DNA of 63,697 nt, filler included, from Lenisia limosa (Eukaryota; Protista; Breviatea), in assembly GCA_001655205.1 (NCBI GenBank). It is 8 parts of 8 records of this genome, joined end to end, with 100 filler letters (N's around TTAATTAATTAA, not from the genome) between each part and the next. Parts side by side here need not be neighbours in the genome. Positions count along the whole stretch, not along the records: positions 1 to 20,849 come from LPNZ01002478.1; 7 more parts are not named here. One strand, given 5' to 3'. Positions 1 to 63,697 of the stretch are shown here, in pieces. Within the stretch, counting starts at the first letter, position 1, and each line of letters opens with the position of its first letter. The position numbers were made by a program, and so were the translations under genes. The notes below the pieces were generated by a model. The model saw nothing but the letters and a program-made list of their open reading frames with translations, did no database searches and was not told the origin of the DNA.

Positions 1-45
1 GACGGCTTCGGCCAGATACTACCTTATTTATTACTTCTCATTGCT

Positions 46-3000
46 CTATATATTATATACTTGAATGCTCTCTTCAGATTGATCGCAAATTTGTAATTTT
101 CTATGTAACATGGTGTAGGAGGCAAGCCGAGATTTGCAAAAGGAAGACGTATTCACGATCCCCATGGACCACATGGTATGCAGGGCCTGAACTAAGTTTG
201 GAACAGACATGCCCAGATTCTCTCCACTTTTCATGTTGAGGTCCTGTATGGTGGTAATATGTGGTCACAACTACACTCTGATAGGATTAGTTTCTGAATA
301 ATACTCAAGCGCTAATAATCACGTTATTTGACCTTTCAGAGCGAAACATATACCTCAAAACAGACCTCATTTGAGACTTCCGACCTCAGTTCTGAAGCAG
401 AACTTTCGGTGAATACGTAAGAGGATTACTCAAACCCCAATTTGATGATTTCGTGAAGGTCTCTGAGTTTATTGTAAAACTGAAGATTTTTGATCCATCT
501 CCTTTAACCCTACTCCAGCACCGACACCTTTGAGGATTCAGTCTCAGGAGAACTTATTTAAATTTGTCAGTTTCTCCATGTACATTAAATTCGTTTTTAT
601 TATGAACACTATATTTTACAAAGTTTACATGCTGTACATACAATCAATTAGTAAAGTTCCACCCTGAGAGCCACCCATATGGACTGTGTTCCTAATGGCA
701 GTAACGGCGACTATACATAATATATCATATACATACAGTGATCGGGATAAGTCTTGACCGATTTACTATGAGATTTCACAAGGAAAATAGGTCAAGACTT
801 ATTGTACATACATCTGAAGGTATCTTAAATGAACTTTTGAATAAAATAGAGAGCACCGTTATGAACTCCCTCTGAAAAGCCACTCACCTTTTCGGGACAG
901 GGCTGGGTTGAGACTGGCCGCATAATCCGTGTAGTAAGATGAGGAGTCACCATTATAACTACAAATGTCACCAATTCACACTAAATTTGGTGCTCCTAAT
1001 GAGGACTTGCGATAGTATGTTGTAAGTATGATATGACGTGTATGTCTATGTACATGGTTCAATATCTACTACAATTGCAAAAAAAAAATTGAACACAAGA
1101 GTAACGATGCTACTTATGAATACACGTAATGCAATGATGAGATGATGGAAGGATTAAGGATGACGGCTTACGCGGCGTTTGTTTGGTACTCATTGCATCG
1201 GCCAACAAAGCACTTATGACTATCAGTATTTCTGAAGTGTTAGTAGCGCAATACGCTTCCCTGAGAATTGTGGAATAATGACAGGATAACACAAATATGT
1301 TTGAGAAAAAAACACCAAACAATTTTTGAGAGACTCAACAAATCAAATATTCTTATATACTATTGCAATAGTATTATAAGTTAGTATATGATATACTACA
1401 TGATATATATACATACATGTATATAGTACTATTTATATAATATATCATATATAATCATTCAAAGAAATCGAAAAAGTGTGCAGTTTAAAGCAAACCTGTA
1501 CATTCCAAAAGCAGCTGAAGTACCACCACCAGAGCCATAATTAGCCATATCCACTCCACCTGCTGAATGGGGTCAAAGGAAACTGAATAGTTTCATCACC
1601 AAAAAGATACACTGAATAATGCAATCTAACAAACAACAATGCTAATCCAAGACACTTGAATAAGGGGAAAATGCAAGCAAATAGGTAACAATTGAAAAAG
1701 GGAATAAAAAAGAGCTGAAAAAAACACGAACCACTTCTGCAATACACTATCTCACCTGCACTGTCTCGGCGGTTACTGATTAGAGTGTTCTTCTCACTAT
1801 TGTAGTTCAACCCATACCGGTTGATTCCATCCGGAGAAACAAATCTAAACAGGTCAACGACTTGCACCATCAAGCACAAAATTTAACACTTTGATCTAAC
1901 ATCACAATAAAGCAAACAGTTGATTAAGAGTCAACGTCTAACATCACAATAAAACAAGCATTTGATTAAGAGTCAACAGCTAACATCACAATAAAACAAG
2001 CATTTGATCAAGAACGTCGTTAACTCAGCGCTCCGATTTTCCCTAATCAACGGTCTCCTTTTCACAAAATTCGATAAGAGTTCAAAAAATGGACAAGACG
2101 ACAGAACCCAGCCACCCTTGAATGGTGGTTCTTTCTTGAGCATTGTCAACTGTATCAAAAAGCTCGTCTTTATTAATGTTGTCCGGAATCTAAAAAATTA
2201 AGCCAACATTACTTAATATCGTAGGAAGAGGACATATCATTAACTTAGATTCAAAAAAACATTGTTTTTTTTTCAAAATTTTAGATTAATCATCAGAAGC
2301 AAAATCTGTGTCCATAGAAATATGTATAGTAGTATACTATGTATGGTATATATATCGATATATCACAACATAAATGGGTACTTTGAAACAACACTGGTCA
2401 TTTGAAAAGAAAGGGAAGGATGTCTCACCTTGATACCCCACACTTCATTAACTGTAGATCCAAACCCAAACACCAGCTCAACAGGCTTATCTACGACAAA
2501 TCTACAAAATCATGACGGAGCAGGTCGAAGGGGACAAACCTGAGAGGGATTGAGAATGTTGAGGTGCTGGCCATACCATTCGAAGCTCCAATCTGGACAA
2601 ATGAGAAAGACAAGCAATACAAGTACTTAGAAAAAATACTGTCAGGCTGAAGTAGGAGAAGTCAGGACTACCTTATTAATGAAGTTTCTGAGAAAGACTG
2701 TTTCGACCATGTCTGCACCGTTTTGCACAGACTTGGCCATAACCATCCACATTTGATCAAACAGTCGCTACAAGGCGTAAATGTGATGTGAATGCGCGTG
2801 ACATATCATATGATATACAATTTGTGTGGAATGTTGAAAGAAGATTTGAAAGTGAAACTGTTTGGAATGGGAAATGGGTCATCTTTATAGTATACAGAAA
2901 ACACCTCTAACCAGGCACTTTAGATCAACATAGGAATTTTGGAGTCGGATGGTGTAAAGATGTGAGTTCATGAGTCCATTACAGTTAGTGGGGAAATGAG

Positions 3001-5200
3001 ACTCAATTTCTTCAAGGCCTGTCACTACAGAATAACATGACAGTTGTGAATTTGAAATCAAAAATAGTCACCATTGTATCACAACATGACAGTTGTGAAT
3101 TTGAAATCAAAAATAGTCACCATTACCATTATACTGGTGAATACTTCGGTACAAAACAAAATTGAATTTGAAAAAAACTGTTGGGATGCTAACCAGAATC
3201 TTGAAGGTTGGATAGAGACTTGTTTGAGGGCAGGATAAAGTCTTCTGCTTGGAAGGTACCCGTTGTCTCAGCGTTCTCCTCCGTTGTCGTGAGGCTGCGA
3301 TAGTAAATACTGTAGTTTAGTAAAATCTGCGCAAGCCTTTCACAATTCACAGGGTTTCTTTGTTTAACAATGTGTACATTAACAAAAACTCAAGGCAACT
3401 GATTGGATGGGTTAATATTACACTATAACCCAATATCGGGTATACACCCCGTGCCCAATACAATGTATTGGTGTAGACCGCTTCAGTTAGATAAAACCTA
3501 TTCTCTAAATACCTTCGGCCAAACTGCAAAATGCCACGTGTACACATTGCATAACTTTCACTAAATCCCGCACGCTTACAATGCGGAAATGCTGGTGAAA
3601 CATACAACCAGAAACAGGAGGAGGGAGGCAGAAATTGTCATCTAGAATTGTGACTCAAGAGCACCCAGGGGAAAACAGCAAACTTCTAACGATAGGATTA
3701 ACAATATACAACATTGCGGAACAACACTGACCGAATTCCTGGGGACAGATACTTGAAGAAGAAAGATGAAGAGAAGAAAACAACAACGAATCGTTGTTTT
3801 TCACTTCGACATTTTAGCGGAGTTCTCAATAAACCAATAAAGCGGTTTGTGTTTTCTTTCTGTTACATAGTAATATAATAATAATAATTATATATAAATT
3901 TGTTTTATTGTTGATGGTTGATGATTGATGATTGGGATTGGTTGACACAAAATTCTTCCCTGTTCGCCGGCGGGTCTAACTCCGATTTTTCCAATGTTTT
4001 TGTTATATAGAACATGGGGGAGCGAATATGTAACATGCTTTTCGTCGGACCAATTTTGACAAATTTTGATAATTGTCTCAAATAGCAAATATAGCATAGA
4101 GACAAAGGGCAATACCTAAATTGAATAAAAAGGAAAAAGTAGCAGCGTACCACAACGGATAGAATACTCCGACTGATAACAGCATTCTTCAGCTCACAGC
4201 CTTCCCATGGATATGGGGTGAAGAAAGGGGTCCAGCCTTCGAAAACGAGGAGATGCTGATCCCCCTTCTTCTTCTTAGCCTTCTCGCAATGGCAGTCTCC
4301 ATAAGGTATTTATTGTCAGATTTTGGGCATCTTTTTATACAACAGCATCTTTTCTGGGAATCATCATTTGCTCTTTGAAATGATTGAATTGGCCTATGTG
4401 TGTGTGTATGTGTTCAATCAATCCATTTTATCTATCTAAACGTATATAAATNNNNNNNNNNNNNNNNNNNNNNNNNNNNNNNNNNNNNNNNNNNNNNNNN
4501 NNNNNNNNNNNNNNNNNNNNNNNNNNNNNNNNNNNNNNNNNAGTACTCCTCCATTACCCATTAGCTTCCCTCCGCAAGGTGTTATGCTGCCCTCTGTTTA
4601 CGAGGTTGTGACAAAAGAGTGGATGGATGAAAAGGTTTGCTGGAGATTCAATTCATATAAACACCAAATGTGACCTCATCGAAGTGCCACTTCACACTGT
4701 CCTCATATCAATCCAGCTTATGTTTATTGAAGAAGATTGCATACACTCTTGTTTATTATTGGGATAGGCGGCAATCTTCACCAACGACATGGAGACGTAT
4801 TTCATTGTGGACAAGGTTGGATACAGCATTTGTTTTGTTAAATATGGCGTAGATTCTGAAACAATTGAATCAAATTGATATTGGGGGTTTTGAGACCGAA
4901 CTTGTTCAAGCAGGAGCTGCCTTTTTTCACTGCACCTCTTATACTTCTTATACCCCAGGAAAATATTCAAGAGCACACCAATGGTATGATACTCACTGTT
5001 GTTTTTTATGAAATACTATGTTTCTATGATAACAGTTGATTTCTTCTTATTCCATGACTTGCAGATCTGGATTGCTTTTTTCCAACTCTTGAAGACAGTA
5101 TTTCGCTAAGTATGACGGATGTTCATATTAGCAATAACACTGTCCGCGCTGTTGCCACCTTAAATGTCAAGGGGATGGGGATCTTCTTCTAATCCATATC
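46..5200 (-). CDS. Uncharacterised multi-exon gene(s); boundaries and number of genes uncertain
   Basis: Short open segments bounded by GT..AG, e.g. FVVDKPVELVFGFGSTVNEVWGIK (~2426-2503, donor GTGAG), VVDLFRFVSPDGINRYGLNYNSEKN (~1760-1860), YNGDSSSYYTDYAASLNPALSRK (~890-958, donor GTGAGT). No family recognised. Confidence 0.4.
736..802. mobile_element. Tc1/mariner-like MITE family A, right TIR truncated
   Basis: TA|CAGTGATCGGGATAAGTCTTGACCGATTT...AAAATAGGTCAAGACTTAT; same TIR as copies at 21286, 26381, 39665, 53637 and 63085. Confidence 0.8.
1895..2010. repeat. ~42-bp tandem repeat, 3 copies, intronic
   Basis: (TC)TAACATCACAATAAA(A)CAAGCATTTGATTAAGAGTCAAC repeated. Confidence 0.85.
3033..3124. 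repeat. Direct repeat, 2 copies of ~42 bp
   Basis: AACATGACAGTTGTGAATTTGAAATCAAAAATAGTCACCATT occurs twice. Confidence 0.85.
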
Positions 5201-5349
5201 CTTTACAATATTACTGTGAAGGATGCTTAGTATGATATATTATGCTATGTGTTATGGTGATACACGGTTTTGTTACTTTCTCATTTTGCCCAAGAAAATA
5301 ACTGTGATTTATAACTTCATGTCAAAAATATGTATAATATATGATATGT

Positions 5350-7877
5350 ATCTTTTAGAGTTCTGTGTGACAACCCAGGGGGAATGCTCGCCGTATTCCC
5401 TTGCATTCAACACAAGTTCTGTGACATGCAAAAACGGACTCTTTGAACCCTCCCTTGAGTGTTACATAAGTGGGAAGTGGGTCACATTGATATCCCCTCT
5501 TATCCTTTTTTCTATGTTTTGTTGTTTTCACCCTCATACATGTTTTTTTATTTTTCGAATATTTTGGTTGTTGTTTTTCTGTGGCAACTCTTTTCTTTCA
5601 TAATATCCAATAGCGTGATGGTGTGGANNNNNNNNNNNNNNNNNNNNNNNNNNNNNNNNNNNNNNNNNNNNNNNNTTTTCACCGTATCAGAATGTCTCCC
5701 TTCCGACTGCACGGACTCTTCGGAGTATCTCGCGATTCCGTGTGTTAAAAGGGCATCATTCGCCACCTGCAAACCATGTGCAGACCTATCCCGACACCCA
5801 GCTGATGGAAACAAATGCGGCGTTTGCCTTGACGGGTTCACGATTGCCTCGGAAAAAGTGGACACTATTGAACCGTGCACTGGTAGGGTGACATCTGTTG
5901 ATGTGTTATAGCTATAGATCTCTCCACCTGAGACCTAGTCTTACTATTGAGCCACTTATAATCTGTTCCCCTTTGAGGACGTTATCAATATTTACGATAA
6001 TATTATTTTATAAAGCCTTTGATGCAATTCTAACTCTCTGCTGTGACATAAGACGGATTTAGGAGGGCCTACCTGGGTTATCATGCATATAGTATCATAT
6101 ACTATATACTATATCATATGTGAATAATTCTGCTTTACGTTGAGTTTGGCTTGCTTCTCTCCTAGTTAATCCATATAGGATGCTCTGATTGTGAACATGA
6201 TTTCTACCGAACGGAAAAGTGCAAAGACGGTGAAGACACAGTGTAAGCTTTCATCTTTTCTTGTATTTGCCTCAAACAGTATTTACTTGACTTGCATTGT
6301 GACGGAATAGGTGTGTTGCCTGTAGTACTATCCACAGGCTCGGGGCGGAGGGTAACGGATGTGGGGCCTGCACCAAGGGCTTCTACCATATAACAACCGG
6401 AAACATCAATAGTCTGGACAAGTGCACTGGTAGGGCATTTTGCTAAGCATTTTGGCTGGTACTGTTTTGATTCTAATATCATATGATATGGTAATAGGGT
6501 CCACCTGAAAATGCATAGTATGTTGAGAATTATTTTGTAAGGTCAAGTCATTTGACAATGATATTCGCTATTAAACACCCTCACGGCTCCAGGGTGTTCA
6601 TTACACCATCGTGTATCTCTCAACACGGACCGGACCTCATGTGGTCAATGTGGACTGAACTATTTCCACACTGCTACGTCCGGCATCGCCACCTGCAATG
6701 GTGGGTACCTGAAAGTTATCTGGATTGAATAAATCCTATGATGATTGAATCAATACTATGATGGTTGAATCAATACTATGATGTGTAAAAACTGGAAACA
6801 TATAAGTTTGTACTATGATGAAGAATAATAAGTTTATACTCTGATGTAATCACATGATAGGTCAAGACAGCCAATTGAACCGCTTCATCCCGAACGGAGT
6901 TCTTTGGTTTCTAACCACTTAGCATGTAGCAAGAAATGCGCCTCATCGACGCAGTACATCAGCACGTTCTGCACTCCAACAGCGAACATTGGGTATGCTG
7001 CGCTGATGAGGGGTTGAGTCCCAGGCTTTCTAAAGGTTGAACTAAGTTGTTGCTGGCTCCACAACAGCCCGACAAAATAACCGTATTTCGTGGGAAAACA
7101 TGGATATTTCACCAGTCTTTGCAATGACTATCCCCAAGGTGTTCCGCTTGTAGCAGTCGAGGCCGAACAAATGGTGATGCTGTCAAGTGCGGGCAGTGTC
7201 TCTCAGGCAAATACAACACCATCTCCGGGGATGCTGCTGGAACTGCTATGTGCTATGGTTGGTGGGTTGTTCTATTCTGGCGGCACCAGCCGAAAATCCC
7301 GGGGGGTTTTAGGAGTATTGACGCGATATAGGTTGTATGGCACATTACAACCGTTATGGCAATTCAAGCGATCGGAGCAAGTGCGGTACTTGTGTTACCA
7401 ATTCCTGGTCAAATGACGCAGTTGGAATTACCTCCTGTTCAAGTTTGTCTGGCACTGAAAGATTTCACTTTATCAGGAAATTTCAAATGACCCATATTGA
7501 CACTTTAGAATGTTACTGCCCTAAGAGTAACTACCCTTCGCCGTGTAACAAGGACTTTGTTAACGACATCGGCCATTGCCCTTCCTGCATCGCTCTCAAG
7601 AGGTACCCCGGTGATGGTAACTTTTGTGGAGAATGTTTATCTGGGTTTGCAGGCCCTCTAAATTATTTGAAATCCAACAAGGCCTGTAGTTGAGGTCAAT
7701 ATGGTAATAGTATTATTAGGTGCTTGGTATGTTTTATGCGTGGAGGTTATCATAAAATATACATTTTGTTTGGACAGTGTCGAGAAGGGGGTGTCTTCAT
7801 TTTGTTTGGACAATCAGACTAGAAGTACCTTCTGGATTCAAAAAAAATACCATTACTACAGCGTTAAATCAGCTTGA
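5350..7877 (+). CDS. Cysteine-rich repeat (furin/TNFR-like) secreted or surface protein, multi-exon
   Basis: Repeated module CxxC..(R)xxDGNxCGxCxxGF..C: CKPCADLSRHPADGNKCGVCLDGF (~5767), CVACSTIHRLGAEGNGCGACTKGF (~6313), CPSCIALKRYPGDGNFCGECLSGF (~7577). GT-AG junctions separate the modules. 5' end lies near or in a gap. Confidence 0.7.
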
Positions 7878-10800
7878 CATCCTCCCTAGCCTCTTCCGCA
7901 ATAGCTCTCTTCATAGCCTCCTGTCGATGAAGCATTGTATTCACGTCGTTTCTACTGTGTGAGATTTGTCCAGCTGAAATCATAGAAGGTGGTAACACCA
8001 AACCATTGAAGAAAGACATTTGCAGAAACAAACCCGCCTACACGTTTGCGAAGCAGACAAAGCGATTGTGCCCCTCCTCAAGCTTCCTTGCTCTGCCTTG
8101 CATCTACAACGGTCAGCTAACCAAAACAAAAATACGAAATCTAGATTGAAAACCGACTGATATTACTAAAAACAACACGGATTTCCCCGCGATACCTGGA
8201 CAAACGAGTTACGCGTCACAGCTTCATTGAACTGAATCACGAGATTGGCCTTGGTGTCGATACCCTCGGATATGCACCCTTCCGTACCAACAAGCACAAC
8301 ATCGCCTTTCTCTTCCTGATTTGTCATTATGGGCATTTTGCAATTATATGTGGTTATGTCGCCAAGGATATTCAAATAGAATTGCCAAATCCTGGAAATG
8401 TTTATCACATACTTCGAATTTTAGGAGGACGTTGCTTGAGGAACTGCCAGTTTTGTGTATATTTATGCCAGACTGGAGCATATTTTGCACTAACCTCTTT
8501 AACTAAGGAGTTAAGGCTACCAAAGAGGATATTATATAGTATTGATATATTTCCTGCAAGCACAGAGTATTTACACAAGTGTACTTATGCGAATACGATT
8601 CATGCAATTTGTGCCATATGCATATCATATGATATTGTAAGATGTATATTATGTGTTGTATCAAATGCACGACACCCTGGTTATGCCTTTTCACATACCT
8701 CCTTATCCCCCACGAGTTCTTTTCGAGAACTCGACGACCCGACAGCCAGAAGCGTTTTGATCTTCATGTTGGTGACATGAGACCTGGGGTATTACAAGAT
8801 GTTATGTTAACTTCGGTCGCTTTATCAGGCTTACATGGACAGTATGGATTCGATGAAGGTGGCAGTGAGGCGGGTGATTGTAGAGATTAGAATACGTTTG
8901 GAGCCGTTTCCGGGAGGGCTGTAGTTACTCATTTCACCAATGAGTTCAGCAAACTGCAAATGCGTGAGGGAAAAAGAGCTATTGTGACGAAAATAACACG
9001 AAGGTTGATCTGTGTATGAAGTATCTTAGTATTTCGTGAAAAATGATAGTTTGAACGTTTAAAAATGATCTTAAGTGATATGATTCTACGTATGATTAGG
9101 AGAGGCCAATTAACAGTTAAGAGCCAAACATACCTTCTTATTGTCCTTCAACTCAATGCTCTTTTCATAGTTAGCAAATATGTGTCGTCGAAGACTTTCA
9201 GTGCGGACAAGAAGACGGAGAAGAGGCTTCGTTGGCTGTACAATAAGATTTGAGAATTCGATACTACTCTACATAAAAGATATCAATGCCCACCTGAGTT
9301 CTGTCAATGTTGTTGACATCAATGTTTTGCTTTGAAACTTTGCTGAAATCTTCGAGAAATTGGACCGCGCTGTCTCCTGAGTAAACGTCTTCTGCTTTAT
9401 CCTTGAATGTAAAATGGGAATGTGCTGCAGAGTATGCACTAAGATTTTTAATTGTGATAAATGAAGAGAGAATACAACATTGCTCGGAGTAGGCCTCCCT
9501 GCATACCGTAGCAAACAAGTGGGAGAGCGCAAACTCAGCCATTCCTTCGCCCTGATGAGTAATAGAGGAATATTTAAGAGAATGTTGCAATAATAATCAA
9601 TCACAGAATGTAAGTTTGTTCACGAATTTTGAAAATCACGCATCAAATAGTAACCCCACAAACATAATCACCCAAGACATGCCAGATGAAAAACAATAAG
9701 TTGACGTAAATGAGGGCAATTGAGTTCGACAGTTGGAGCTGATATGTAAGAAGAAAAAAAACGCAAATCGCAGGTGAAGAAGACATTACTAACTTGTCGA
9801 TCTCGTTCACGCTCGTCTTCGTAGCCGTACTTTCCCTAGAACTTAAAAACAAGCACTTTTGTCTTTGTTTACTACAAAAACAAGGTTGTATCTGGTCGAA
9901 GCCATTTACACCATCATGCTTATAAGAGATATTGAATTATAGAATAATATCATATTAATTTACCCAATCACTGTGCACAGCTTTCTACGTGCCATAATAC
10001 AAGAAACCACAACCTTGAAATCAGAGTAAACCCCCACCTTGAAATCAGAGTAAGACTCTTTGGATAGCACCTTCGCGGTATTGAGATTATAGGATTTCAC
10101 AGCATATCCAAACTGGAAAAATAATACAAGAATTTCAAGGGCTACTGAGAGTGCTTACATGTATTGTATATATACATGTACATCATAGCGTAACCCAACG
10201 TTAAACCACAATAATAAGCCTCACATATGACTCTTCATTTGGACACTCTAATATCTGAACCCCCCCCCCGGTAATATACCAATAGTAATCAAGTTTATTG
10301 AGAAATTCAGTCTTTTGGGACCGTTGGGATTCCTTTTACCCAACCTCTGCGTTCAAAGCATCAAGAAGTTTGCCTGAGGTTAAAGTATTTTCCTTCACTT
10401 CCATGATTGGAGGTCGAGTAATGTCGTCTAAATCTCGCAGACTCTGTAACAGTGATATCAAAATAATATTACATCTTTAATGTACAGATGAGAAATATAA
10501 AAAAAAGGAGAGTGGCCTAAACGTATGTAATGTAATAACAATAAAACGAAACAATTTGAAATCACACCTGCTCTTCCAGAGGATGGACCAGTATCCTGGC
10601 ACCAAGGTTCTTCTTCAGACCAGAAATGTCTATTGCGTCGGATGCTGGAAACAAGTGAGAAAAGATGTCACAATTGCTGCCTAGGTTGTAAACAGAGCAA
10701 GATCTTGCATATATCAATTGCTAAAGAAGATGTCCAGCTTTCTGAATGGAAAATATGTTTGCATATGATATTATTGATATGATATACTACTATGTACTAT

Positions 10801-13720
10801 ACAACGATGTACTACTTTAATTGGGAATTTCAATGTTGGGGGAATGGATAAAGCCTTATGCCTACTGCTTGGAGTGGCAGTCATGCCAAGTAGACAGTGG
10901 GATTCTGAGTGCTCTCTAATCTTTTTGTTAACCTAAGAAATTAGTAACTCCAGACATCAAGTCATGACAGACCTCCATGTAGGAATGCGATTTTGTTGCA
11001 TGATGCGCTTCATCAAATATGACAACCTTCAGCTTTGAACAGTCCATCGCTCCCCTACATTAAAATCCCAGTGAAAGATGGGCCATTTCACAGATTACAA
11101 CCACATTCGCTGAGACCCTCTCAAACCTTTCGATTTGGTTGAGGGCTGCTTGAGCTGTCACAACAATTACACGGCATTTTCCAATCTAAACTTCCCATAA
11201 AGCTTGGTGCAAACACAGAATGACTCTTTGACACAAAACATGAAAATATGTCATATATACTATGATATGGCATGATAAAATATGTCATGTATACTATGAT
11301 ATGGCATGATAAAATGGAAGTACTACATAAAATAAAAATATAAAGAGACGTGTGTTAATTCCGAAAACATTAGAAGTCCCACCATTGGAACAATTGCCTG
11401 TCGAGATGATGAGCCATTGAGCATTCCCACGTTGACAGAATTTGGCAAAAAAGACGCCAAGACATTAGCCTGAGATTTGATTACTTTTGGAGATGCAAAC
11501 AGAGTAAATTACAAATGAGAAGTACGGTATGCATGGTCTCTGCAAACTTGTTGTTCGACAAGGATTTTGGTATGAACAATGAAGAGTGCATCAATCGCTT
11601 TACTGCCTTCAGCTAATTTCGACTGACTTACAAGCTCACGGACAATCTACACACAGGTCATGTTGAAACTCAACACCCTGCAGCAAGGCGGATTTGAGGC
11701 ATTGGCATGATTGTTATTCCATATCAAAGTAGATCTTAAATAGGCGCCCAGAAGTAGCATATAACACACAAACCTCAGCGGCAACAACGGTTTTACCGGC
11801 ACCGGGAGGTAAGACAAGAAGTACTCCGTTGTTCTGGGAAAATAATAATCAGAATTAAGGATATGACCTGGAATAATCAGAACTAAGGATTTGCCCTGGA
11901 AAAAGCACTCTTACAGTACTGCTAAAAGGCGCTTTTGATAGTATGTTCCCAGTTCATACCTTTGTGTTTTGTTCCCAGAATTTATAGGTCTTGTTCAAGA
12001 TCTCCATTTGATAGCTTCTCAAAGTGAAGTCTGAGTGCTGTGAGTAATATGTTCAACTTCATTGAGACACCAAATTACATCATATGTTTAGAGAAGTTAT
12101 CCTGAAATTATTCTTTTCAATATATCTACAACTAAAGCAAACCTTATCCAAATATCAAAAGATAACACATAACCCAACCGTCTGCTTGACCTTTTCCTGC
12201 GATTATCAGAGAAGAGGGATCGGCATAATCCTCTTTCTGCAGGGTGAATACACAATGTAAGTTCTTCAAAATATCTATGCATGTTTGCTTTCAATGTACA
12301 TGGGGTCTGGAACTACAAAACACAATGACAACTGCATCAATTATGTAGCTATGAAAATGAACAAAGCTGCATTCTCACTACACTCTCGTTGGCTATTCGA
12401 CATTCCAACTTACAGCGAAATGCTCCGCGAAGAGATGTTGAAATTTATCTGGTATCTAAAAGTGATCAGTTGGTAAGTTTTCAATTTAACGAATCCATAT
12501 ATAAGCTATTTCAGTGTCCAGTCCCCAAACGATTTTAATAATGAGTGACCCAATACCTTGATCTGAGAGAGCGTCAGGCCTAACAGGCAGAAGTCTCTCG
12601 GTTTGCTGTTGATTTCTTTCATACACTTCTTCAGTCCCTCCCACCCTGTCACAATTATGCTAATTATGAAAAATGTGCAATGAGTCAGGGATGGAGAATT
12701 TATATTAGGATAAACGTAGCCTTGGTTTATAAAAACTCTCAAACACCATTTTTTGTTTAGGGTCGCACACACCGACAACAGACAACAACAAGAAATCGCA
12801 ACCCAGCCCACGGCCCTTTTTGAGAACGGCAATTTCTTTCGGATTGAGGGTTGGCAGAACAGTGTGGCAGGCTGCGTGGAAGCCAAGGTTCGCCAAAACC
12901 GTGGTTCTGTCCTGTTCCAGGCAGGTTTTACAGTTGAGGCATATGGACGAGTATCTATAGCATGAAGACAAGCAAAATCAAAACCAATCTCAACGCTTGA
13001 CCGCAACATTGGGCCTACTTGATTTTGAAGTCTCTATTCTTGCCATCTTGGAAACTATCCTCCTTCACATATTGCGTCGTGACCTGGAAAATAAGGTACC
13101 TCACAAATTTTACGTTATTTACGTAAATTTGCGTCAAAAAATATAAACTGTTAAGTACCTTCTCAAGAGGAGGTGATTAAAAATTCTAAAATTTACGTAA
13201 AATTTTCTGCAATAATCCGAATGCACACTGTAAAATTATTACGAAAATTTACGTAAACCCGAACGGTCCCTAAGCCAGAGTTATCTATCTCCACTTTCCT
13301 CACGTTCATCAAGGCAGCGCATTTGGCCAGGTCTGTTAACGCATAAGAGGCCCCGTTTTTGAAGTTTGTCAGGTCTGCTAGCGAAATAGGCAGGATGGTC
13401 TAAACAATGATTAGCAAATGGTTGAGAATTTTCCATGTATCCTCCTACTACTTGGCATTTGGAGCACTTCATATCTTGTGCGGCGGAAATTGATTGTGGC
13501 GGGAGACTAGAAGTGTGAGGATCAGAGCAAAAACTAGCCCCAACAACCTCCCAAACCCAACCGCTTGTTGAGCGGGAAGTTGATAAAAAGCTCCGTAGTG
13601 TCTAAATAGTAAAATCCACAAATGGAAATTGACAATTCTTCGGTTTATATTGGGAACCTTATTGCGTACCGTCGTTGATGGACTTGACAAATCCGATAAT
13701 CTTGTCGTCAGACATCTGTA
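7864..13720 (-). CDS. RIG-I/Dicer-family DExD/H helicase preceded by a RIG-I CTD-like Zn-binding domain
   Basis: Spliced exons give Q motif LRSYQME (~12010), motif I LPPGAGKTVVAA (~11790), Ia FIVHTKILVEQ (~11570), VLTAQAALN (~11150), II IFDEAHHATKSHSY (~11010), III LGMTATP (~10880), IV RILISTITRLTA (~8880), V VGTEGCISEGID and NLVIQFN (~8260), VI FVQ|MQGRAR (~8100), then a final helix and TAA at 7864. Upstream exons give CSKC...ICLNC...LGF...LPTLNPKEIAV...W. Confidence 0.85.
9882..9942 (-). repeat. Dispersed TIR-less repeat family U (cUUCGg hairpin); representative copy in a helicase intron
   Basis: Minus strand TATAATTCAATATCTCTTATAAGCATGATGGTGTAAATGGCTTCGACCAGATACAACCTT. Related copies at ~1, 5601, 19020, 23621, 54010, 54072, 54262, 56873, 57050, 58105 and 61148. 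Confidence 0.8.
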
Positions 13721-16330
13721 ATGTGAAAAACCAACGTCAATCACGAACAAAAAAAATGGAGGGAGTGGTTCCCAAATCTCACCACAGCATGTTGGTTCAC
13801 CGAAATAATCCTCCAATCCTTTGTGTCTTCAGCTTGCATTGCGTTGTCTTCATCATCGTCTTCCTACAAAAAATTAAGCTCATACATGATTGAAGTCTTG
13901 ACAACATTGGAACACACACCGATCTACAAATTATGCTCCATTGCACCTACTTCAATACAGCGAGCCACGAGAATGTCTGTGGGCTGTATGAGCCCCTCGT
14001 AACGGATGAGGCACTTTCCGCTGAATGTCGCCTAAGAAATGACTATTTTGAAGACATTGCTAGTGGAGTAAGGGGATCAACAAGACTGTCAATTATCTAA
14101 GTTGGCAGAAAAGGACGAGCTCCAATCCAAGTCAAACTCCTTTCAAAACCTTGACATACTCTGGTCGTTGACGAGGTGTCCTGAGAATCAAGACAACTGA
14201 CAAAGATTTCGATGTCCTTGAAGGATGCAGTGCAGTTTAATACAGATGTTTTGTCCATTTTCACAACAGGACAAAGTTCATAATCTACAGCATCAGCAGA
14301 AAAGCAAAATGTTGCATACCTTTTGGCCTGTCGCCTTGATAGACGAAAACATCTTGCATTGCTCCATCCGTGTCATCTATGTAGTAAACCCAGGAAGTTG
14401 AACTGTCAAGGTGTTTTCAATGAAGACGAAAGGTGACGCAAATGGGAATGGAAAACAACTTCTAAGAAGAATGGGGCAATTATTTTTCATAAAATATATT
14501 ATATAGCTATGTATCATATAGTACATGTATTACTCTGTAGTATCCCACTGTATATTATTGTATTGTGTAGGATATCATATCAAATCACAAGCTGGAAATG
14601 GATGGTAATTGGTTGAAAAGAACTTACGGATCTGGACCGTCTCCTTCATTGACTTAAGAAACTGTGGGTTAGGTCGATGAAGTAAATGTTGCGATGCTGA
14701 ATAGATGAGAGATACTATATCCAAAACAAAAAACGTAACACCATATTCCACAAAATATCCAACTTACCGAATTTGATTGAGTGAATTTGCAGACTTTCAA
14801 CTCGTATTGCGTCCACACTTTCGTTGTTTTCAAGGACGGCTGGATTAAATAATATAGTATATATATATGATGTGCTTCCCTCCGATCCCAATGTTGCATT
14901 TTCCTACGTTCAGGAGAAGACATGAGGAGATTGAGTGGAAGAGAGGATGCTTGGACATTTTCATGAGGCAAGGGGAGAGGAGACATCTGTGGCGGCATCT
15001 GTTCATCTTGGTACTGCAACACCTGGTTCAGATTGTCGGACCATTCGTTGTAAAATGCAGCAAGATTCCCAATGCTGGGAGTGAAGTTAAACAATGAATA
15101 TGTGAGGTTTAATTCCCTGTAACTTTTTCTAGGAATGTTTTATTGACAAAAATAATATTGGTCAAATATTTGTGAAAATTATTATAACAGAAAACAGGGA
15201 TTGACCACAGCCTACTAATCTGATCGCTCAGTTGAGCTGAACATTGTTGGGGCGACGAAAACAAGTTGATGGATTGGTTGGTTTGGTTTATCGTATGCCA
15301 CAGATCGTACACTACACTGTAAATACTGTATAGATATATTAGATCGTGTTTCAATATAATTTGGGAGCTTCCTTCAATATTGTCAACAAACGTGATCATT
15401 TATAACATGTGGAACTGACGTGAATTTGTCAATGTGTTCTCCATCCTTCTTCTTAATGTTCAGGTAATAAAGCCTTTCGCCCGGATCAGATTTGTTAAGT
15501 TTTTGCGCATTTGGAGAATACTCTGGGAACTGCTGATCAAAGAATCTAAAAAATGTGATTAACTGCATATAATACATACGTATTTCATTAATATGTGGAA
15601 ATGACTCCCTTTACTAACTTGTTTATTTTGCCCTTGACGATGTATGCCACACCTACATGTACATACAGGTTAGCATCACACAGAGGAGGATGTCAAAAGC
15701 TTCGATTACTAGTTATGCCCCTACCCACATCCAAAGTCGTCATTCGAGGTATATTGTCGGTACAGGTCTCTGAGTGTGTATTTACCAAACTCATTAAGTT
15801 GAAGTTCACCTTCATCCGGCCGGACAACTGAGGCCGTTTCCCAGTTTTCGTGGATAGTCAGGAACTGTTTTATTATCTAAAGATGTTATCATACTACAAG
15901 ATTATAAACAAAATTGGTTGAAATTACAAAATAAATACGTCTGAAGACCAAAGGAATACAACAGCTGTTTGGGAATGAAAGTAGCGGAAGGCTGAATCCT
16001 CAAATTATAACTTTGTAGATAGAATAGCTCAATGAAACAGAACTACTCAAGTGGGGTATTAGTGTATCTTACCTGACGAATAACCACATACTCATCTTGT
16101 ATTTCTACATGTCTAAACCTTGACTTCTTAACCACATACTCATCTTGTATCTTTACATGCCTAAACCTTGACTTCTTAGCCAGCTTGTATTTTTACATGT
16201 CTAAACCTTGACTTATTAACCCACTTTTTGAACCGTTTTTGAAAGGGGCAAATTCTTTGATTCGGTCTTTCGAGGTTTCTTGGACCCTTTAGCCTCCGAA
16301 GGAAGTTCGCACCCTTCATCTTCATTGATC
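13721..16330 (-). CDS. Unknown multi-exon coding region, possibly the N-terminal part of the helicase gene
   Basis: Phase-compatible exons such as IIKQFLTIHENW, RFFDQQFPEYSPNAQKLNKSDPGERLYYLNIKK, IGNLAAFYNEWSDNLNQ, WVYYIDDTDGAMQDVF and DYELCPVVKMD. One junction near 14410-14610 could not be closed in frame by hand. Confidence 0.5.
16070..16220. repeat. 40-48-bp tandem repeat anchored on a minus-strand donor site
   Basis: CTAAACCTTGACTT(C/A)TTA at ~16113, 16161 and 16201; minus strand reads CAAG|GTTTAG each time. Confidence 0.85.
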
Positions 16331-16702
16331 TGGGGGGGGGGGGGTAAAAGGATTNNNNNNNNNNNNNNNNNNNNNNNNNNNNNNNNNNNNNNNNNNNNNN
16401 NNNNNNNNNNNNNNNNNNNNNNNNNNNNNNNNNAGGTACAGAGATATACAGTTACTGAATAGTAAGGACAAGCATATCATATGCTATATAATGTGCTGAA
16501 GGTTAAGCGTGCTGTTCTCAAATCATCAACCATTATTTCATTATTTCATTACATTGATACAAAGTTGCTGCTATGTAAATATATAAAGCAAATGGGTGGA
16601 GATATGACTTGATGAAGAAAGAGCGTGAATTTAACCCTACCATCTTGTGTGCCTCTTTTGTTCTGAATCTTCCTAATAATCTTTTTATTCTTCTTTCTTT
16701 TA

Positions 16703-19700
16703 TGACTCAAAGGAAGAAAGGAAGAAAACTCGACTCTCCCATCTGATCCCCCTGAGGCTCCTCGGGCCGGCCAGCGACCATCGGGAAAGCGAAAGAAAAC
16801 GCAGGCGGCTAACTCATCGTCTATTAGATTAGTATGAATGCATCCCCAGGTATTATATGACCCCTACTATTAAAAACAGCTGAGCAGCAACAAACAACAA
16901 CAACAAGCGAGTGGAGAAGGAAAAAAAAAAAGTCAGAAGAACGAGATGGTTCCTGAGAAATTGGTGGTGAGCTTGAGCTTTTCATATCATCATATCATAT
17001 CTTTACTTGGATTATGCTTCATGATTTGTTTGTAACATTTCATATATATTTTATTTTATGACATAAATAGTGCAAACATATAATATACGTTAGAATGCTA
17101 TTTATTATAATGTAAGGGTCAAAAGAAATGTTACCTTTTAATTGAGATACCAGGATACCAAAAGGATGGAACGCTTCATTGCTGATGCGCACTGTCATCT
17201 CCACCTCAACCGAACATGGAAGCAGGTATGCACTAGACACTGTGAGATTCCAGGGCCTTGTTAATATTATTTTGAAATGGGTGCATCATTCAAGTTTATT
17301 TATATATATGCAGTCGTTGGCTACCTTAGAAAAGTGCTCTGGCAAGGTATGCAAACGTGTTTTTGGGTGGATCTTGTTGTATATTTTAACTATGGCGCAA
17401 CACCTATTCTTGAATGTATAGTCAAGCTTGTTGGAAAATGGTAGCAGTTGGCAAAAAGGGTTAGCATTTTCTACTTCTTTAAGCAGCAAAAACAAATTAC
17501 AGGAGAATAACGGAACTAACACCACAGGTTCAAGGAGTGTCATCATGTGGACTCTGTGTGAGAGATTGGCGCTGGATTTCAGCGATACAGCGATCCGATC
17601 AGCCTTTTGTTGTTGGTGGCGATGATGTTGTATATGCACAAATGATTGATATTAACTCATTTTCAAAATATTGTTGTGAATTAGCACACTCTATTGATGA
17701 TATTGAAACTGATGTTGAACCGTTAATAATATGTGCTGTTGTGAATGTCATTAACCGATGAGATTTGCTCCTCCAGGTCGACTCTCCCTAATGCTGTAGG
17801 AAACGCTTGCCTTTTTTGGAGCCCACCCTTGGTATATTTCGGAAGACGGGGAAGTCCCAGAAAAACATAGACACCCCGATGAGGTTTGCGATATTCAGAT
17901 ACGCATATTGATTCATTTGATGGTTTAATAGTTTAGTTTTGAATTTACTTAATATGATATGAGTTTTATTTCTGTGAAATGGATATAAATAATACCCAGG
18001 TCTGTGCATCATTTGAGGCCTTGGTTGATCAGTTATCTGACAGTGACAAGCAACTGATCCATCCCACATCGGGTGGGCTTGGTTCAGTACTCAACACATA
18101 ATACATTAATCTTGTTTAATGATGAACAGGCTTTGCCAGATTGACCTTCCTCACTTCACTTCTTGTTAAGAGCTGATTGTAAAGTGTGTAAATCATATAT
18201 TACAATTCAGTGCTATGAACTCATAATGCAGACCTTGGATTTGACGCAGAAGTCCTGGAGAAGTACCTAATTGCTCATCCCGCTGCCGGAATAGGTCTGA
18301 GTGTTTTGAGATGTTATGCAACATACTAGAAGCGGAGCTCGATCTTTGATCTTAAAATAATGAGACTTGGAGGATTGAAATGGATTGCAGTCATTTCTGT
18401 CTTACATTGTCCAGGAGAAATCGGGCTCTGTCGAATGTCATTGGCACCTAGGTGAGTCATTGGAGCTTTCTGATATTGTCTATCAGATGAATGGCTTTGA
18501 ACAGTGTACAGATGAAATAATAGGGTGACTTAGTATTGTTTCGTATTGTAATTTTGTGTATAGTTGAGTTATGTCAAATTCTTGTTTTACATATTGTTGC
18601 ACTTCACACTTTAAGTGAGATTCAAGAGGAGGTATTTGCCGCACAAGTTGCGCTTGCAAGGAAGCATCATCGAGTTATGTCAGGTGGGAGGATGATGCGG
18701 TGCAGGGGTGTGGCACCATCGAGTTATGTCAGGTGGGAGGATGATGCGGTGCAGGGGTGTGGCATCATCGAGTTATGTCAGGTGGGAGGATGATGCGGTG
18801 CAGGGGTGTGGCACCATCGAGTTATCCTCAGTCGATATATTAGACATAGCTACATTGTTGACTTTTCAGTGCACTGTGTCGGACGCTATGATAGGCTATT
18901 GGCAATTATCTCAAAAGACGGCCCTCTCACTGCACCCGCTGTTCTTCATTCATACTCGGCTGAGAAGAAAATGGTCTGATGATCTGATATGACAATGAGA
19001 AATATATAACAGGGGTTTATCTGGCCAAAGCCGTCCACACCGTCACGCTTTACAACTTTGTGTCTGATCCACAACTACATTGATTTGAAATATCAATATT
19101 ATGGTGATGATGTTGGTATCATATTTTTTTTTTGTTCACCTCTTTAGGCCCAAAAATTTGTTTCAATTGGATGTTACTTCTCATTTGGATCTGGAATCAT
19201 TGATAGGGTTAGCTGAACTGGGTTGCAACGTGTACATTATCTCAAAACACTATCTGTATCACTGTTACACTAAATACATGTATACATGTACATTTTGATG
19301 CCTCAGAGTAAAAGAGCTCTCAAAGCTCTATCGTCGGTTCCACTCTCTCGCGTTCTTGTTGAAACTGATTCCCCGTGTCTTCTTGCGCAGGGTTTGGAAC
19401 CAATGTAGGTGTTGGATATTGCTCCGATATACTTTTTCATGCTCTGAAAGTTTCAAATGTGACCCTTTTGAGTGATGATTGGTCGCTATTGTTGCCCTCA
19501 TTCCTTGTCACCAATCAGGCCGTGTGTTAATGGTGGAGGGTCACACCCGTTGCATGTTACCAACGCGCTTGAAGCAGTTGCTGAGCACATGGAACGTCCA
19601 CTTGAAGGTGGAGAAGTTGTGGTCATATAACCAATATTCAATCAACATCATAACGAGTCACCCCCCCCCCTTCGTCTTGACAGTGTAGATATTGAGTCCG

Positions 19701-19942
19701 TCATCTCCAGCAACAGTTATCAGGTTTTCAAGACAATTTGGTCAGAGGAGACCCCAAGCTGGAACCAAGATCTCGGAGAATTGGTGAGGTTCATTCTTTG
19801 TAATCAAGCGTCAGGTTTCAGGAGTATGAGATGTAGCACTGTGTTGATGTCGTAGGCGAGTACCCCGGAAGAAACGCAGCAAAACAAGCTGCGGCAAGAA
19901 AAGGCCAATAAGAAGCAAACACGGACAAAGAATTCGAACTAA
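16703..19942 (+). CDS. tatD: TatD-family DNase, multi-exon; start may be 17166 or upstream
   Basis: FIADAHCHL (~17172), FFGAHPW (~17810), GEIGL (~18415), IQEEVFAAQVALARK (~18620), VHCV and VLHSYS (~18870-18960), PLSRVLVETDSP (~19340), stop TAA 19940-19942. Confidence 0.9.
18684..18831 (+). repeat. 49-bp tandem repeat, 3 copies, each unit GT...AG
   Basis: GTGGGAGGATGATGCGGTGCAGGGGTGTGGCA(C/T)CATCGAGTTATGTCAG at 18684-18732 and 18733-18781; third unit 18782-18831 ends CCTCAG. Confidence 0.95.
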
Positions 19943-20116
19943 ACTGGCCATCACCCAAGTACTTGCTCTCCTGTCCATCAATGATGTCGATGCCAAAGTG
20001 TGCCAATCAGTCTCAATTTCGTTTTGCCTATTTATATATTTATTGATTCATTTCAAGCCCCACAATGGTCAAAGAACAATAATATATAGTGAAGAAAGAG
20101 GCGAACTTTGCAACAA

Positions 20117-20841
20117 TTAGGCAAGGTTCTTGCGGCAGAAGTCCTCAATACGGTCGAAGGCCTAAAGAGTCATTTTCAGCAGCCTGAACAATCTGGCTCG
20201 AGTACGAATTACCTGTAAAAATTTGGCTGTTTTAAGAATTTTACACTAAAACCCAAGGTAATAATAAACGAAAAACACACGTTATTCTCCCTTAGGTAAT
20301 ACCCCCCAACAGACCTTGCTGAGAACGTCCTTGGGAGGAGCAAGGACAATACGGATGAAGTTCTTCATGCCGAAGCACTGGGGAGTGGCGTGAGGTAACA
20401 AAGGGAATCTCAATATAAAGGTACTGTTCACAACAGAATAATCCGATTAAAATAGCATGGGGGATGGAAGAAAAAAAGCGGATGTCTTGCATGCATAACA
20501 CCATTAAAAGTCACAAAAAGCGCCAACCTGGCCGGGGAGAACGACAACAGCCTGGTCCTCAATGAGACGCTCGTAGAAGTCGGCGTCGCTGTTGATGGTG
20601 TCGTTGAACGCATCCACGTCAACACCAATCTAAGAGGTGAGGTCGTCTGTTGCATCACTATGGGTTATTTGACACGTTACACACTTTGACCAATCGTGAA
20701 GATCGAATTACAACTCACATTGTGTTATTACAGTAGTATCTTCAATACAGAGGAAGCATGAAACTGAAAGCAAACCATATTGTACATAGCGCCTTGAGGC
20801 TTGATAACCTTGAGGCCGGGAACGGTGGAGAGGCGCTCCTA
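20117..20841 (-). CDS. TAT: Tyrosine aminotransferase (class I PLP), 3' exons only; the rest is lost in a gap
   Basis: ERLSTVPGLKVIKPQGAMYNM | IGVDVDAFNDTINSDADFYERLIEDQAVVVLPGQ | CFGMKNFIRIVLAPPKDVLSK | AFDRIEDFCRKNLA*. Confidence 0.85.
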
Positions 20842-20849
20842 TGAGAATA

Positions 20850-20949
20850 NNNNNNNNNNNNNNNNNNNNNNNNNNNNNNNNNNNNNNNNNNNNTTAATTA
20901 ATTAANNNNNNNNNNNNNNNNNNNNNNNNNNNNNNNNNNNNNNNNNNNN
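20850..20949. other. Artificial 100-nt scaffold spacer (44 N + TTAATTAATTAA + 44 N); also at 27702, 33897, 46153, 50201, 53581 and 57524
   Basis: Identical 12-mer centred in equal N runs seven times; encodes stops in all six frames. Confidence 0.97.
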
Positions 20950-21059
20950 CACCACCACATCCCATTACGAGTTAGGGGGGGGGGGGAAATATTTCATGTA
21001 GTTTGAACAAATAAAAAGTGCCTTAACACCCTGCCATCATTCGATATTTGCTAAATACT

Positions 21060-24000
21060 CGGCCGACTTTGATAGGAACGATGTCGCTTTGTCGATGCCT
21101 GATTCGTACAAACCTGCAGAATTAAATAAAATGTCTTTTGTCATGGGTTTACAAGCTGTTTCTGGCACAAACACCAAATCACCAATTTACTGAAAGTGCA
21201 TGGTATCAAAAATCACCTTGTTATTGAAGGTGCATGCAAAATGCTTTGACAATATACACACACAATGATTGTGTATCCTAAGATACAGTGACCAGGATAA
21301 GTCTTGACCGATTTTCCTTGAAAAATCAGAGAGTAAATCGGACAAGTCTTATCCCGGTCACTTTATATTATAAACTTACACGATCCCCCCTCTCACTTGA
21401 GACCTGCTGTGCCGAAAGGAGCTCGTCAAAGAAGATTGCTGAGCCCATCTGGCCTATCCAAGGCCGCCCTGAGGCGGTAACGGTTGGATAATTTATGTAA
21501 CAAAAAAGCCCAAATCAGCTCTCTGACAACACACGAGGGTTGGCAGCAACAAACAAACAAAGTCCAGGCCAGTCGCTTCTGCAGCACGGCATTCCATCGG
21601 TGAAATTATGAGACGGAGGATTGATGATGGGATTTTGAGGGAGGATGATGATTTAGTGTACTAGGGGGGGGGGGGGNNNNNNNNNNNNNNNNNNNNNNNN
21701 NNNNNNNNNNNNNNNNNNNNNNNNNNNNNNNNNNNNNNNNNNNNNNNNNNNNNNNNNNNNNNNNNNNNNNNATAGAAGTAAGGGTCCTTTTCACGAACCA
21801 AATAATTAGAAAAGAAGATCCCCACCGTTCCTATCACGGTCGGGGTGTGTGCCACCAATGCTGTTATAACATGGCGGTTCGTTGAAAGAGGGGTACTTCA
21901 GTGACGCACGAGACACTGCAATCCCGTTGATGTACACTTGAACCTGAAGGGCATATAGTAAGACTGGCCCAACAAGAACAACGGGAGAGAAGTTTATATC
22001 CCCCCCCCACCTCCGATACAGCCCACGGCACTCTTGACGACGATTGCGTGACAACAATATGGGTCCAAGATGACAGGCTGATCTGAGTGCCCTCAAGCCG
22101 CACACTGCTGAGTCAGAAGCTGGACCTATCTAAGCTTCATACTCCCCATCCCATTTTTACACACAGAGAAATTATAACTAGCAGGAGGTTTTCTCTTTTT
22201 ATGACAGGAGAATTTGCATCAAAAAAAAAAAGAAAAAAANNNNNNNNNNNNNNNNNNNNNNNNNNNNNNNNNNNNNNNNNNNNNNNNNNNNNNNNNNNNN
22301 NNNNNNNNNNNNNNNNNNNNNNNNNNNNNNNNNNNNNNNNNNNNNNNNNNNNNNNNNNNNNNNNNNNNNNNNNNNNNNNNNNNNNNNNNNNNNNNNNNNN
22401 NNNNNNNNNNNNNNNNNNNNNAGTGAAGATTGTGGATCATTGTATATGATATCATATTTCCATGTAGATTTTGAGTAATCAATTGGTAGGGCCGTCTAAT
22501 CTGCGGTGTTGTCCAAGCAGCTGCCCCCAACCTGCAGCAATTTTTGGAAAGCAGGGCACTTGGTGCATTGGAAGAAAGACCTCACCTGGGTGTATCGACT
22601 GTCCTGGCCGTCGTCAAGAAGGCTCTCTCTGTTCTTGGAGAAGCGGTTAAGCAGAGTTCGTCACGTGCCATACTATACATCCTCCCTACTCCAAACACTA
22701 TTATCTGCATCACTTTGACAGGAATTAAGTTTTGCCACTAGTGGTTTGTTTTTTTAACTTAATTAAAAGACGGACGGATTGCTTCAGGACTTCCTCGTTT
22801 GTTCTCCCAAGGATTGAAATATCCGGCCCAAACCTCCAGGTCGGCTTGGAGGTTAGGCCGGGTGACTTATTTTCACTTGCGGCCCTCATTTTTGCTTCAG
22901 ATTGCATATGCGGAGTCTTTTCTCCGGAGGCCTGTTGTTGAGGGTGCACTTCTCTCAGGAGATTACCCTCCTGATATTTCAAAGTTGCAACGAATCAAGT
23001 TAAACTAATAGACATATTATAATCGATAATTTGATTGTCATTCTGATATTTTTACCCTAAAGCGAATTCAACAATGGCGAGACTTTTGCCGTAACATCTC
23101 TCGTGAAGGTTTCTTTATTTATCCATTTTTATCCCCTTGTCTCTTGTTATAATTGGATTGAAGACAAAACGACCACCCGACCCAGACCCCGGCCCCTCCC
23201 CAGGCAGTCATCCTTTCGTTGACGTTTGTCTTACCTGTTCTCAATCAACGATGAATCTGCAGTCACTCCGGAACTTCTGAGGGTGGTCAGTATAGTATTA
23301 CCGAATCATGTTTTTTTTTCTTTTTTGATTGTTTTGAGACGAATGTGCTTGTTGTAAGAGACCCTGCCAAACCAAGCATTCTTTCGAGAAGAAAGTTGCC
23401 CTTCTCTTCAATGTAATGGCTTCAGTATTAATTGGGGATGTATAGACATTGCATGGCGGGTGGTGTCTTCATGAGTGAGATTTTCTGTATTTCCTGAGTA
23501 ATATCATATGATATGATATGATATTATATTTATGATTTAACCACTCATTGTTTTTCGATCAATGCTGGGAAAGCTGTGTGCACAGAGTTGTAATGCAAAT
23601 TATTGGGTGAATTAATATTATACTATAATCCAATATCTCTTANNNNNNNNNNNNNNNNNNNNNNNNNNNNNNNNNNNNNNNNNNNNNNNNNNNNATGCCA
23701 TGCACTAACTTGAGTATGACGATGGCGCCTTGCCGAATTTGGCTTTTGATGTGTAATTCCGATGATTGTCCACAGTCCCGACAGAGGACTCAGTCTGGTG
23801 TCCCCCCCATATGAAACCAGGGCCGGGACTACGGATAAGGTAGAGAATTTGTATTCGCTCATGCACAGCAAAATTGGTTCTTGTACCAAAAGAGTCTTTC
23901 TGGACACGATGCTCACATTTTGAGAATATATTATTTTACAGTCAGTCCCCATCAAGACTGGTACTTTGTTACCTCTCTTCGAACTATTTATCACCACATC

Positions 24001-27000
24001 CCACTAAGTGCATTACCAACTTGCAAGAAGCGCACTAAGGAGCAAGTCTCCACAAAATCCATGATCCCAAGGCAGTTCCATTCAGCTACAAAGTGATATG
24101 TTCTGACTTTTTGTTTTGTTCTCTATCTAGTATATTGTTTTTTTGGTAATATTGTGCTGTGATTGGCTTACATTTTGATTAAGGTACTGGCTTTTATGTG
24201 CTATATATCATAGTATGTTTTTTTCGGTGAGTGTGAGGGGATTTGTCTTAACTGATTCCAAATAGAGGAGAGTATTACTCAGTCATCACTTTTGATAATG
24301 GTAGCATTTCAGCTGGGGAGGCACGCAAATGATTGGTGAATTAATATGATACTTCCGTCAGATATAACCTTATGTTTTATTTCTCGTAGCTAAATTGCAC
24401 ACATGGTGCCACACACACAAAAACAAAAACAAAAATGACACAGTTGTCAAAAAAACAAACAAAAAAAACTATCATTCAGACATTTCGTCACATAAGTGTA
24501 AGACTTACAAATAAGCCACTTTTATACAGTTTCCTAGGGAATTTATATTAAGGGGGTCATGGCCCTGGGTATACTGTACACGTTGGTGTGGGTAATTACT
24601 CACTTTCTAGTGTAACACAGAATAGCCACATGTTCCATTTCATTTTAGTCTCGACAGACCCAAAGTTACTCCGTTAAAACTTACCCCCCCCCACCTTGAC
24701 AGGATGTTGTGCTGTTTTGAACGTACTATTGACAGTGAAGCTACTTCGGTTTACTGCGGTGAGTTGCGTTATTATTTTACGCATTATCTGTTGAACCCAC
24801 CTCCTGCAGTATGTTTTTATCTGATGTCACCTCAAAAGAGATAAGAAGCCTTATTGATTCAATGCTAAGACTTTGTCATAGCCACCAAGCGAGGTAGGCC
24901 AACTAAGTACTTGAATTTTCATCGTTTTAATGCACACATTTTACATGGTTTTACATCAAACGAACTTTTTGCACTGCTAACGTTGTAACCCACTGTCTGT
25001 TAGTTTATGCCGTATTTTAATTTTCCTTCTTGTTGGCAAAAAATACAGAATTATTTTGCAATCAAGTACAAAAACTCGAACATTTGAAGAGCTAAAAAAA
25101 AAACAAAGCAAAAAAACATAATAATTAGGGAAGTGGGGTCAAACACCCCTTCAGAACACATGGGGAAATTGAATCTTTCCCCCCAAAAAATGGTTAAGAG
25201 CAATGGTTAAGAACACAACCAATTTAGTACCAGAAAAAAAGAATCAAGAAAAAGACAAACACAAAGACAACGGGTGTTTTAGCACCAGTTCGGACAATTT
25301 GAGGCTGTCCCTCTCAGCACTCGTCAGTCCTATCACAGACCCAATCCACGGCCCGACCTGAACGTCCTTCCGGATTTGGTAAGAGAAGCGACGCGGATCG
25401 ACAGGCTTTGTGTCAATGAACACTCCAGTCCTGTGCCATCCTGGGGGACATGAGAAACAAAACACGGGAGGAGTGTCTGGTCAACGCTGTCAATTCCATC
25501 ACGGTATAGTGTTATTAATGTACCCAATCATTTGCCTTAAAGCTTTTATGTGTGCCTCCTCAACATACGGATACTCTTAAATATTATATTAAGGGAATAA
25601 ATTCGTACTATATCATTGTATTAAATATAACCCATATCCACTGGTGATATGATCATATGACCGACTTTCGAGTCGAAATGATGAACGAAGATTACACGAG
25701 GGTGTATCCCGAGATTATCAGAGTATCATTGACACTTGTCGGTCAATTATCATACGAGTGGATGTGAGGTATTATATATGTATTAAAAGAATACCCTGCC
25801 ATAACATTGGGTTAAATATTCAATACCAGCAAAAAGTGTATATAATAGGACAGTAGGATTACGCCCCGTACCTTGGCGAAGAAAGCGAACAGGGTGGGGG
25901 CAAGGACCTCAGTGGGTTGGGCCTGGCCCGGCATAGGGGAGGCACTGAGGGACTCCACTCGGATCCACCTGTCACATGACACACAGATGGGTATTATTGG
26001 TATTTCCTGAATCAACACATTTATCATTTTTGTTCTCACTGACATATCCCGAAAATATTGGTAAAAAAAAAACAAATGCGACTACTACTGAAGAAAAAAA
26101 AAAGGTTGAGAGGTAGGGTGCTACCGTTTTCGAATACTGTCAATAAATCATCAGCAGAACTGACATACCCTGAGAAGGAGTAGCCCTTTCCCTGTGGCCA
26201 CACAAGGGGTGGAGGAATAACCGCTGCAGCCGTCCCCGTGAAGGACCAGTAGTATGACGGCATCGGTGCGGCAGCCATGGAGCGGATGGCCTTGATGACA
26301 CGAGAGGAAATGGCGGGGCGCGTGCCAGCTGCGTCACACTTGGGGGGTCAATTATACGTATATCATATGTAAACTATGTACAGTGACCGGGATAAGTCTT
26401 GACCTATTTTCCTTGGGAAATCATATCCAATCGGTGGACTGTGCATATGATATATGCATATAGTATACATAGTATACTAAATGTAACTAATATATCACAC
26501 AGCTACTTAGTATATAATATTAAAACTATATCATATGCATATATGATGATATTAAAACTATATAATATATCAAATAGCTACTTATGTGATATTAAAACTA
26601 ATCAAATAGCTACTTATATGATATTACAACTATAACATAGAGCTACTTATATGATATTAAAACTATATCAAATGGCTACTTTATGACACTAAAACTAATC
26701 ACATGGCTACTTAAAAAGTTCTCCCATGGGGGGTGGGGGTATATGAATAATTGGTTTACAAAGAGCAATCATGGAGAGAAGAGATTAGAGCTTCGCTTTC
26801 GGTTCCAAGAACGACTGAATTTTTCATTTAATCCTCAATAAATACCGATATTTTATCCGCCTTTTGGAACCGAAAGTGAAGCTCCACAAGCGATGATTGA
26901 CTCACTTTTAGGAGCATGAAGATTCTCTTCAATTCACGGACTTGTATGCTTAAGGAGCCAACTTCCTCCTGCAATGGTTAACGTGATGGTATGTGACAAA

Positions 27001-27455
27001 ATCTTTTCAACACCCCGAGTTGATTTTAGGCTTATTTTTTTACATAAATTTTCCAATTCTACCCCCCCCCCCTACCAATAATCTTNNNNNNNNNNNNNNN
27101 NNNNNNNNNNNNNNNNNNNNNNNNNNNNNNNNNNNNNNNNNNNNNNNNNNNNNNNNNNNNNNNNNNNNNNAGAAGCTGATCTGCGATTCCCGCCAGAATT
27201 TTAGCCCTGCTGACAACGTCTCTATTGGCTACGCTCCCCGAAAGCAGCGTCACAAATCGCTTGAGGGTGGACTTCTAAAAGGATGAAAACAAGATCAAAA
27301 TGACACAATCATGATCTGAGAGCAAAAGCGGTATTAACACATTAACACGCAACCAACCCTCCGCCCACCTGCACAGAGACGCTCATGAGGGGAAGCAAGT
27401 CGATGAGCACCACAATTGCCTCACCAGTCTGCAGCATCGGCGGCCTCAATTCCGC
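21060..27455 (-). CDS. BEACH-family (NBEA/NBEAL/Lvs-like) protein, N-terminal armadillo plus ConA/LamG region
   Basis: AIVVLIDLLPLMSVSVQ; LLSGSVANRDVVSRA; VGSLSIQVRELKRIF; YYWSFTG..PPLVWPQGKGYSFS|WIRVE..PTLFAFFAK|DGTGLE; SWTHIVVTQ..SE|VQVYING..SLKYPSFNEPPCYNSIGG; GQMGSAIFFDELLSAQQV. These match hallmark segments of the family. The BEACH domain itself is not in the window. Confidence 0.8.
21286..21363. mobile_element. Tc1/mariner-like MITE family A, full length
   Basis: TA|CAGTGACCAGGATAAGTCTTGACCGATTT...AAATCGGACAAGTCTTATCCCGGTCACTT|TA. Confidence 0.9.
22490..25000 (+). CDS. Putative opposite-strand exons nested in a long BEACH-gene intron
   Basis: Open segments with plus-strand splice signals: GRLICGVVQAAAPNLQQFLESRALGALEE.. 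(~22491-22670), GLPRLFSQGLKYPAQ.. (~22787-23008), donors GTAATT ~24591, GTGAGT ~24760, GTAGGC ~24894. Confidence 0.35.
26381..26435. mobile_element. MITE family A, truncated
   Basis: TA|CAGTGACCGGGATAAGTCTTGACCTATTTT...AATCGGT. Confidence 0.75.
26520..26715. repeat. Degenerate ~33-bp AT-rich tandem repeat
   Basis: ATATGATATTAAAACTATATCAAATAGCTACTT-like unit, about 5-6 copies. Confidence 0.75.
26786..26886. mobile_element. hAT-like MITE family B
   Basis: TAGAGCTTCGCTTTCGGTTCCAA...TTGGAACCGAAAGTGAAGCTCCA; flanks GAAGAGAT/CAAGCGAT (6/8 TSD match). Confidence 0.8.
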
Positions 27456-27500
27456 CATCCCGCCGGCCTGGGGGGGGATAAGTTGGAGTGGAAAATTTAG

Positions 27501-27657
27501 ATAAAAAACAACTCTGTTGGCTAACACACGAGGGTTAAAAACAACTCTGTTGGCTAACACACGAGGGTTAAAAACAACTCTGTTGGCTAACACACGGGGG
27601 TTAAAAACAACTCTGTTGGCTAACACACGAGGGTTAAAAACAACTCTGTTGGCTAAC
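27501..27657. repeat. 33-bp minisatellite, at least 4.5 copies, runs into a gap
   Basis: AAAAACAACTCTGTTGGCTAACACACGAGGGTT repeated; a related single copy lies at ~21503-21543. Confidence 0.95.
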
Positions 27658-27899
27658 NNNNNNNNNNNNNNNNNNNNNNNNNNNNNNNNNNNNNNNNNNN
27701 NTTAATTAATTAANNNNNNNNNNNNNNNNNNNNNNNNNNNNNNNNNNNNNNNNNNNNTATTTAGTTTTGATTGTGTTTGCCGCCCCCTTTTTGAAGGGTG
27801 GACATTGGGGTTGGTCGCTTCTCTTTCCTTTTATCACCCAACATTCTTTCTCATTTCATTCTCTTTTTAATTTCTTCTTTTCGAATGCACTGTCTCACT

Positions 27900-28616
27900 T
27901 GTCTTAGGGTGCACTGGTTGCTCTCTGGGCAACTCTAGCCTACCCCATTCGTCTCGGTGGTGTGATCTGCGTGAGAGACTTACTCCCAAACATCATTGTC
28001 ACTCTTGATGAGAAGAAAAGGCCGCAGCAACTGAGGAAACAGAAAGCCGCAGTGGGGGGGGGATACTCCCTTGCTCTATGCCTTGACTTTACGAAAGAGA
28101 TGTTTTAAAGGTCCAATCAAGGATAGAATACCATACCATGAGCACAATACCAAATAATAAAAAAAGTGGTGTGGTATTGCGCACACCGGATGAGTACTCC
28201 AAAACGCTCAAGCACAAATACATACTCATTACATTCTCCAGTATTAAAACTCTTCAGCCCACCCCTCTTCTTTATTTGGTTGGTCGAAATGATGAAAGAA
28301 TCCCCCAGAAATTGGCAGAATCGCACGTGAGGGCCTCACCAACTTATTCATTATTTACCCTTTAGTTCTACTATTTGCGAGACAGCTTCAAAAATAGTCA
28401 CCCAACTATGTCAGATGTTTTTATGCACGTATCAGACGCGAAGCATGAAATGATTGCATCCGAAGAAGAGATGAGAGAAGTTATGTCGTTCTTATCTGAG
28501 TAAGCTACCCATCACTACCACTTACTTTTAGACGAATGCACAGAAGGCTGATTGCTCTCGAAGACAATCCTGAGTTTATTGAAGTCGCACCTGGAGATGT
28601 TGTCCAAGAATCATGA
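27900..28616 (+). CDS. Alpha/beta-hydrolase, C-terminal exons
   Basis: TPLLYLVGRNDERIP (acid loop) and VSDAKHEMIASEEEMREVMSFL (catalytic His loop); stop TGA ~28614. Confidence 0.6.
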
Positions 28617-29249
28617 AAACTAAGCCAAAGAATTAAATTGTTTCAAGTTGAAATGGGGTCACCTCCCCCAACTGAACCTGTGTTGTCAAATCAGAAAAAA
28701 TACATCAACTATTATACAAATCTAGCTTTTCATGAGAGAAACATAGCAATGTTGTAAATTGTTGCTAAAAATATTGAAAAGAAAACAACGTCTAAAATGG
28801 TAAACAGAAGAGGGCAAGTATGTGTATCCTACCGACAAGGATCTTTTCCCAATTATCAAGGGTGAAGGTCCCGGTTTCCAGGCGATATCTCAGCCAAAGG
28901 TCACTAAACGTCATATTGCTGTTGAACGGCGCGTCTGCACTGCAAGAAGGCTCTTCTACCGGTCGGTATGATGAATTATTGTCGTATTAGGATAAATTCT
29001 CTTAAAAACTGCAAATACGAGAATGATAACAAATAAAAATAACGTCAATATGGGTAATAATCACCAGGAAGAGGTTGATGATTGAAGTTGGATTGTTTAT
29101 TATACATGCTAAAATCGTAATACACCGAATTGACTAGAATTTAAAAGTGTCGCTCTTCGTCTTCTCTCACCTTCTATATGTTTTAATTTCATATATAATA
29201 GTATTTAATAGCAACAAGAGAAATTTTCTCCATTTCCCTCTTCTTTTCT

Positions 29250-32200
29250 TGTGATGTTTCCCTCATTAGTCATCTCAACTGCCTCGTTGGGATTTGGTGA
29301 AATTGCAGTTAATCCTTCTCAGCATGCCAAGTCTTCAAATCATTCAAGATACGCCATTGTTGTATTCAAGGGAATCAAGTAAGACATCTTTTTTCAACTT
29401 TTCTTATTTCATAATATGCTGCAAAAGAGTGTTATTTGACCACTGTCAAGGGAACAGTTTCTGCTTGAAGCAGTCAGAAATGAGAAAATCCCAGTTGGCA
29501 CTTTTGTGATCCATGATACCACCATGAAAGCCATCCAGAACCTTGATACCAGGGTCAGACCCGAAGTCGAGTCATACAATCAACCTGAGCTTGGTTGGTC
29601 AAAATCAGATGGTTTTAACTTTTCCCGGGTTTTTTATTTGTTTTCTTCCGGTGTTCTTCTCTTTTAACGTTTTAGGATCTTACACCACCGGATGTCATGC
29701 ACCTCCTCATCTTGTGCTCTCAAAAGAGGTATTTGTGAGGATACTCTACTGGTAGTAAAATATATATTTGAGCTAACACATACCTCCTCTTCACTGTTCT
29801 CATTTGGCTATATCATATTTGTAGCCCCCTTTTTTTTTTGACCAAAAACTGAAGGGTTACGATAAATAACAATTAAAATTTATTCAGATCATGAGAAGTA
29901 AAAGTAGAAAAGGATTTTGACATGCAACCTCTTGACTTATAAAATGTGTAGGTTGTTCAAGGAGCCTTCCACCCACTTTCAACTGGCCAGTTCATTTGTA
30001 TTCCCTCTGTATCAGGTTGGAGGTACTAAATCTTTTTATCTTTGATAGCGTGCGTCGCTCTTTTGTGTGTGTCTTTAAAAGTGGAATGCCTTCAACACAT
30101 ATCATGTGCCATTTTCCTCGAAATATTCTCTCCTCTGAATCTATGAATCTCCTAACAATATAGAATCCGAGCCCGAGCCAAGTGTTATGGTGAGAGGGAT
30201 TTTGACGTTTATAAAGACCGTTTAATCTGCGTTGTTAATAGTGTTTATCTTGGAATTATATTGAAAGGACAAGTTTGGGAGCATAAGAAAGACTCTTATC
30301 ATTGTTTAGGGCACGCTTAGATCACATATGATCGTTCCCACCACTCAATTTGTTTCAGATCTTCCCGCCTATATTCCTTCAAGGTAATTCAAATGACCAC
30401 ATTTAACTGCATATCTTCTGTGTAAAGGCTACGTGTTGTTTTCAGTGTATAGTCATAATATATAATTATATTAAATGTATCGATGCATCATTTTGAAGCG
30501 AAATTGAAACCGAGCGAAACTATGCCTTCTGACATTTCGCAGCCAAGACGAATTGTCTCCTCAGGATGTTGCCTTAGTTGACACTTATCATGATGATCTC
30601 AAGAGAGCTTTTCGTAGGCATTAGTTTTTTTTCCACGGTCACTCTCCAAACTCATTGCCATTCTCATTTTCCTTAACGCTCCAGTACCCCTGAAACAATC
30701 TGTGCAATCCAATGAAAGCGGAATTCGCTCCGTTGCCTTGTCTTCAATTCCTAAATCCGGAACATCAAATCTCCTGAGGTTTGTTGATGCAATATTGATT
30801 GGACCAATTATTTTTGGTATTCCTATGTATTCTTTTTTGTATCTTACTAAATATCATATTTTCTTGTCAATCTTCGTTTGACACACCAGGATAATGTCAG
30901 AGAGAGGGATACCGATTGAAACTGGACCCTTGCGTCGTCCACAGCCCCAGAAAACCCCTATTAATCTTGTCACCGCTGCAGGTATGTGCCTGATAGGACT
31001 TCAACCGTGTTCGAAAAGACTACTCCATAAAATTTCGAGGATTATCAAGGATTCAGTTTTGTTTTTGGAAACGAAGCAACTATTACATACTCTATCATAT
31101 GATATATTGTTGTCTATAATCTATAATTATATAGCATATCATATAATATATCATATACTGCATCGATATGTGTCAAGCCCTTAGAACTTGTGAAGGCGGC
31201 TTCGAGAGCTGATGATATGAACCTTGATGTTGGAACTGCTATTCAAAAGACACTCGGGATGACTTCTGTAGGGGGGCTTTGTCTAGGTGTATGGATTGTG
31301 GAAATAATATAGTAGTATGATGTTATAGTATATTATATTGCAAATCATATCGTATGCAAATATGAGAGAATGAAAAATAAAATCAGTTTTTTACCGATTT
31401 AGAAAACGATTACGGTTGTTGAAGATGTACGGTTTCTTTTGACAACTTTGCCTCTGTAAGCCAACTTTTTGATGAAAAGGGCTCTCTTCTCCCCTTCCCC
31501 GACATTATATTTCGTGGTATTGGTGATATTATATTATAATATTTTATATGTGGTCCTTGGTAATATTCCATGAGCTTTACTGCAAACAAGTAAATACTTG
31601 AATGCAATTCGATCCTATACAGCATACATAATATATGGTCCAGTGATCGCTTTAGGGAAGATGGTTTTTCAGAAGTAATCGTAAAGGCACTCAAAAAGGC
31701 AGTAGCAAGAGCCAATAATGGAGATGTTAGTGGGGGTTTCAAGATTTTGGAGCTGATGAAAGATTTTTTCTCAATCAGTAGTCTTCCAGTACTAGTTTGA
31801 GGTTACCTCACTACTTAGGGAGCGATTGTGCTGTGCTGCCAAAAAACAAAGAAGCAGGAGGTTTGATGCGGTTTATCAATCCTTATTTATACTGATAGAG
31901 TGAAGCCATTTTAACAAATTCAGCTCAAAATGATCTCTATGGGTGTCAACAAAGTAATATCTCTGCAAAATCTGTCTACAACCGCTCAGCACAAACTGCT
32001 TCAAGCTTGTTTGGGAGAAAGCCTGTCTTCTGAAATGAAGAAGGTCGTGAAGGAGGTGAGGGAATACTGCTTGTTTCTGCCCGGTGGGAAGTTGTAAAGC
32101 CGTGTGACTTGTTTATGATATCATCACTATCACTCTCATCACCATCATTACCATCATCATCATCAACACCATCATCATCATCCAACTGTGTCTTACAATA

Positions 32201-33630
32201 TTTGAGGCAACTCTTTTTTGACTCATTTAGCACATGAAGAAATTCCAATTTGGGGATATCCGTCTTGTTGCTTCTTCTATGAAAGGTAAACGCAAATACT
32301 GTTTACTCATGAAACAAAGTCCATGTTTAATTAGTCAGCTAACATAATAAAAACTGATCACGTACATATTTATGATATGATATCTTACAGCAGTTTCAAT
32401 GTAATTATAGCAGAAACGGCGACACATGGTGTATTTTTAGTAAAAAGCTGAAGCAAGGAGCAAAATAAAATCTAATATTTATTTATACCTTCAGTGCATT
32501 CTGCGGATGATCTTCTACATGCAGTAAAGAAAACAGCCGCAGAATCAGAGCGATTATCCCTCAAAAAGAAAACGTGAGAATCTTCCCTCTTTTCCTGTTT
32601 TTGTGTGTTTCATAAATTAATCATTCCATTCAACACCCCTGACCGTTACAGTAAGCTCGTGAAAGAGTTCATGACCCTCGAAGATTTTGTTGGGTTTGTG
32701 GGGGATTTGAGCTTCACTGCGGGTTGTGATAATACACTTATTGAAGTGTTATCAATATTTTTGGGATTGGAAAGAACCCATGAGGATTGTGACAACTAGG
32801 GCTTCACACTTCACTTCGGTTTGAAAAAGACCGGTAAATTATCGATAGTTTTCGAGGATTTATCGAGAAATTCAGTCTTTTTTTCAATCGAAATGAAGCC
32901 CTAGTGACAACCCAATGAAATGCTGTGGTGTGAGGGAGTTGCCGTCTCCAGGTCCTCAAAAGACAATTTTGATCATAGTCTTTCAAAAATCGGTATTTTT
33001 GTCTCTTTCAAAACAAAACTGCATTCACATTTATGTTTCCAGGTATCAGGAAGAGTGTCAAAAAATTGAAAAGGCATATCGAAGTACATCAGCAGATATT
33101 AAGGCCATGGTAGGTCAAACTCAGTTTTCTCTCCATTGATACCACTCCCATTATTTTAGCCCACCTTTACTCCCATTTTAGCCCACCTTTACTCCCATTT
33201 TAGCTCACCTTTACTCCCATTTTAGCCCACCTTTACTCCCATTTTAGCGAAACTTTACTGACACTATAGACCCGCCTTGGCATTTCTCCGTCATCCGGGA
33301 TCCTGGTGTTCGGTCCCGCAGGTTTGCTTGTTTCTTGGATCTTGAGAAGGTGGAACATAATGAAACGGTGTTATGGAAAGATGTGGTCATTGTTTTACAC
33401 TACTCTCCTGTGCTTTCCAGAGCGTGATATCTTTTCAAACACAAATGGCAGGTGGTGAACTGAAAATGAGAAATGATTTATTATGTGCGATATAACTATT
33501 GTCCTATCACACCAGTTGATTATCTTACTGTCAAGGCTCTGGCAAATCTCATGTTGTGGATGCAATTGTCAACAAAAACTCCCAAACTTCAGTATTCAGA
33601 GTTTCTGGTAGGTACATATTTCTTGGTGTT
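29250..33630 (+). CDS. Large multi-exon gene (or two genes) ending in an AAA+ ATPase domain; truncated by a gap
   Basis: TRLGISPSSGILVFGPA|GSGKSHVVDAIV (spliced Walker A, ~33271 and ~33536), typical of CDC48/PEX/NVL-type AAA domains. Many upstream GT-AG exons; subfamily not assigned. Confidence 0.6.
32797..32903. mobile_element. hAT-like MITE family B with perfect 8-bp TSD
   Basis: GTGACAAC|TAGGGCTTCAC...TGAAGCCCTA|GTGACAAC. Confidence 0.92.
33152..33248. repeat. 22-bp tandem repeat, ~4.5 copies, intronic
   Basis: TTTTAGCCCACCTTTACTCCCA repeated. Confidence 0.9.
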
Positions 33631-33954
33631 ATTATTGACATTTCCGTCGTTTTACTCCCCCCCCCCCTCATATCCTGTTTTGTTGACTCGTTCACTTTTT
33701 CATTTTTTATTTCTGGAAACAGTCCTGAGTGTTAGTTTTGATGCCGCTTATGTCACATCACTGGATTCTGTTCACCTTGCTGTATTTTTCACACTTATTA
33801 ACATATCATATGATACTGTGCGTTTTTAATTGCATTTCACTCTTATTGTTCANNNNNNNNNNNNNNNNNNNNNNNNNNNNNNNNNNNNNNNNNNNNTTAA
33901 TTAATTAANNNNNNNNNNNNNNNNNNNNNNNNNNNNNNNNNNNNNNNNNNNNTG

Positions 33955-34380
33955 TTTCAATGGGCTTTGAGATGCGGTCAAGAATTGAAGACAATTTTGA
34001 CTTGAACGCCCCCCGAAGGTGACAAGATCGAGTGGTTGGGTGCCGTGAGAAGTGTGGGAAGGGAGAAGGAAGAGGATTATGTTCTCCTCAGCCAAGATAT
34101 CGAGAGCAGCAGGGGTGAGCCGAGAGGTGTGGCCGTTGGTGAGCAGAAGAGCAGGAGCATCAACAGGAAGAGAACCATTTTGGCGAGTACTTCTGAACAA
34201 AAAAAGAAAAGAAAAAAGAAAATAGCTCATACTTGGATTCGAACCCTTGTGGGGAGATTTGACGCTGTTGCTGGCCATGTTGCTGTTGTTATTGACGCTA
34301 AAGAGAGTTATATAAGGCCATATGTTACGGAATAACCTACTTCTGCTTTGTAGGTCACTCCTTGAAGGTCCGTTCTAATG
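33955..34380 (-). mobile_element. pogo/Tigger (DDE_1) transposase fragment, probably inactive
   Basis: ALLLTNGHTSR..EENIILFLLPSHTSHGTQPLDLVTFG matches the DDE_1 LDGHxSH..LPxHTSH..QPLD motif, with N in place of the second Asp. Apparent intron GTATGA..TTCAG at ~34190-34232. Confidence 0.85.
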
Positions 34381-37300
34381 TTCTCTTGAAAAAAAAAGTA
34401 AAAATTTAAAATGTTCAAAATCAAAGTAAAGAGAGGTCTATTTTTCAAAAAAAAAAAGCTGATAAAGGAATTGGATGACCAAAGTTCGGTTCAAAATTAG
34501 TCTCTTAAATATTATTTTCTAATCTGATTAAATATACTCTCAGGATTAAAACGCTACATATTATGTCAAAAATACTTGTGTTTTTGGGATTTTAGGGATT
34601 TTATAATGAAAAAACACTAACTTTCTGATCGCATTCATACTGGTGATCGCATTCAGACCGGGGTACTTATTATATAATGAAACTGAAGTACTTATTACTT
34701 AATACTTACTACCTGAATATATTCTTCCTGTCCTCCTCCCTGCTATTCTCACCCACATCACAACCACACCACTCAGCCACCACTGCCAACCACAACAACA
34801 CATACATACATATAACAGAAAACTTTCAAAATTATCATTATTTATTATCATGCCAAATCGTTAACATGGGCAGCGCAAGGCGGGGGCAGCGTGTGCATGC
34901 AGGGGGGTGGGAATCGGGGGAAGGTGATACTTTCCTTATAAGCAAAGATCTTGCGTAATATTGAAAAAAGACAGATTGATTAACCTCTCAGCCTTATTCA
35001 ATCCCTTTTTGGTGGTTCAGTCCTGTTTTTATTTTCGCATGGGTGAATTTTCGAGGTTGGTTTAAGGAGGTTCTGAGGGACGAATTAAAACCGCGAACAG
35101 GATTAAAACTGAGAACAAAAAAGGAGGCTTTTCTTCCAATTTTTGACTCAACACGCTCCTCTCACATTGTTTGCAAATTATCGCTCGAAATACTCCTTGA
35201 TAACAGGTTTTATTCAAAAAGAATGGGCAACCGCGATCGGAGTTGAAGTCGCGGCGGATAAGCTTGGCTCTCCTTCACCGAATTGTTATATTATATGAAA
35301 TGTTTGTTTTTCTGACGAATTTCGAAAGTTTTTGCTTGAGATCACTCAAAATACGACATTTGTCATATTTTTCGCCATATTTTTTTTTTTCAAAACTTCA
35401 TTCTGACAATAAAGCTCCGCTAAATCAAGAACTTCAGGACAAAGGTGATATAGTAGGAGTAAGTAGGGGGGGGGGGAGACATAAAATAGAATCATATCAT
35501 ATATCAATATGTTANNNNNNNNNNNNNNNNNNNNNNNNNNNNNNNNNNNNNNNNNNNNNNNNNNNNNNNNNNNNNCGAGGGAATATGGCTCGGGTGAATT
35601 TTCGGGGTTGGTTTAAGGAGGTCCCGAGGGATGAACGGGGAAAAGCCGAGTGAGAACCTGAGGAGCCTCCGCAAACCAACCGAGAAAATGCCCCATGCCT
35701 TTCCCGAGGACCTGAATATGAGCAATCACATCTTTTTAGTCAAAATTGTTTTGTTTTGATGTTTTTTATGATCCTGTGGTCTAAACTATCGATTTTCCAA
35801 CTAAAAAGGGTGTTATTTAATATGAGTGGATGTTCAATCCCCCCAAAAATGACACCACCACCTTAAATACTAACCATAATTTTTTTATTATATAACCTAA
35901 CACTGACGCCATGACAGTCACCTTACGTTGAAAGAGATATAAAAAGAAACGTTTTACTTATCTCTTCCACCTATCTCTGACATGCAATCAGAATCGTTTG
36001 CGATTCTCTTCTTTGTAATTCTAATTCTAAAGGAAAACACAGACTGTTAAGGTTAGTATGGAGTTGTGATGCTGCTGTTATTCAAACATTGATAAGTGTA
36101 TACCAGGTTTTCTCTTTTGTCTTTAATGTTGGGGTTTCTCGTTACGAAATCTTGTTCAAACCTCTTTGTTAACATGCCTTGGCTTTCTCTTTTTATTGAG
36201 TAAGAGCTTTCGCTTTCTTGATCAACCTAATAATTTCATGCAAGTTTGAAAAGTTGCAAATTATTAGCTTACTGTATTATTGTTACACACCTTGGCAAGT
36301 ATTTTGGATTTTGTGATAACATATCCCAAACCCGACAAAGACAAGGGGGGGGGGGGGNNNNNNNNNNNNNNNNNNNNNNNNNNNNNNNNNNNNNNNNNNN
36401 NNNNNNNNNNNNNNNNNNNNNNNNNNNNNNNNNNNNNNNNNNNNNNNNNNNNNNNNNNNNNNNNNNNNNNNNNNNNNNNNNNNNNNNNNNNNNNNNNNNN
36501 NNNNNNNNNNNACATTGTGTCCTTAAAGATCATTCAAAACATATTTGTCCAAACAGCTTGAAGTTATCTCCTCATCAAGAACCTTCAATTTACCCTTTAT
36601 TCGTATGACTGAGTGAAAGCCACTTCACCATAGTTATCGTGCTTCTGCTTTTTTTTTTTTTTTTTTTTTTTTTNNNNNNNNNNNNNNNNNNNNNNNNNNT
36701 TTACGGTGGTAGTTCAAAGGGCAAGGCACGAATTTAGATGGGGTAAAAACCTTTTAAAACTACGTATTATTTAAAATTTATTAGACATTGATGGACAATA
36801 GACATTTCTATCAGAATTAGGAGAAGCAGTTGGGTCCATTAATCTACTGTACCCAACCACCAAATCCATCCCCGATATTTTTTTGAAACGCGTTTTTTGG
36901 GTATTTTCTCTTTCTTTCCCGCTTGAATACATTTTAAGTACAGAAACAATGGTTTGTGTTCTTGTCGAGTCTGTTGGTTTCCCCGACAGTAATGGTATTT
37001 ATACCTTTACTAATGTTGATATCTGGGAACAGATTGGGGATTATGTTTCTCTGCTGCTAGTTCACCTTTCCGCTTTCTCTGAATGTTAAACTTTGAAGAA
37101 TACTTGTTATAACCTTTAGCATCACTTCCGTCGACCATAATGTGTCATGTGGATTTGTGTTAGTGATCCTCTCTTCTCAGCGATTAATTTGTGATTTTGT
37201 GCTTTTTTGGATGGTTCTGATTTCTTCACAGCGTGTCACCAAGGCGGTGGGGGGTCTAGGGCCGATTTTGACTTTCCCCAAAATGATGTATTAATGCTAT

Positions 37301-39664
37301 GACAGGGATGAGAGCAGCTAGAAGAGTTCTCAGTGAAGCCACGTACGTTTTAGGCTCGGATTGGTTTGTCAACCAAGAAGGATATTATCACTTGTTCTTC
37401 GATAACACTTTGAAATTTGTAGTTTAAAGCTCTTCTCTACTTGTTTCCTTCATCTCTTTTGCATAACAATAGGATGTTTACAAGAGATTAATGTCACTAC
37501 ATTCAATCATATGGTTGAAAAGCGGTGAAAATCTTGACTTAAATTCGAGCCTAAAAAAATCAAAATATTCGGCACCTCGACCCCCCACCGCCTTGCGTGT
37601 CACTGTCGTTACTGGCGAGGAATTTTCGCCCTGCGGCATTACCATTGATCACGCCTGGGCTGAGCTTCGCGCCCTTCAGGCTGGCGTCCCCAACACCTTC
37701 ACCGTGCTGTGTTACTTCCAATACGGCGTGGCTTATTCTATTTCTGAAAGCTTTGTTTAAGGTGGTTTAGTCCTTTTTTTGATTTTGGAAAAAAATAATA
37801 AAAGACCCTTTGGGATAATTCCGCAGTGTAATTTTTTGTATGAAATAGCGTCCGAGGTTGTTCCAATTTAAGACGTTTTTGTGCTTCGCTTTTTTTTTTT
37901 ATCTTTTTGGGAAATAAACACGATATTTGTAGAATTTGAATAATTTAAGTGGCAACGCAAAAGCAACACTTAGTCATCTTCGATATATTGTTGTATTAGC
38001 CTTAGTTAGGCACATTCCAGGCAATTTTCACCCATCTTTAGAGATCACCTGAAACGGTCATGCGGGACGGTAGATGGGCCTCTCTCCGGCAAGCCAACAT
38101 TTGCATTCTCTTCATTTGATACAGTGTTTCTCCTCCAAGGACAAACCTTAATTAATTTGGGTTATTTTGGGAGCTTTGGTCCGGATCACAGAGAGATCTG
38201 ACTAGATAAGCCAGCAAAGCTGTCCTTTTCACACTCAATTACGTGTCACCTTACCACCTTATCACATAGAAGGAAGTTAGAATATTTGTGTGCAATAACA
38301 GTATGTGACGAGCTAACACATGTTACATACCTTCCTTGGCTACCCTAGGAGGCAGACAAGGAGGAGTATCAATGTACATGCAAAATTCCTGACACTTAAT
38401 ACTTCATGCAAAATACATTTAAAAACACGGATTATGGGCCTAAAATCGTCCCTGTGTTAAAGCGAAGACGTTCTGGCACCAACAGCTTTGAATTTTACCT
38501 CTCTTGAGCAACCTAGAGGCATATAAGTAGAGAAAACGAGACAAATTGGCAAAAAATGAGGGTAAATTACACAAAAGGGGCGAAAATGTGATAGAAGATG
38601 TGAATCGAGCTCCCCTTTTGTGCCATTCCAGAACGGTAAATGTGTTACTGACGCACCATATACTTTAATCAGACGTCTACTTCGTCCATTGTCTCCATTA
38701 TAAAGACTGAACAAGGAAAATTCTTCAAAAAAACCTTAACACAAGTTGACATAAATATCTTTAAATAACTACATTATATCCAAAAAATGGACAGATTCGA
38801 ATTCTCCTTGAAAATCTGCGTTTGGTTGCGGGCGGAGGGATTATCGATCATAGCGCGGCGCGTAGACATAGCAATTTAAGAATTCTACAAGGAGCTGGCG
38901 CAGAAGGATAATGTTCATGTCTATAAGCCTAGAGATGAAAAGCCTAAAATGTATAATTGCAACCAGATTGGGATGGTGATTAAAGCGAGCACCACTACCA
39001 CCCCACAAAAGTTGACAAGGTTCTCCAAGACGTTTGGCGTATGCTAATTCGAGGCACCCCCTGGCACTCACAGGCACTGATCGCCGCTCAAGAGCTAGTG
39101 TACTCGGAGTGGGCAATGCAGATCCGTCGTACCAAAATTCTGGAAGCCTTGTGGAAGGTTAGAACTGGTTATTTTTTAAAACATTTGTGTAATATCATCA
39201 CTTTCCGACCAATTCTATTCTATATGATGATACTCTGTTCTAGTGCTATAAAGACCATCCTCCCCCATCCCCAGCCAGACCATGTATTCGTTTTTATTAG
39301 GAAATTTTCATCCTGCAGTCTCAGAAGTTTGTATAATTTTCAAGGTTGGGAACTACAAATTGGAGTTTGAGGTCCAGGCAATCAAGAGTCTCCCCGAATA
39401 CCCAAAATAACGGCTGCATCGTGTCTCTGAACACTTGATGGTCAAAGATGAGGGAGGGGGGGGGGCTACCTTGGTGCCAAGGTCCTTGACACCATGGTGA
39501 GACTGTATTGTAGGTACCCTACTTCCCTGACGGTAGCTTGAAGCCTAAGAACGGCTTGAACTTCTTATTCATTTCTAATAATACCCTCTAAATCTATAAC
39601 AAATAAATGCCAAATTGGTCATATATTCTCCTAAATTCATAAACTCTTGGAAGGTGAAGAGATA

Positions 39665-39740
39665 CAGTTACCAGTAAGTCTTGACCGATTTGCTCTATGA
39701 TTTTCCCAGGAAAAACGGTCAAGACTTATCCCGGTCACTG
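39665..39740. mobile_element. MITE family A
   Basis: TA|CAGTTACCAGTAAGTCTTGACCGATTT...AAAACGGTCAAGACTTATCCCGGTCACTG|TA. Confidence 0.88.
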
Positions 39741-40559
39741 TATATGTAAAGCCATTTTGTGAGGAAGCATCCAAGATTTGTCGAAAATTCTCGCCCTCTT
39801 CTGGGAGGCTGGGCTAGAGCTTCCGGTGACACAGTGGTGGGAACGGTGGTCGAGCTTCTCAGCCGATGCTTGCGGGGGGATGCATACTAAAACACGATAT
39901 AGTTGCAAAAGTGTGGTGAACATCGCTTTTATTCGAGATATGGAACAACAAATATTGAACAAACAACCTCGGGTGTCAATATCTCAATTCTTCCTTATTA
40001 CGTACTAAGGGGGGAGAAAATTACACCCCATATACCCTAGAGAAATTGGAAATGTCATATTTCGGGCATGTATTTTTTCAAAACGACCATATTTCCAAAC
40101 AAATATATGCTAATATCATGATCCTTTACGGGACAAGGGGGACAGGGGGGGAGGGGGAAAGAAGGAAACTTTGGTGACACGTCATCGGGATGTCAAAAAT
40201 ATGACGACCTCGAATATAGCAAAAGTCATACAAATATGACTTTTTTTTCAGATAAAATATGAGATTTGTCATATAAATATGACATTTGCCATATTTTTCT
40301 CTTCTCTAAGTAATAAGGGCAGGAATATATCAAAATAATTGGAAATACGTAAAAATTTGAGTTTAGAAATGCATTTGTTAGACAGAGTGACCACACATCC
40401 AATCTATGTCTTATATTATCATTGGAGGGTTTAATATGAAGAATCTTTTGTCTCCCCCGATCCAAAAGATAACCTCAGCTTATGTTTTTTTTAATAAAAG
40501 GAAGGTTGACAGTTCTTGACCTTGACATAAAATGTTAGCACCTAACCTCAACTGGTTCT

Positions 40560-41900
40560 CCAGCAGCATTAGCCACTCCATTTTCTGTCACATTTTTCAA
40601 ATTTTCCATAAAATGCGAATAGCACTTCCGTACAAACCCCTCATCCTCATTGAATGTGCCGAGTAGGCAAATAAGTTTGAACCCAAGTTGAAAAACTTCT
40701 TGAGGTTGGTTAATTAGTGTTCCCTTCTTTTTTTAACTCAAATAGGTTGCTAACATTGACAAAAGATGACTCTGAGCGTCAGATTTCAAGAACTTTTCGT
40801 GCTATCATTAGGCTCAATTGAGCAATAAAGTGTACAAAAAAATCAACTGATCTTAAGATTTTGCTTTATGCTTCCTTCTACTCCTCTCCCTTCTTTTTGG
40901 GCGTATCTTTTGGCTGAGATAATATTTTGTTGAGGAAATTAACTTTTTCAGGATCTTCCTGAAAGATCTCTCTCAATGGGGATTGATGGTAATTGGTAAA
41001 TGTGTCTAAAATGATTAATTTTTGATTTGCAAGCAGGAATTTTGTATATTGTGCAACGCAGCAGCTAATGATAGGCTAAATCCCAATCTTCAATTTGAAA
41101 TGAACAAGGATTCAAACCCAAGAGTTGTGTTTGGTTAAAAGGAAGATAATAGGAGGCCTCCTGGATTTAATATATCGTAACTTTCTAGGAGGCCTCCTAT
41201 TATTTCCCACAGCATAGTACCATTAAGCAGGTACATGCTTGACACTTTGCACTTTTGTCTTCGGACATTCGATGAAGTCAAGGATGGTATTTTTTTTTTG
41301 GCTCGTTTGTAATGTTTACATTCAGCAATAATATCACAAGTGGATGACCATGGCGCAAATGCGCAGTTCAATAGTTACTTGACCTCCATTGGTCATGCCA
41401 ATGCCCACATTTGGAAGAGGTTTGACTAGGTTACTGTGGAAGGAGAGTATGATTTCCCAAGTCTTTATGAGAGAGAGATAGGATTGCGTTATTTCAAGAT
41501 ACCTCTATGGTGCAATTCATGAAAAGTAAAACTGAGAGTATGTGCTTTCATGAAGTGGCTGAGGTATTTCAAACGTTGGTCAAGGTGAGTAGGTTTGTCC
41601 GCTACATATTGTAGCTCCATTTAAGCGACCAGAAAAGCGAAAGTCCCAATTCAGCCAATCGCCCAAAAATTTGCGAGGCATTGATAATGCTTGGGCAGAA
41701 GCCGAAGACATATACCGTTCGTTACCTCCAATTGGCTGATTATTTTAGCATGATGCTAAAATAATCAGCCAATGGGGAGGTAACAATGTGCGGTCGTCCG
41801 AGCGCACTTGGATTTCTTCCAGAGGGATCTTATGGACAGGATGAACGCCCTTGTTACTAAGTCTGCTCATACGTATCACATCTTATATCCTCTGTTGAGG
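40560..41900 (-). CDS. Uncharacterised multi-exon gene fragment
   Basis: Open exon-like segments: KGVHPVHKIPLEEIQVRSDDRT, YLEITQSYLSHKDLGNHTLL, VKPLPNVGIGMTNGGQVTIELRIC, LGTFNEDEGFVRKCYSHF. Confidence 0.35.
41721..41784. repeat. Near-perfect 64-bp fold-back palindrome
   Basis: GTTACCTCCAATTGGCTGATTATTTTAGCAT-G-ATGCTAAAATAATCAGCCAATGGGGAGGTAAC. Confidence 0.95.
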
Positions 41901-44900
41901 AAGATGTCAGCACAACCACTAATTTGTGTTACAGAGCCATTATAGTTCCCTTTTAACAATAATAGAGCTGTGTATAATACATGATAGGGCTCTATGGGGG
42001 CTTTGGTCCGGGTCGTAGGGAGATCTGATCAGAAAAGCCAGCATAGCTGTCCTCTTCACACTCAATTACGTGTCACCTTACCAGAGTATCACATAGAAGA
42101 AGTTCTAATATTTGTGTGCAATATCAAGAAAGGATAAAAGATTAAAATCAAACATATGGGATCTCAGAGCATTAAAGTACAAAAAAAAAAAAAAAAAAAA
42201 AAANNNNNNNNNNNNNNNNNNNNNNNNNNNNNNNNNNNNNNNNNNNNNNNNNNNNNNNNNNNNNNNNNNNNNNNNNNNNNNNNNNNNNNNNNNNNNNNNN
42301 NNNNNNNNNNNNNNNNNCCAGATGAGATAACAGAGTATGATGAATCAATACCCAAAATAGAAAGTGGGCTGCCAAGGTTGATAAAAATGTCGATAGCAAG
42401 AGAACCAACATCCCTTGGAGGTCTTTTGGCATTGTTCCCATTTTATTTTTCTAACTGTTGGAAATAATTGAAGAATAAAAATAAAACATGGATATGAGAT
42501 CAAACACACCCGAGCTACACCAAAGGAGATGTCTGGTTGGGGGTCATCTGGCTAGAAAGAGTAATTAATTCATTGTAACCATCGAAAAATGTAAAAGAAA
42601 GCAACAAACCATTATTACACCAAGGACTGGGTGTCGTCATAAATTGAAGGACCACCAAAGTTGTTCTAAACAGTATTACTAAAATAGTATAAATTAAGAA
42701 TTCTTTCCGATCGATCTTCATAAAACCTGAAACAATGAAAAGTAACTGCAGACTGGAAGAGTAGGTTTTAAAGCGGGAACCCTGGGGCCTCAACTTGATT
42801 CATAAGTTTGTTGGGGCAACCCCTTTGTTTTTCATCATCAGGCTGAAAATATCTGTCACCAAATAGCGATGCTGAGCGGATTGACATGAATGTTAGTGGT
42901 GGGTGGGGGGCGAGAATGACGATCGCTTTTATTGCGTACCTTAATGGAGTCAACAAAGCTTAGAGTGCTCATTGGCATGGGCCAGTTGCGAGTGTGGCGG
43001 GAGAAGGGNNNNNNNNNNNNNNNNNNNNNNNNNNNNNNNNNNNNNNNNNNNNNNNNNNNNNNNNNNNNNNNNNNNNNTAGATCGGACCACTTCAATATGC
43101 TGGAAATTGCAAAGGGACAGTTCATTTAGGAAAAGGTACCTGTTGAGCTTACAGTTTACTTTTTCAAGCCCCTTGGTGTTGAGCTGCCTTTCCCATATCT
43201 TCTCACAATCTTGGGCGGAGTCTATCACACTTTTGTGGCTCGGGTGATGCATGCAGTAATCTGCCAGAGCCGGGTGGACGTTTGGGTTGTTGAATTGAAG
43301 CTATAATTATTGCTTCGGGGTGTAACGTTCTATTTGTCTTTTGACTTCAGATTTCATTATGATATCCCCATCTTGATTACGAGTCATATACCTTTACATA
43401 TTAAAATATGTGTTTTGGAGGGAAACTTGGGAAAATAGTGAGAGTGGTTAAGGAATCTCTTGTGTCCATAACTGCAAGAAAACGACCAGTTGTACTCTTC
43501 TTGTTATCTGGTTCTTGATGGTTACCAATGAGAGAAGTACATACATGTATTTCTCGCTTGTTCAATTTGTTTGGAAAACATTGATCAGTTTAAAAACAAT
43601 GACAATTTTCATCAAGGTTAAATGTTGGATCGTGCTATAAAGTATGGAATTTTTACAAAGTCAAATACGTGGTCAAGGCCAAACTTGACCACTATGTATG
43701 AAAACAATATGACGTATTCTGGAAGTTTACCAAATTACAATTAGATATATTAGGTATTTAGCTTGCTTTTTTTTCATAAATATCATTGCCTTTAATAACG
43801 GATTCATCTTCCCTTATTTTGGGAATTTTTTTCTCACATTGTTTAAGTGAATTGAAAAACTCGAATTCTATGGAGTATATTGCAATTAAAGAAATGTCTA
43901 TACATCTATTCCTCAATAATGAACTGGCAACTTTCACTATTGAACGAATGTGGGCTTTGGTTGAATCATGCAATTACAATAGCCATTCGGAGACTACTTT
44001 GGCTTCCTTTAAATTATTATGCTTCTTTGCAACAATTGATTTTACGATTTTATCAAGGTTTAGTCATATTGTGATCCAGGTTGGCTATTTTATTGTTTTT
44101 ACTTGTCGCATCGTTATTATTAATATTTGAGATCTCTTCTAGATCTAGACTAGAAAGCCACCAAATAGCCCAGATCAATTAAGGTGGTTCAGTCCTTTTT
44201 TTTTTTCTTGGAACAAAATAACAAAAGTGTCGTAATTAAAATGAGGGATAATTTCGCAGGGTAGTTTTTCGTAATACATCCCTTTCATTGAAATTTTAAA
44301 AATGGGTGAAAATTTCCTGGAATGTGTCTAACCAAGGCTAAATGAGGCTAATATTACAATATGATGGGTAGGTGTTGGTTTTGCGTAGTCACTTAAATTA
44401 TTCTAATTCCTCAAATATCGTGCTTTAACCCCAAAGAGGTGGGGGGGGAAAAGTGAAGCCCAAAAACGTCTAAAATTGGAACAACCTCGGAAGTCGGACA
44501 ACACCCAATAATTATTTAGGTCTGTCAACACCCATGTCATTCCGTTCCTGGATAACGACGACGCCAAGGCATCCCTGACCACCACCATCATGGCTGTGGC
44601 CAACGGTCAGTCCCTTGTGACAACTTCAAGGTCGTGGGTAACCGCCTCCTCAATGGAGATGTGCAAAGTGCACAAAACAAAGTAGGCTTGATTTTGAACA
44701 TTTCACACAGTCAAATGTCACAAGTCTGACGTTACCAGATTGACGGATCCGACTCCCGTGACCGTTCGGAAGATAAGACCCCTTCTTTGGTGATGAGAAT
44801 AACAGTTCAACCTCTGCCAACAAGAAAAGAAGGTTTGTAGTGGATAGTTTCTTTAGCACATGTCATTGTTACGTTTGTTCTGTCGTGCGATTTTCACCTC

Positions 44901-45217
44901 TAACTCATACAGTCCCATTTGTGCGGCGTATAACGCAGACGGTGGCTGCCCCAAGCCAAACTGTGGCAGAGGCACGTCTGTTTTTATTGTAAAAAGACTG
45001 GGCATTCGGTGAAGCAAGAAGAACCTTGGACAGCATTGATTCTGAGTTATCAAGTGATTAACAATCTGTTTTTTAATGACTATGCGAGATGCTAAATTAT
45101 GATCAACTGAAGACTGATACAGAGTATATTATAGAAACTAAGTGATTACTATCTGCAATAAAAGATCCAACCCTATAAGGGTCTCGTGCGACAAAGGACC
45201 GTTCCCTTGACGTCTCT

Positions 45218-45985
45218 ATGGCGGACTACGATGCATACCACCACTTCCGCACCAAACCTGCCGACCCCGAGGAGGCTGCATTACTCTGGAATCGCCAGCT
45301 GGATCCTGCCCCTCTCCTCACCACCTACAAGATCAACCCTGTCATGATATACGAGGAGATGAGGAAGGTTGGGTTTAAGGATTTTGAAGTCGTGTCGGCT
45401 ATTTTATGGAAAGGTGCCGACATTGGTATCAAATATTCCGCATCTACCAAGTTCCGGTCCGAAACTGGCAAAATGCCCAAGAGAATTCTAAGGTTCTCTC
45501 TGACACTTATAAAGAACTTGTTGTTGCGGGTACTGTTACTGAGTTACTGATTCCCCCAATGCACGCCAACTACAATCCCGTCAGAGTTGTCGTCAAAGAA
45601 ATCCCTCATTTGAACAAGACCAAATACCGCCCGATTCTTGACGGCTCTCGTTTCACTGACGACACTCTCAAGCGCCCCTTTTCGCTGGACCGAGTCACTG
45701 GCCTAAAAGCTTTATTACGGCCCGATTATTTCTTATTTTCTGCTTATATGATGAGTGACTTCAACCTACTTGGGTGGCTGCTCCACAAATATTGCCAGTT
45801 CTACTGCAGTAAATGCCATTTGCCGTGACATCAATCGCCGCCTCATGGACTCACACTGGTCCATGTATCTCGCATACATCACCACCAGCGCCAATGTCAA
45901 GGCTGACGCGGCTTCTCGCCATGACCTCTCTCACCTAGAGGGCCTTACCAGGGTACCCATTCCCTCTGATGCTTGGACGTTCTAG
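45218..45985 (+). mobile_element. DIRS/Ngaro-type tyrosine-recombinase retrotransposon relic (RT N-terminus plus RNase H, frameshifted, internally deleted)
   Basis: NPVRVVVKE..KYRPILDGSRF..FSLDRVTGLKALLRP (RT N-terminal motifs), followed directly by YLGG..YITTSANVKADAASR (DIRS-type RNase H NxxADxLSR motif). No YxDD seen; no introns. Confidence 0.75.
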
Positions 45986-46517
45986 TCTAACGTATTGTGT
46001 TTTGTCATGATGCAGTTTTGTGCTTGTTACTTTATTTTTAATTCAGTCTCAATGGTTGTACACGTAACCTCTTTTATATCCACAAACAGATATGATAATA
46101 GGTGGGGGNNNNNNNNNNNNNNNNNNNNNNNNNNNNNNNNNNNNNNNNNNNNTTAATTAATTAANNNNNNNNNNNNNNNNNNNNNNNNNNNNNNNNNNNN
46201 NNNNNNNNTAGACGCGTATATACAAAACTAACAACTACATACAGAGGGGGAGGACAAAAATCACAAAAATCGAAATCGAATTTGCAAAGAAAACCGGGTT
46301 CCCCGGGTTCCAGTGAAAAAAATAAAATGAAACCCCGCCAAAAACCAAAAAAAAAAAAATCTCTTGTTTCTCTCAATAGAATTTGCGTAAAAATAAATTA
46401 ATATATCTTTAAACAGTAACCCTGAAAATGATCGTTATTTGTCTTGAAGGTTGCCANNNNNNNNNNNNNNNNNNNNNNNNNNNNNNNNNNNNNNNNNNNN
46501 NNNNNNNNNNNNNNNNT

Positions 46518-47768
46518 CTGCAAACAGTTTGAAGATGCTGGCTTTCCTTGCCTTGATGAGATGTTCATGGACATGCCTCGAGTGAATATGCACCCTCAGA
46601 GCCTTGTAAGCTTCTGACTTTTTAACCCGCCAAAATCTAACAACACAGGTTATGGAGAGTATTTGGACTTCCATGTGGTTTGAACGTCTCCTTCAGAAGC
46701 AAACTGCTATCGAAGCGGAAGACAAGTCTGGTCCTGAGACTGTGTCTAAAGAAAAGATATTTGTGGCTGACCGTTCCCCTTATTCGGCTGTTCTTTACGC
46801 ACGTGGCGGCTACGGTTCTCTTCTTGAGCCTCTTATCAGGCGTCAAACGAAGGAACTCGCCGATCAAGCTAACATCCGTGTCTACACAGTTTGTATTAAG
46901 GTGAGATAGTCACAGTTATCTTCTTGCGCTATACTAAAACTATGGAATATGGGCGCAGTTCTTCGGTTTACCATTGTTTCCTTTTGATTCTTTGTTTTGG
47001 CGCCTATTTTTTCTTGGTGTTTCTTTCCACCTTTTGCATCACTGACTCTTCGTTAGTGTATATTGCTTTGATTTACCCCATTTGTCAGTTTTCGTAGTCC
47101 ATGCTGCTTTCCATCTTCTATCAGATCCAACTGTTTCATTTATGCCCCCAACTACTCTGTTCTGCCTCTGTCCTTGTGTATCATTTTTTCACTGTCGTTT
47201 ACTGTTGCTGACGATCAGGTCGAACGTGAGCTCCTATGGCAGCGTATCCAGGCCCGCTTGGCTCGTGAACCCCAACGCGCCCAATACAATGAAGGCTCCA
47301 AGATCTGGATGGACGAGGTGCGTCATGGAATCCCGACTCAAAATTTACTATTTCATCAGGAGAGTTGTTCGGATGTGACCCATTAGGTGTGCTCCTTCTA
47401 TGACCAACGTGACTGGGACTTCTGCATTGAGAACAACCATGGCCCCATCAACGAGCTTTTACCATCAGTTTTGACCACTCTCAACAAAAGCGTCAGCAAA
47501 TTCGAGGTTGGTAGTGATGCTGACATCATTCAAACTGTAATTTCCCCCTTCCATTCCCACTTTCCCTCCCTTTCTCACCGTGACATAGGAGTGCTCACCT
47601 GAGTCTGTTCGTTACATCCCGGCTGCCAAAAAGTGGGTATCGCATGATGTTAATGTTTTGCTGTCTCGATGTCAACATAACTCACGCTTCAGGTCCAGGA
47701 AGGAAGAGGAAGTCCGAAACAATGCCCCAGTTGTTAAGTCCGAGCTCATTCCTGTTCGTCTCTTTTAG
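46518..47768 (+). CDS. Deoxynucleoside/thymidylate kinase-like P-loop protein; 5' end in a gap
   Basis: IFVADRSPYSAVLYA (DRS motif), YTVCIKV|ERELLWQRIQARL (lid region), four to five GT-AG introns, stop TAG 47766-47768. The P-loop is presumably in the gap. Confidence 0.65.
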
Positions 47769-48236
47769 TTTCGTTCCACATTTGTTTTGCTTTTTTTTTT
47801 TTTATGTTTGTTTACCCTGTATAGTAGTGTTGATTTCAGTGTTTTGATTTGTGTTTGATTTAGATGTACATTATATGTTTCCCCATTAGTGAGATGTTCA
47901 ATCTAGGCTAATACCAGGTGGTGGGCACAGACTTATTTATTGATTACCTTGTGGGTGACAGAGTAACCAGCAGTTTTTGTTTCGAATTAGCAGGTGTTGT
48001 ACCAAATTTGCTCAAACATCCTTTTATTATTATTATTTTTGACAATATTACTTGTGTATTCAGCAGGTTTTTTTACCCCAATTCCTCACAAATCAAGGAA
48101 TTTTCATGCCTTCATGAAATGAAAGAGTTTTCAAATTATTTGATTCTCAAAGAGTTATATGTCACCTCTTTTTTCATAAATTGAAACCGATTTGCACCCA
48201 GTGAAATACGGGTACAAAAACACCAACTATACTCGG

Positions 48237-50068
48237 TCAAAAACACCTGCTAGTTACATTTTCCCATTTTCCCAACACATATCACTTGTATATTAAAAAG
48301 TTCACAAACAAACAGAACTACACACTGCAGCTTACTCATGTTTGAGCTTGAGGTAATCAGAATAGTGGAGGGAGCAAGGTACTCCCTGATACCTTTCAAG
48401 ACGCAGCTGGTCAAAGAATTCGATAGGGCAGTTTGCCTAAAGAGTTGTTGGATCGAAGAATTAATCGTTTTACCACAAGTAAACAATATCATGCAAAATA
48501 TGTACATAGTATACATATGAATGCGAAAACAAGAAAAATAATAAGTTATTTGTGTACGTGCATTCTTGTAAACAATTAATTGTTGGAGGAAATTGGTTAT
48601 TAAAAACAATAGAGTTCTTGTTACAGAATGACCAAATTCCAAAATAAATTTTTCAATATTCCATGGGAGTAATACCCCAGCGTTCTGGAAATAAAATTAT
48701 AATTCGACACAAATACCCCATGTAATAATATCAAGGTAACCGATTACCCAACATTATATCCAGCTTTATAGATGAGCTGTCTCATGGTTTGCTCCTTGTT
48801 CCATCCTAAGAAATGAATGGAGCAGCAAAGGCCACACCATGTTCCGAGGCAACCTCAGGAAGGAAAGTGGCATGTGCTGGGTTGCCAGTGTTGGGGTTCG
48901 TGAAGGTGATTGTCACTCCATGGGTTCCAACCTAAGTGAATAACAACAATAATGAGCTCCTATTACACAGAAATAGACAGGTAATTATACAGAGTAAGGT
49001 TGAAATACGGTGAATTAGGGTTGAAAAATATGTTGGGAGACGACAAGACTATATCTTACATACAGTCCAATCTTGCCAGTCTTTTGCGTCTTCAAAATCG
49101 GAAAGTAAAGTTACTGTCACCTGAATATCATCGGAAGTTAAGCCCAGTCAAAACTATATTTGGAAGAGGAGAGCAAGACAGAGTATCAAATGACCCCCCC
49201 CCCAAAAAAAAAATAATAATAATAAAAAAAAAAATTANNNNNNNNNNNNNNNNNNNNNNNNNNNNNNNNNNNNNNNNNNNNNNNNNNNNNNNNNNNNNNN
49301 NNNNNNNNNNNNNNNCACCTAATAATATGATATTCATTCATCAAGAAAAAAGAGCTCAAAAGTACAAAGTAATTGTCAAATAAAACAATATAATCATTCG
49401 TATGTTGCAATACATTTCCAAAACTCTTTCAAATAGAATCATCAAAAAAAACCCATATCCTGTGCCCGCGGTACCAACGTTGGGTGAAACTTTGACTTTG
49501 GTCATGTTAGTGTTTTGATAGTACCGTTCCACAAACCATTAAAGAAGGGATTTCGGATTTGTTGATTGGGTCAAAGCGATGGTCTTTACTAGCGCTATAC
49601 AACATTAAATGTTGATTCTAAGTTTACCTGATGAGAGCATATTCCCCAAGACCGGTTTGCAGGTTAAGGTCTCCGAAGTTTCCAATGCATCCTCGAAGGG
49701 CCTATCTCGTCATCACTACGGACGAAAGGAATAGCACTCACCTTCTTGGGGTCATTTGCAGACTTTGCTTTGTTCCATGTGACAAAGAGAGGGCTGTGTC
49801 ATTATAGAAACCAGAATCAAATTCATGCCATCCTTTTTATCATTTAATATATATCACAATAATTGGTAACTCTTGGAGGTTCTAGGTATCGTGACCATTA
49901 CAACTCCCTCCTACCTCTTAACTTTTGGAATGTCTGTTTTTGCAGGTTCAGGGGACTGACACAGAAAATGTTCTAAAGGGCATGAAGGGTATTATACCCT
50001 TCAAATAAGGGAGGGAGCTAACCAAGAGTAGCAAAGCAATAAGCACAAAGTTCAGTTGTTGCCTTCAT
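48237..50068 (-). CDS. AMMECR1: AMMECR1-family protein
   Basis: MKATTELCAYCFATL; PLFVTW; LRGCIGNF; DHRFDPI; VTLLSDFEDAKDWQDW; VGTHGVTI; ATFLPEVASEHGWNK..LIYKAGY; LERYQG. Confidence 0.95.
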
Positions 50069-50257
50069 CTTCTGCTTTCAAGTTTCCTTTGATGCCACTG
50101 AGGTCACGCAATTTATTTTTACGATATCGGCAAGTGGGTTGATCAGGCTCCTTGATNNNNNNNNNNNNNNNNNNNNNNNNNNNNNNNNNNNNNNNNNNNN
50201 TTAATTAATTAANNNNNNNNNNNNNNNNNNNNNNNNNNNNNNNNNNNNNNNNNNNNG

Positions 50258-51845
50258 TACATATGACGGATGGGCATCCAATTCATTCAGGTCCTGAGGT
50301 TTGTTGCAACATATGATCATATGCGTCTTATTCTTCAGTCGGTTCTTACACATTACAATCTATTTGGGTTACTCGGAGGCCTTGAGCCTTCCTTAACTTC
50401 TCAAAATTTCCAGGTGAGTCAGTGGTGAAGCAGCTCAAAAGCTTATTGTTTGCCACATTAACTGATTGAATGTAGTCAAATGATTCACATCTTCATGCCA
50501 ATATGAATTTCAAACTAAGGAAGCTAATTGACGACCATCAGAAGGTCTATGGAACAAGGTGGGTACCTTGTTTATTTCTTCTTGTTTCCTTGGTGTAAAT
50601 TTGATGATACTCACGGATACGTTCAGAATTACCGAAGAACAAATTGCAGATATGGTTCGATCTGTTCTGGAGTATCCCACTACAGAAACCATCAAAGCGT
50701 CTACCAAGGCTTGTGGGTTCTCAGCTGCAGGTTATGATCCCTTTGCTATTGAAAAGAAGCTCTACTTGCCCGGAAGAGCTTATCGCGGAGATTTGCCATC
50801 GTCACAAGATCCCAATTACTTGAAAGATTTATTCACACCCTTCAATATGAGCACACCCCCAGGGTCGGCAAACCTCTCACTCATGAGTCCTGCCTTTTGG
50901 GAGTTCAATATAGAGCTACCAAAAGAGAGGAAGCAGAACTAAGAACCGAACTCGCGGAATGTCCAACTGTCATTGAATTTGAAGATGAAGTCAAAATTTG
51001 TGAGAGAACTNNNNNNNNNNTCAGCTGCAGGTTATGATCCCTTTGCTATTGAAAAGAAGCTCTACTTGCCCGGAAGAGCTTATCGCGGAGATTTGCCATC
51101 GTCACAAGATCCCAATTACTTGAAAGATTTATTCACACCCTTCAATATGAGCACACCCCCAGGGTCGGCAAACCTCTCACTCATGAGTCCTGCCTTTTGG
51201 GAGTTCAAGGATAGAGCTACCAAAAGAGAGGAAGCAGAACTAAGAACCGAGCTCGCGGAATGTCCAACTGTCATTGAATTTGAAGATGAAGTCAAAATTT
51301 GTGAGAGAACTCGACTTCAAGCTGAAGAGCAGGGCCTTTCTGAGAAGGTTTCCATCGTGGCAACCGGGGCTGCCCTGGCTGGTCTGCACTCAACTTCACC
51401 GTCACACACCGCATCAATATTTTGCAGGGTGAACGGACTAGTCCATCAGCTGTCTGAAGAGGAAGCAACCGCGGCTGCTGAAATTGCTACTGAAGCCATT
51501 GGTCTGGGCCCACTGGATACAATGGGTCAAGACAAAACAGTTCGCACAGTTTGGGCGACCCCTGGTGTGTCTCTTGTCGAGAGAAAGGAAGGCCAGATTT
51601 TGGTCTGGAAAGACGAACTACCCCAAAGAAAGCCAAGAANNNNNNNNNNCGGCGACCCCTGGTGTGTCTCTAGAGAAAGGAAGGCCAGATTTTGGTCTGG
51701 AAAGACGAACTACCCCAAAGAAAGCCAAGAACCCCAAAGCTTGCCAAGAAGGACGGAGTCGCGTTGGGACCAGCCGCGATTGAGGCCACTGGCGGACTCA
51801 AAGCAATCCGGAGAAAGCAACAGCTTGGTAAGAAATGCTCATTAA
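50258..51845 (+). mobile_element. Divergent pogo/DDE_1-like transposase-related ORF with introns; region partly duplicated by assembly
   Basis: YDGWASN | ..LEPSLTSQNFQ|SND..NFKL | ITEEQIADMVRSVL..TIKASTKACGF resembles the LDGHSSH..LP..T..LQPLD..FK..TIxxxFxxxG series of DDE_1. Donors GTGAGT ~50414 and GTGGGT ~50560. Confidence 0.55.
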
Positions 51846-51869
51846 AATTAATAATTCTTATCTTTTTAG

Positions 51870-52035
51870 AGGCCACTAGAGGGAATGGAAGAGGAAGAGG
51901 AAGGGGAAGAGGAAGAGGAAGAGGAAGAGGAAGAGGAGGAAGACAAGTTAAAGCCCACAATGGTNNNNNNNNNNGGGAAGAGGAAGGGGAAGAGGAAGAG
52001 GAAGAGGAAGAGGAAGAGGAAGAGGAAGAGGAGGA
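51870..52035. repeat. (GAGGAA)n microsatellite
   Basis: GGAAGA hexamer runs on both sides of a 10-N gap. Confidence 0.95.
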
Positions 52036-52494
52036 AGACAAGTTAAAGCCCACAATGGTCATTCTGGAAGCGAAGGTATTATACTGTTAGACTGTTCATC
52101 ATCTTTAGATAGCGATTCTTCTGACAATGGTGTTGAAGCAAACGACACAATAAGTGGGTATTTCGCTATCTTTTCTATTATGGTTTACCATTTAGTGCCA
52201 ACTCGTAGAAGAGGAAGAGGAAGAGGTGCTACACGGTTGTAATTGGTTGATATGTGTGTTCATTTTTTGAAAAATATAGTGTGATTTGAAAATTCAGTGA
52301 TGACATTTACTGTTTTGAAAATATTTACTTTAAAATTGCCATTAACTATCAAAAGATTTAATTTGGAAAAGAAAAAGAGAAAAAAAAAACTCCCAAAAAA
52401 AAACCAGAATTACCGAAAAAACCAGAATTTTGAACGGACGTATATGATATGTAGCTATATGATATCATATATTTTTTTGCATATTTCCAACTTA

Positions 52495-53400
52495 GTGTTG
52501 GCCAGAGGCTCGAGGGATCTGATAAAGCTGCTGCTCGATGTTGGCCGATCCTTCACTAGGGAGTCATCACTGAATAGTCAGAATAAAAGATTCTCTTCTA
52601 GCGGAAGATAAAGCTCAATAAACGTGTCATGGCTTTCGTGGTCTGTTTATACCACCCCACCTTTGAAAGTCGCTGTCGTCTTCGTCACTCTCTTCAATAA
52701 CTAAGAATAATAAGACTGTCCCTACAAGCAGGGTAGATAAAAAATACAAGAACATTAAAAATGTTTAAAGGTAATGGGGTGCCGGGAATTATCAGAAGAA
52801 AACAAATCAATATAACTAGATTACTTATTTGATTTCTCATCCAGTAAATAAAAACTATTTTTGTCATTAAACAAAAATACAGACACACTACATGTTATAT
52901 ATGATGTATGTGGCGGAAGTATGCGGCTGGGTGATTATTTACATATTATATCAAAATCCCACAAGATGAGACACCTTTGGGTGCGAGCTCATGTAAAGAC
53001 ATGACAGCTGAATTAGGTCGACTAGTTTCGGGTTCAGATCCTTCTTCAATGGTTACGGACAGGACGTTGTCTTGAACCAAGCTGTTACCTTCAAACGTGA
53101 AAAGTGGGGATAGAAGTGTGTGATGAGGTGCATAATTGTCTTGATCCCATTCAGTGGCACACAAATGCCGTGTAAAATATCACAGAACCAACAATAAGTC
53201 ATCATGTCCTCTAGAATCCTATTCTTTTTGAGCATTATTAGTTAATCATCATAAAAGTACTGGAGCAACATTTTAAGCCCACTCAGTTCACCACGCAAAT
53301 GCGGCGTCATCGAAGAAGCCGAGAGACTTCGCCGCCTTGAGGACCCCAATGAAGTAACTGAACGCCGACGATCTGTGGAGCCTGGAAGGGGATAAAAACG
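52495..53400 (-). CDS. Uncharacterised multi-exon gene fragment
   Basis: LHRSSAFSYFIGVLKAAKSLGFFDDAAFAW; TEWDQDNYAPHHTLLSPLFTFEGNSLVQDNVL; GT-AG boundaries. Confidence 0.4.
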
Positions 53401-53636
53401 AAGGAAATATTTGGATCCATCCTTGAAAAAAGAGCGTTAGCGTTACCTGAAATCAATTGTTCTAGGATATAAAGTGTGTATATATAGTCAAAATGCGGAT
53501 CACTGGACAAAATGCGGATCAGTGGACAAAATGCGGNNNNNNNNNNNNNNNNNNNNNNNNNNNNNNNNNNNNNNNNNNNNTTAATTAATTAANNNNNNNN
53601 NNNNNNNNNNNNNNNNNNNNNNNNNNNNNNNNNNNN

Positions 53637-53707
53637 CCGGGATAAGTCTTGACCGATTTGCAATTGATTTTCCAAGGAAAATCGGTCAAGACTTATCCCG
53701 GTCACTG
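53637..53707. mobile_element. MITE family A, left end lost in a gap
   Basis: CCGGGATAAGTCTTGACCGATTT...AAATCGGTCAAGACTTATCCCGGTCACTG. Confidence 0.88.
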
Positions 53708-54009
53708 CATATAAAGGGTCTGGTATTCCTTTTTTAGTTATAGATACATATATTATCTCATATTATGTAATATTATATTGATATAAATGGGCTTAATTCC
53801 ACTCATCCTTACCCCCACCCCATAATTTCTCCCTCTTTACCCATTAAGCGCGTTCATCCAAAAAGACACCTACGTCATGCTGGTTGCTTACCCGTAGGCA
53901 AGTGTAATCTTGGCTGAATTGTTTGAATAGTTTTCTTGTTGTTTTCTTGTTTTTTTTTGGGTGTACGCTGGAGTAATGGGATGCGGTGCGGGGTCGGTTT
54001 TATTATGGC

Positions 54010-54305
54010 TCCAATATCTCTGATAAGTGTGATGGTGTGGACAGCTTCGGCCTGATATCTAATAAATGATGGTATAATCCAATATCTCTGATAAGTGTGA
54101 TGGTAGACGGCCAAAAATACTATTATCCTTTTATTTCTCATTTATTTCTACTATAACTATGGTATTGGTTGGAGTTTTAATTATCATTTGGATGGATTCT
54201 ATCATGTCATTTTATTTTTTCTTTTATTGTGGGCTGCTAAATGATCAGTGTTTTATTGCTTTAATAAGCGTGATGGGGCTTCGGCCAGATACAACCTTAT
54301 TATTT
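54010..54305 (+). repeat. Cluster of three family-U repeats
   Basis: CCAATATCTCTGATAAGTGTGATGGTGTGGACAGCTTCGGCC (~54012), a second partial copy (~54079) and TAATAAGCGTGATGGGGCTTCGGCCAGATACAACCTT (~54263). Confidence 0.85.
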
Positions 54306-55003
54306 TGCTGTATATTTATTATGATTTTAGCGTGGGGCCCACAGACCAAGTTGTTGTCATTCACGCAGCCTTCCAACCACTCGAGGTGTAGAGATAGGAG
54401 TTTTATATATTTAGACTGGATTGTTCAGATGGAATTCGCTTCTTTTGAGTGCCTGCTGAGTTTTTCCCATTTTTTTTTCTCCCATATTATACATAATACA
54501 TATCATATGATATAATAATAGGAGGCGTACACCCTTGAGAGTTGTTTTGTTGGTTGTTGATTGTGAAAGGACTGTATCTTTCTGTATAAGCATTTGCCCA
54601 AATATTTTTGTTTTTATTCTTTGTCAATTTTACCCCCCCTATTGATGATTCTGAACAAGTTGATGATGATCATATGGAAAGCAGTAGGGATGAAAGGAAA
54701 TAAAGGGCTTCTATTGTGTACCATCTATTCTGATTCATTTGAGGAAGGAAAATTGTAATACGCAAAGAGGGGAATCATGGAATAAAGAGCAGCGGGAAGC
54801 CAAGAAGATCCATATCGGTGAACGATTCAATCCTCTCACCTAGTTCACATGCCACTGGCAAGAAAAGCAAGACCAAAAAGAGACAGGGAAACGAAGGAGA
54901 AGAGCTCAAAATAAAGAAACATGTTCGAATAATAAACTGAACCCCGTATGTTTTGTCAGAGGCAATTGTATCAGGTTGATGTAAGATTTACAACTTAAAC
55001 ACC

Positions 55004-55605
55004 CTAAACACGGCCGGCAGCCTTGCGAGCGATGAGGTCAGTACGGTTCTTGTCCTCGGCGATCTTGGTGATAGTGAGGTTGGAAGCGTTGAAAGGGATC
55101 TTGAAGGGAGTGCCGTTCTTCTTGTCCTTAGAGAGACCCTCAATGTAGACGCAGTACTTCTTACGGTAGACCTCAACAACCTTGCCGGACTTGCCCTTGT
55201 TAGAGCCGCAACGGATGGTGACCTCGTCGTCCTTACGGATGGGGAGAGCGCGAACCTTGAAAGTCACAACAGTTCACAAAAAAAAAAAAAACATACGGAG
55301 TGCTNNNNNNNNNNNNNNNNNNNNNNNNNNNNNNNNNNNNNNNNNNNNNNNNNNNNNNNNNNNNNNNNNNNNNNNNNNNNNNNNNNNNNNNNNNNNNNNN
55401 NNNNNNNNNNNNNNNNNNNNNTACGCTTGCGACGCTCGTGAGAAGGAGCGGTGAAATGAGCCTTGCGCTGCTTGTTGCGGTCGGAAGTGACGGCTATATT
55501 CATTAGAAAAATCCAAGGAAAAGGATAGTTTCAGAACTAGAATCAGAACCTATTCCAAAAAAACCCGCAATCCAAATGGTCCCACTCACTGCTATGGGTC
55601 TTCAT
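55004..55605 (-). CDS. RPL26: 60S ribosomal protein L26 (uL24)
   Basis: MKTHS|TVTSDRNKQRKAHFTAPSHERRKR..(gap)..|VRALPIRKDDEVTIRCGSNKGKSGKVVEVYRKKYCVYIEG..RKAAGRV*. Intron 55494-55589 is GTGAGT..CTAAT..TAG. Confidence 0.97.
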
Positions 55606-56600
55606 GATTACTCTGCCTAAAAAGAAAGGTGAGAAAGGAACTACAGAAAAAAAAAGAATAATAGATGAAAAACTATCAATACAACCTTTGAAACGTATAG
55701 AATACACTAACTTGTTCAACAACTCAACTAAACTCCTCAAACCTCACGAGAAAAGGTCGATATGAAAAATAAAATCTTGTAAAAAGCAAATGAACTGGAC
55801 TGAACTGAACTTCCGTGAATTTGCTATCAGGCATTCCTTTTACTTGGCTTATTTCTTCTTGTTGTGGGGCTAGTGATACAAAAGTTAAACAACAGGGTTA
55901 TTTAAAATAAAAGACTGCGTTAATCTTGCGTTGCAACCTTCTCTTGGTGTGTATTTTCCTCGAAAGTCTTCAGTATGGGCTTGAGTTCCTTTAGCCTGTG
56001 TCTTGTGGCATTAATATTTTCAAATATAGTCATTCCGGTGTTATCTGACGTAACTAACCCAAGAAACATTGGAGGATTTGTTAAAGATGAAGCCCTTCGG
56101 TCCTCTTCGGTTGGCAGTCTGTTGTAGCAATTAATAAAAAACTCAAATTTATAGGAAGCTTCCGTTATCAAGTCCCCCCTTCCGCACACCTACCTAAAGG
56201 AGTCAGAGATCCCCGGAAACTTCACTTGGTTGGAAGGGGTGTGGAGTCTCATGTCTATTACAATATCAAAGTTGTATACGATACGATAATAATTGTACAA
56301 ATGTAACAAATAGTCCGAATTGTGGTATAAGATCCTTCGGTACATTTTTCTCGCATAACTCACTTGATTCTGTGTGGAATGCAGATGAGCAAAGTACTGC
56401 TTGAACACGCACACCGTTCCTGTTTTGATATGACATATCTTTTTTTTTTCTGTGAAATAGATTCAGGGATTTGGTGTTATTGGGTGGTTTATTGGGTTCC
56501 TATCTGTTGAATTGTGAGCGTTGTTGTTTTTGTTTCTCTATCACGCTTGGAGAAATTGAATTGTTTGATTTAAGAAATTTACATCAAACAAGGTTGTATC

Positions 56601-56655
56601 TAGGGCTTCACTCCGGTTAGAAAAAGACTGCTAAAATATATCAAGAAATTCACTC
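56601..56655. mobile_element. hAT-like MITE family B, partial
   Basis: TAGGGCTTCACTCCGGTTAGAAAAAGACTG; no right TIR. Confidence 0.65.
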
Positions 56656-56786
56656 TTTTTGCGAATCGAAGTGAATCTGACTGAATCAATCTACAACATA
56701 AGACTGTTTAACAGAGATATTTGGAATATATTAATGCTGGGCACAGGGTTGTATGGCAATTTATTGGATTATTACTATACTATAAT

Positions 56787-56872
56787 TAGGGCTTCACTTC
56801 GGTGAAATTCTCGATAAATCCTCGAAAACTATCTATATTTTACGGTCTTTTTCGAACCGAAGTGTAGCCCTA
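56787..56872. mobile_element. hAT-like MITE family B inserted into the 5' end of a family-U repeat
   Basis: ACTATAAT|TAGGGCTTCACTTCGG...CCGAAGTGTAGCCCTA|ACTATAAT, followed by CCAATATCTCTTATTAGCGTGATAG. Confidence 0.92.
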
Positions 56873-59279
56873 ACTATAATCCAATATCTCTTATTAGCGT
56901 GATAGTATGGACAGCTTCGACCAACCACCTGTTTTTGTTTCGCATCTCCACATATTTTTTACAAACTACGATTTTCTTTGGGAAATCATGAAGCAAATCA
57001 GTCAAATCTTACTCTGGTCACTATATCATATGTATAATATAATATATGTATCTCATGAGCGTGATGGTATACGGCTTTGTTCAGATACCTCGCTGCTTCA
57101 TTTTTCATCCTTGTTTATTTCATCCTCATTTCCCAGGGCCAATGTCAATGGTGTCAACTTTTTATCGCCGATTAGAAGTTTGGGGGATCACGAAATGGAC
57201 GGGGGTAAAACGAAGGAAATTTCGATGAAGAATATTGGCAAAAAGGTACTATTCAGAATCGAATAATCTGAAACTCCAATCAACCAATAAACAAAAATAA
57301 ACAAGCAATAACCAACATGGCAAAAGTTGGTATTGCTATTTCATGAATGAGGGGAGTCGTAGTTTTGATCATTTCCGCGACAGTTTTAGCGTTGGTTGCT
57401 CGCGTTTGTTTTTTTGTTTGTTTGGAGTTTCAAATAATTCGGTTCGTGATTAGTACCTTTACGCCAATATTCTTCATCGNNNNNNNNNNNNNNNNNNNNN
57501 NNNNNNNNNNNNNNNNNNNNNNNTTAATTAATTAANNNNNNNNNNNNNNNNNNNNNNNNNNNNNNNNNNNNNNNNNNNNCTGTTGACGACTGAGGGCGTG
57601 GCTTCACCGTGCTCACTGTAAATGGGTTAAAACAAGTGCCCTTGTGACAGTTTTTAAAAATTGAGATTCATACTTGACAGTTACACTTATTTTGTCAACT
57701 ATAAGTGTAAAAATAATAAAAACAACCCTAACAGTGCCAAGAACGGTTTGAGAAAGAAATGAGAAATATATCAGAAACTCCACACCCCAAACCCCAACTC
57801 AAATTCATATTTTCACTTTTTCCACCTCATTTCAAATTTCAATTTCATTAAAGCATCCCCCCTCTCCCCCATACTTGGTCGTCTGGCCGTTAAAGTGGTC
57901 CTTTTTGGGCCAATAGAGGTTGAGGCATTTGTGCTGTCACCGTCCTCAGTTTTTTCCCCGGAACTCCTTGTAGTTGTTGGTTTCGATGTTGTCCGAGGTT
58001 TGGTACTGGGTGATTAGTATTTGGCTTTCAAGAAATTTAACCTAGGGAAACAAGTAAATCATAGAATATTAAATGTTGGAATGACTATATAATACCATAT
58101 AGAGAAATTGGCCGAAGCCGTCCACACCATTACACTTGTTCGAAAAATTGGATAATAGTATAGTATTAATCCAACAAATGACTGTACATAATACACCAGC
58201 TCTTATAAGCATGATCAGTGGCCCAGAATACACCAGCTCTTATAGGCCCAGAATACATATTTCTTATTTCAACACTACACCCAAAAAACAGTTGGAAATC
58301 AACAAAAACAAACAAAAAGAACATTGTTTACCATTATAATTTATTTCCACTCATAACCAAACATCCACCTTTACTTTTCCTCCATTCAGCTAAACAACAA
58401 GAAAACACAAGGCTATCAATCGATACCATGTTAGGTTTATGTCTAACACTTATTAAGATCAGTCAAACGTCACTTGCGAGCGACCCACTATCCCCCCCAC
58501 CCCCGAACAAAAACACAAAAATAAAAAGAAGAATGCACGAGTGACTAAGAGGAGCTCACCTCGAGATCGGACGTCTCACTGACGAGGCTGGCTTCCTTCC
58601 GCGGTCAGCCATTGGTCTAACGGTCTAATAACACCTCTTAATGTGAACCAACAGGAAGGACGCCGTGATAACGGCTTCAGGAAGAGAAGTACTGGCTGAT
58701 CTCTGTTCCTTTAAAGGCAGATTGGTCTTCTTCTCTTTAGTTAAATTCAACAACAAAGATAAAATATACAACTAATATCAATTGGAAGAAAGGAAAAAAG
58801 GAAGAGAAGTTTTCAGATAAAAGGAACAAATACCAAAAAGTTATCCATCCACCAGATTGTTTTATTGTGTGTTTTTACCTTTAAAAAAATAAAACCTCAA
58901 CTATGTCAGGAAACTTTGCTCGTTCAACTCCCTCCCCCAGTCCTGGTAAGACCTACGACTGTTGCTAAGAAGTGTGGGCTTCTTCAACAAATGATGCAAT
59001 TATGACTCATCTCTAAACGACTAAAAGACTGGTGAAATATTGTTATTTATCTGTCTGTGATTGTAGCCCTGCTAACTTGCTGCTAACAAAGAAACCTCTT
59101 GCTGTAACATGAATAGTATACATCCCCACGCGAAACGAACAAGAAAACTAAAACAGAAAGGCGCAACACAGCGACAAGCCAGGCCGGGCCGGGGGGGGGG
59201 GATGGGGCGGGGGNNNNNNNNNNNNNNNNNNNNNNNNNNNNNNNNNNNNNNNNNNNNNNNNNNNNNNNNNNNNNNNNNG

Positions 59280-60938
59280 TTAGTCCCAATCTTCATCGGA
59301 ATCGTCGGAAGGCATGGCCGGTGCGGGAGCCTCGGGGTCACTAAATAGTTAATGATATAAGCATTTTTTGAGGGCAAGAGAAATAATATCATAAAAGTGT
59401 TTCTCGCCCAAAAAGTTGAGCTCTTTTTTTTATCTGAAGTAACCATTGTTAACTCCCCCTCATGCTTACTCCAGAATACTGGGGTCAAGTCCGTCACCCT
59501 CCATTTTCATTTTGATTTGCTGCTCATGCACACCCAATCTCAGCATCTAAAACTTGTTAGGTTTTGATAAGGACCGATTTAGTGTTGTCTGCGCCACGTG
59601 TGTTGACGACGGGCGTTGTGGTTGGGACGAGTTTTACTTTCAGTTCCAACAGACTGACAAAATATCGATATTTATCGAGGATTTATCGAGAATTCAGTCT
59701 TTTTTGGAACCGAAAGTGAAGCTCTAGTTAGGACCCCTTGGCTGCATTATGTATGAGGTAAGCACCCTTATAACTACGGTCTATTTGGCATCATTTGGAT
59801 TTCTGAAAGAATGGCAAAAAGATTGCTAACATCAACATCATATCCTCTAACCAGCCACACTGGTCACAAAATAAGGCCTTAACTCATTCAACAGTAATAC
59901 TATTTCTTCATTGTTATTCATGCTTAGTTTTACAAATATTTTGAAGCAACTTTGTTTCACACATTCCGTACGCAACGGCGCATCGACTTGGGAAATTTCT
60001 TCAGATACATGGGATTCCAACTTTTTCATAAGAATCCCAAGTCGATGCGCCGTAGTGTAGTACTTATTACTGTAAGTCAAATATATTACAACAGAAGAGC
60101 TCCGAGAACTAACCTGGAAATACTTGGCGTATATATTATGATTTATGATGTGAGTGGTAGTATTATTATATTTACGATGTGAGGATGGCTGGTGATCAAT
60201 TACAACAGAAGAGACCCAAGCACCAACCTTGAAATACTTGGCATATGTAGGGTGGTCTTTGATGGGAGTGTGGGACGCTGCGAAGAGTGATTAGGAAGAG
60301 GAGAATCACTACTTCGGATTTGCTTTGGTTTAAAAAGAGATTGCAATATTTCAACCCCTCCCCCCTCACGTTCTGCCGGAGCCGCTGGGGCATCATCATC
60401 GTCAAGGTCGCCTTGATCGGGCTGATCTAAAATCGTAAAATTGAACTGATCAAAGATTGTAAAATGTATCTGCTCAAAGATTTAATGATTCTGGTCAAAG
60501 ATCATATGGAACTGGTCAAAAATATATCTAGTCTAAGATTCATTATATGGTGGGTGTTCACAAAGGTCGTTGTATAGGGCATAGATGGCATATCTGAAAA
60601 TGGGAGAGTTTTATTTTTTCATTCTGTGATTTTAGTATATGGAGTTGATTTATGATCTGTGTATAGAGTAGAGTATTCGTTCCATATTTAAGATTTGAGT
60701 CCAGAAATGTGAAACAAAAAAAAGGATGAAATATAGGATTGTAGTATACAATAGTTGCAAATCCAGTTGGATAAACCTTGTATTGTTCTACAACGATATG
60801 ATATAATATGTTCTAATAGAATTGAAATTCCTGAATATTTGGCTTCTATTTCAAGACTTTTATTAAAGGTAAATATGATTGGATGAGATACTCCAACAAA
60901 GATCCATCATTTGATATTCTAAGACTCCTACACACACA

Positions 60939-60980
<42 letters not shown>

Positions 60981-61757
60981 ACCCTAATTATTTGAAGTTC
61001 AAAAGCCACGGCCATAAAANNNNNNNNNNNNNNNNNNNNNNNNNNNNNNNNNNNNNNNNNNNNNNNNNNNNNNNNNNNNNNNNNNNNNNNNNNNNNNNNN
61101 NNNNNNNNNNNNNTTCACAAAAAGATTGGGCAGTATACTAGTTCAACAATTACGAAGCCGTCCACACCATCACGCTAATAAGACACTTTGAATTGTTGTA
61201 TCATATTACTTCACCCAATCATTTGTCTACAACTCTGTTCAAACAGCTTCATGCGTGCCCCGGAGATATTAGATTATTGAATATTTCGTCTGCAAAAGAA
61301 TATCATAAGTAGTTGCATGTTTATCCACGACAGTGCATAGCTGTGTTTTGGCCATCTCAATGTGGCTTCACAAGAGCTTCATCGCTGACCGATCGAAGGA
61401 ATAATACCATCCATCATACCACTTGGGAGGGGAGGAGGTGCTTCCCCAACCTGCGTTGTAGCTGGTTGTGAGGGGGGAGCAGCAAGCTGAGAATCAGGAA
61501 TACTCTCAAGCTTAGCCTCAAGAATGGCCATTGATATCTCCAACTGCTGCATGCGGGATGAAACCTGTGTAGGGGATGAGAATCTTGGGGTAAGAACATC
61601 CTACTTTCTCAAGTTTGCGGTCACAGAGGGATGCAAACTTGTTCAGGAACTCCGCTGTCTCGAATACAAAGTTATTAATGTAGGAAACGGTCTGTGCGTA
61701 GTCTAATGGGCTGACAAGACCGTAATCAATACGGGGAGCAAGGACTGGCGTGGCCAT
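59280..61757 (-). CDS. WASHC3: WASH complex subunit 3 (CCDC53)
   Basis: TVSYINNFVFETAEFLNKFASLCDRKLEK|VSSRMQQLEISMAILEAKLESIP; IKDHPTYAKYFK|MLRLGV..KMKMEGDGLDPSIL; SDDSDEDWD*. Confidence 0.95.
59629..59726. mobile_element. hAT-like MITE family B
   Basis: GTTGGGAC|GAGTTTTACTTTCAGTTCCAA...TTGGAACCGAAAGTGAAGCTCTA|GTTAGGAC (7/8 TSD match). Confidence 0.85.
59971..60057. mobile_element. MITE family C (CACTAC terminus, 19-bp perfect inverted repeat, TA flanks)
   Basis: TA|CGCAACGGCGCATCGACTTGGGA...TCCCAAGTCGATGCGCCGTAGTG|TA; two tandem half-copies at ~62719-62780. Confidence 0.8.
60929..60978. repeat. (CA)n microsatellite
   Basis: About 24 CA units with one interruption. Confidence 0.98.
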
Positions 61758-61986
61758 TTTCGGCTTGCGTTATTTAAATAGCCGTATTTCTTAATATAAC
61801 TCTAAAATATCGTCCTTTAGACTTTAGAGGACTTTTTTGAAATTTGGCTTCACTTAAATATGATTACTTTTGATTACACTCAGTCTTCAGAGACCAAACA
61901 GCCCTCCTCAGGCCTTTTTGGCCTAAAACGACGACATTTAAGAGTTAAATTGATATACGGAAGGAGAAACTGAGCTGCTCGATCCA

Positions 61987-63483
61987 ATGCCTGGAACGAA
62001 ACGATCAAACAACCCTGCGTAAGAGGCTGAATATGTCTGAGATTATAATCCACTTTATCATTAAAAAAGGTGGCAATTTCAGTGTCCTAAAATTATTGGA
62101 ATTTATTCCCGTTCCAGATCATCGTCATGGTTATCCTTGTTCAAATGCACAACAGTTCCGATTGAAAAGGTTGCACCTTGGCGGCGAACCAACCCCTTCA
62201 TCCGCCACTATTACCGCCCAGATCATATTGGTAACATGGGGCTTATTGTTGATGACGTAATCGCTTTTTTTTCCTTTGTTCAACTCATCACTATCCAACT
62301 TGCCATTTTTGGTGACATGTTGTGCATGTGCTCAATTCACTAAAAATATTTTGTATATGATATACTATTTTAAAATGGATATTTTGTCACATTTTAGGAT
62401 TTTTGGAGTCGTTAAAAGGGCTGTACAAGGTTGGCTTAATAGATTATTTTGCGAATTCAGTGATTGATAGTTGAATTAAAGACACTACATACATATATGG
62501 ACATATTTTCACCGCATAGATCACAAATGAGCTATACATATATGGACATATTTTCACCACATATATCAAAAATGAGCTTGCTAATACATTCATATGACAT
62601 ATTTTCACCGCATAGATCACAAATGAGCTTGCTAACATTTGGACACATTTGGTGTCGCTTGTTGCTTTTGCAATCTACCTTTTCAGCACCTCGAGAAATG
62701 ACGTTGGAGGGGTGTAGGCTACGGCGCATTGACTTGGGATTCTTATGAACACTACGGCGCATTGACTTGGGATTCTTATGACTAAGGCTTCACTTGACAT
62801 ACTTCTAGGGCTTCACTTTAGTTCGACAAATGACTGATTTTCTCATAAATCCTCGAAATCTATCGATATTTCCTGGTCGTCTTTTTCCGAACTGACGTGA
62901 AGCCCTACTTGCTTCATCAATTTTTCATTTTTACTCTCTTAGGCCTTTCATTCGCAGAATGCAGGAATGTTAGCGCTTTCCTCCCTCCACCACTACTGCA
63001 TATTATTATGCATGGCCTGTTCTGCAGGATATCATCTCTTCAACTCTTGCGGAGGTGGGAGGTATTTATGCTATATATTATGTACAGTGACCGGGATAAG
63101 TCTTGACTGACTTTGGGAAATCACTAACAAATCGGTCAAGACGTATCCAGGTCACTGTACTTATCATGAATATTTCCCTCTCGAGCAGATCGCCATTTTT
63201 TTTATCATTTTCACTCATTTTTCACGCAGTGATTTGATACTTCATATCCACTCATGTTTTAAACTATTGGATATTGGTCAACATAATAAATGATAACGTT
63301 ACAGGTGCAACTTGTTATAACAGAACTTCCTTTTGCGACTACTTTGCGATTGTGGGACTTGTTATTGCCTCTTTCTTCACTCCTCTGTTGAACTTCTTCC
63401 AAGTAAGCAAGGTGATATTATTGCTAGATTTTCATATTATGGGACTTGTTTTTTACAGCCTCCACTTTTTAGCTGATTTCAAG
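61987..63483 (+). CDS. PAQR/AdipoR (haemolysin-III) family membrane protein; runs off the window end
   Basis: APWRRTNPFIRHYYRP (family WxxxNxFIxxxYRP motif), YHLFNSC, FCDYFAIVGLVIASFFTP (DYxGIxxxIxxS motif). Confidence 0.8.
62487..62640. repeat. ~43-bp tandem repeat in a PAQR intron
   Basis: CATATATGGACATATTTTCACC(G/A)CATA..TCA..AATGAGCT, 3-4 copies. Confidence 0.85.
62806..62907. mobile_element. hAT-like MITE family B
   Basis: CATACTTC|TAGGGCTTCACTTTAGTTCG...CGAACTGACGTGAAGCCCTA|CTTGCTTC (6/8 TSD match). Confidence 0.85.
63085..63157. mobile_element. MITE family A, full length
   Basis: TA|CAGTGACCGGGATAAGTCTTGACTGA...TCGGTCAAGACGTATCCAGGTCACTG|TA. Confidence 0.9.
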
Positions 63484-63697
63484 TAAAGGTGGTATTTTTA
63501 TGAAATTTTTTTTTTAAAAGTTTAATTTTTGCAACCTCTGACATTTTTTAAAGAGCCAATCCATATACCGTTTGAATATCCCTCCGTGCTGTGTTTCCAT
63601 GAAATTGAACTATAGAAATATGATTACCATAACTTCAGGTTAACATAGGAAAGAAAGCAGTAGACACGTTGATTTTGGAGGGGGTTTTTTTTTTTTT

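What the first reader, a model, noticed from the sequence alone, without database searches (positions are those of the whole stretch)
7864..13720. Permuted RIG-I-like receptor: CTD-like Zn/RNA-binding domain placed before the helicase
Seen: hand-spliced, phase-compatible exons at ~13505-12560 give QDMKCSKCQ|TILPISLADLTNFKNGASYALTDLAKCAALMN|VTTQYVKEDSFQDGKNRDFKI|KYSSICLNCKTCLEQDRTTVLANLGFHAACHTVLPTLNPKEIAVLKK..|WEGLKK. A stop-free path (IPDKFQHLFAEHFA|KEDYADPSSLIIAGKGQADGW|HSDFTLRSYQME) leads into a full RIG-I/Dicer-type helicase, which stops ~35 residues after motif VI. Established: the RIG-I/MDA5/DRH C-terminal domain has two CxxC pairs, then a conserved Gly, an LPxL/IPVI strand and a terminal Trp, and it sits after the helicase and pincer. 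Dicers carry DUF283/PAZ/RNase III there instead. Inference: this protist protein has the RNA-end-sensing module moved to the N-terminal side. I know of no described family with this order; it is a candidate antiviral or RNAi-accessory dsRNA sensor outside animals.
Basis: partly seen in the sequence, partly recalled or inferred. Interest (0 to 1): 0.87.

Follow-up and report, generated by a model that had tools for sequence, protein, structure and literature searches.

The report
Zinc module fused before Dicer/RIG-I-type helicase
An expressed, 28-exon gene of an unidentified intron-rich eukaryote encodes a 741-residue helicase of the Dicer/RIG-I kind. It carries a cysteine-rich zinc module in front and nothing behind, an unusual layout, and whether the module is related to the RIG-I RNA-end sensor could not be tested here.

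Summary

- One 556-nt contig joins the Cys-rich exons (from 13373) through the linker exons into the Walker-A exon (to 11816).
- A second 1637-nt contig runs from motif Ia to a stop codon 41 residues after motif VI begins, then into 3' UTR.
- The model has 28 exons (13472-7864) and gives 741 aa. It reads: zinc module (CxxC at 3-6, CxxCxxC at 66-72), a roughly 55-aa linker, a DEAH helicase with a 233-aa insertion, and one short C-terminal helix.

The helicase type has thin support. Pfam ResIII matches three collinear exons. All 8 PDB matches of the motif-II exon are Dicer or RIG-I helicases, the best at E 0.011.

The key claim, that the zinc module is a displaced RLR C-terminal domain, is untested. 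The spliced protein has no reference, so profile and fold tools could not take it. The pieces hit nothing in Pfam or PDB. The largest zinc exon also has no relative among 1.84 billion proteins, in the Atlas or in the contig scans. Yippee/Mis18-type or unrelated zinc folds remain open.

The parts
13452..13472 (-). Exon 1: start codon and first CxxC (MKCSKCQ), residues 1-7
   Evidence: Predicted only, no RNA cover. The frame upstream is open back to 13601 with no other ATG. The donor is GTAGTA, PWM score 5.4 against 3.4-10.4 for known donors, and the intron to E2 is 52 nt.
13304..13399 (-). Exon 2, residues 8-39 of the zinc module
   Evidence: RNA contig 2 covers 13373-13304 (72 nt in bin 13200-13399, which includes 2 ambiguous nt). 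An in-frame TAG directly upstream of 13399 forces an upstream coding exon.
13019..13083 (-). Exon 3, residues 40-60
   Evidence: RNA contig 2 puts 63 nt in bin 13000-13199. GT-AG borders.
12812..12954 (-). Exon 4, residues 61-108: second zinc knuckle (CLNCKTC, Cys 66/69/72), then LG, LPTL and KK
   Evidence: Listed piece of RNA contig 2, 12811-12954. Translation checked.
12557..12645 (-). Exon 5, residues 109-138: Trp110 and the putative helix that closes the module
   Evidence: Bin depths of RNA contig 2 (45 + 43 nt) and GT-AG borders.
12414..12455 (-). Exon 6, linker residues 139-152
   Evidence: 42 nt needed to complete bin 12400-12599. GTAAGT donor.
12186..12236 (-). Exon 7, linker residues 153-169, apparently with a GC donor
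10866..12037 (-). Exons 8-14, first RecA domain (Hel1). E8 12037-11960 (RSYQ). E9 11833-11774 (GAGKT). E10 11646-11548 (motif Ia). E11 11469-11383. E12 11185-11127. E13 11054-10973 (DEAHH). E14 10932-10866 (TATP).
   Evidence: RNA contig 2 reaches 11816 and RNA contig 1 starts at 11617, so the E9/E10 junction is inferred (best PWM pair). The borders of E11-E14 come from bin depth plus a splice PWM. Pfam ResIII matches E9, E13 and E14 at profile positions 21-58, 125-147 and 144-163. PDB matches of E13 are all Dicer or RIG-I.
9134..10644 (-). Exons 15-22, residues about 347-554: the 233-residue stretch between motifs III and IV, a candidate Hel2i-like insertion
   Evidence: All joints are listed for RNA contig 1. 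No family match by pieces. The fold was not tested.
8042..8953 (-). Exons 23-27, second RecA domain (Hel2): motif IV region, motif V (SEGID, NLVIQF), motif VI (QMQGRARK)
   Evidence: Joints listed for RNA contig 1. The features of the motif-V exon look like Helicase_C clusters in the Atlas, score 0.88, which is a lead only.
7864..7951 (-). Exon 28: last 28 residues and the stop codon (7866-7864); the protein ends at residue 741
   Evidence: RNA contig 1 covers 7951-7800 without a break and runs on beyond 7800, giving at least 64 nt of 3' UTR within the stretch.

Best explanation
A single expressed gene (minus strand, 13472-7864, 28 exons, introns 40-232 nt) encodes a 741-residue protein.

- Residues 1-about 118 form a Cys-rich zinc module. 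CxxC at 3-6 and CxxCxxC at 66-72 are the likely four ligands. By eye the pattern is mostly beta-strand-like and it ends in a helix.
- Residues about 119-170 are a linker.
- Residues about 171-741 are an SF2 helicase of the RIG-I-like family in the broad sense (Dicer, RLR, FANCM/Hef), and closest to the Dicer/RLR branch. It has a 233-residue insertion between motifs III and IV and only one short helix after motif VI.

Most likely the protein is an RNA-dependent (dsRNA) ATPase without an effector domain. The N-terminal zinc module would supply the extra nucleic-acid or RNA-end contact that RLRs place at the C-terminus. The protein would then act as an accessory or regulator in small-RNA or antiviral RNA surveillance, in the manner of LGP2, DRH-1/3 or Hrr1.

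Shown: gene structure, expression, domain order, helicase motifs, Cys pattern. Inferred: zinc binding, the fold of the module, the RNA substrate, the role.
For: - Spliced RNA contigs link the zinc exons to the helicase exons and define the stop (reconstruction).
- The ORF is continuous over 2226 nt.
- Cys enrichment and paired CxxC motifs in the first 130 residues.
- Pfam ResIII on three collinear exons: 21.9, 18.7 and 12.2 bits.
- All 8 PDB matches of the motif-II exon are Dicer or RLR helicases: ancestral Dicer helicase 9mw6 at E 0.011, Dicer-2 at 1.3, RIG-I 3tbk at 1.5.
- The motif-V exon resembles Helicase_C clusters in the Atlas.
- From the sequence compared with my own knowledge of the families: motif VI QMQGRARK and the F-N-x5-N-S-F-V-Q stretch before it resemble Dicer (QSKGRARA). 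NLVIQF resembles the CNLV(V/I) of Dicer and RLRs.
- Two CxxC knuckles about 50-60 residues apart are the hallmark of the beta-tent families, which include the RIG-I regulatory domain (PMC4287342).
Against: - No profile or fold test of the zinc module was possible.
- Its pieces hit nothing in Pfam or PDB (exon 4 only).
- Exon 4, or the open frame that holds it, found no relative in 1.84 billion representatives, the Atlas, the 90% clusters, or metagenome and viral contigs.
- Motif II is DEAH, not DECH.
- The PDB matches are weak, and most other helicase exons gave no relevant match.
- Exon 1, which holds the first CxxC, has no RNA cover.
- The RNA does not cover 11816-11618.
- No orthologue is known, so conservation of the layout is untested.
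Confidence: 0.4

Rival explanations
1. Same gene and same Dicer/RLR-type helicase. The N-terminal module is not an RLR-CTD equivalent. It is a Yippee/Mis18/CULT-type beta-tent used for protein or small-ligand binding and oligomerisation, or an unrelated zinc ribbon or treble-clef domain. The order 'zinc domain then helicase' would then be an ordinary fusion, not a permutation.
For: - The first 30 residues (C-x2-C-x-T-I-L ... L ... F-x-N-G) look as much like the start of Yippee proteins as like RLR CTDs. This rests on my reading and memory of those families.
- CULT, Yippee, Mis18, MsrB and the RIG-I RD all share the two-CxxC beta-tent and are hard to separate by sequence (PMC4287342).
- There is no hit to PF11648 in any piece.
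- The second knuckle is followed by about 14 residues before the LG, longer than I recall for RLR CTDs.
Against: - There is no hit to the Yippee-Mis18 profile in any piece either.
- The only beta-tent family known to be fused to this helicase family is the RLR CTD (canonical architecture as in PMC6723221).
Confidence: 0.35
2. The helicase is a FANCM/Mph1/Hef-type DNA branch-point translocase. The zinc module would be a DNA-binding or recruitment domain, and the protein would work in DNA repair or recombination, not in RNA sensing.
For: - Motif II is DEAH and motif III is TATP, as I recall for FANCM, Mph1 and Hef, whereas Dicer and RLRs have DECH and TAS.
- These helicases also carry an insertion between the RecA domains and belong to the same SF2 family.
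Against: - The motif-II exon matched only Dicer and RIG-I chains in the PDB and no FANCM, Mph1 or Hef chain.
- Motif VI is QMQGRARK, not the QRxGRTGR type that I recall for that branch.
- Motif Ia lacks its APTxPLV signature.
- The long C-terminal regions of FANCM and Mph1 are absent.
Confidence: 0.12
3. Artefact: two neighbouring genes joined by a chimeric RNA contig or by read-through, or a decaying pseudogene.
For: - RNA cover is thin (contig depths 7 and 22).
- It is absent over exon 1 and over 11816-11618.
- One intron needs a GC donor.
Against: - All 14 RNA joints that the tool listed lie at canonical GT-AG sites (checked). The other junctions were placed at GT-AG sites by the reconstruction, apart from the one GC donor.
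- Contig 2 keeps one open frame through eight exons, from the zinc module into the Walker-A exon.
- The uncovered junction lies between motif I and motif Ia of one RecA domain, so it cannot separate two genes.
- The whole 2226-nt CDS has no stop or frameshift.
Confidence: 0.03

Closest known systems
RIG-I-like receptors, especially the CARD-less LGP2, and nematode DRH-1/DRH-3
   Same: - A helicase core with an insertion between the RecA domains.
- An accessory module of about 115 residues with two Cys pairs about 60 residues apart.
- No nuclease.
- LGP2 likewise has no signalling domain.
   Different: - Here the module lies before the helicase, not after it.
- Only the start of a pincer-like helix follows motif VI.
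- Motif II is DEAH, not DECH.
- No profile match to the RLR CTD was obtained from the pieces.
- RLRs have so far been reported only in animals (PMC6723221, PMC4287342), and the host here is unknown.
Dicer helicase domain (Dicer-2, plant DCLs, the reconstructed ancestral Dicer helicase 9mw6)
   Same: - Best PDB match of the motif-II exon.
- Motif VI and the stretch before it look Dicer-like (sequence compared with my knowledge of the family).
   Different: - No DUF283, PAZ, RNase III or dsRBD follows. The protein stops 41 residues after motif VI begins.
- Dicers have no N-terminal zinc module.
Yippee/Mis18/CULT beta-tent zinc domains
   Same: - Two CxxC knuckles about 50-60 residues apart in a small, apparently beta-rich domain (PMC4287342).
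- The N-terminal stretch is reminiscent of Yippee.
   Different: - As far as I know these occur as stand-alone proteins or in cereblon, not fused to helicases.
- No profile hit was obtained from the pieces.
FANCM/Mph1/Hef helicases
   Same: - Same SF2 family, with DEAH and TATP-like motifs and an insertion domain.
   Different: - Motifs Ia and VI differ.
- No nuclease or ERCC4-like tail.
- No PDB match from this branch.

Membership tests
SF2 helicase (ResIII/DEAD N-terminal domain plus Helicase_C) | Walker A (motif I), motif II DExH and motif III, collinear in one domain | tested here: met
   Pfam ResIII matches exons 9, 13 and 14 at profile positions 21-58, 125-147 and 144-163 (E 1.8e-4, 1.7e-3, 0.18). 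GAGKT lies at residue 206, DEAHH at 311 and TATP at 342.
SF2 helicase (ResIII/DEAD N-terminal domain plus Helicase_C) | Second RecA domain with motifs IV-VI | tested here: inconclusive
   The motifs are visible (SEGID at 668, QGRAR at 694), and the Atlas features of exon 26 point to Helicase_C (a lead only). Pfam Helicase_C did not hit the single exons.
Dicer/RIG-I-like (DRA) helicase branch | DECH form of motif II | tested here: not met
   The sequence reads DEAHH at residues 311-315. That DECH is typical of the branch is my own knowledge.
Dicer/RIG-I-like (DRA) helicase branch | Closest sequence relatives are Dicer or RLR helicases | tested here: inconclusive
   All 8 PDB matches of exon 13 are Dicer or RIG-I, best E 0.011. 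The other helicase exons tried gave no relevant match: exon 9 matched only AAA ATPases through its P-loop, exons 8 and 10 gave chance hits, and exons 14, 23, 26 and 27 gave nothing. A search with the full helicase was not possible.
Dicer/RIG-I-like (DRA) helicase branch | Helical Hel2i insertion between Hel1 and Hel2 | not testable with these tools
   233 residues lie between motifs III and IV, which is the right size.
RIG-I-like receptor (RLR) | RNA-binding C-terminal domain after the helicase and pincer | tested here: not met
   An RNA-supported stop lies at 7866-7864, and only 41 residues follow the start of motif VI.
RIG-I-like receptor (RLR) | Zinc-binding CTD fold (PF11648) anywhere in the protein | tested here: inconclusive
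   A four-Cys pattern is present (Cys 3, 6, 66, 69). No PF11648 hit came from exons 1-5 scanned singly, and each piece is too short to decide. The whole module was not testable.
Dicer | PAZ and tandem RNase III domains after the helicase | tested here: not met
   The ORF ends at residue 741. tblastn of the model against the flanks shows no further related exons.
Yippee/Mis18 (PF03226) | Two CxxC motifs about 50 residues apart in a beta-tent domain, with a profile match | tested here: inconclusive
   The CxxC spacing is 60 residues. No profile hit came from the single exons. The whole module was not testable.
FANCM/Mph1/Hef | Motif Ia APTxPLVxQ and motif VI QRxGRTGR (my own knowledge of the family) | tested here: not met
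   The sequence has HTKILVEQQ at 240 and QMQGRARK at 693. No chain of this branch is among the PDB matches.

The most novel reading that the evidence does not exclude
The module is a true homologue of the RLR C-terminal RNA-end-sensing domain, placed in front of a Dicer/RLR-type helicase in a non-animal eukaryote. It would be a naturally permuted RIG-I-like sensor. That would mean the pairing of this beta-tent domain with this helicase either predates animals or arose twice. It would also mean RNA-end capping can work when tethered to Hel1 instead of to the pincer.
Probability: 0.22. Interest if true: 0.8.

Novelty: new variant of a known kind. Interest (0 to 1): 0.55.

Why it matters
RLRs and Dicers share a helicase that reads dsRNA. 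What differs is the module that recognises RNA ends and where it is tethered. A natural protein with a zinc module tethered to the N-terminal side of this helicase, and with no effector domain, would test how far the ring-around-RNA geometry of RIG-I depends on domain order. If the host is not an animal, it would also bear on when RLR-like sensing arose; published surveys found RLRs only in animals (PMC6723221). Even under the modest reading, the gene is transcribed and the largest exon of its zinc module has no detectable relative among 1.84 billion representative proteins.

Tried and rejected
1. Spliced protein in the remote tools. So Pfam, PDB-profile, homologue, Atlas and AlphaFold/Foldseek runs on the whole module or the whole helicase were left out. 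A comma-joined reference was rejected by the translate tool. PDB chain ids are not accepted as sequences. The script machine holds no profile libraries.

2. Piecewise searches.
- Pfam on every exon or its open frame gave only ResIII/DEAD and generic P-loop families.
- PDB phmmer was run on exon 4 and eight helicase exons. Only exon 13 was informative. Exon 9 hit AAA ATPases through its P-loop, which is generic.
- One search used the wrong frame and should be ignored.

3. Exhaustive phmmer of exon 4 against 1.84 billion representatives. The only two hits were bacterial Cys-repeat proteins, P0001 and P0002, matched in 4-5 stretches each, and I rejected them as spurious.

4. 90%-cluster searches. 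These returned only P0003, a prokaryote-style ORF called on this same contig. The collection therefore holds no spliced product of the gene.

5. Metagenome and viral contig scans with the exon 4 and exon 26 open frames found no relatives.

6. Duplication-fusion origin. tblastn of the model against the locus found no leftover helicase or zinc exons in the flanks.

7. Rfam found nothing.

8. Identifying the organism. The contig is from ENA metagenome assembly ERZ3820729, no paper names that assembly, and the neighbouring open frames have no Pfam hit.

Full report
**What was checked first**

The region 13720-7864 was translated in the three minus-strand frames.

**Transcript evidence**

One poly(A) RNA run (X1) and one DNA run (X2) of the same study hold this stretch. 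Laying their contigs on 7800-13799 gave two RNA contigs.

Contig 1 is 1637 nt with depth 21.9. It is spliced on the minus strand. Fourteen of its joints were listed, and all lie at GT-AG sites once the tool's cut shifts are applied. Its exons are:
- 7951-7800 (running on beyond the stretch)
- 8103-8042, 8315-8196, 8502-8413, 8783-8699, 8953-8835
- 9235-9134, 9401-9294, 9551-9507, 9738-9664, 9835-9794
- 10112-10038, 10443-10345, 10644-10568
- an exon starting at 10866

I therefore recovered them from the mean depth per 200-nt bin, which converts exactly into covered bases.

For contig 1 the remaining 365 nt split as 94, 114, 17, 122 and 18 nt over bins 10800-11799. A search over GT-AG introns that keeps the frame open gives 10932-10866, 11054-10973, 11185-11127, 11469-11383 and 11646(11617)-11548 as the best-scoring five-exon solution. 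Five alternatives differ only by a few residues around exons 12-14.

Contig 2 is 556 nt with depth 7.35 and has one listed piece, 12811-12954. Its bins (58, 52, 37, 85, 45, 144, 63 and 72 nt from 11800 to 13399, and 0 beyond) match, base for base, the following:
- 18 nt of 11833-11774
- 12037-11960
- 12236-12186
- 12455-12414
- 12645-12557
- 12954-12812
- 13083-13019
- 13373-13304

The match allows 1-2 nt at ambiguous joints.

So one RNA contig carries, in one open frame, most of the Cys-rich module, the linker, the RSYQ exon and the beginning of the Walker-A exon. The only stretch without RNA is 11816-11618. It lies between motif I and motif Ia of the same RecA domain, and the best splice pair there is 11774/11646. 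The two-gene reading is therefore excluded for practical purposes.

**The gene model**

There are 28 exons, with a CDS of 2226 nt giving 741 residues and a stop at 7866-7864.

Exon 1 (13472-13452, MKCSKCQ) is predicted only. It is needed because exon 2's frame is closed by a TAG directly upstream of its acceptor. It is the nearest ATG exon in phase 0, its intron would be 52 nt, and its donor score lies within the range of the confirmed donors. The next candidates would need introns of 700 nt or more, far longer than any confirmed intron here (40-232 nt).

Intron 7 seems to use a GC donor.

**Anatomy of the protein**

| Residues | Feature |
|---|---|
| 1-about 118 | Cys-rich module: Cys at 3, 6, 34, 66, 69, 72, 90, 116 (and 128); His at 87, 91 |
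| about 119-170 | Linker |
| 176 | RSYQ |
| 206 | GAGKT |
| 240 | Motif Ia |
| 311 | DEAHH |
| 342 | TATP |
| 343-574 | 233-residue stretch between motifs III and IV |
| about 575 | Motif IV region |
| 668 | SEGID |
| 676 | NLVIQF |
| 693 | QMQGRARK |
| 701-741 | Last 41 residues, apparently helical |

- The first 130 residues hold 9 Cys against 5 in the other 611 (p = 1e-4).
- No CARD, PAZ, RNase III, dsRBD or C-terminal domain is present.
- tblastn of the model against the whole locus shows no other related exons or remnants.

**What kind of helicase**

Searched exon by exon, Pfam gives ResIII on exons 9, 13 and 14 at collinear profile positions.

PDB phmmer with the 27-residue motif-II exon returns eight sequences, all of them Dicer or RIG-I helicases. 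They are the reconstructed ancestral Dicer helicase 9mw6 (E 0.011), Drosophila Dicer-2 (E 1.3) and the RIG-I helicase domain 3tbk (E 1.5). The other exons tried gave nothing, a few chance hits, or generic P-loop hits.

From the sequence and my own knowledge of the families:
- Motif VI and the stretch before it are Dicer-like.
- Motif V's NLV is Dicer/RLR-like.
- DEAH and TATP are more like FANCM/Mph1/Hef.

I therefore place the protein in the RIG-I-like SF2 family in the broad sense, probably on the Dicer/RLR side. This rests on thin evidence.

**What kind of zinc module**

This is the heart of the finding, and it could not be settled. The module is split over five exons of 7, 32, 21, 47 and 29 codons.

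Searched apart, the pieces hit no Pfam family of interest. Exon 4, or the open frame that holds it, was taken further:
- no PDB chain
- no Atlas cluster above chance
- no relative in metagenome or viral contigs
- no relative in the 90% clusters
- in an exhaustive phmmer against 1.84 billion representatives, only two spurious bacterial Cys-repeat proteins

The protein collection holds only a prokaryote-style ORF of this contig (P0003). The blank therefore says that no annotated protein anywhere has a recognisably similar exon 4. It does not say that the fold is new.

By eye, the order of features does recall RLR CTDs: CxxC; then F-x-D ... I-C-x2-C; then LG; then LPTL-x4-I-x-V; then KK-x2-W. The opening C-x2-C-x-T-I-L ... 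F-x-N-G recalls Yippee about as well. The published analysis of the beta-tent fold stresses that CULT, Yippee, Mis18, MsrB and the RIG-I regulatory domain share this two-knuckle design. It also notes that they sit near the limit of sequence detection (PMC4287342).

I therefore regard 'beta-tent-like zinc module' as plausible and 'displaced RLR CTD' as one of several open readings, at about one in four or five.

**How it most likely works**

All of this is inference. The helicase core binds and hydrolyses ATP on duplex RNA. With no nuclease or signalling domain, the protein would act as an accessory or regulatory ATPase, as LGP2, DRH-1/3 and Hrr1 do in their pathways.

Rivals are:
- a protein-interaction or unrelated zinc domain on the same helicase
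- a FANCM/Mph1-like DNA translocase
- an artefact, which is very unlikely

**Host**

The contig is NODE_112 (48,478 nt) of ENA metagenome assembly ERZ3820729 and is identical to the window. Nothing in the window identifies the organism. RLRs are reported from sponges and cnidarians onward but not outside animals (PMC6723221). So 'outside animals' would matter, but it is unproven.

**Verdict**

- The architecture (zinc module, then a Dicer/RLR-like helicase, then nothing) is unusual, and I know of no described family with it.
- The specific claim of a permuted RIG-I-like receptor remains a hypothesis. It needs one simple computation on the spliced sequence that could not be run here.
- Novelty: a new variant of a known kind. 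Interest: 0.55.

Noticed in passing
window 9836-10037 (intron between exons 17 and 18), especially 9887-9952: A very high-copy short repeat. The DNA run's summed word depth is 4153 in bin 9800-9999 against about 40 elsewhere. Many short DNA contigs end at 9908-9952, and one DNA contig joins 9168 to 9877. A 24-nt tandem duplication lies at 10004-10051.
   Followed up: partly
window 12185-12184 (donor of intron 7): RNA depth accounting requires exon 7 to end at 12186. That gives a GC-AG intron, the only non-GT donor among the 27 introns.
   Followed up: partly
window 9402-9506 (intron between exons 20 and 21): The 105-nt intron is in frame and free of stops. If it were retained it would insert 35 residues into the helicase insertion domain without breaking the frame.
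   Followed up: no
window 5459-5911 and 7322-7690, + strand: Cys-rich open frames with repeated C-x2-C-x3-G-F-like patterns, lying convergent with the 3' end of the helicase gene. They are probably exons of a Cys-repeat, surface-type protein. They have no Pfam hit.
   Followed up: partly
window 18664-18825 and 1894-2013: Tandem repeats: a 49-nt unit in 3.3 copies at 97% identity, and a 42-nt unit in 2.9 copies at 91%. The window and the ENA contig differ in copy number around 18713-18776.
   Followed up: no
L001 (ENA ERZ3820729 NODE_112, 29950-48478): The public contig fills the window's three N gaps and is otherwise identical. Its gene calls are prokaryote-style or run through stops (for example 395 aa at L001 1231-2418, where there is no open frame in table 11). 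They say nothing about the real genes.
   Followed up: partly
window 14672-15139, - strand: A 156-codon open frame lies upstream on the same strand, Pro- and Gln-rich, with only a weak hit to DUF7763. It may be the last exon of the upstream neighbour, which would leave about 1.2 kb between the two genes.
   Followed up: no
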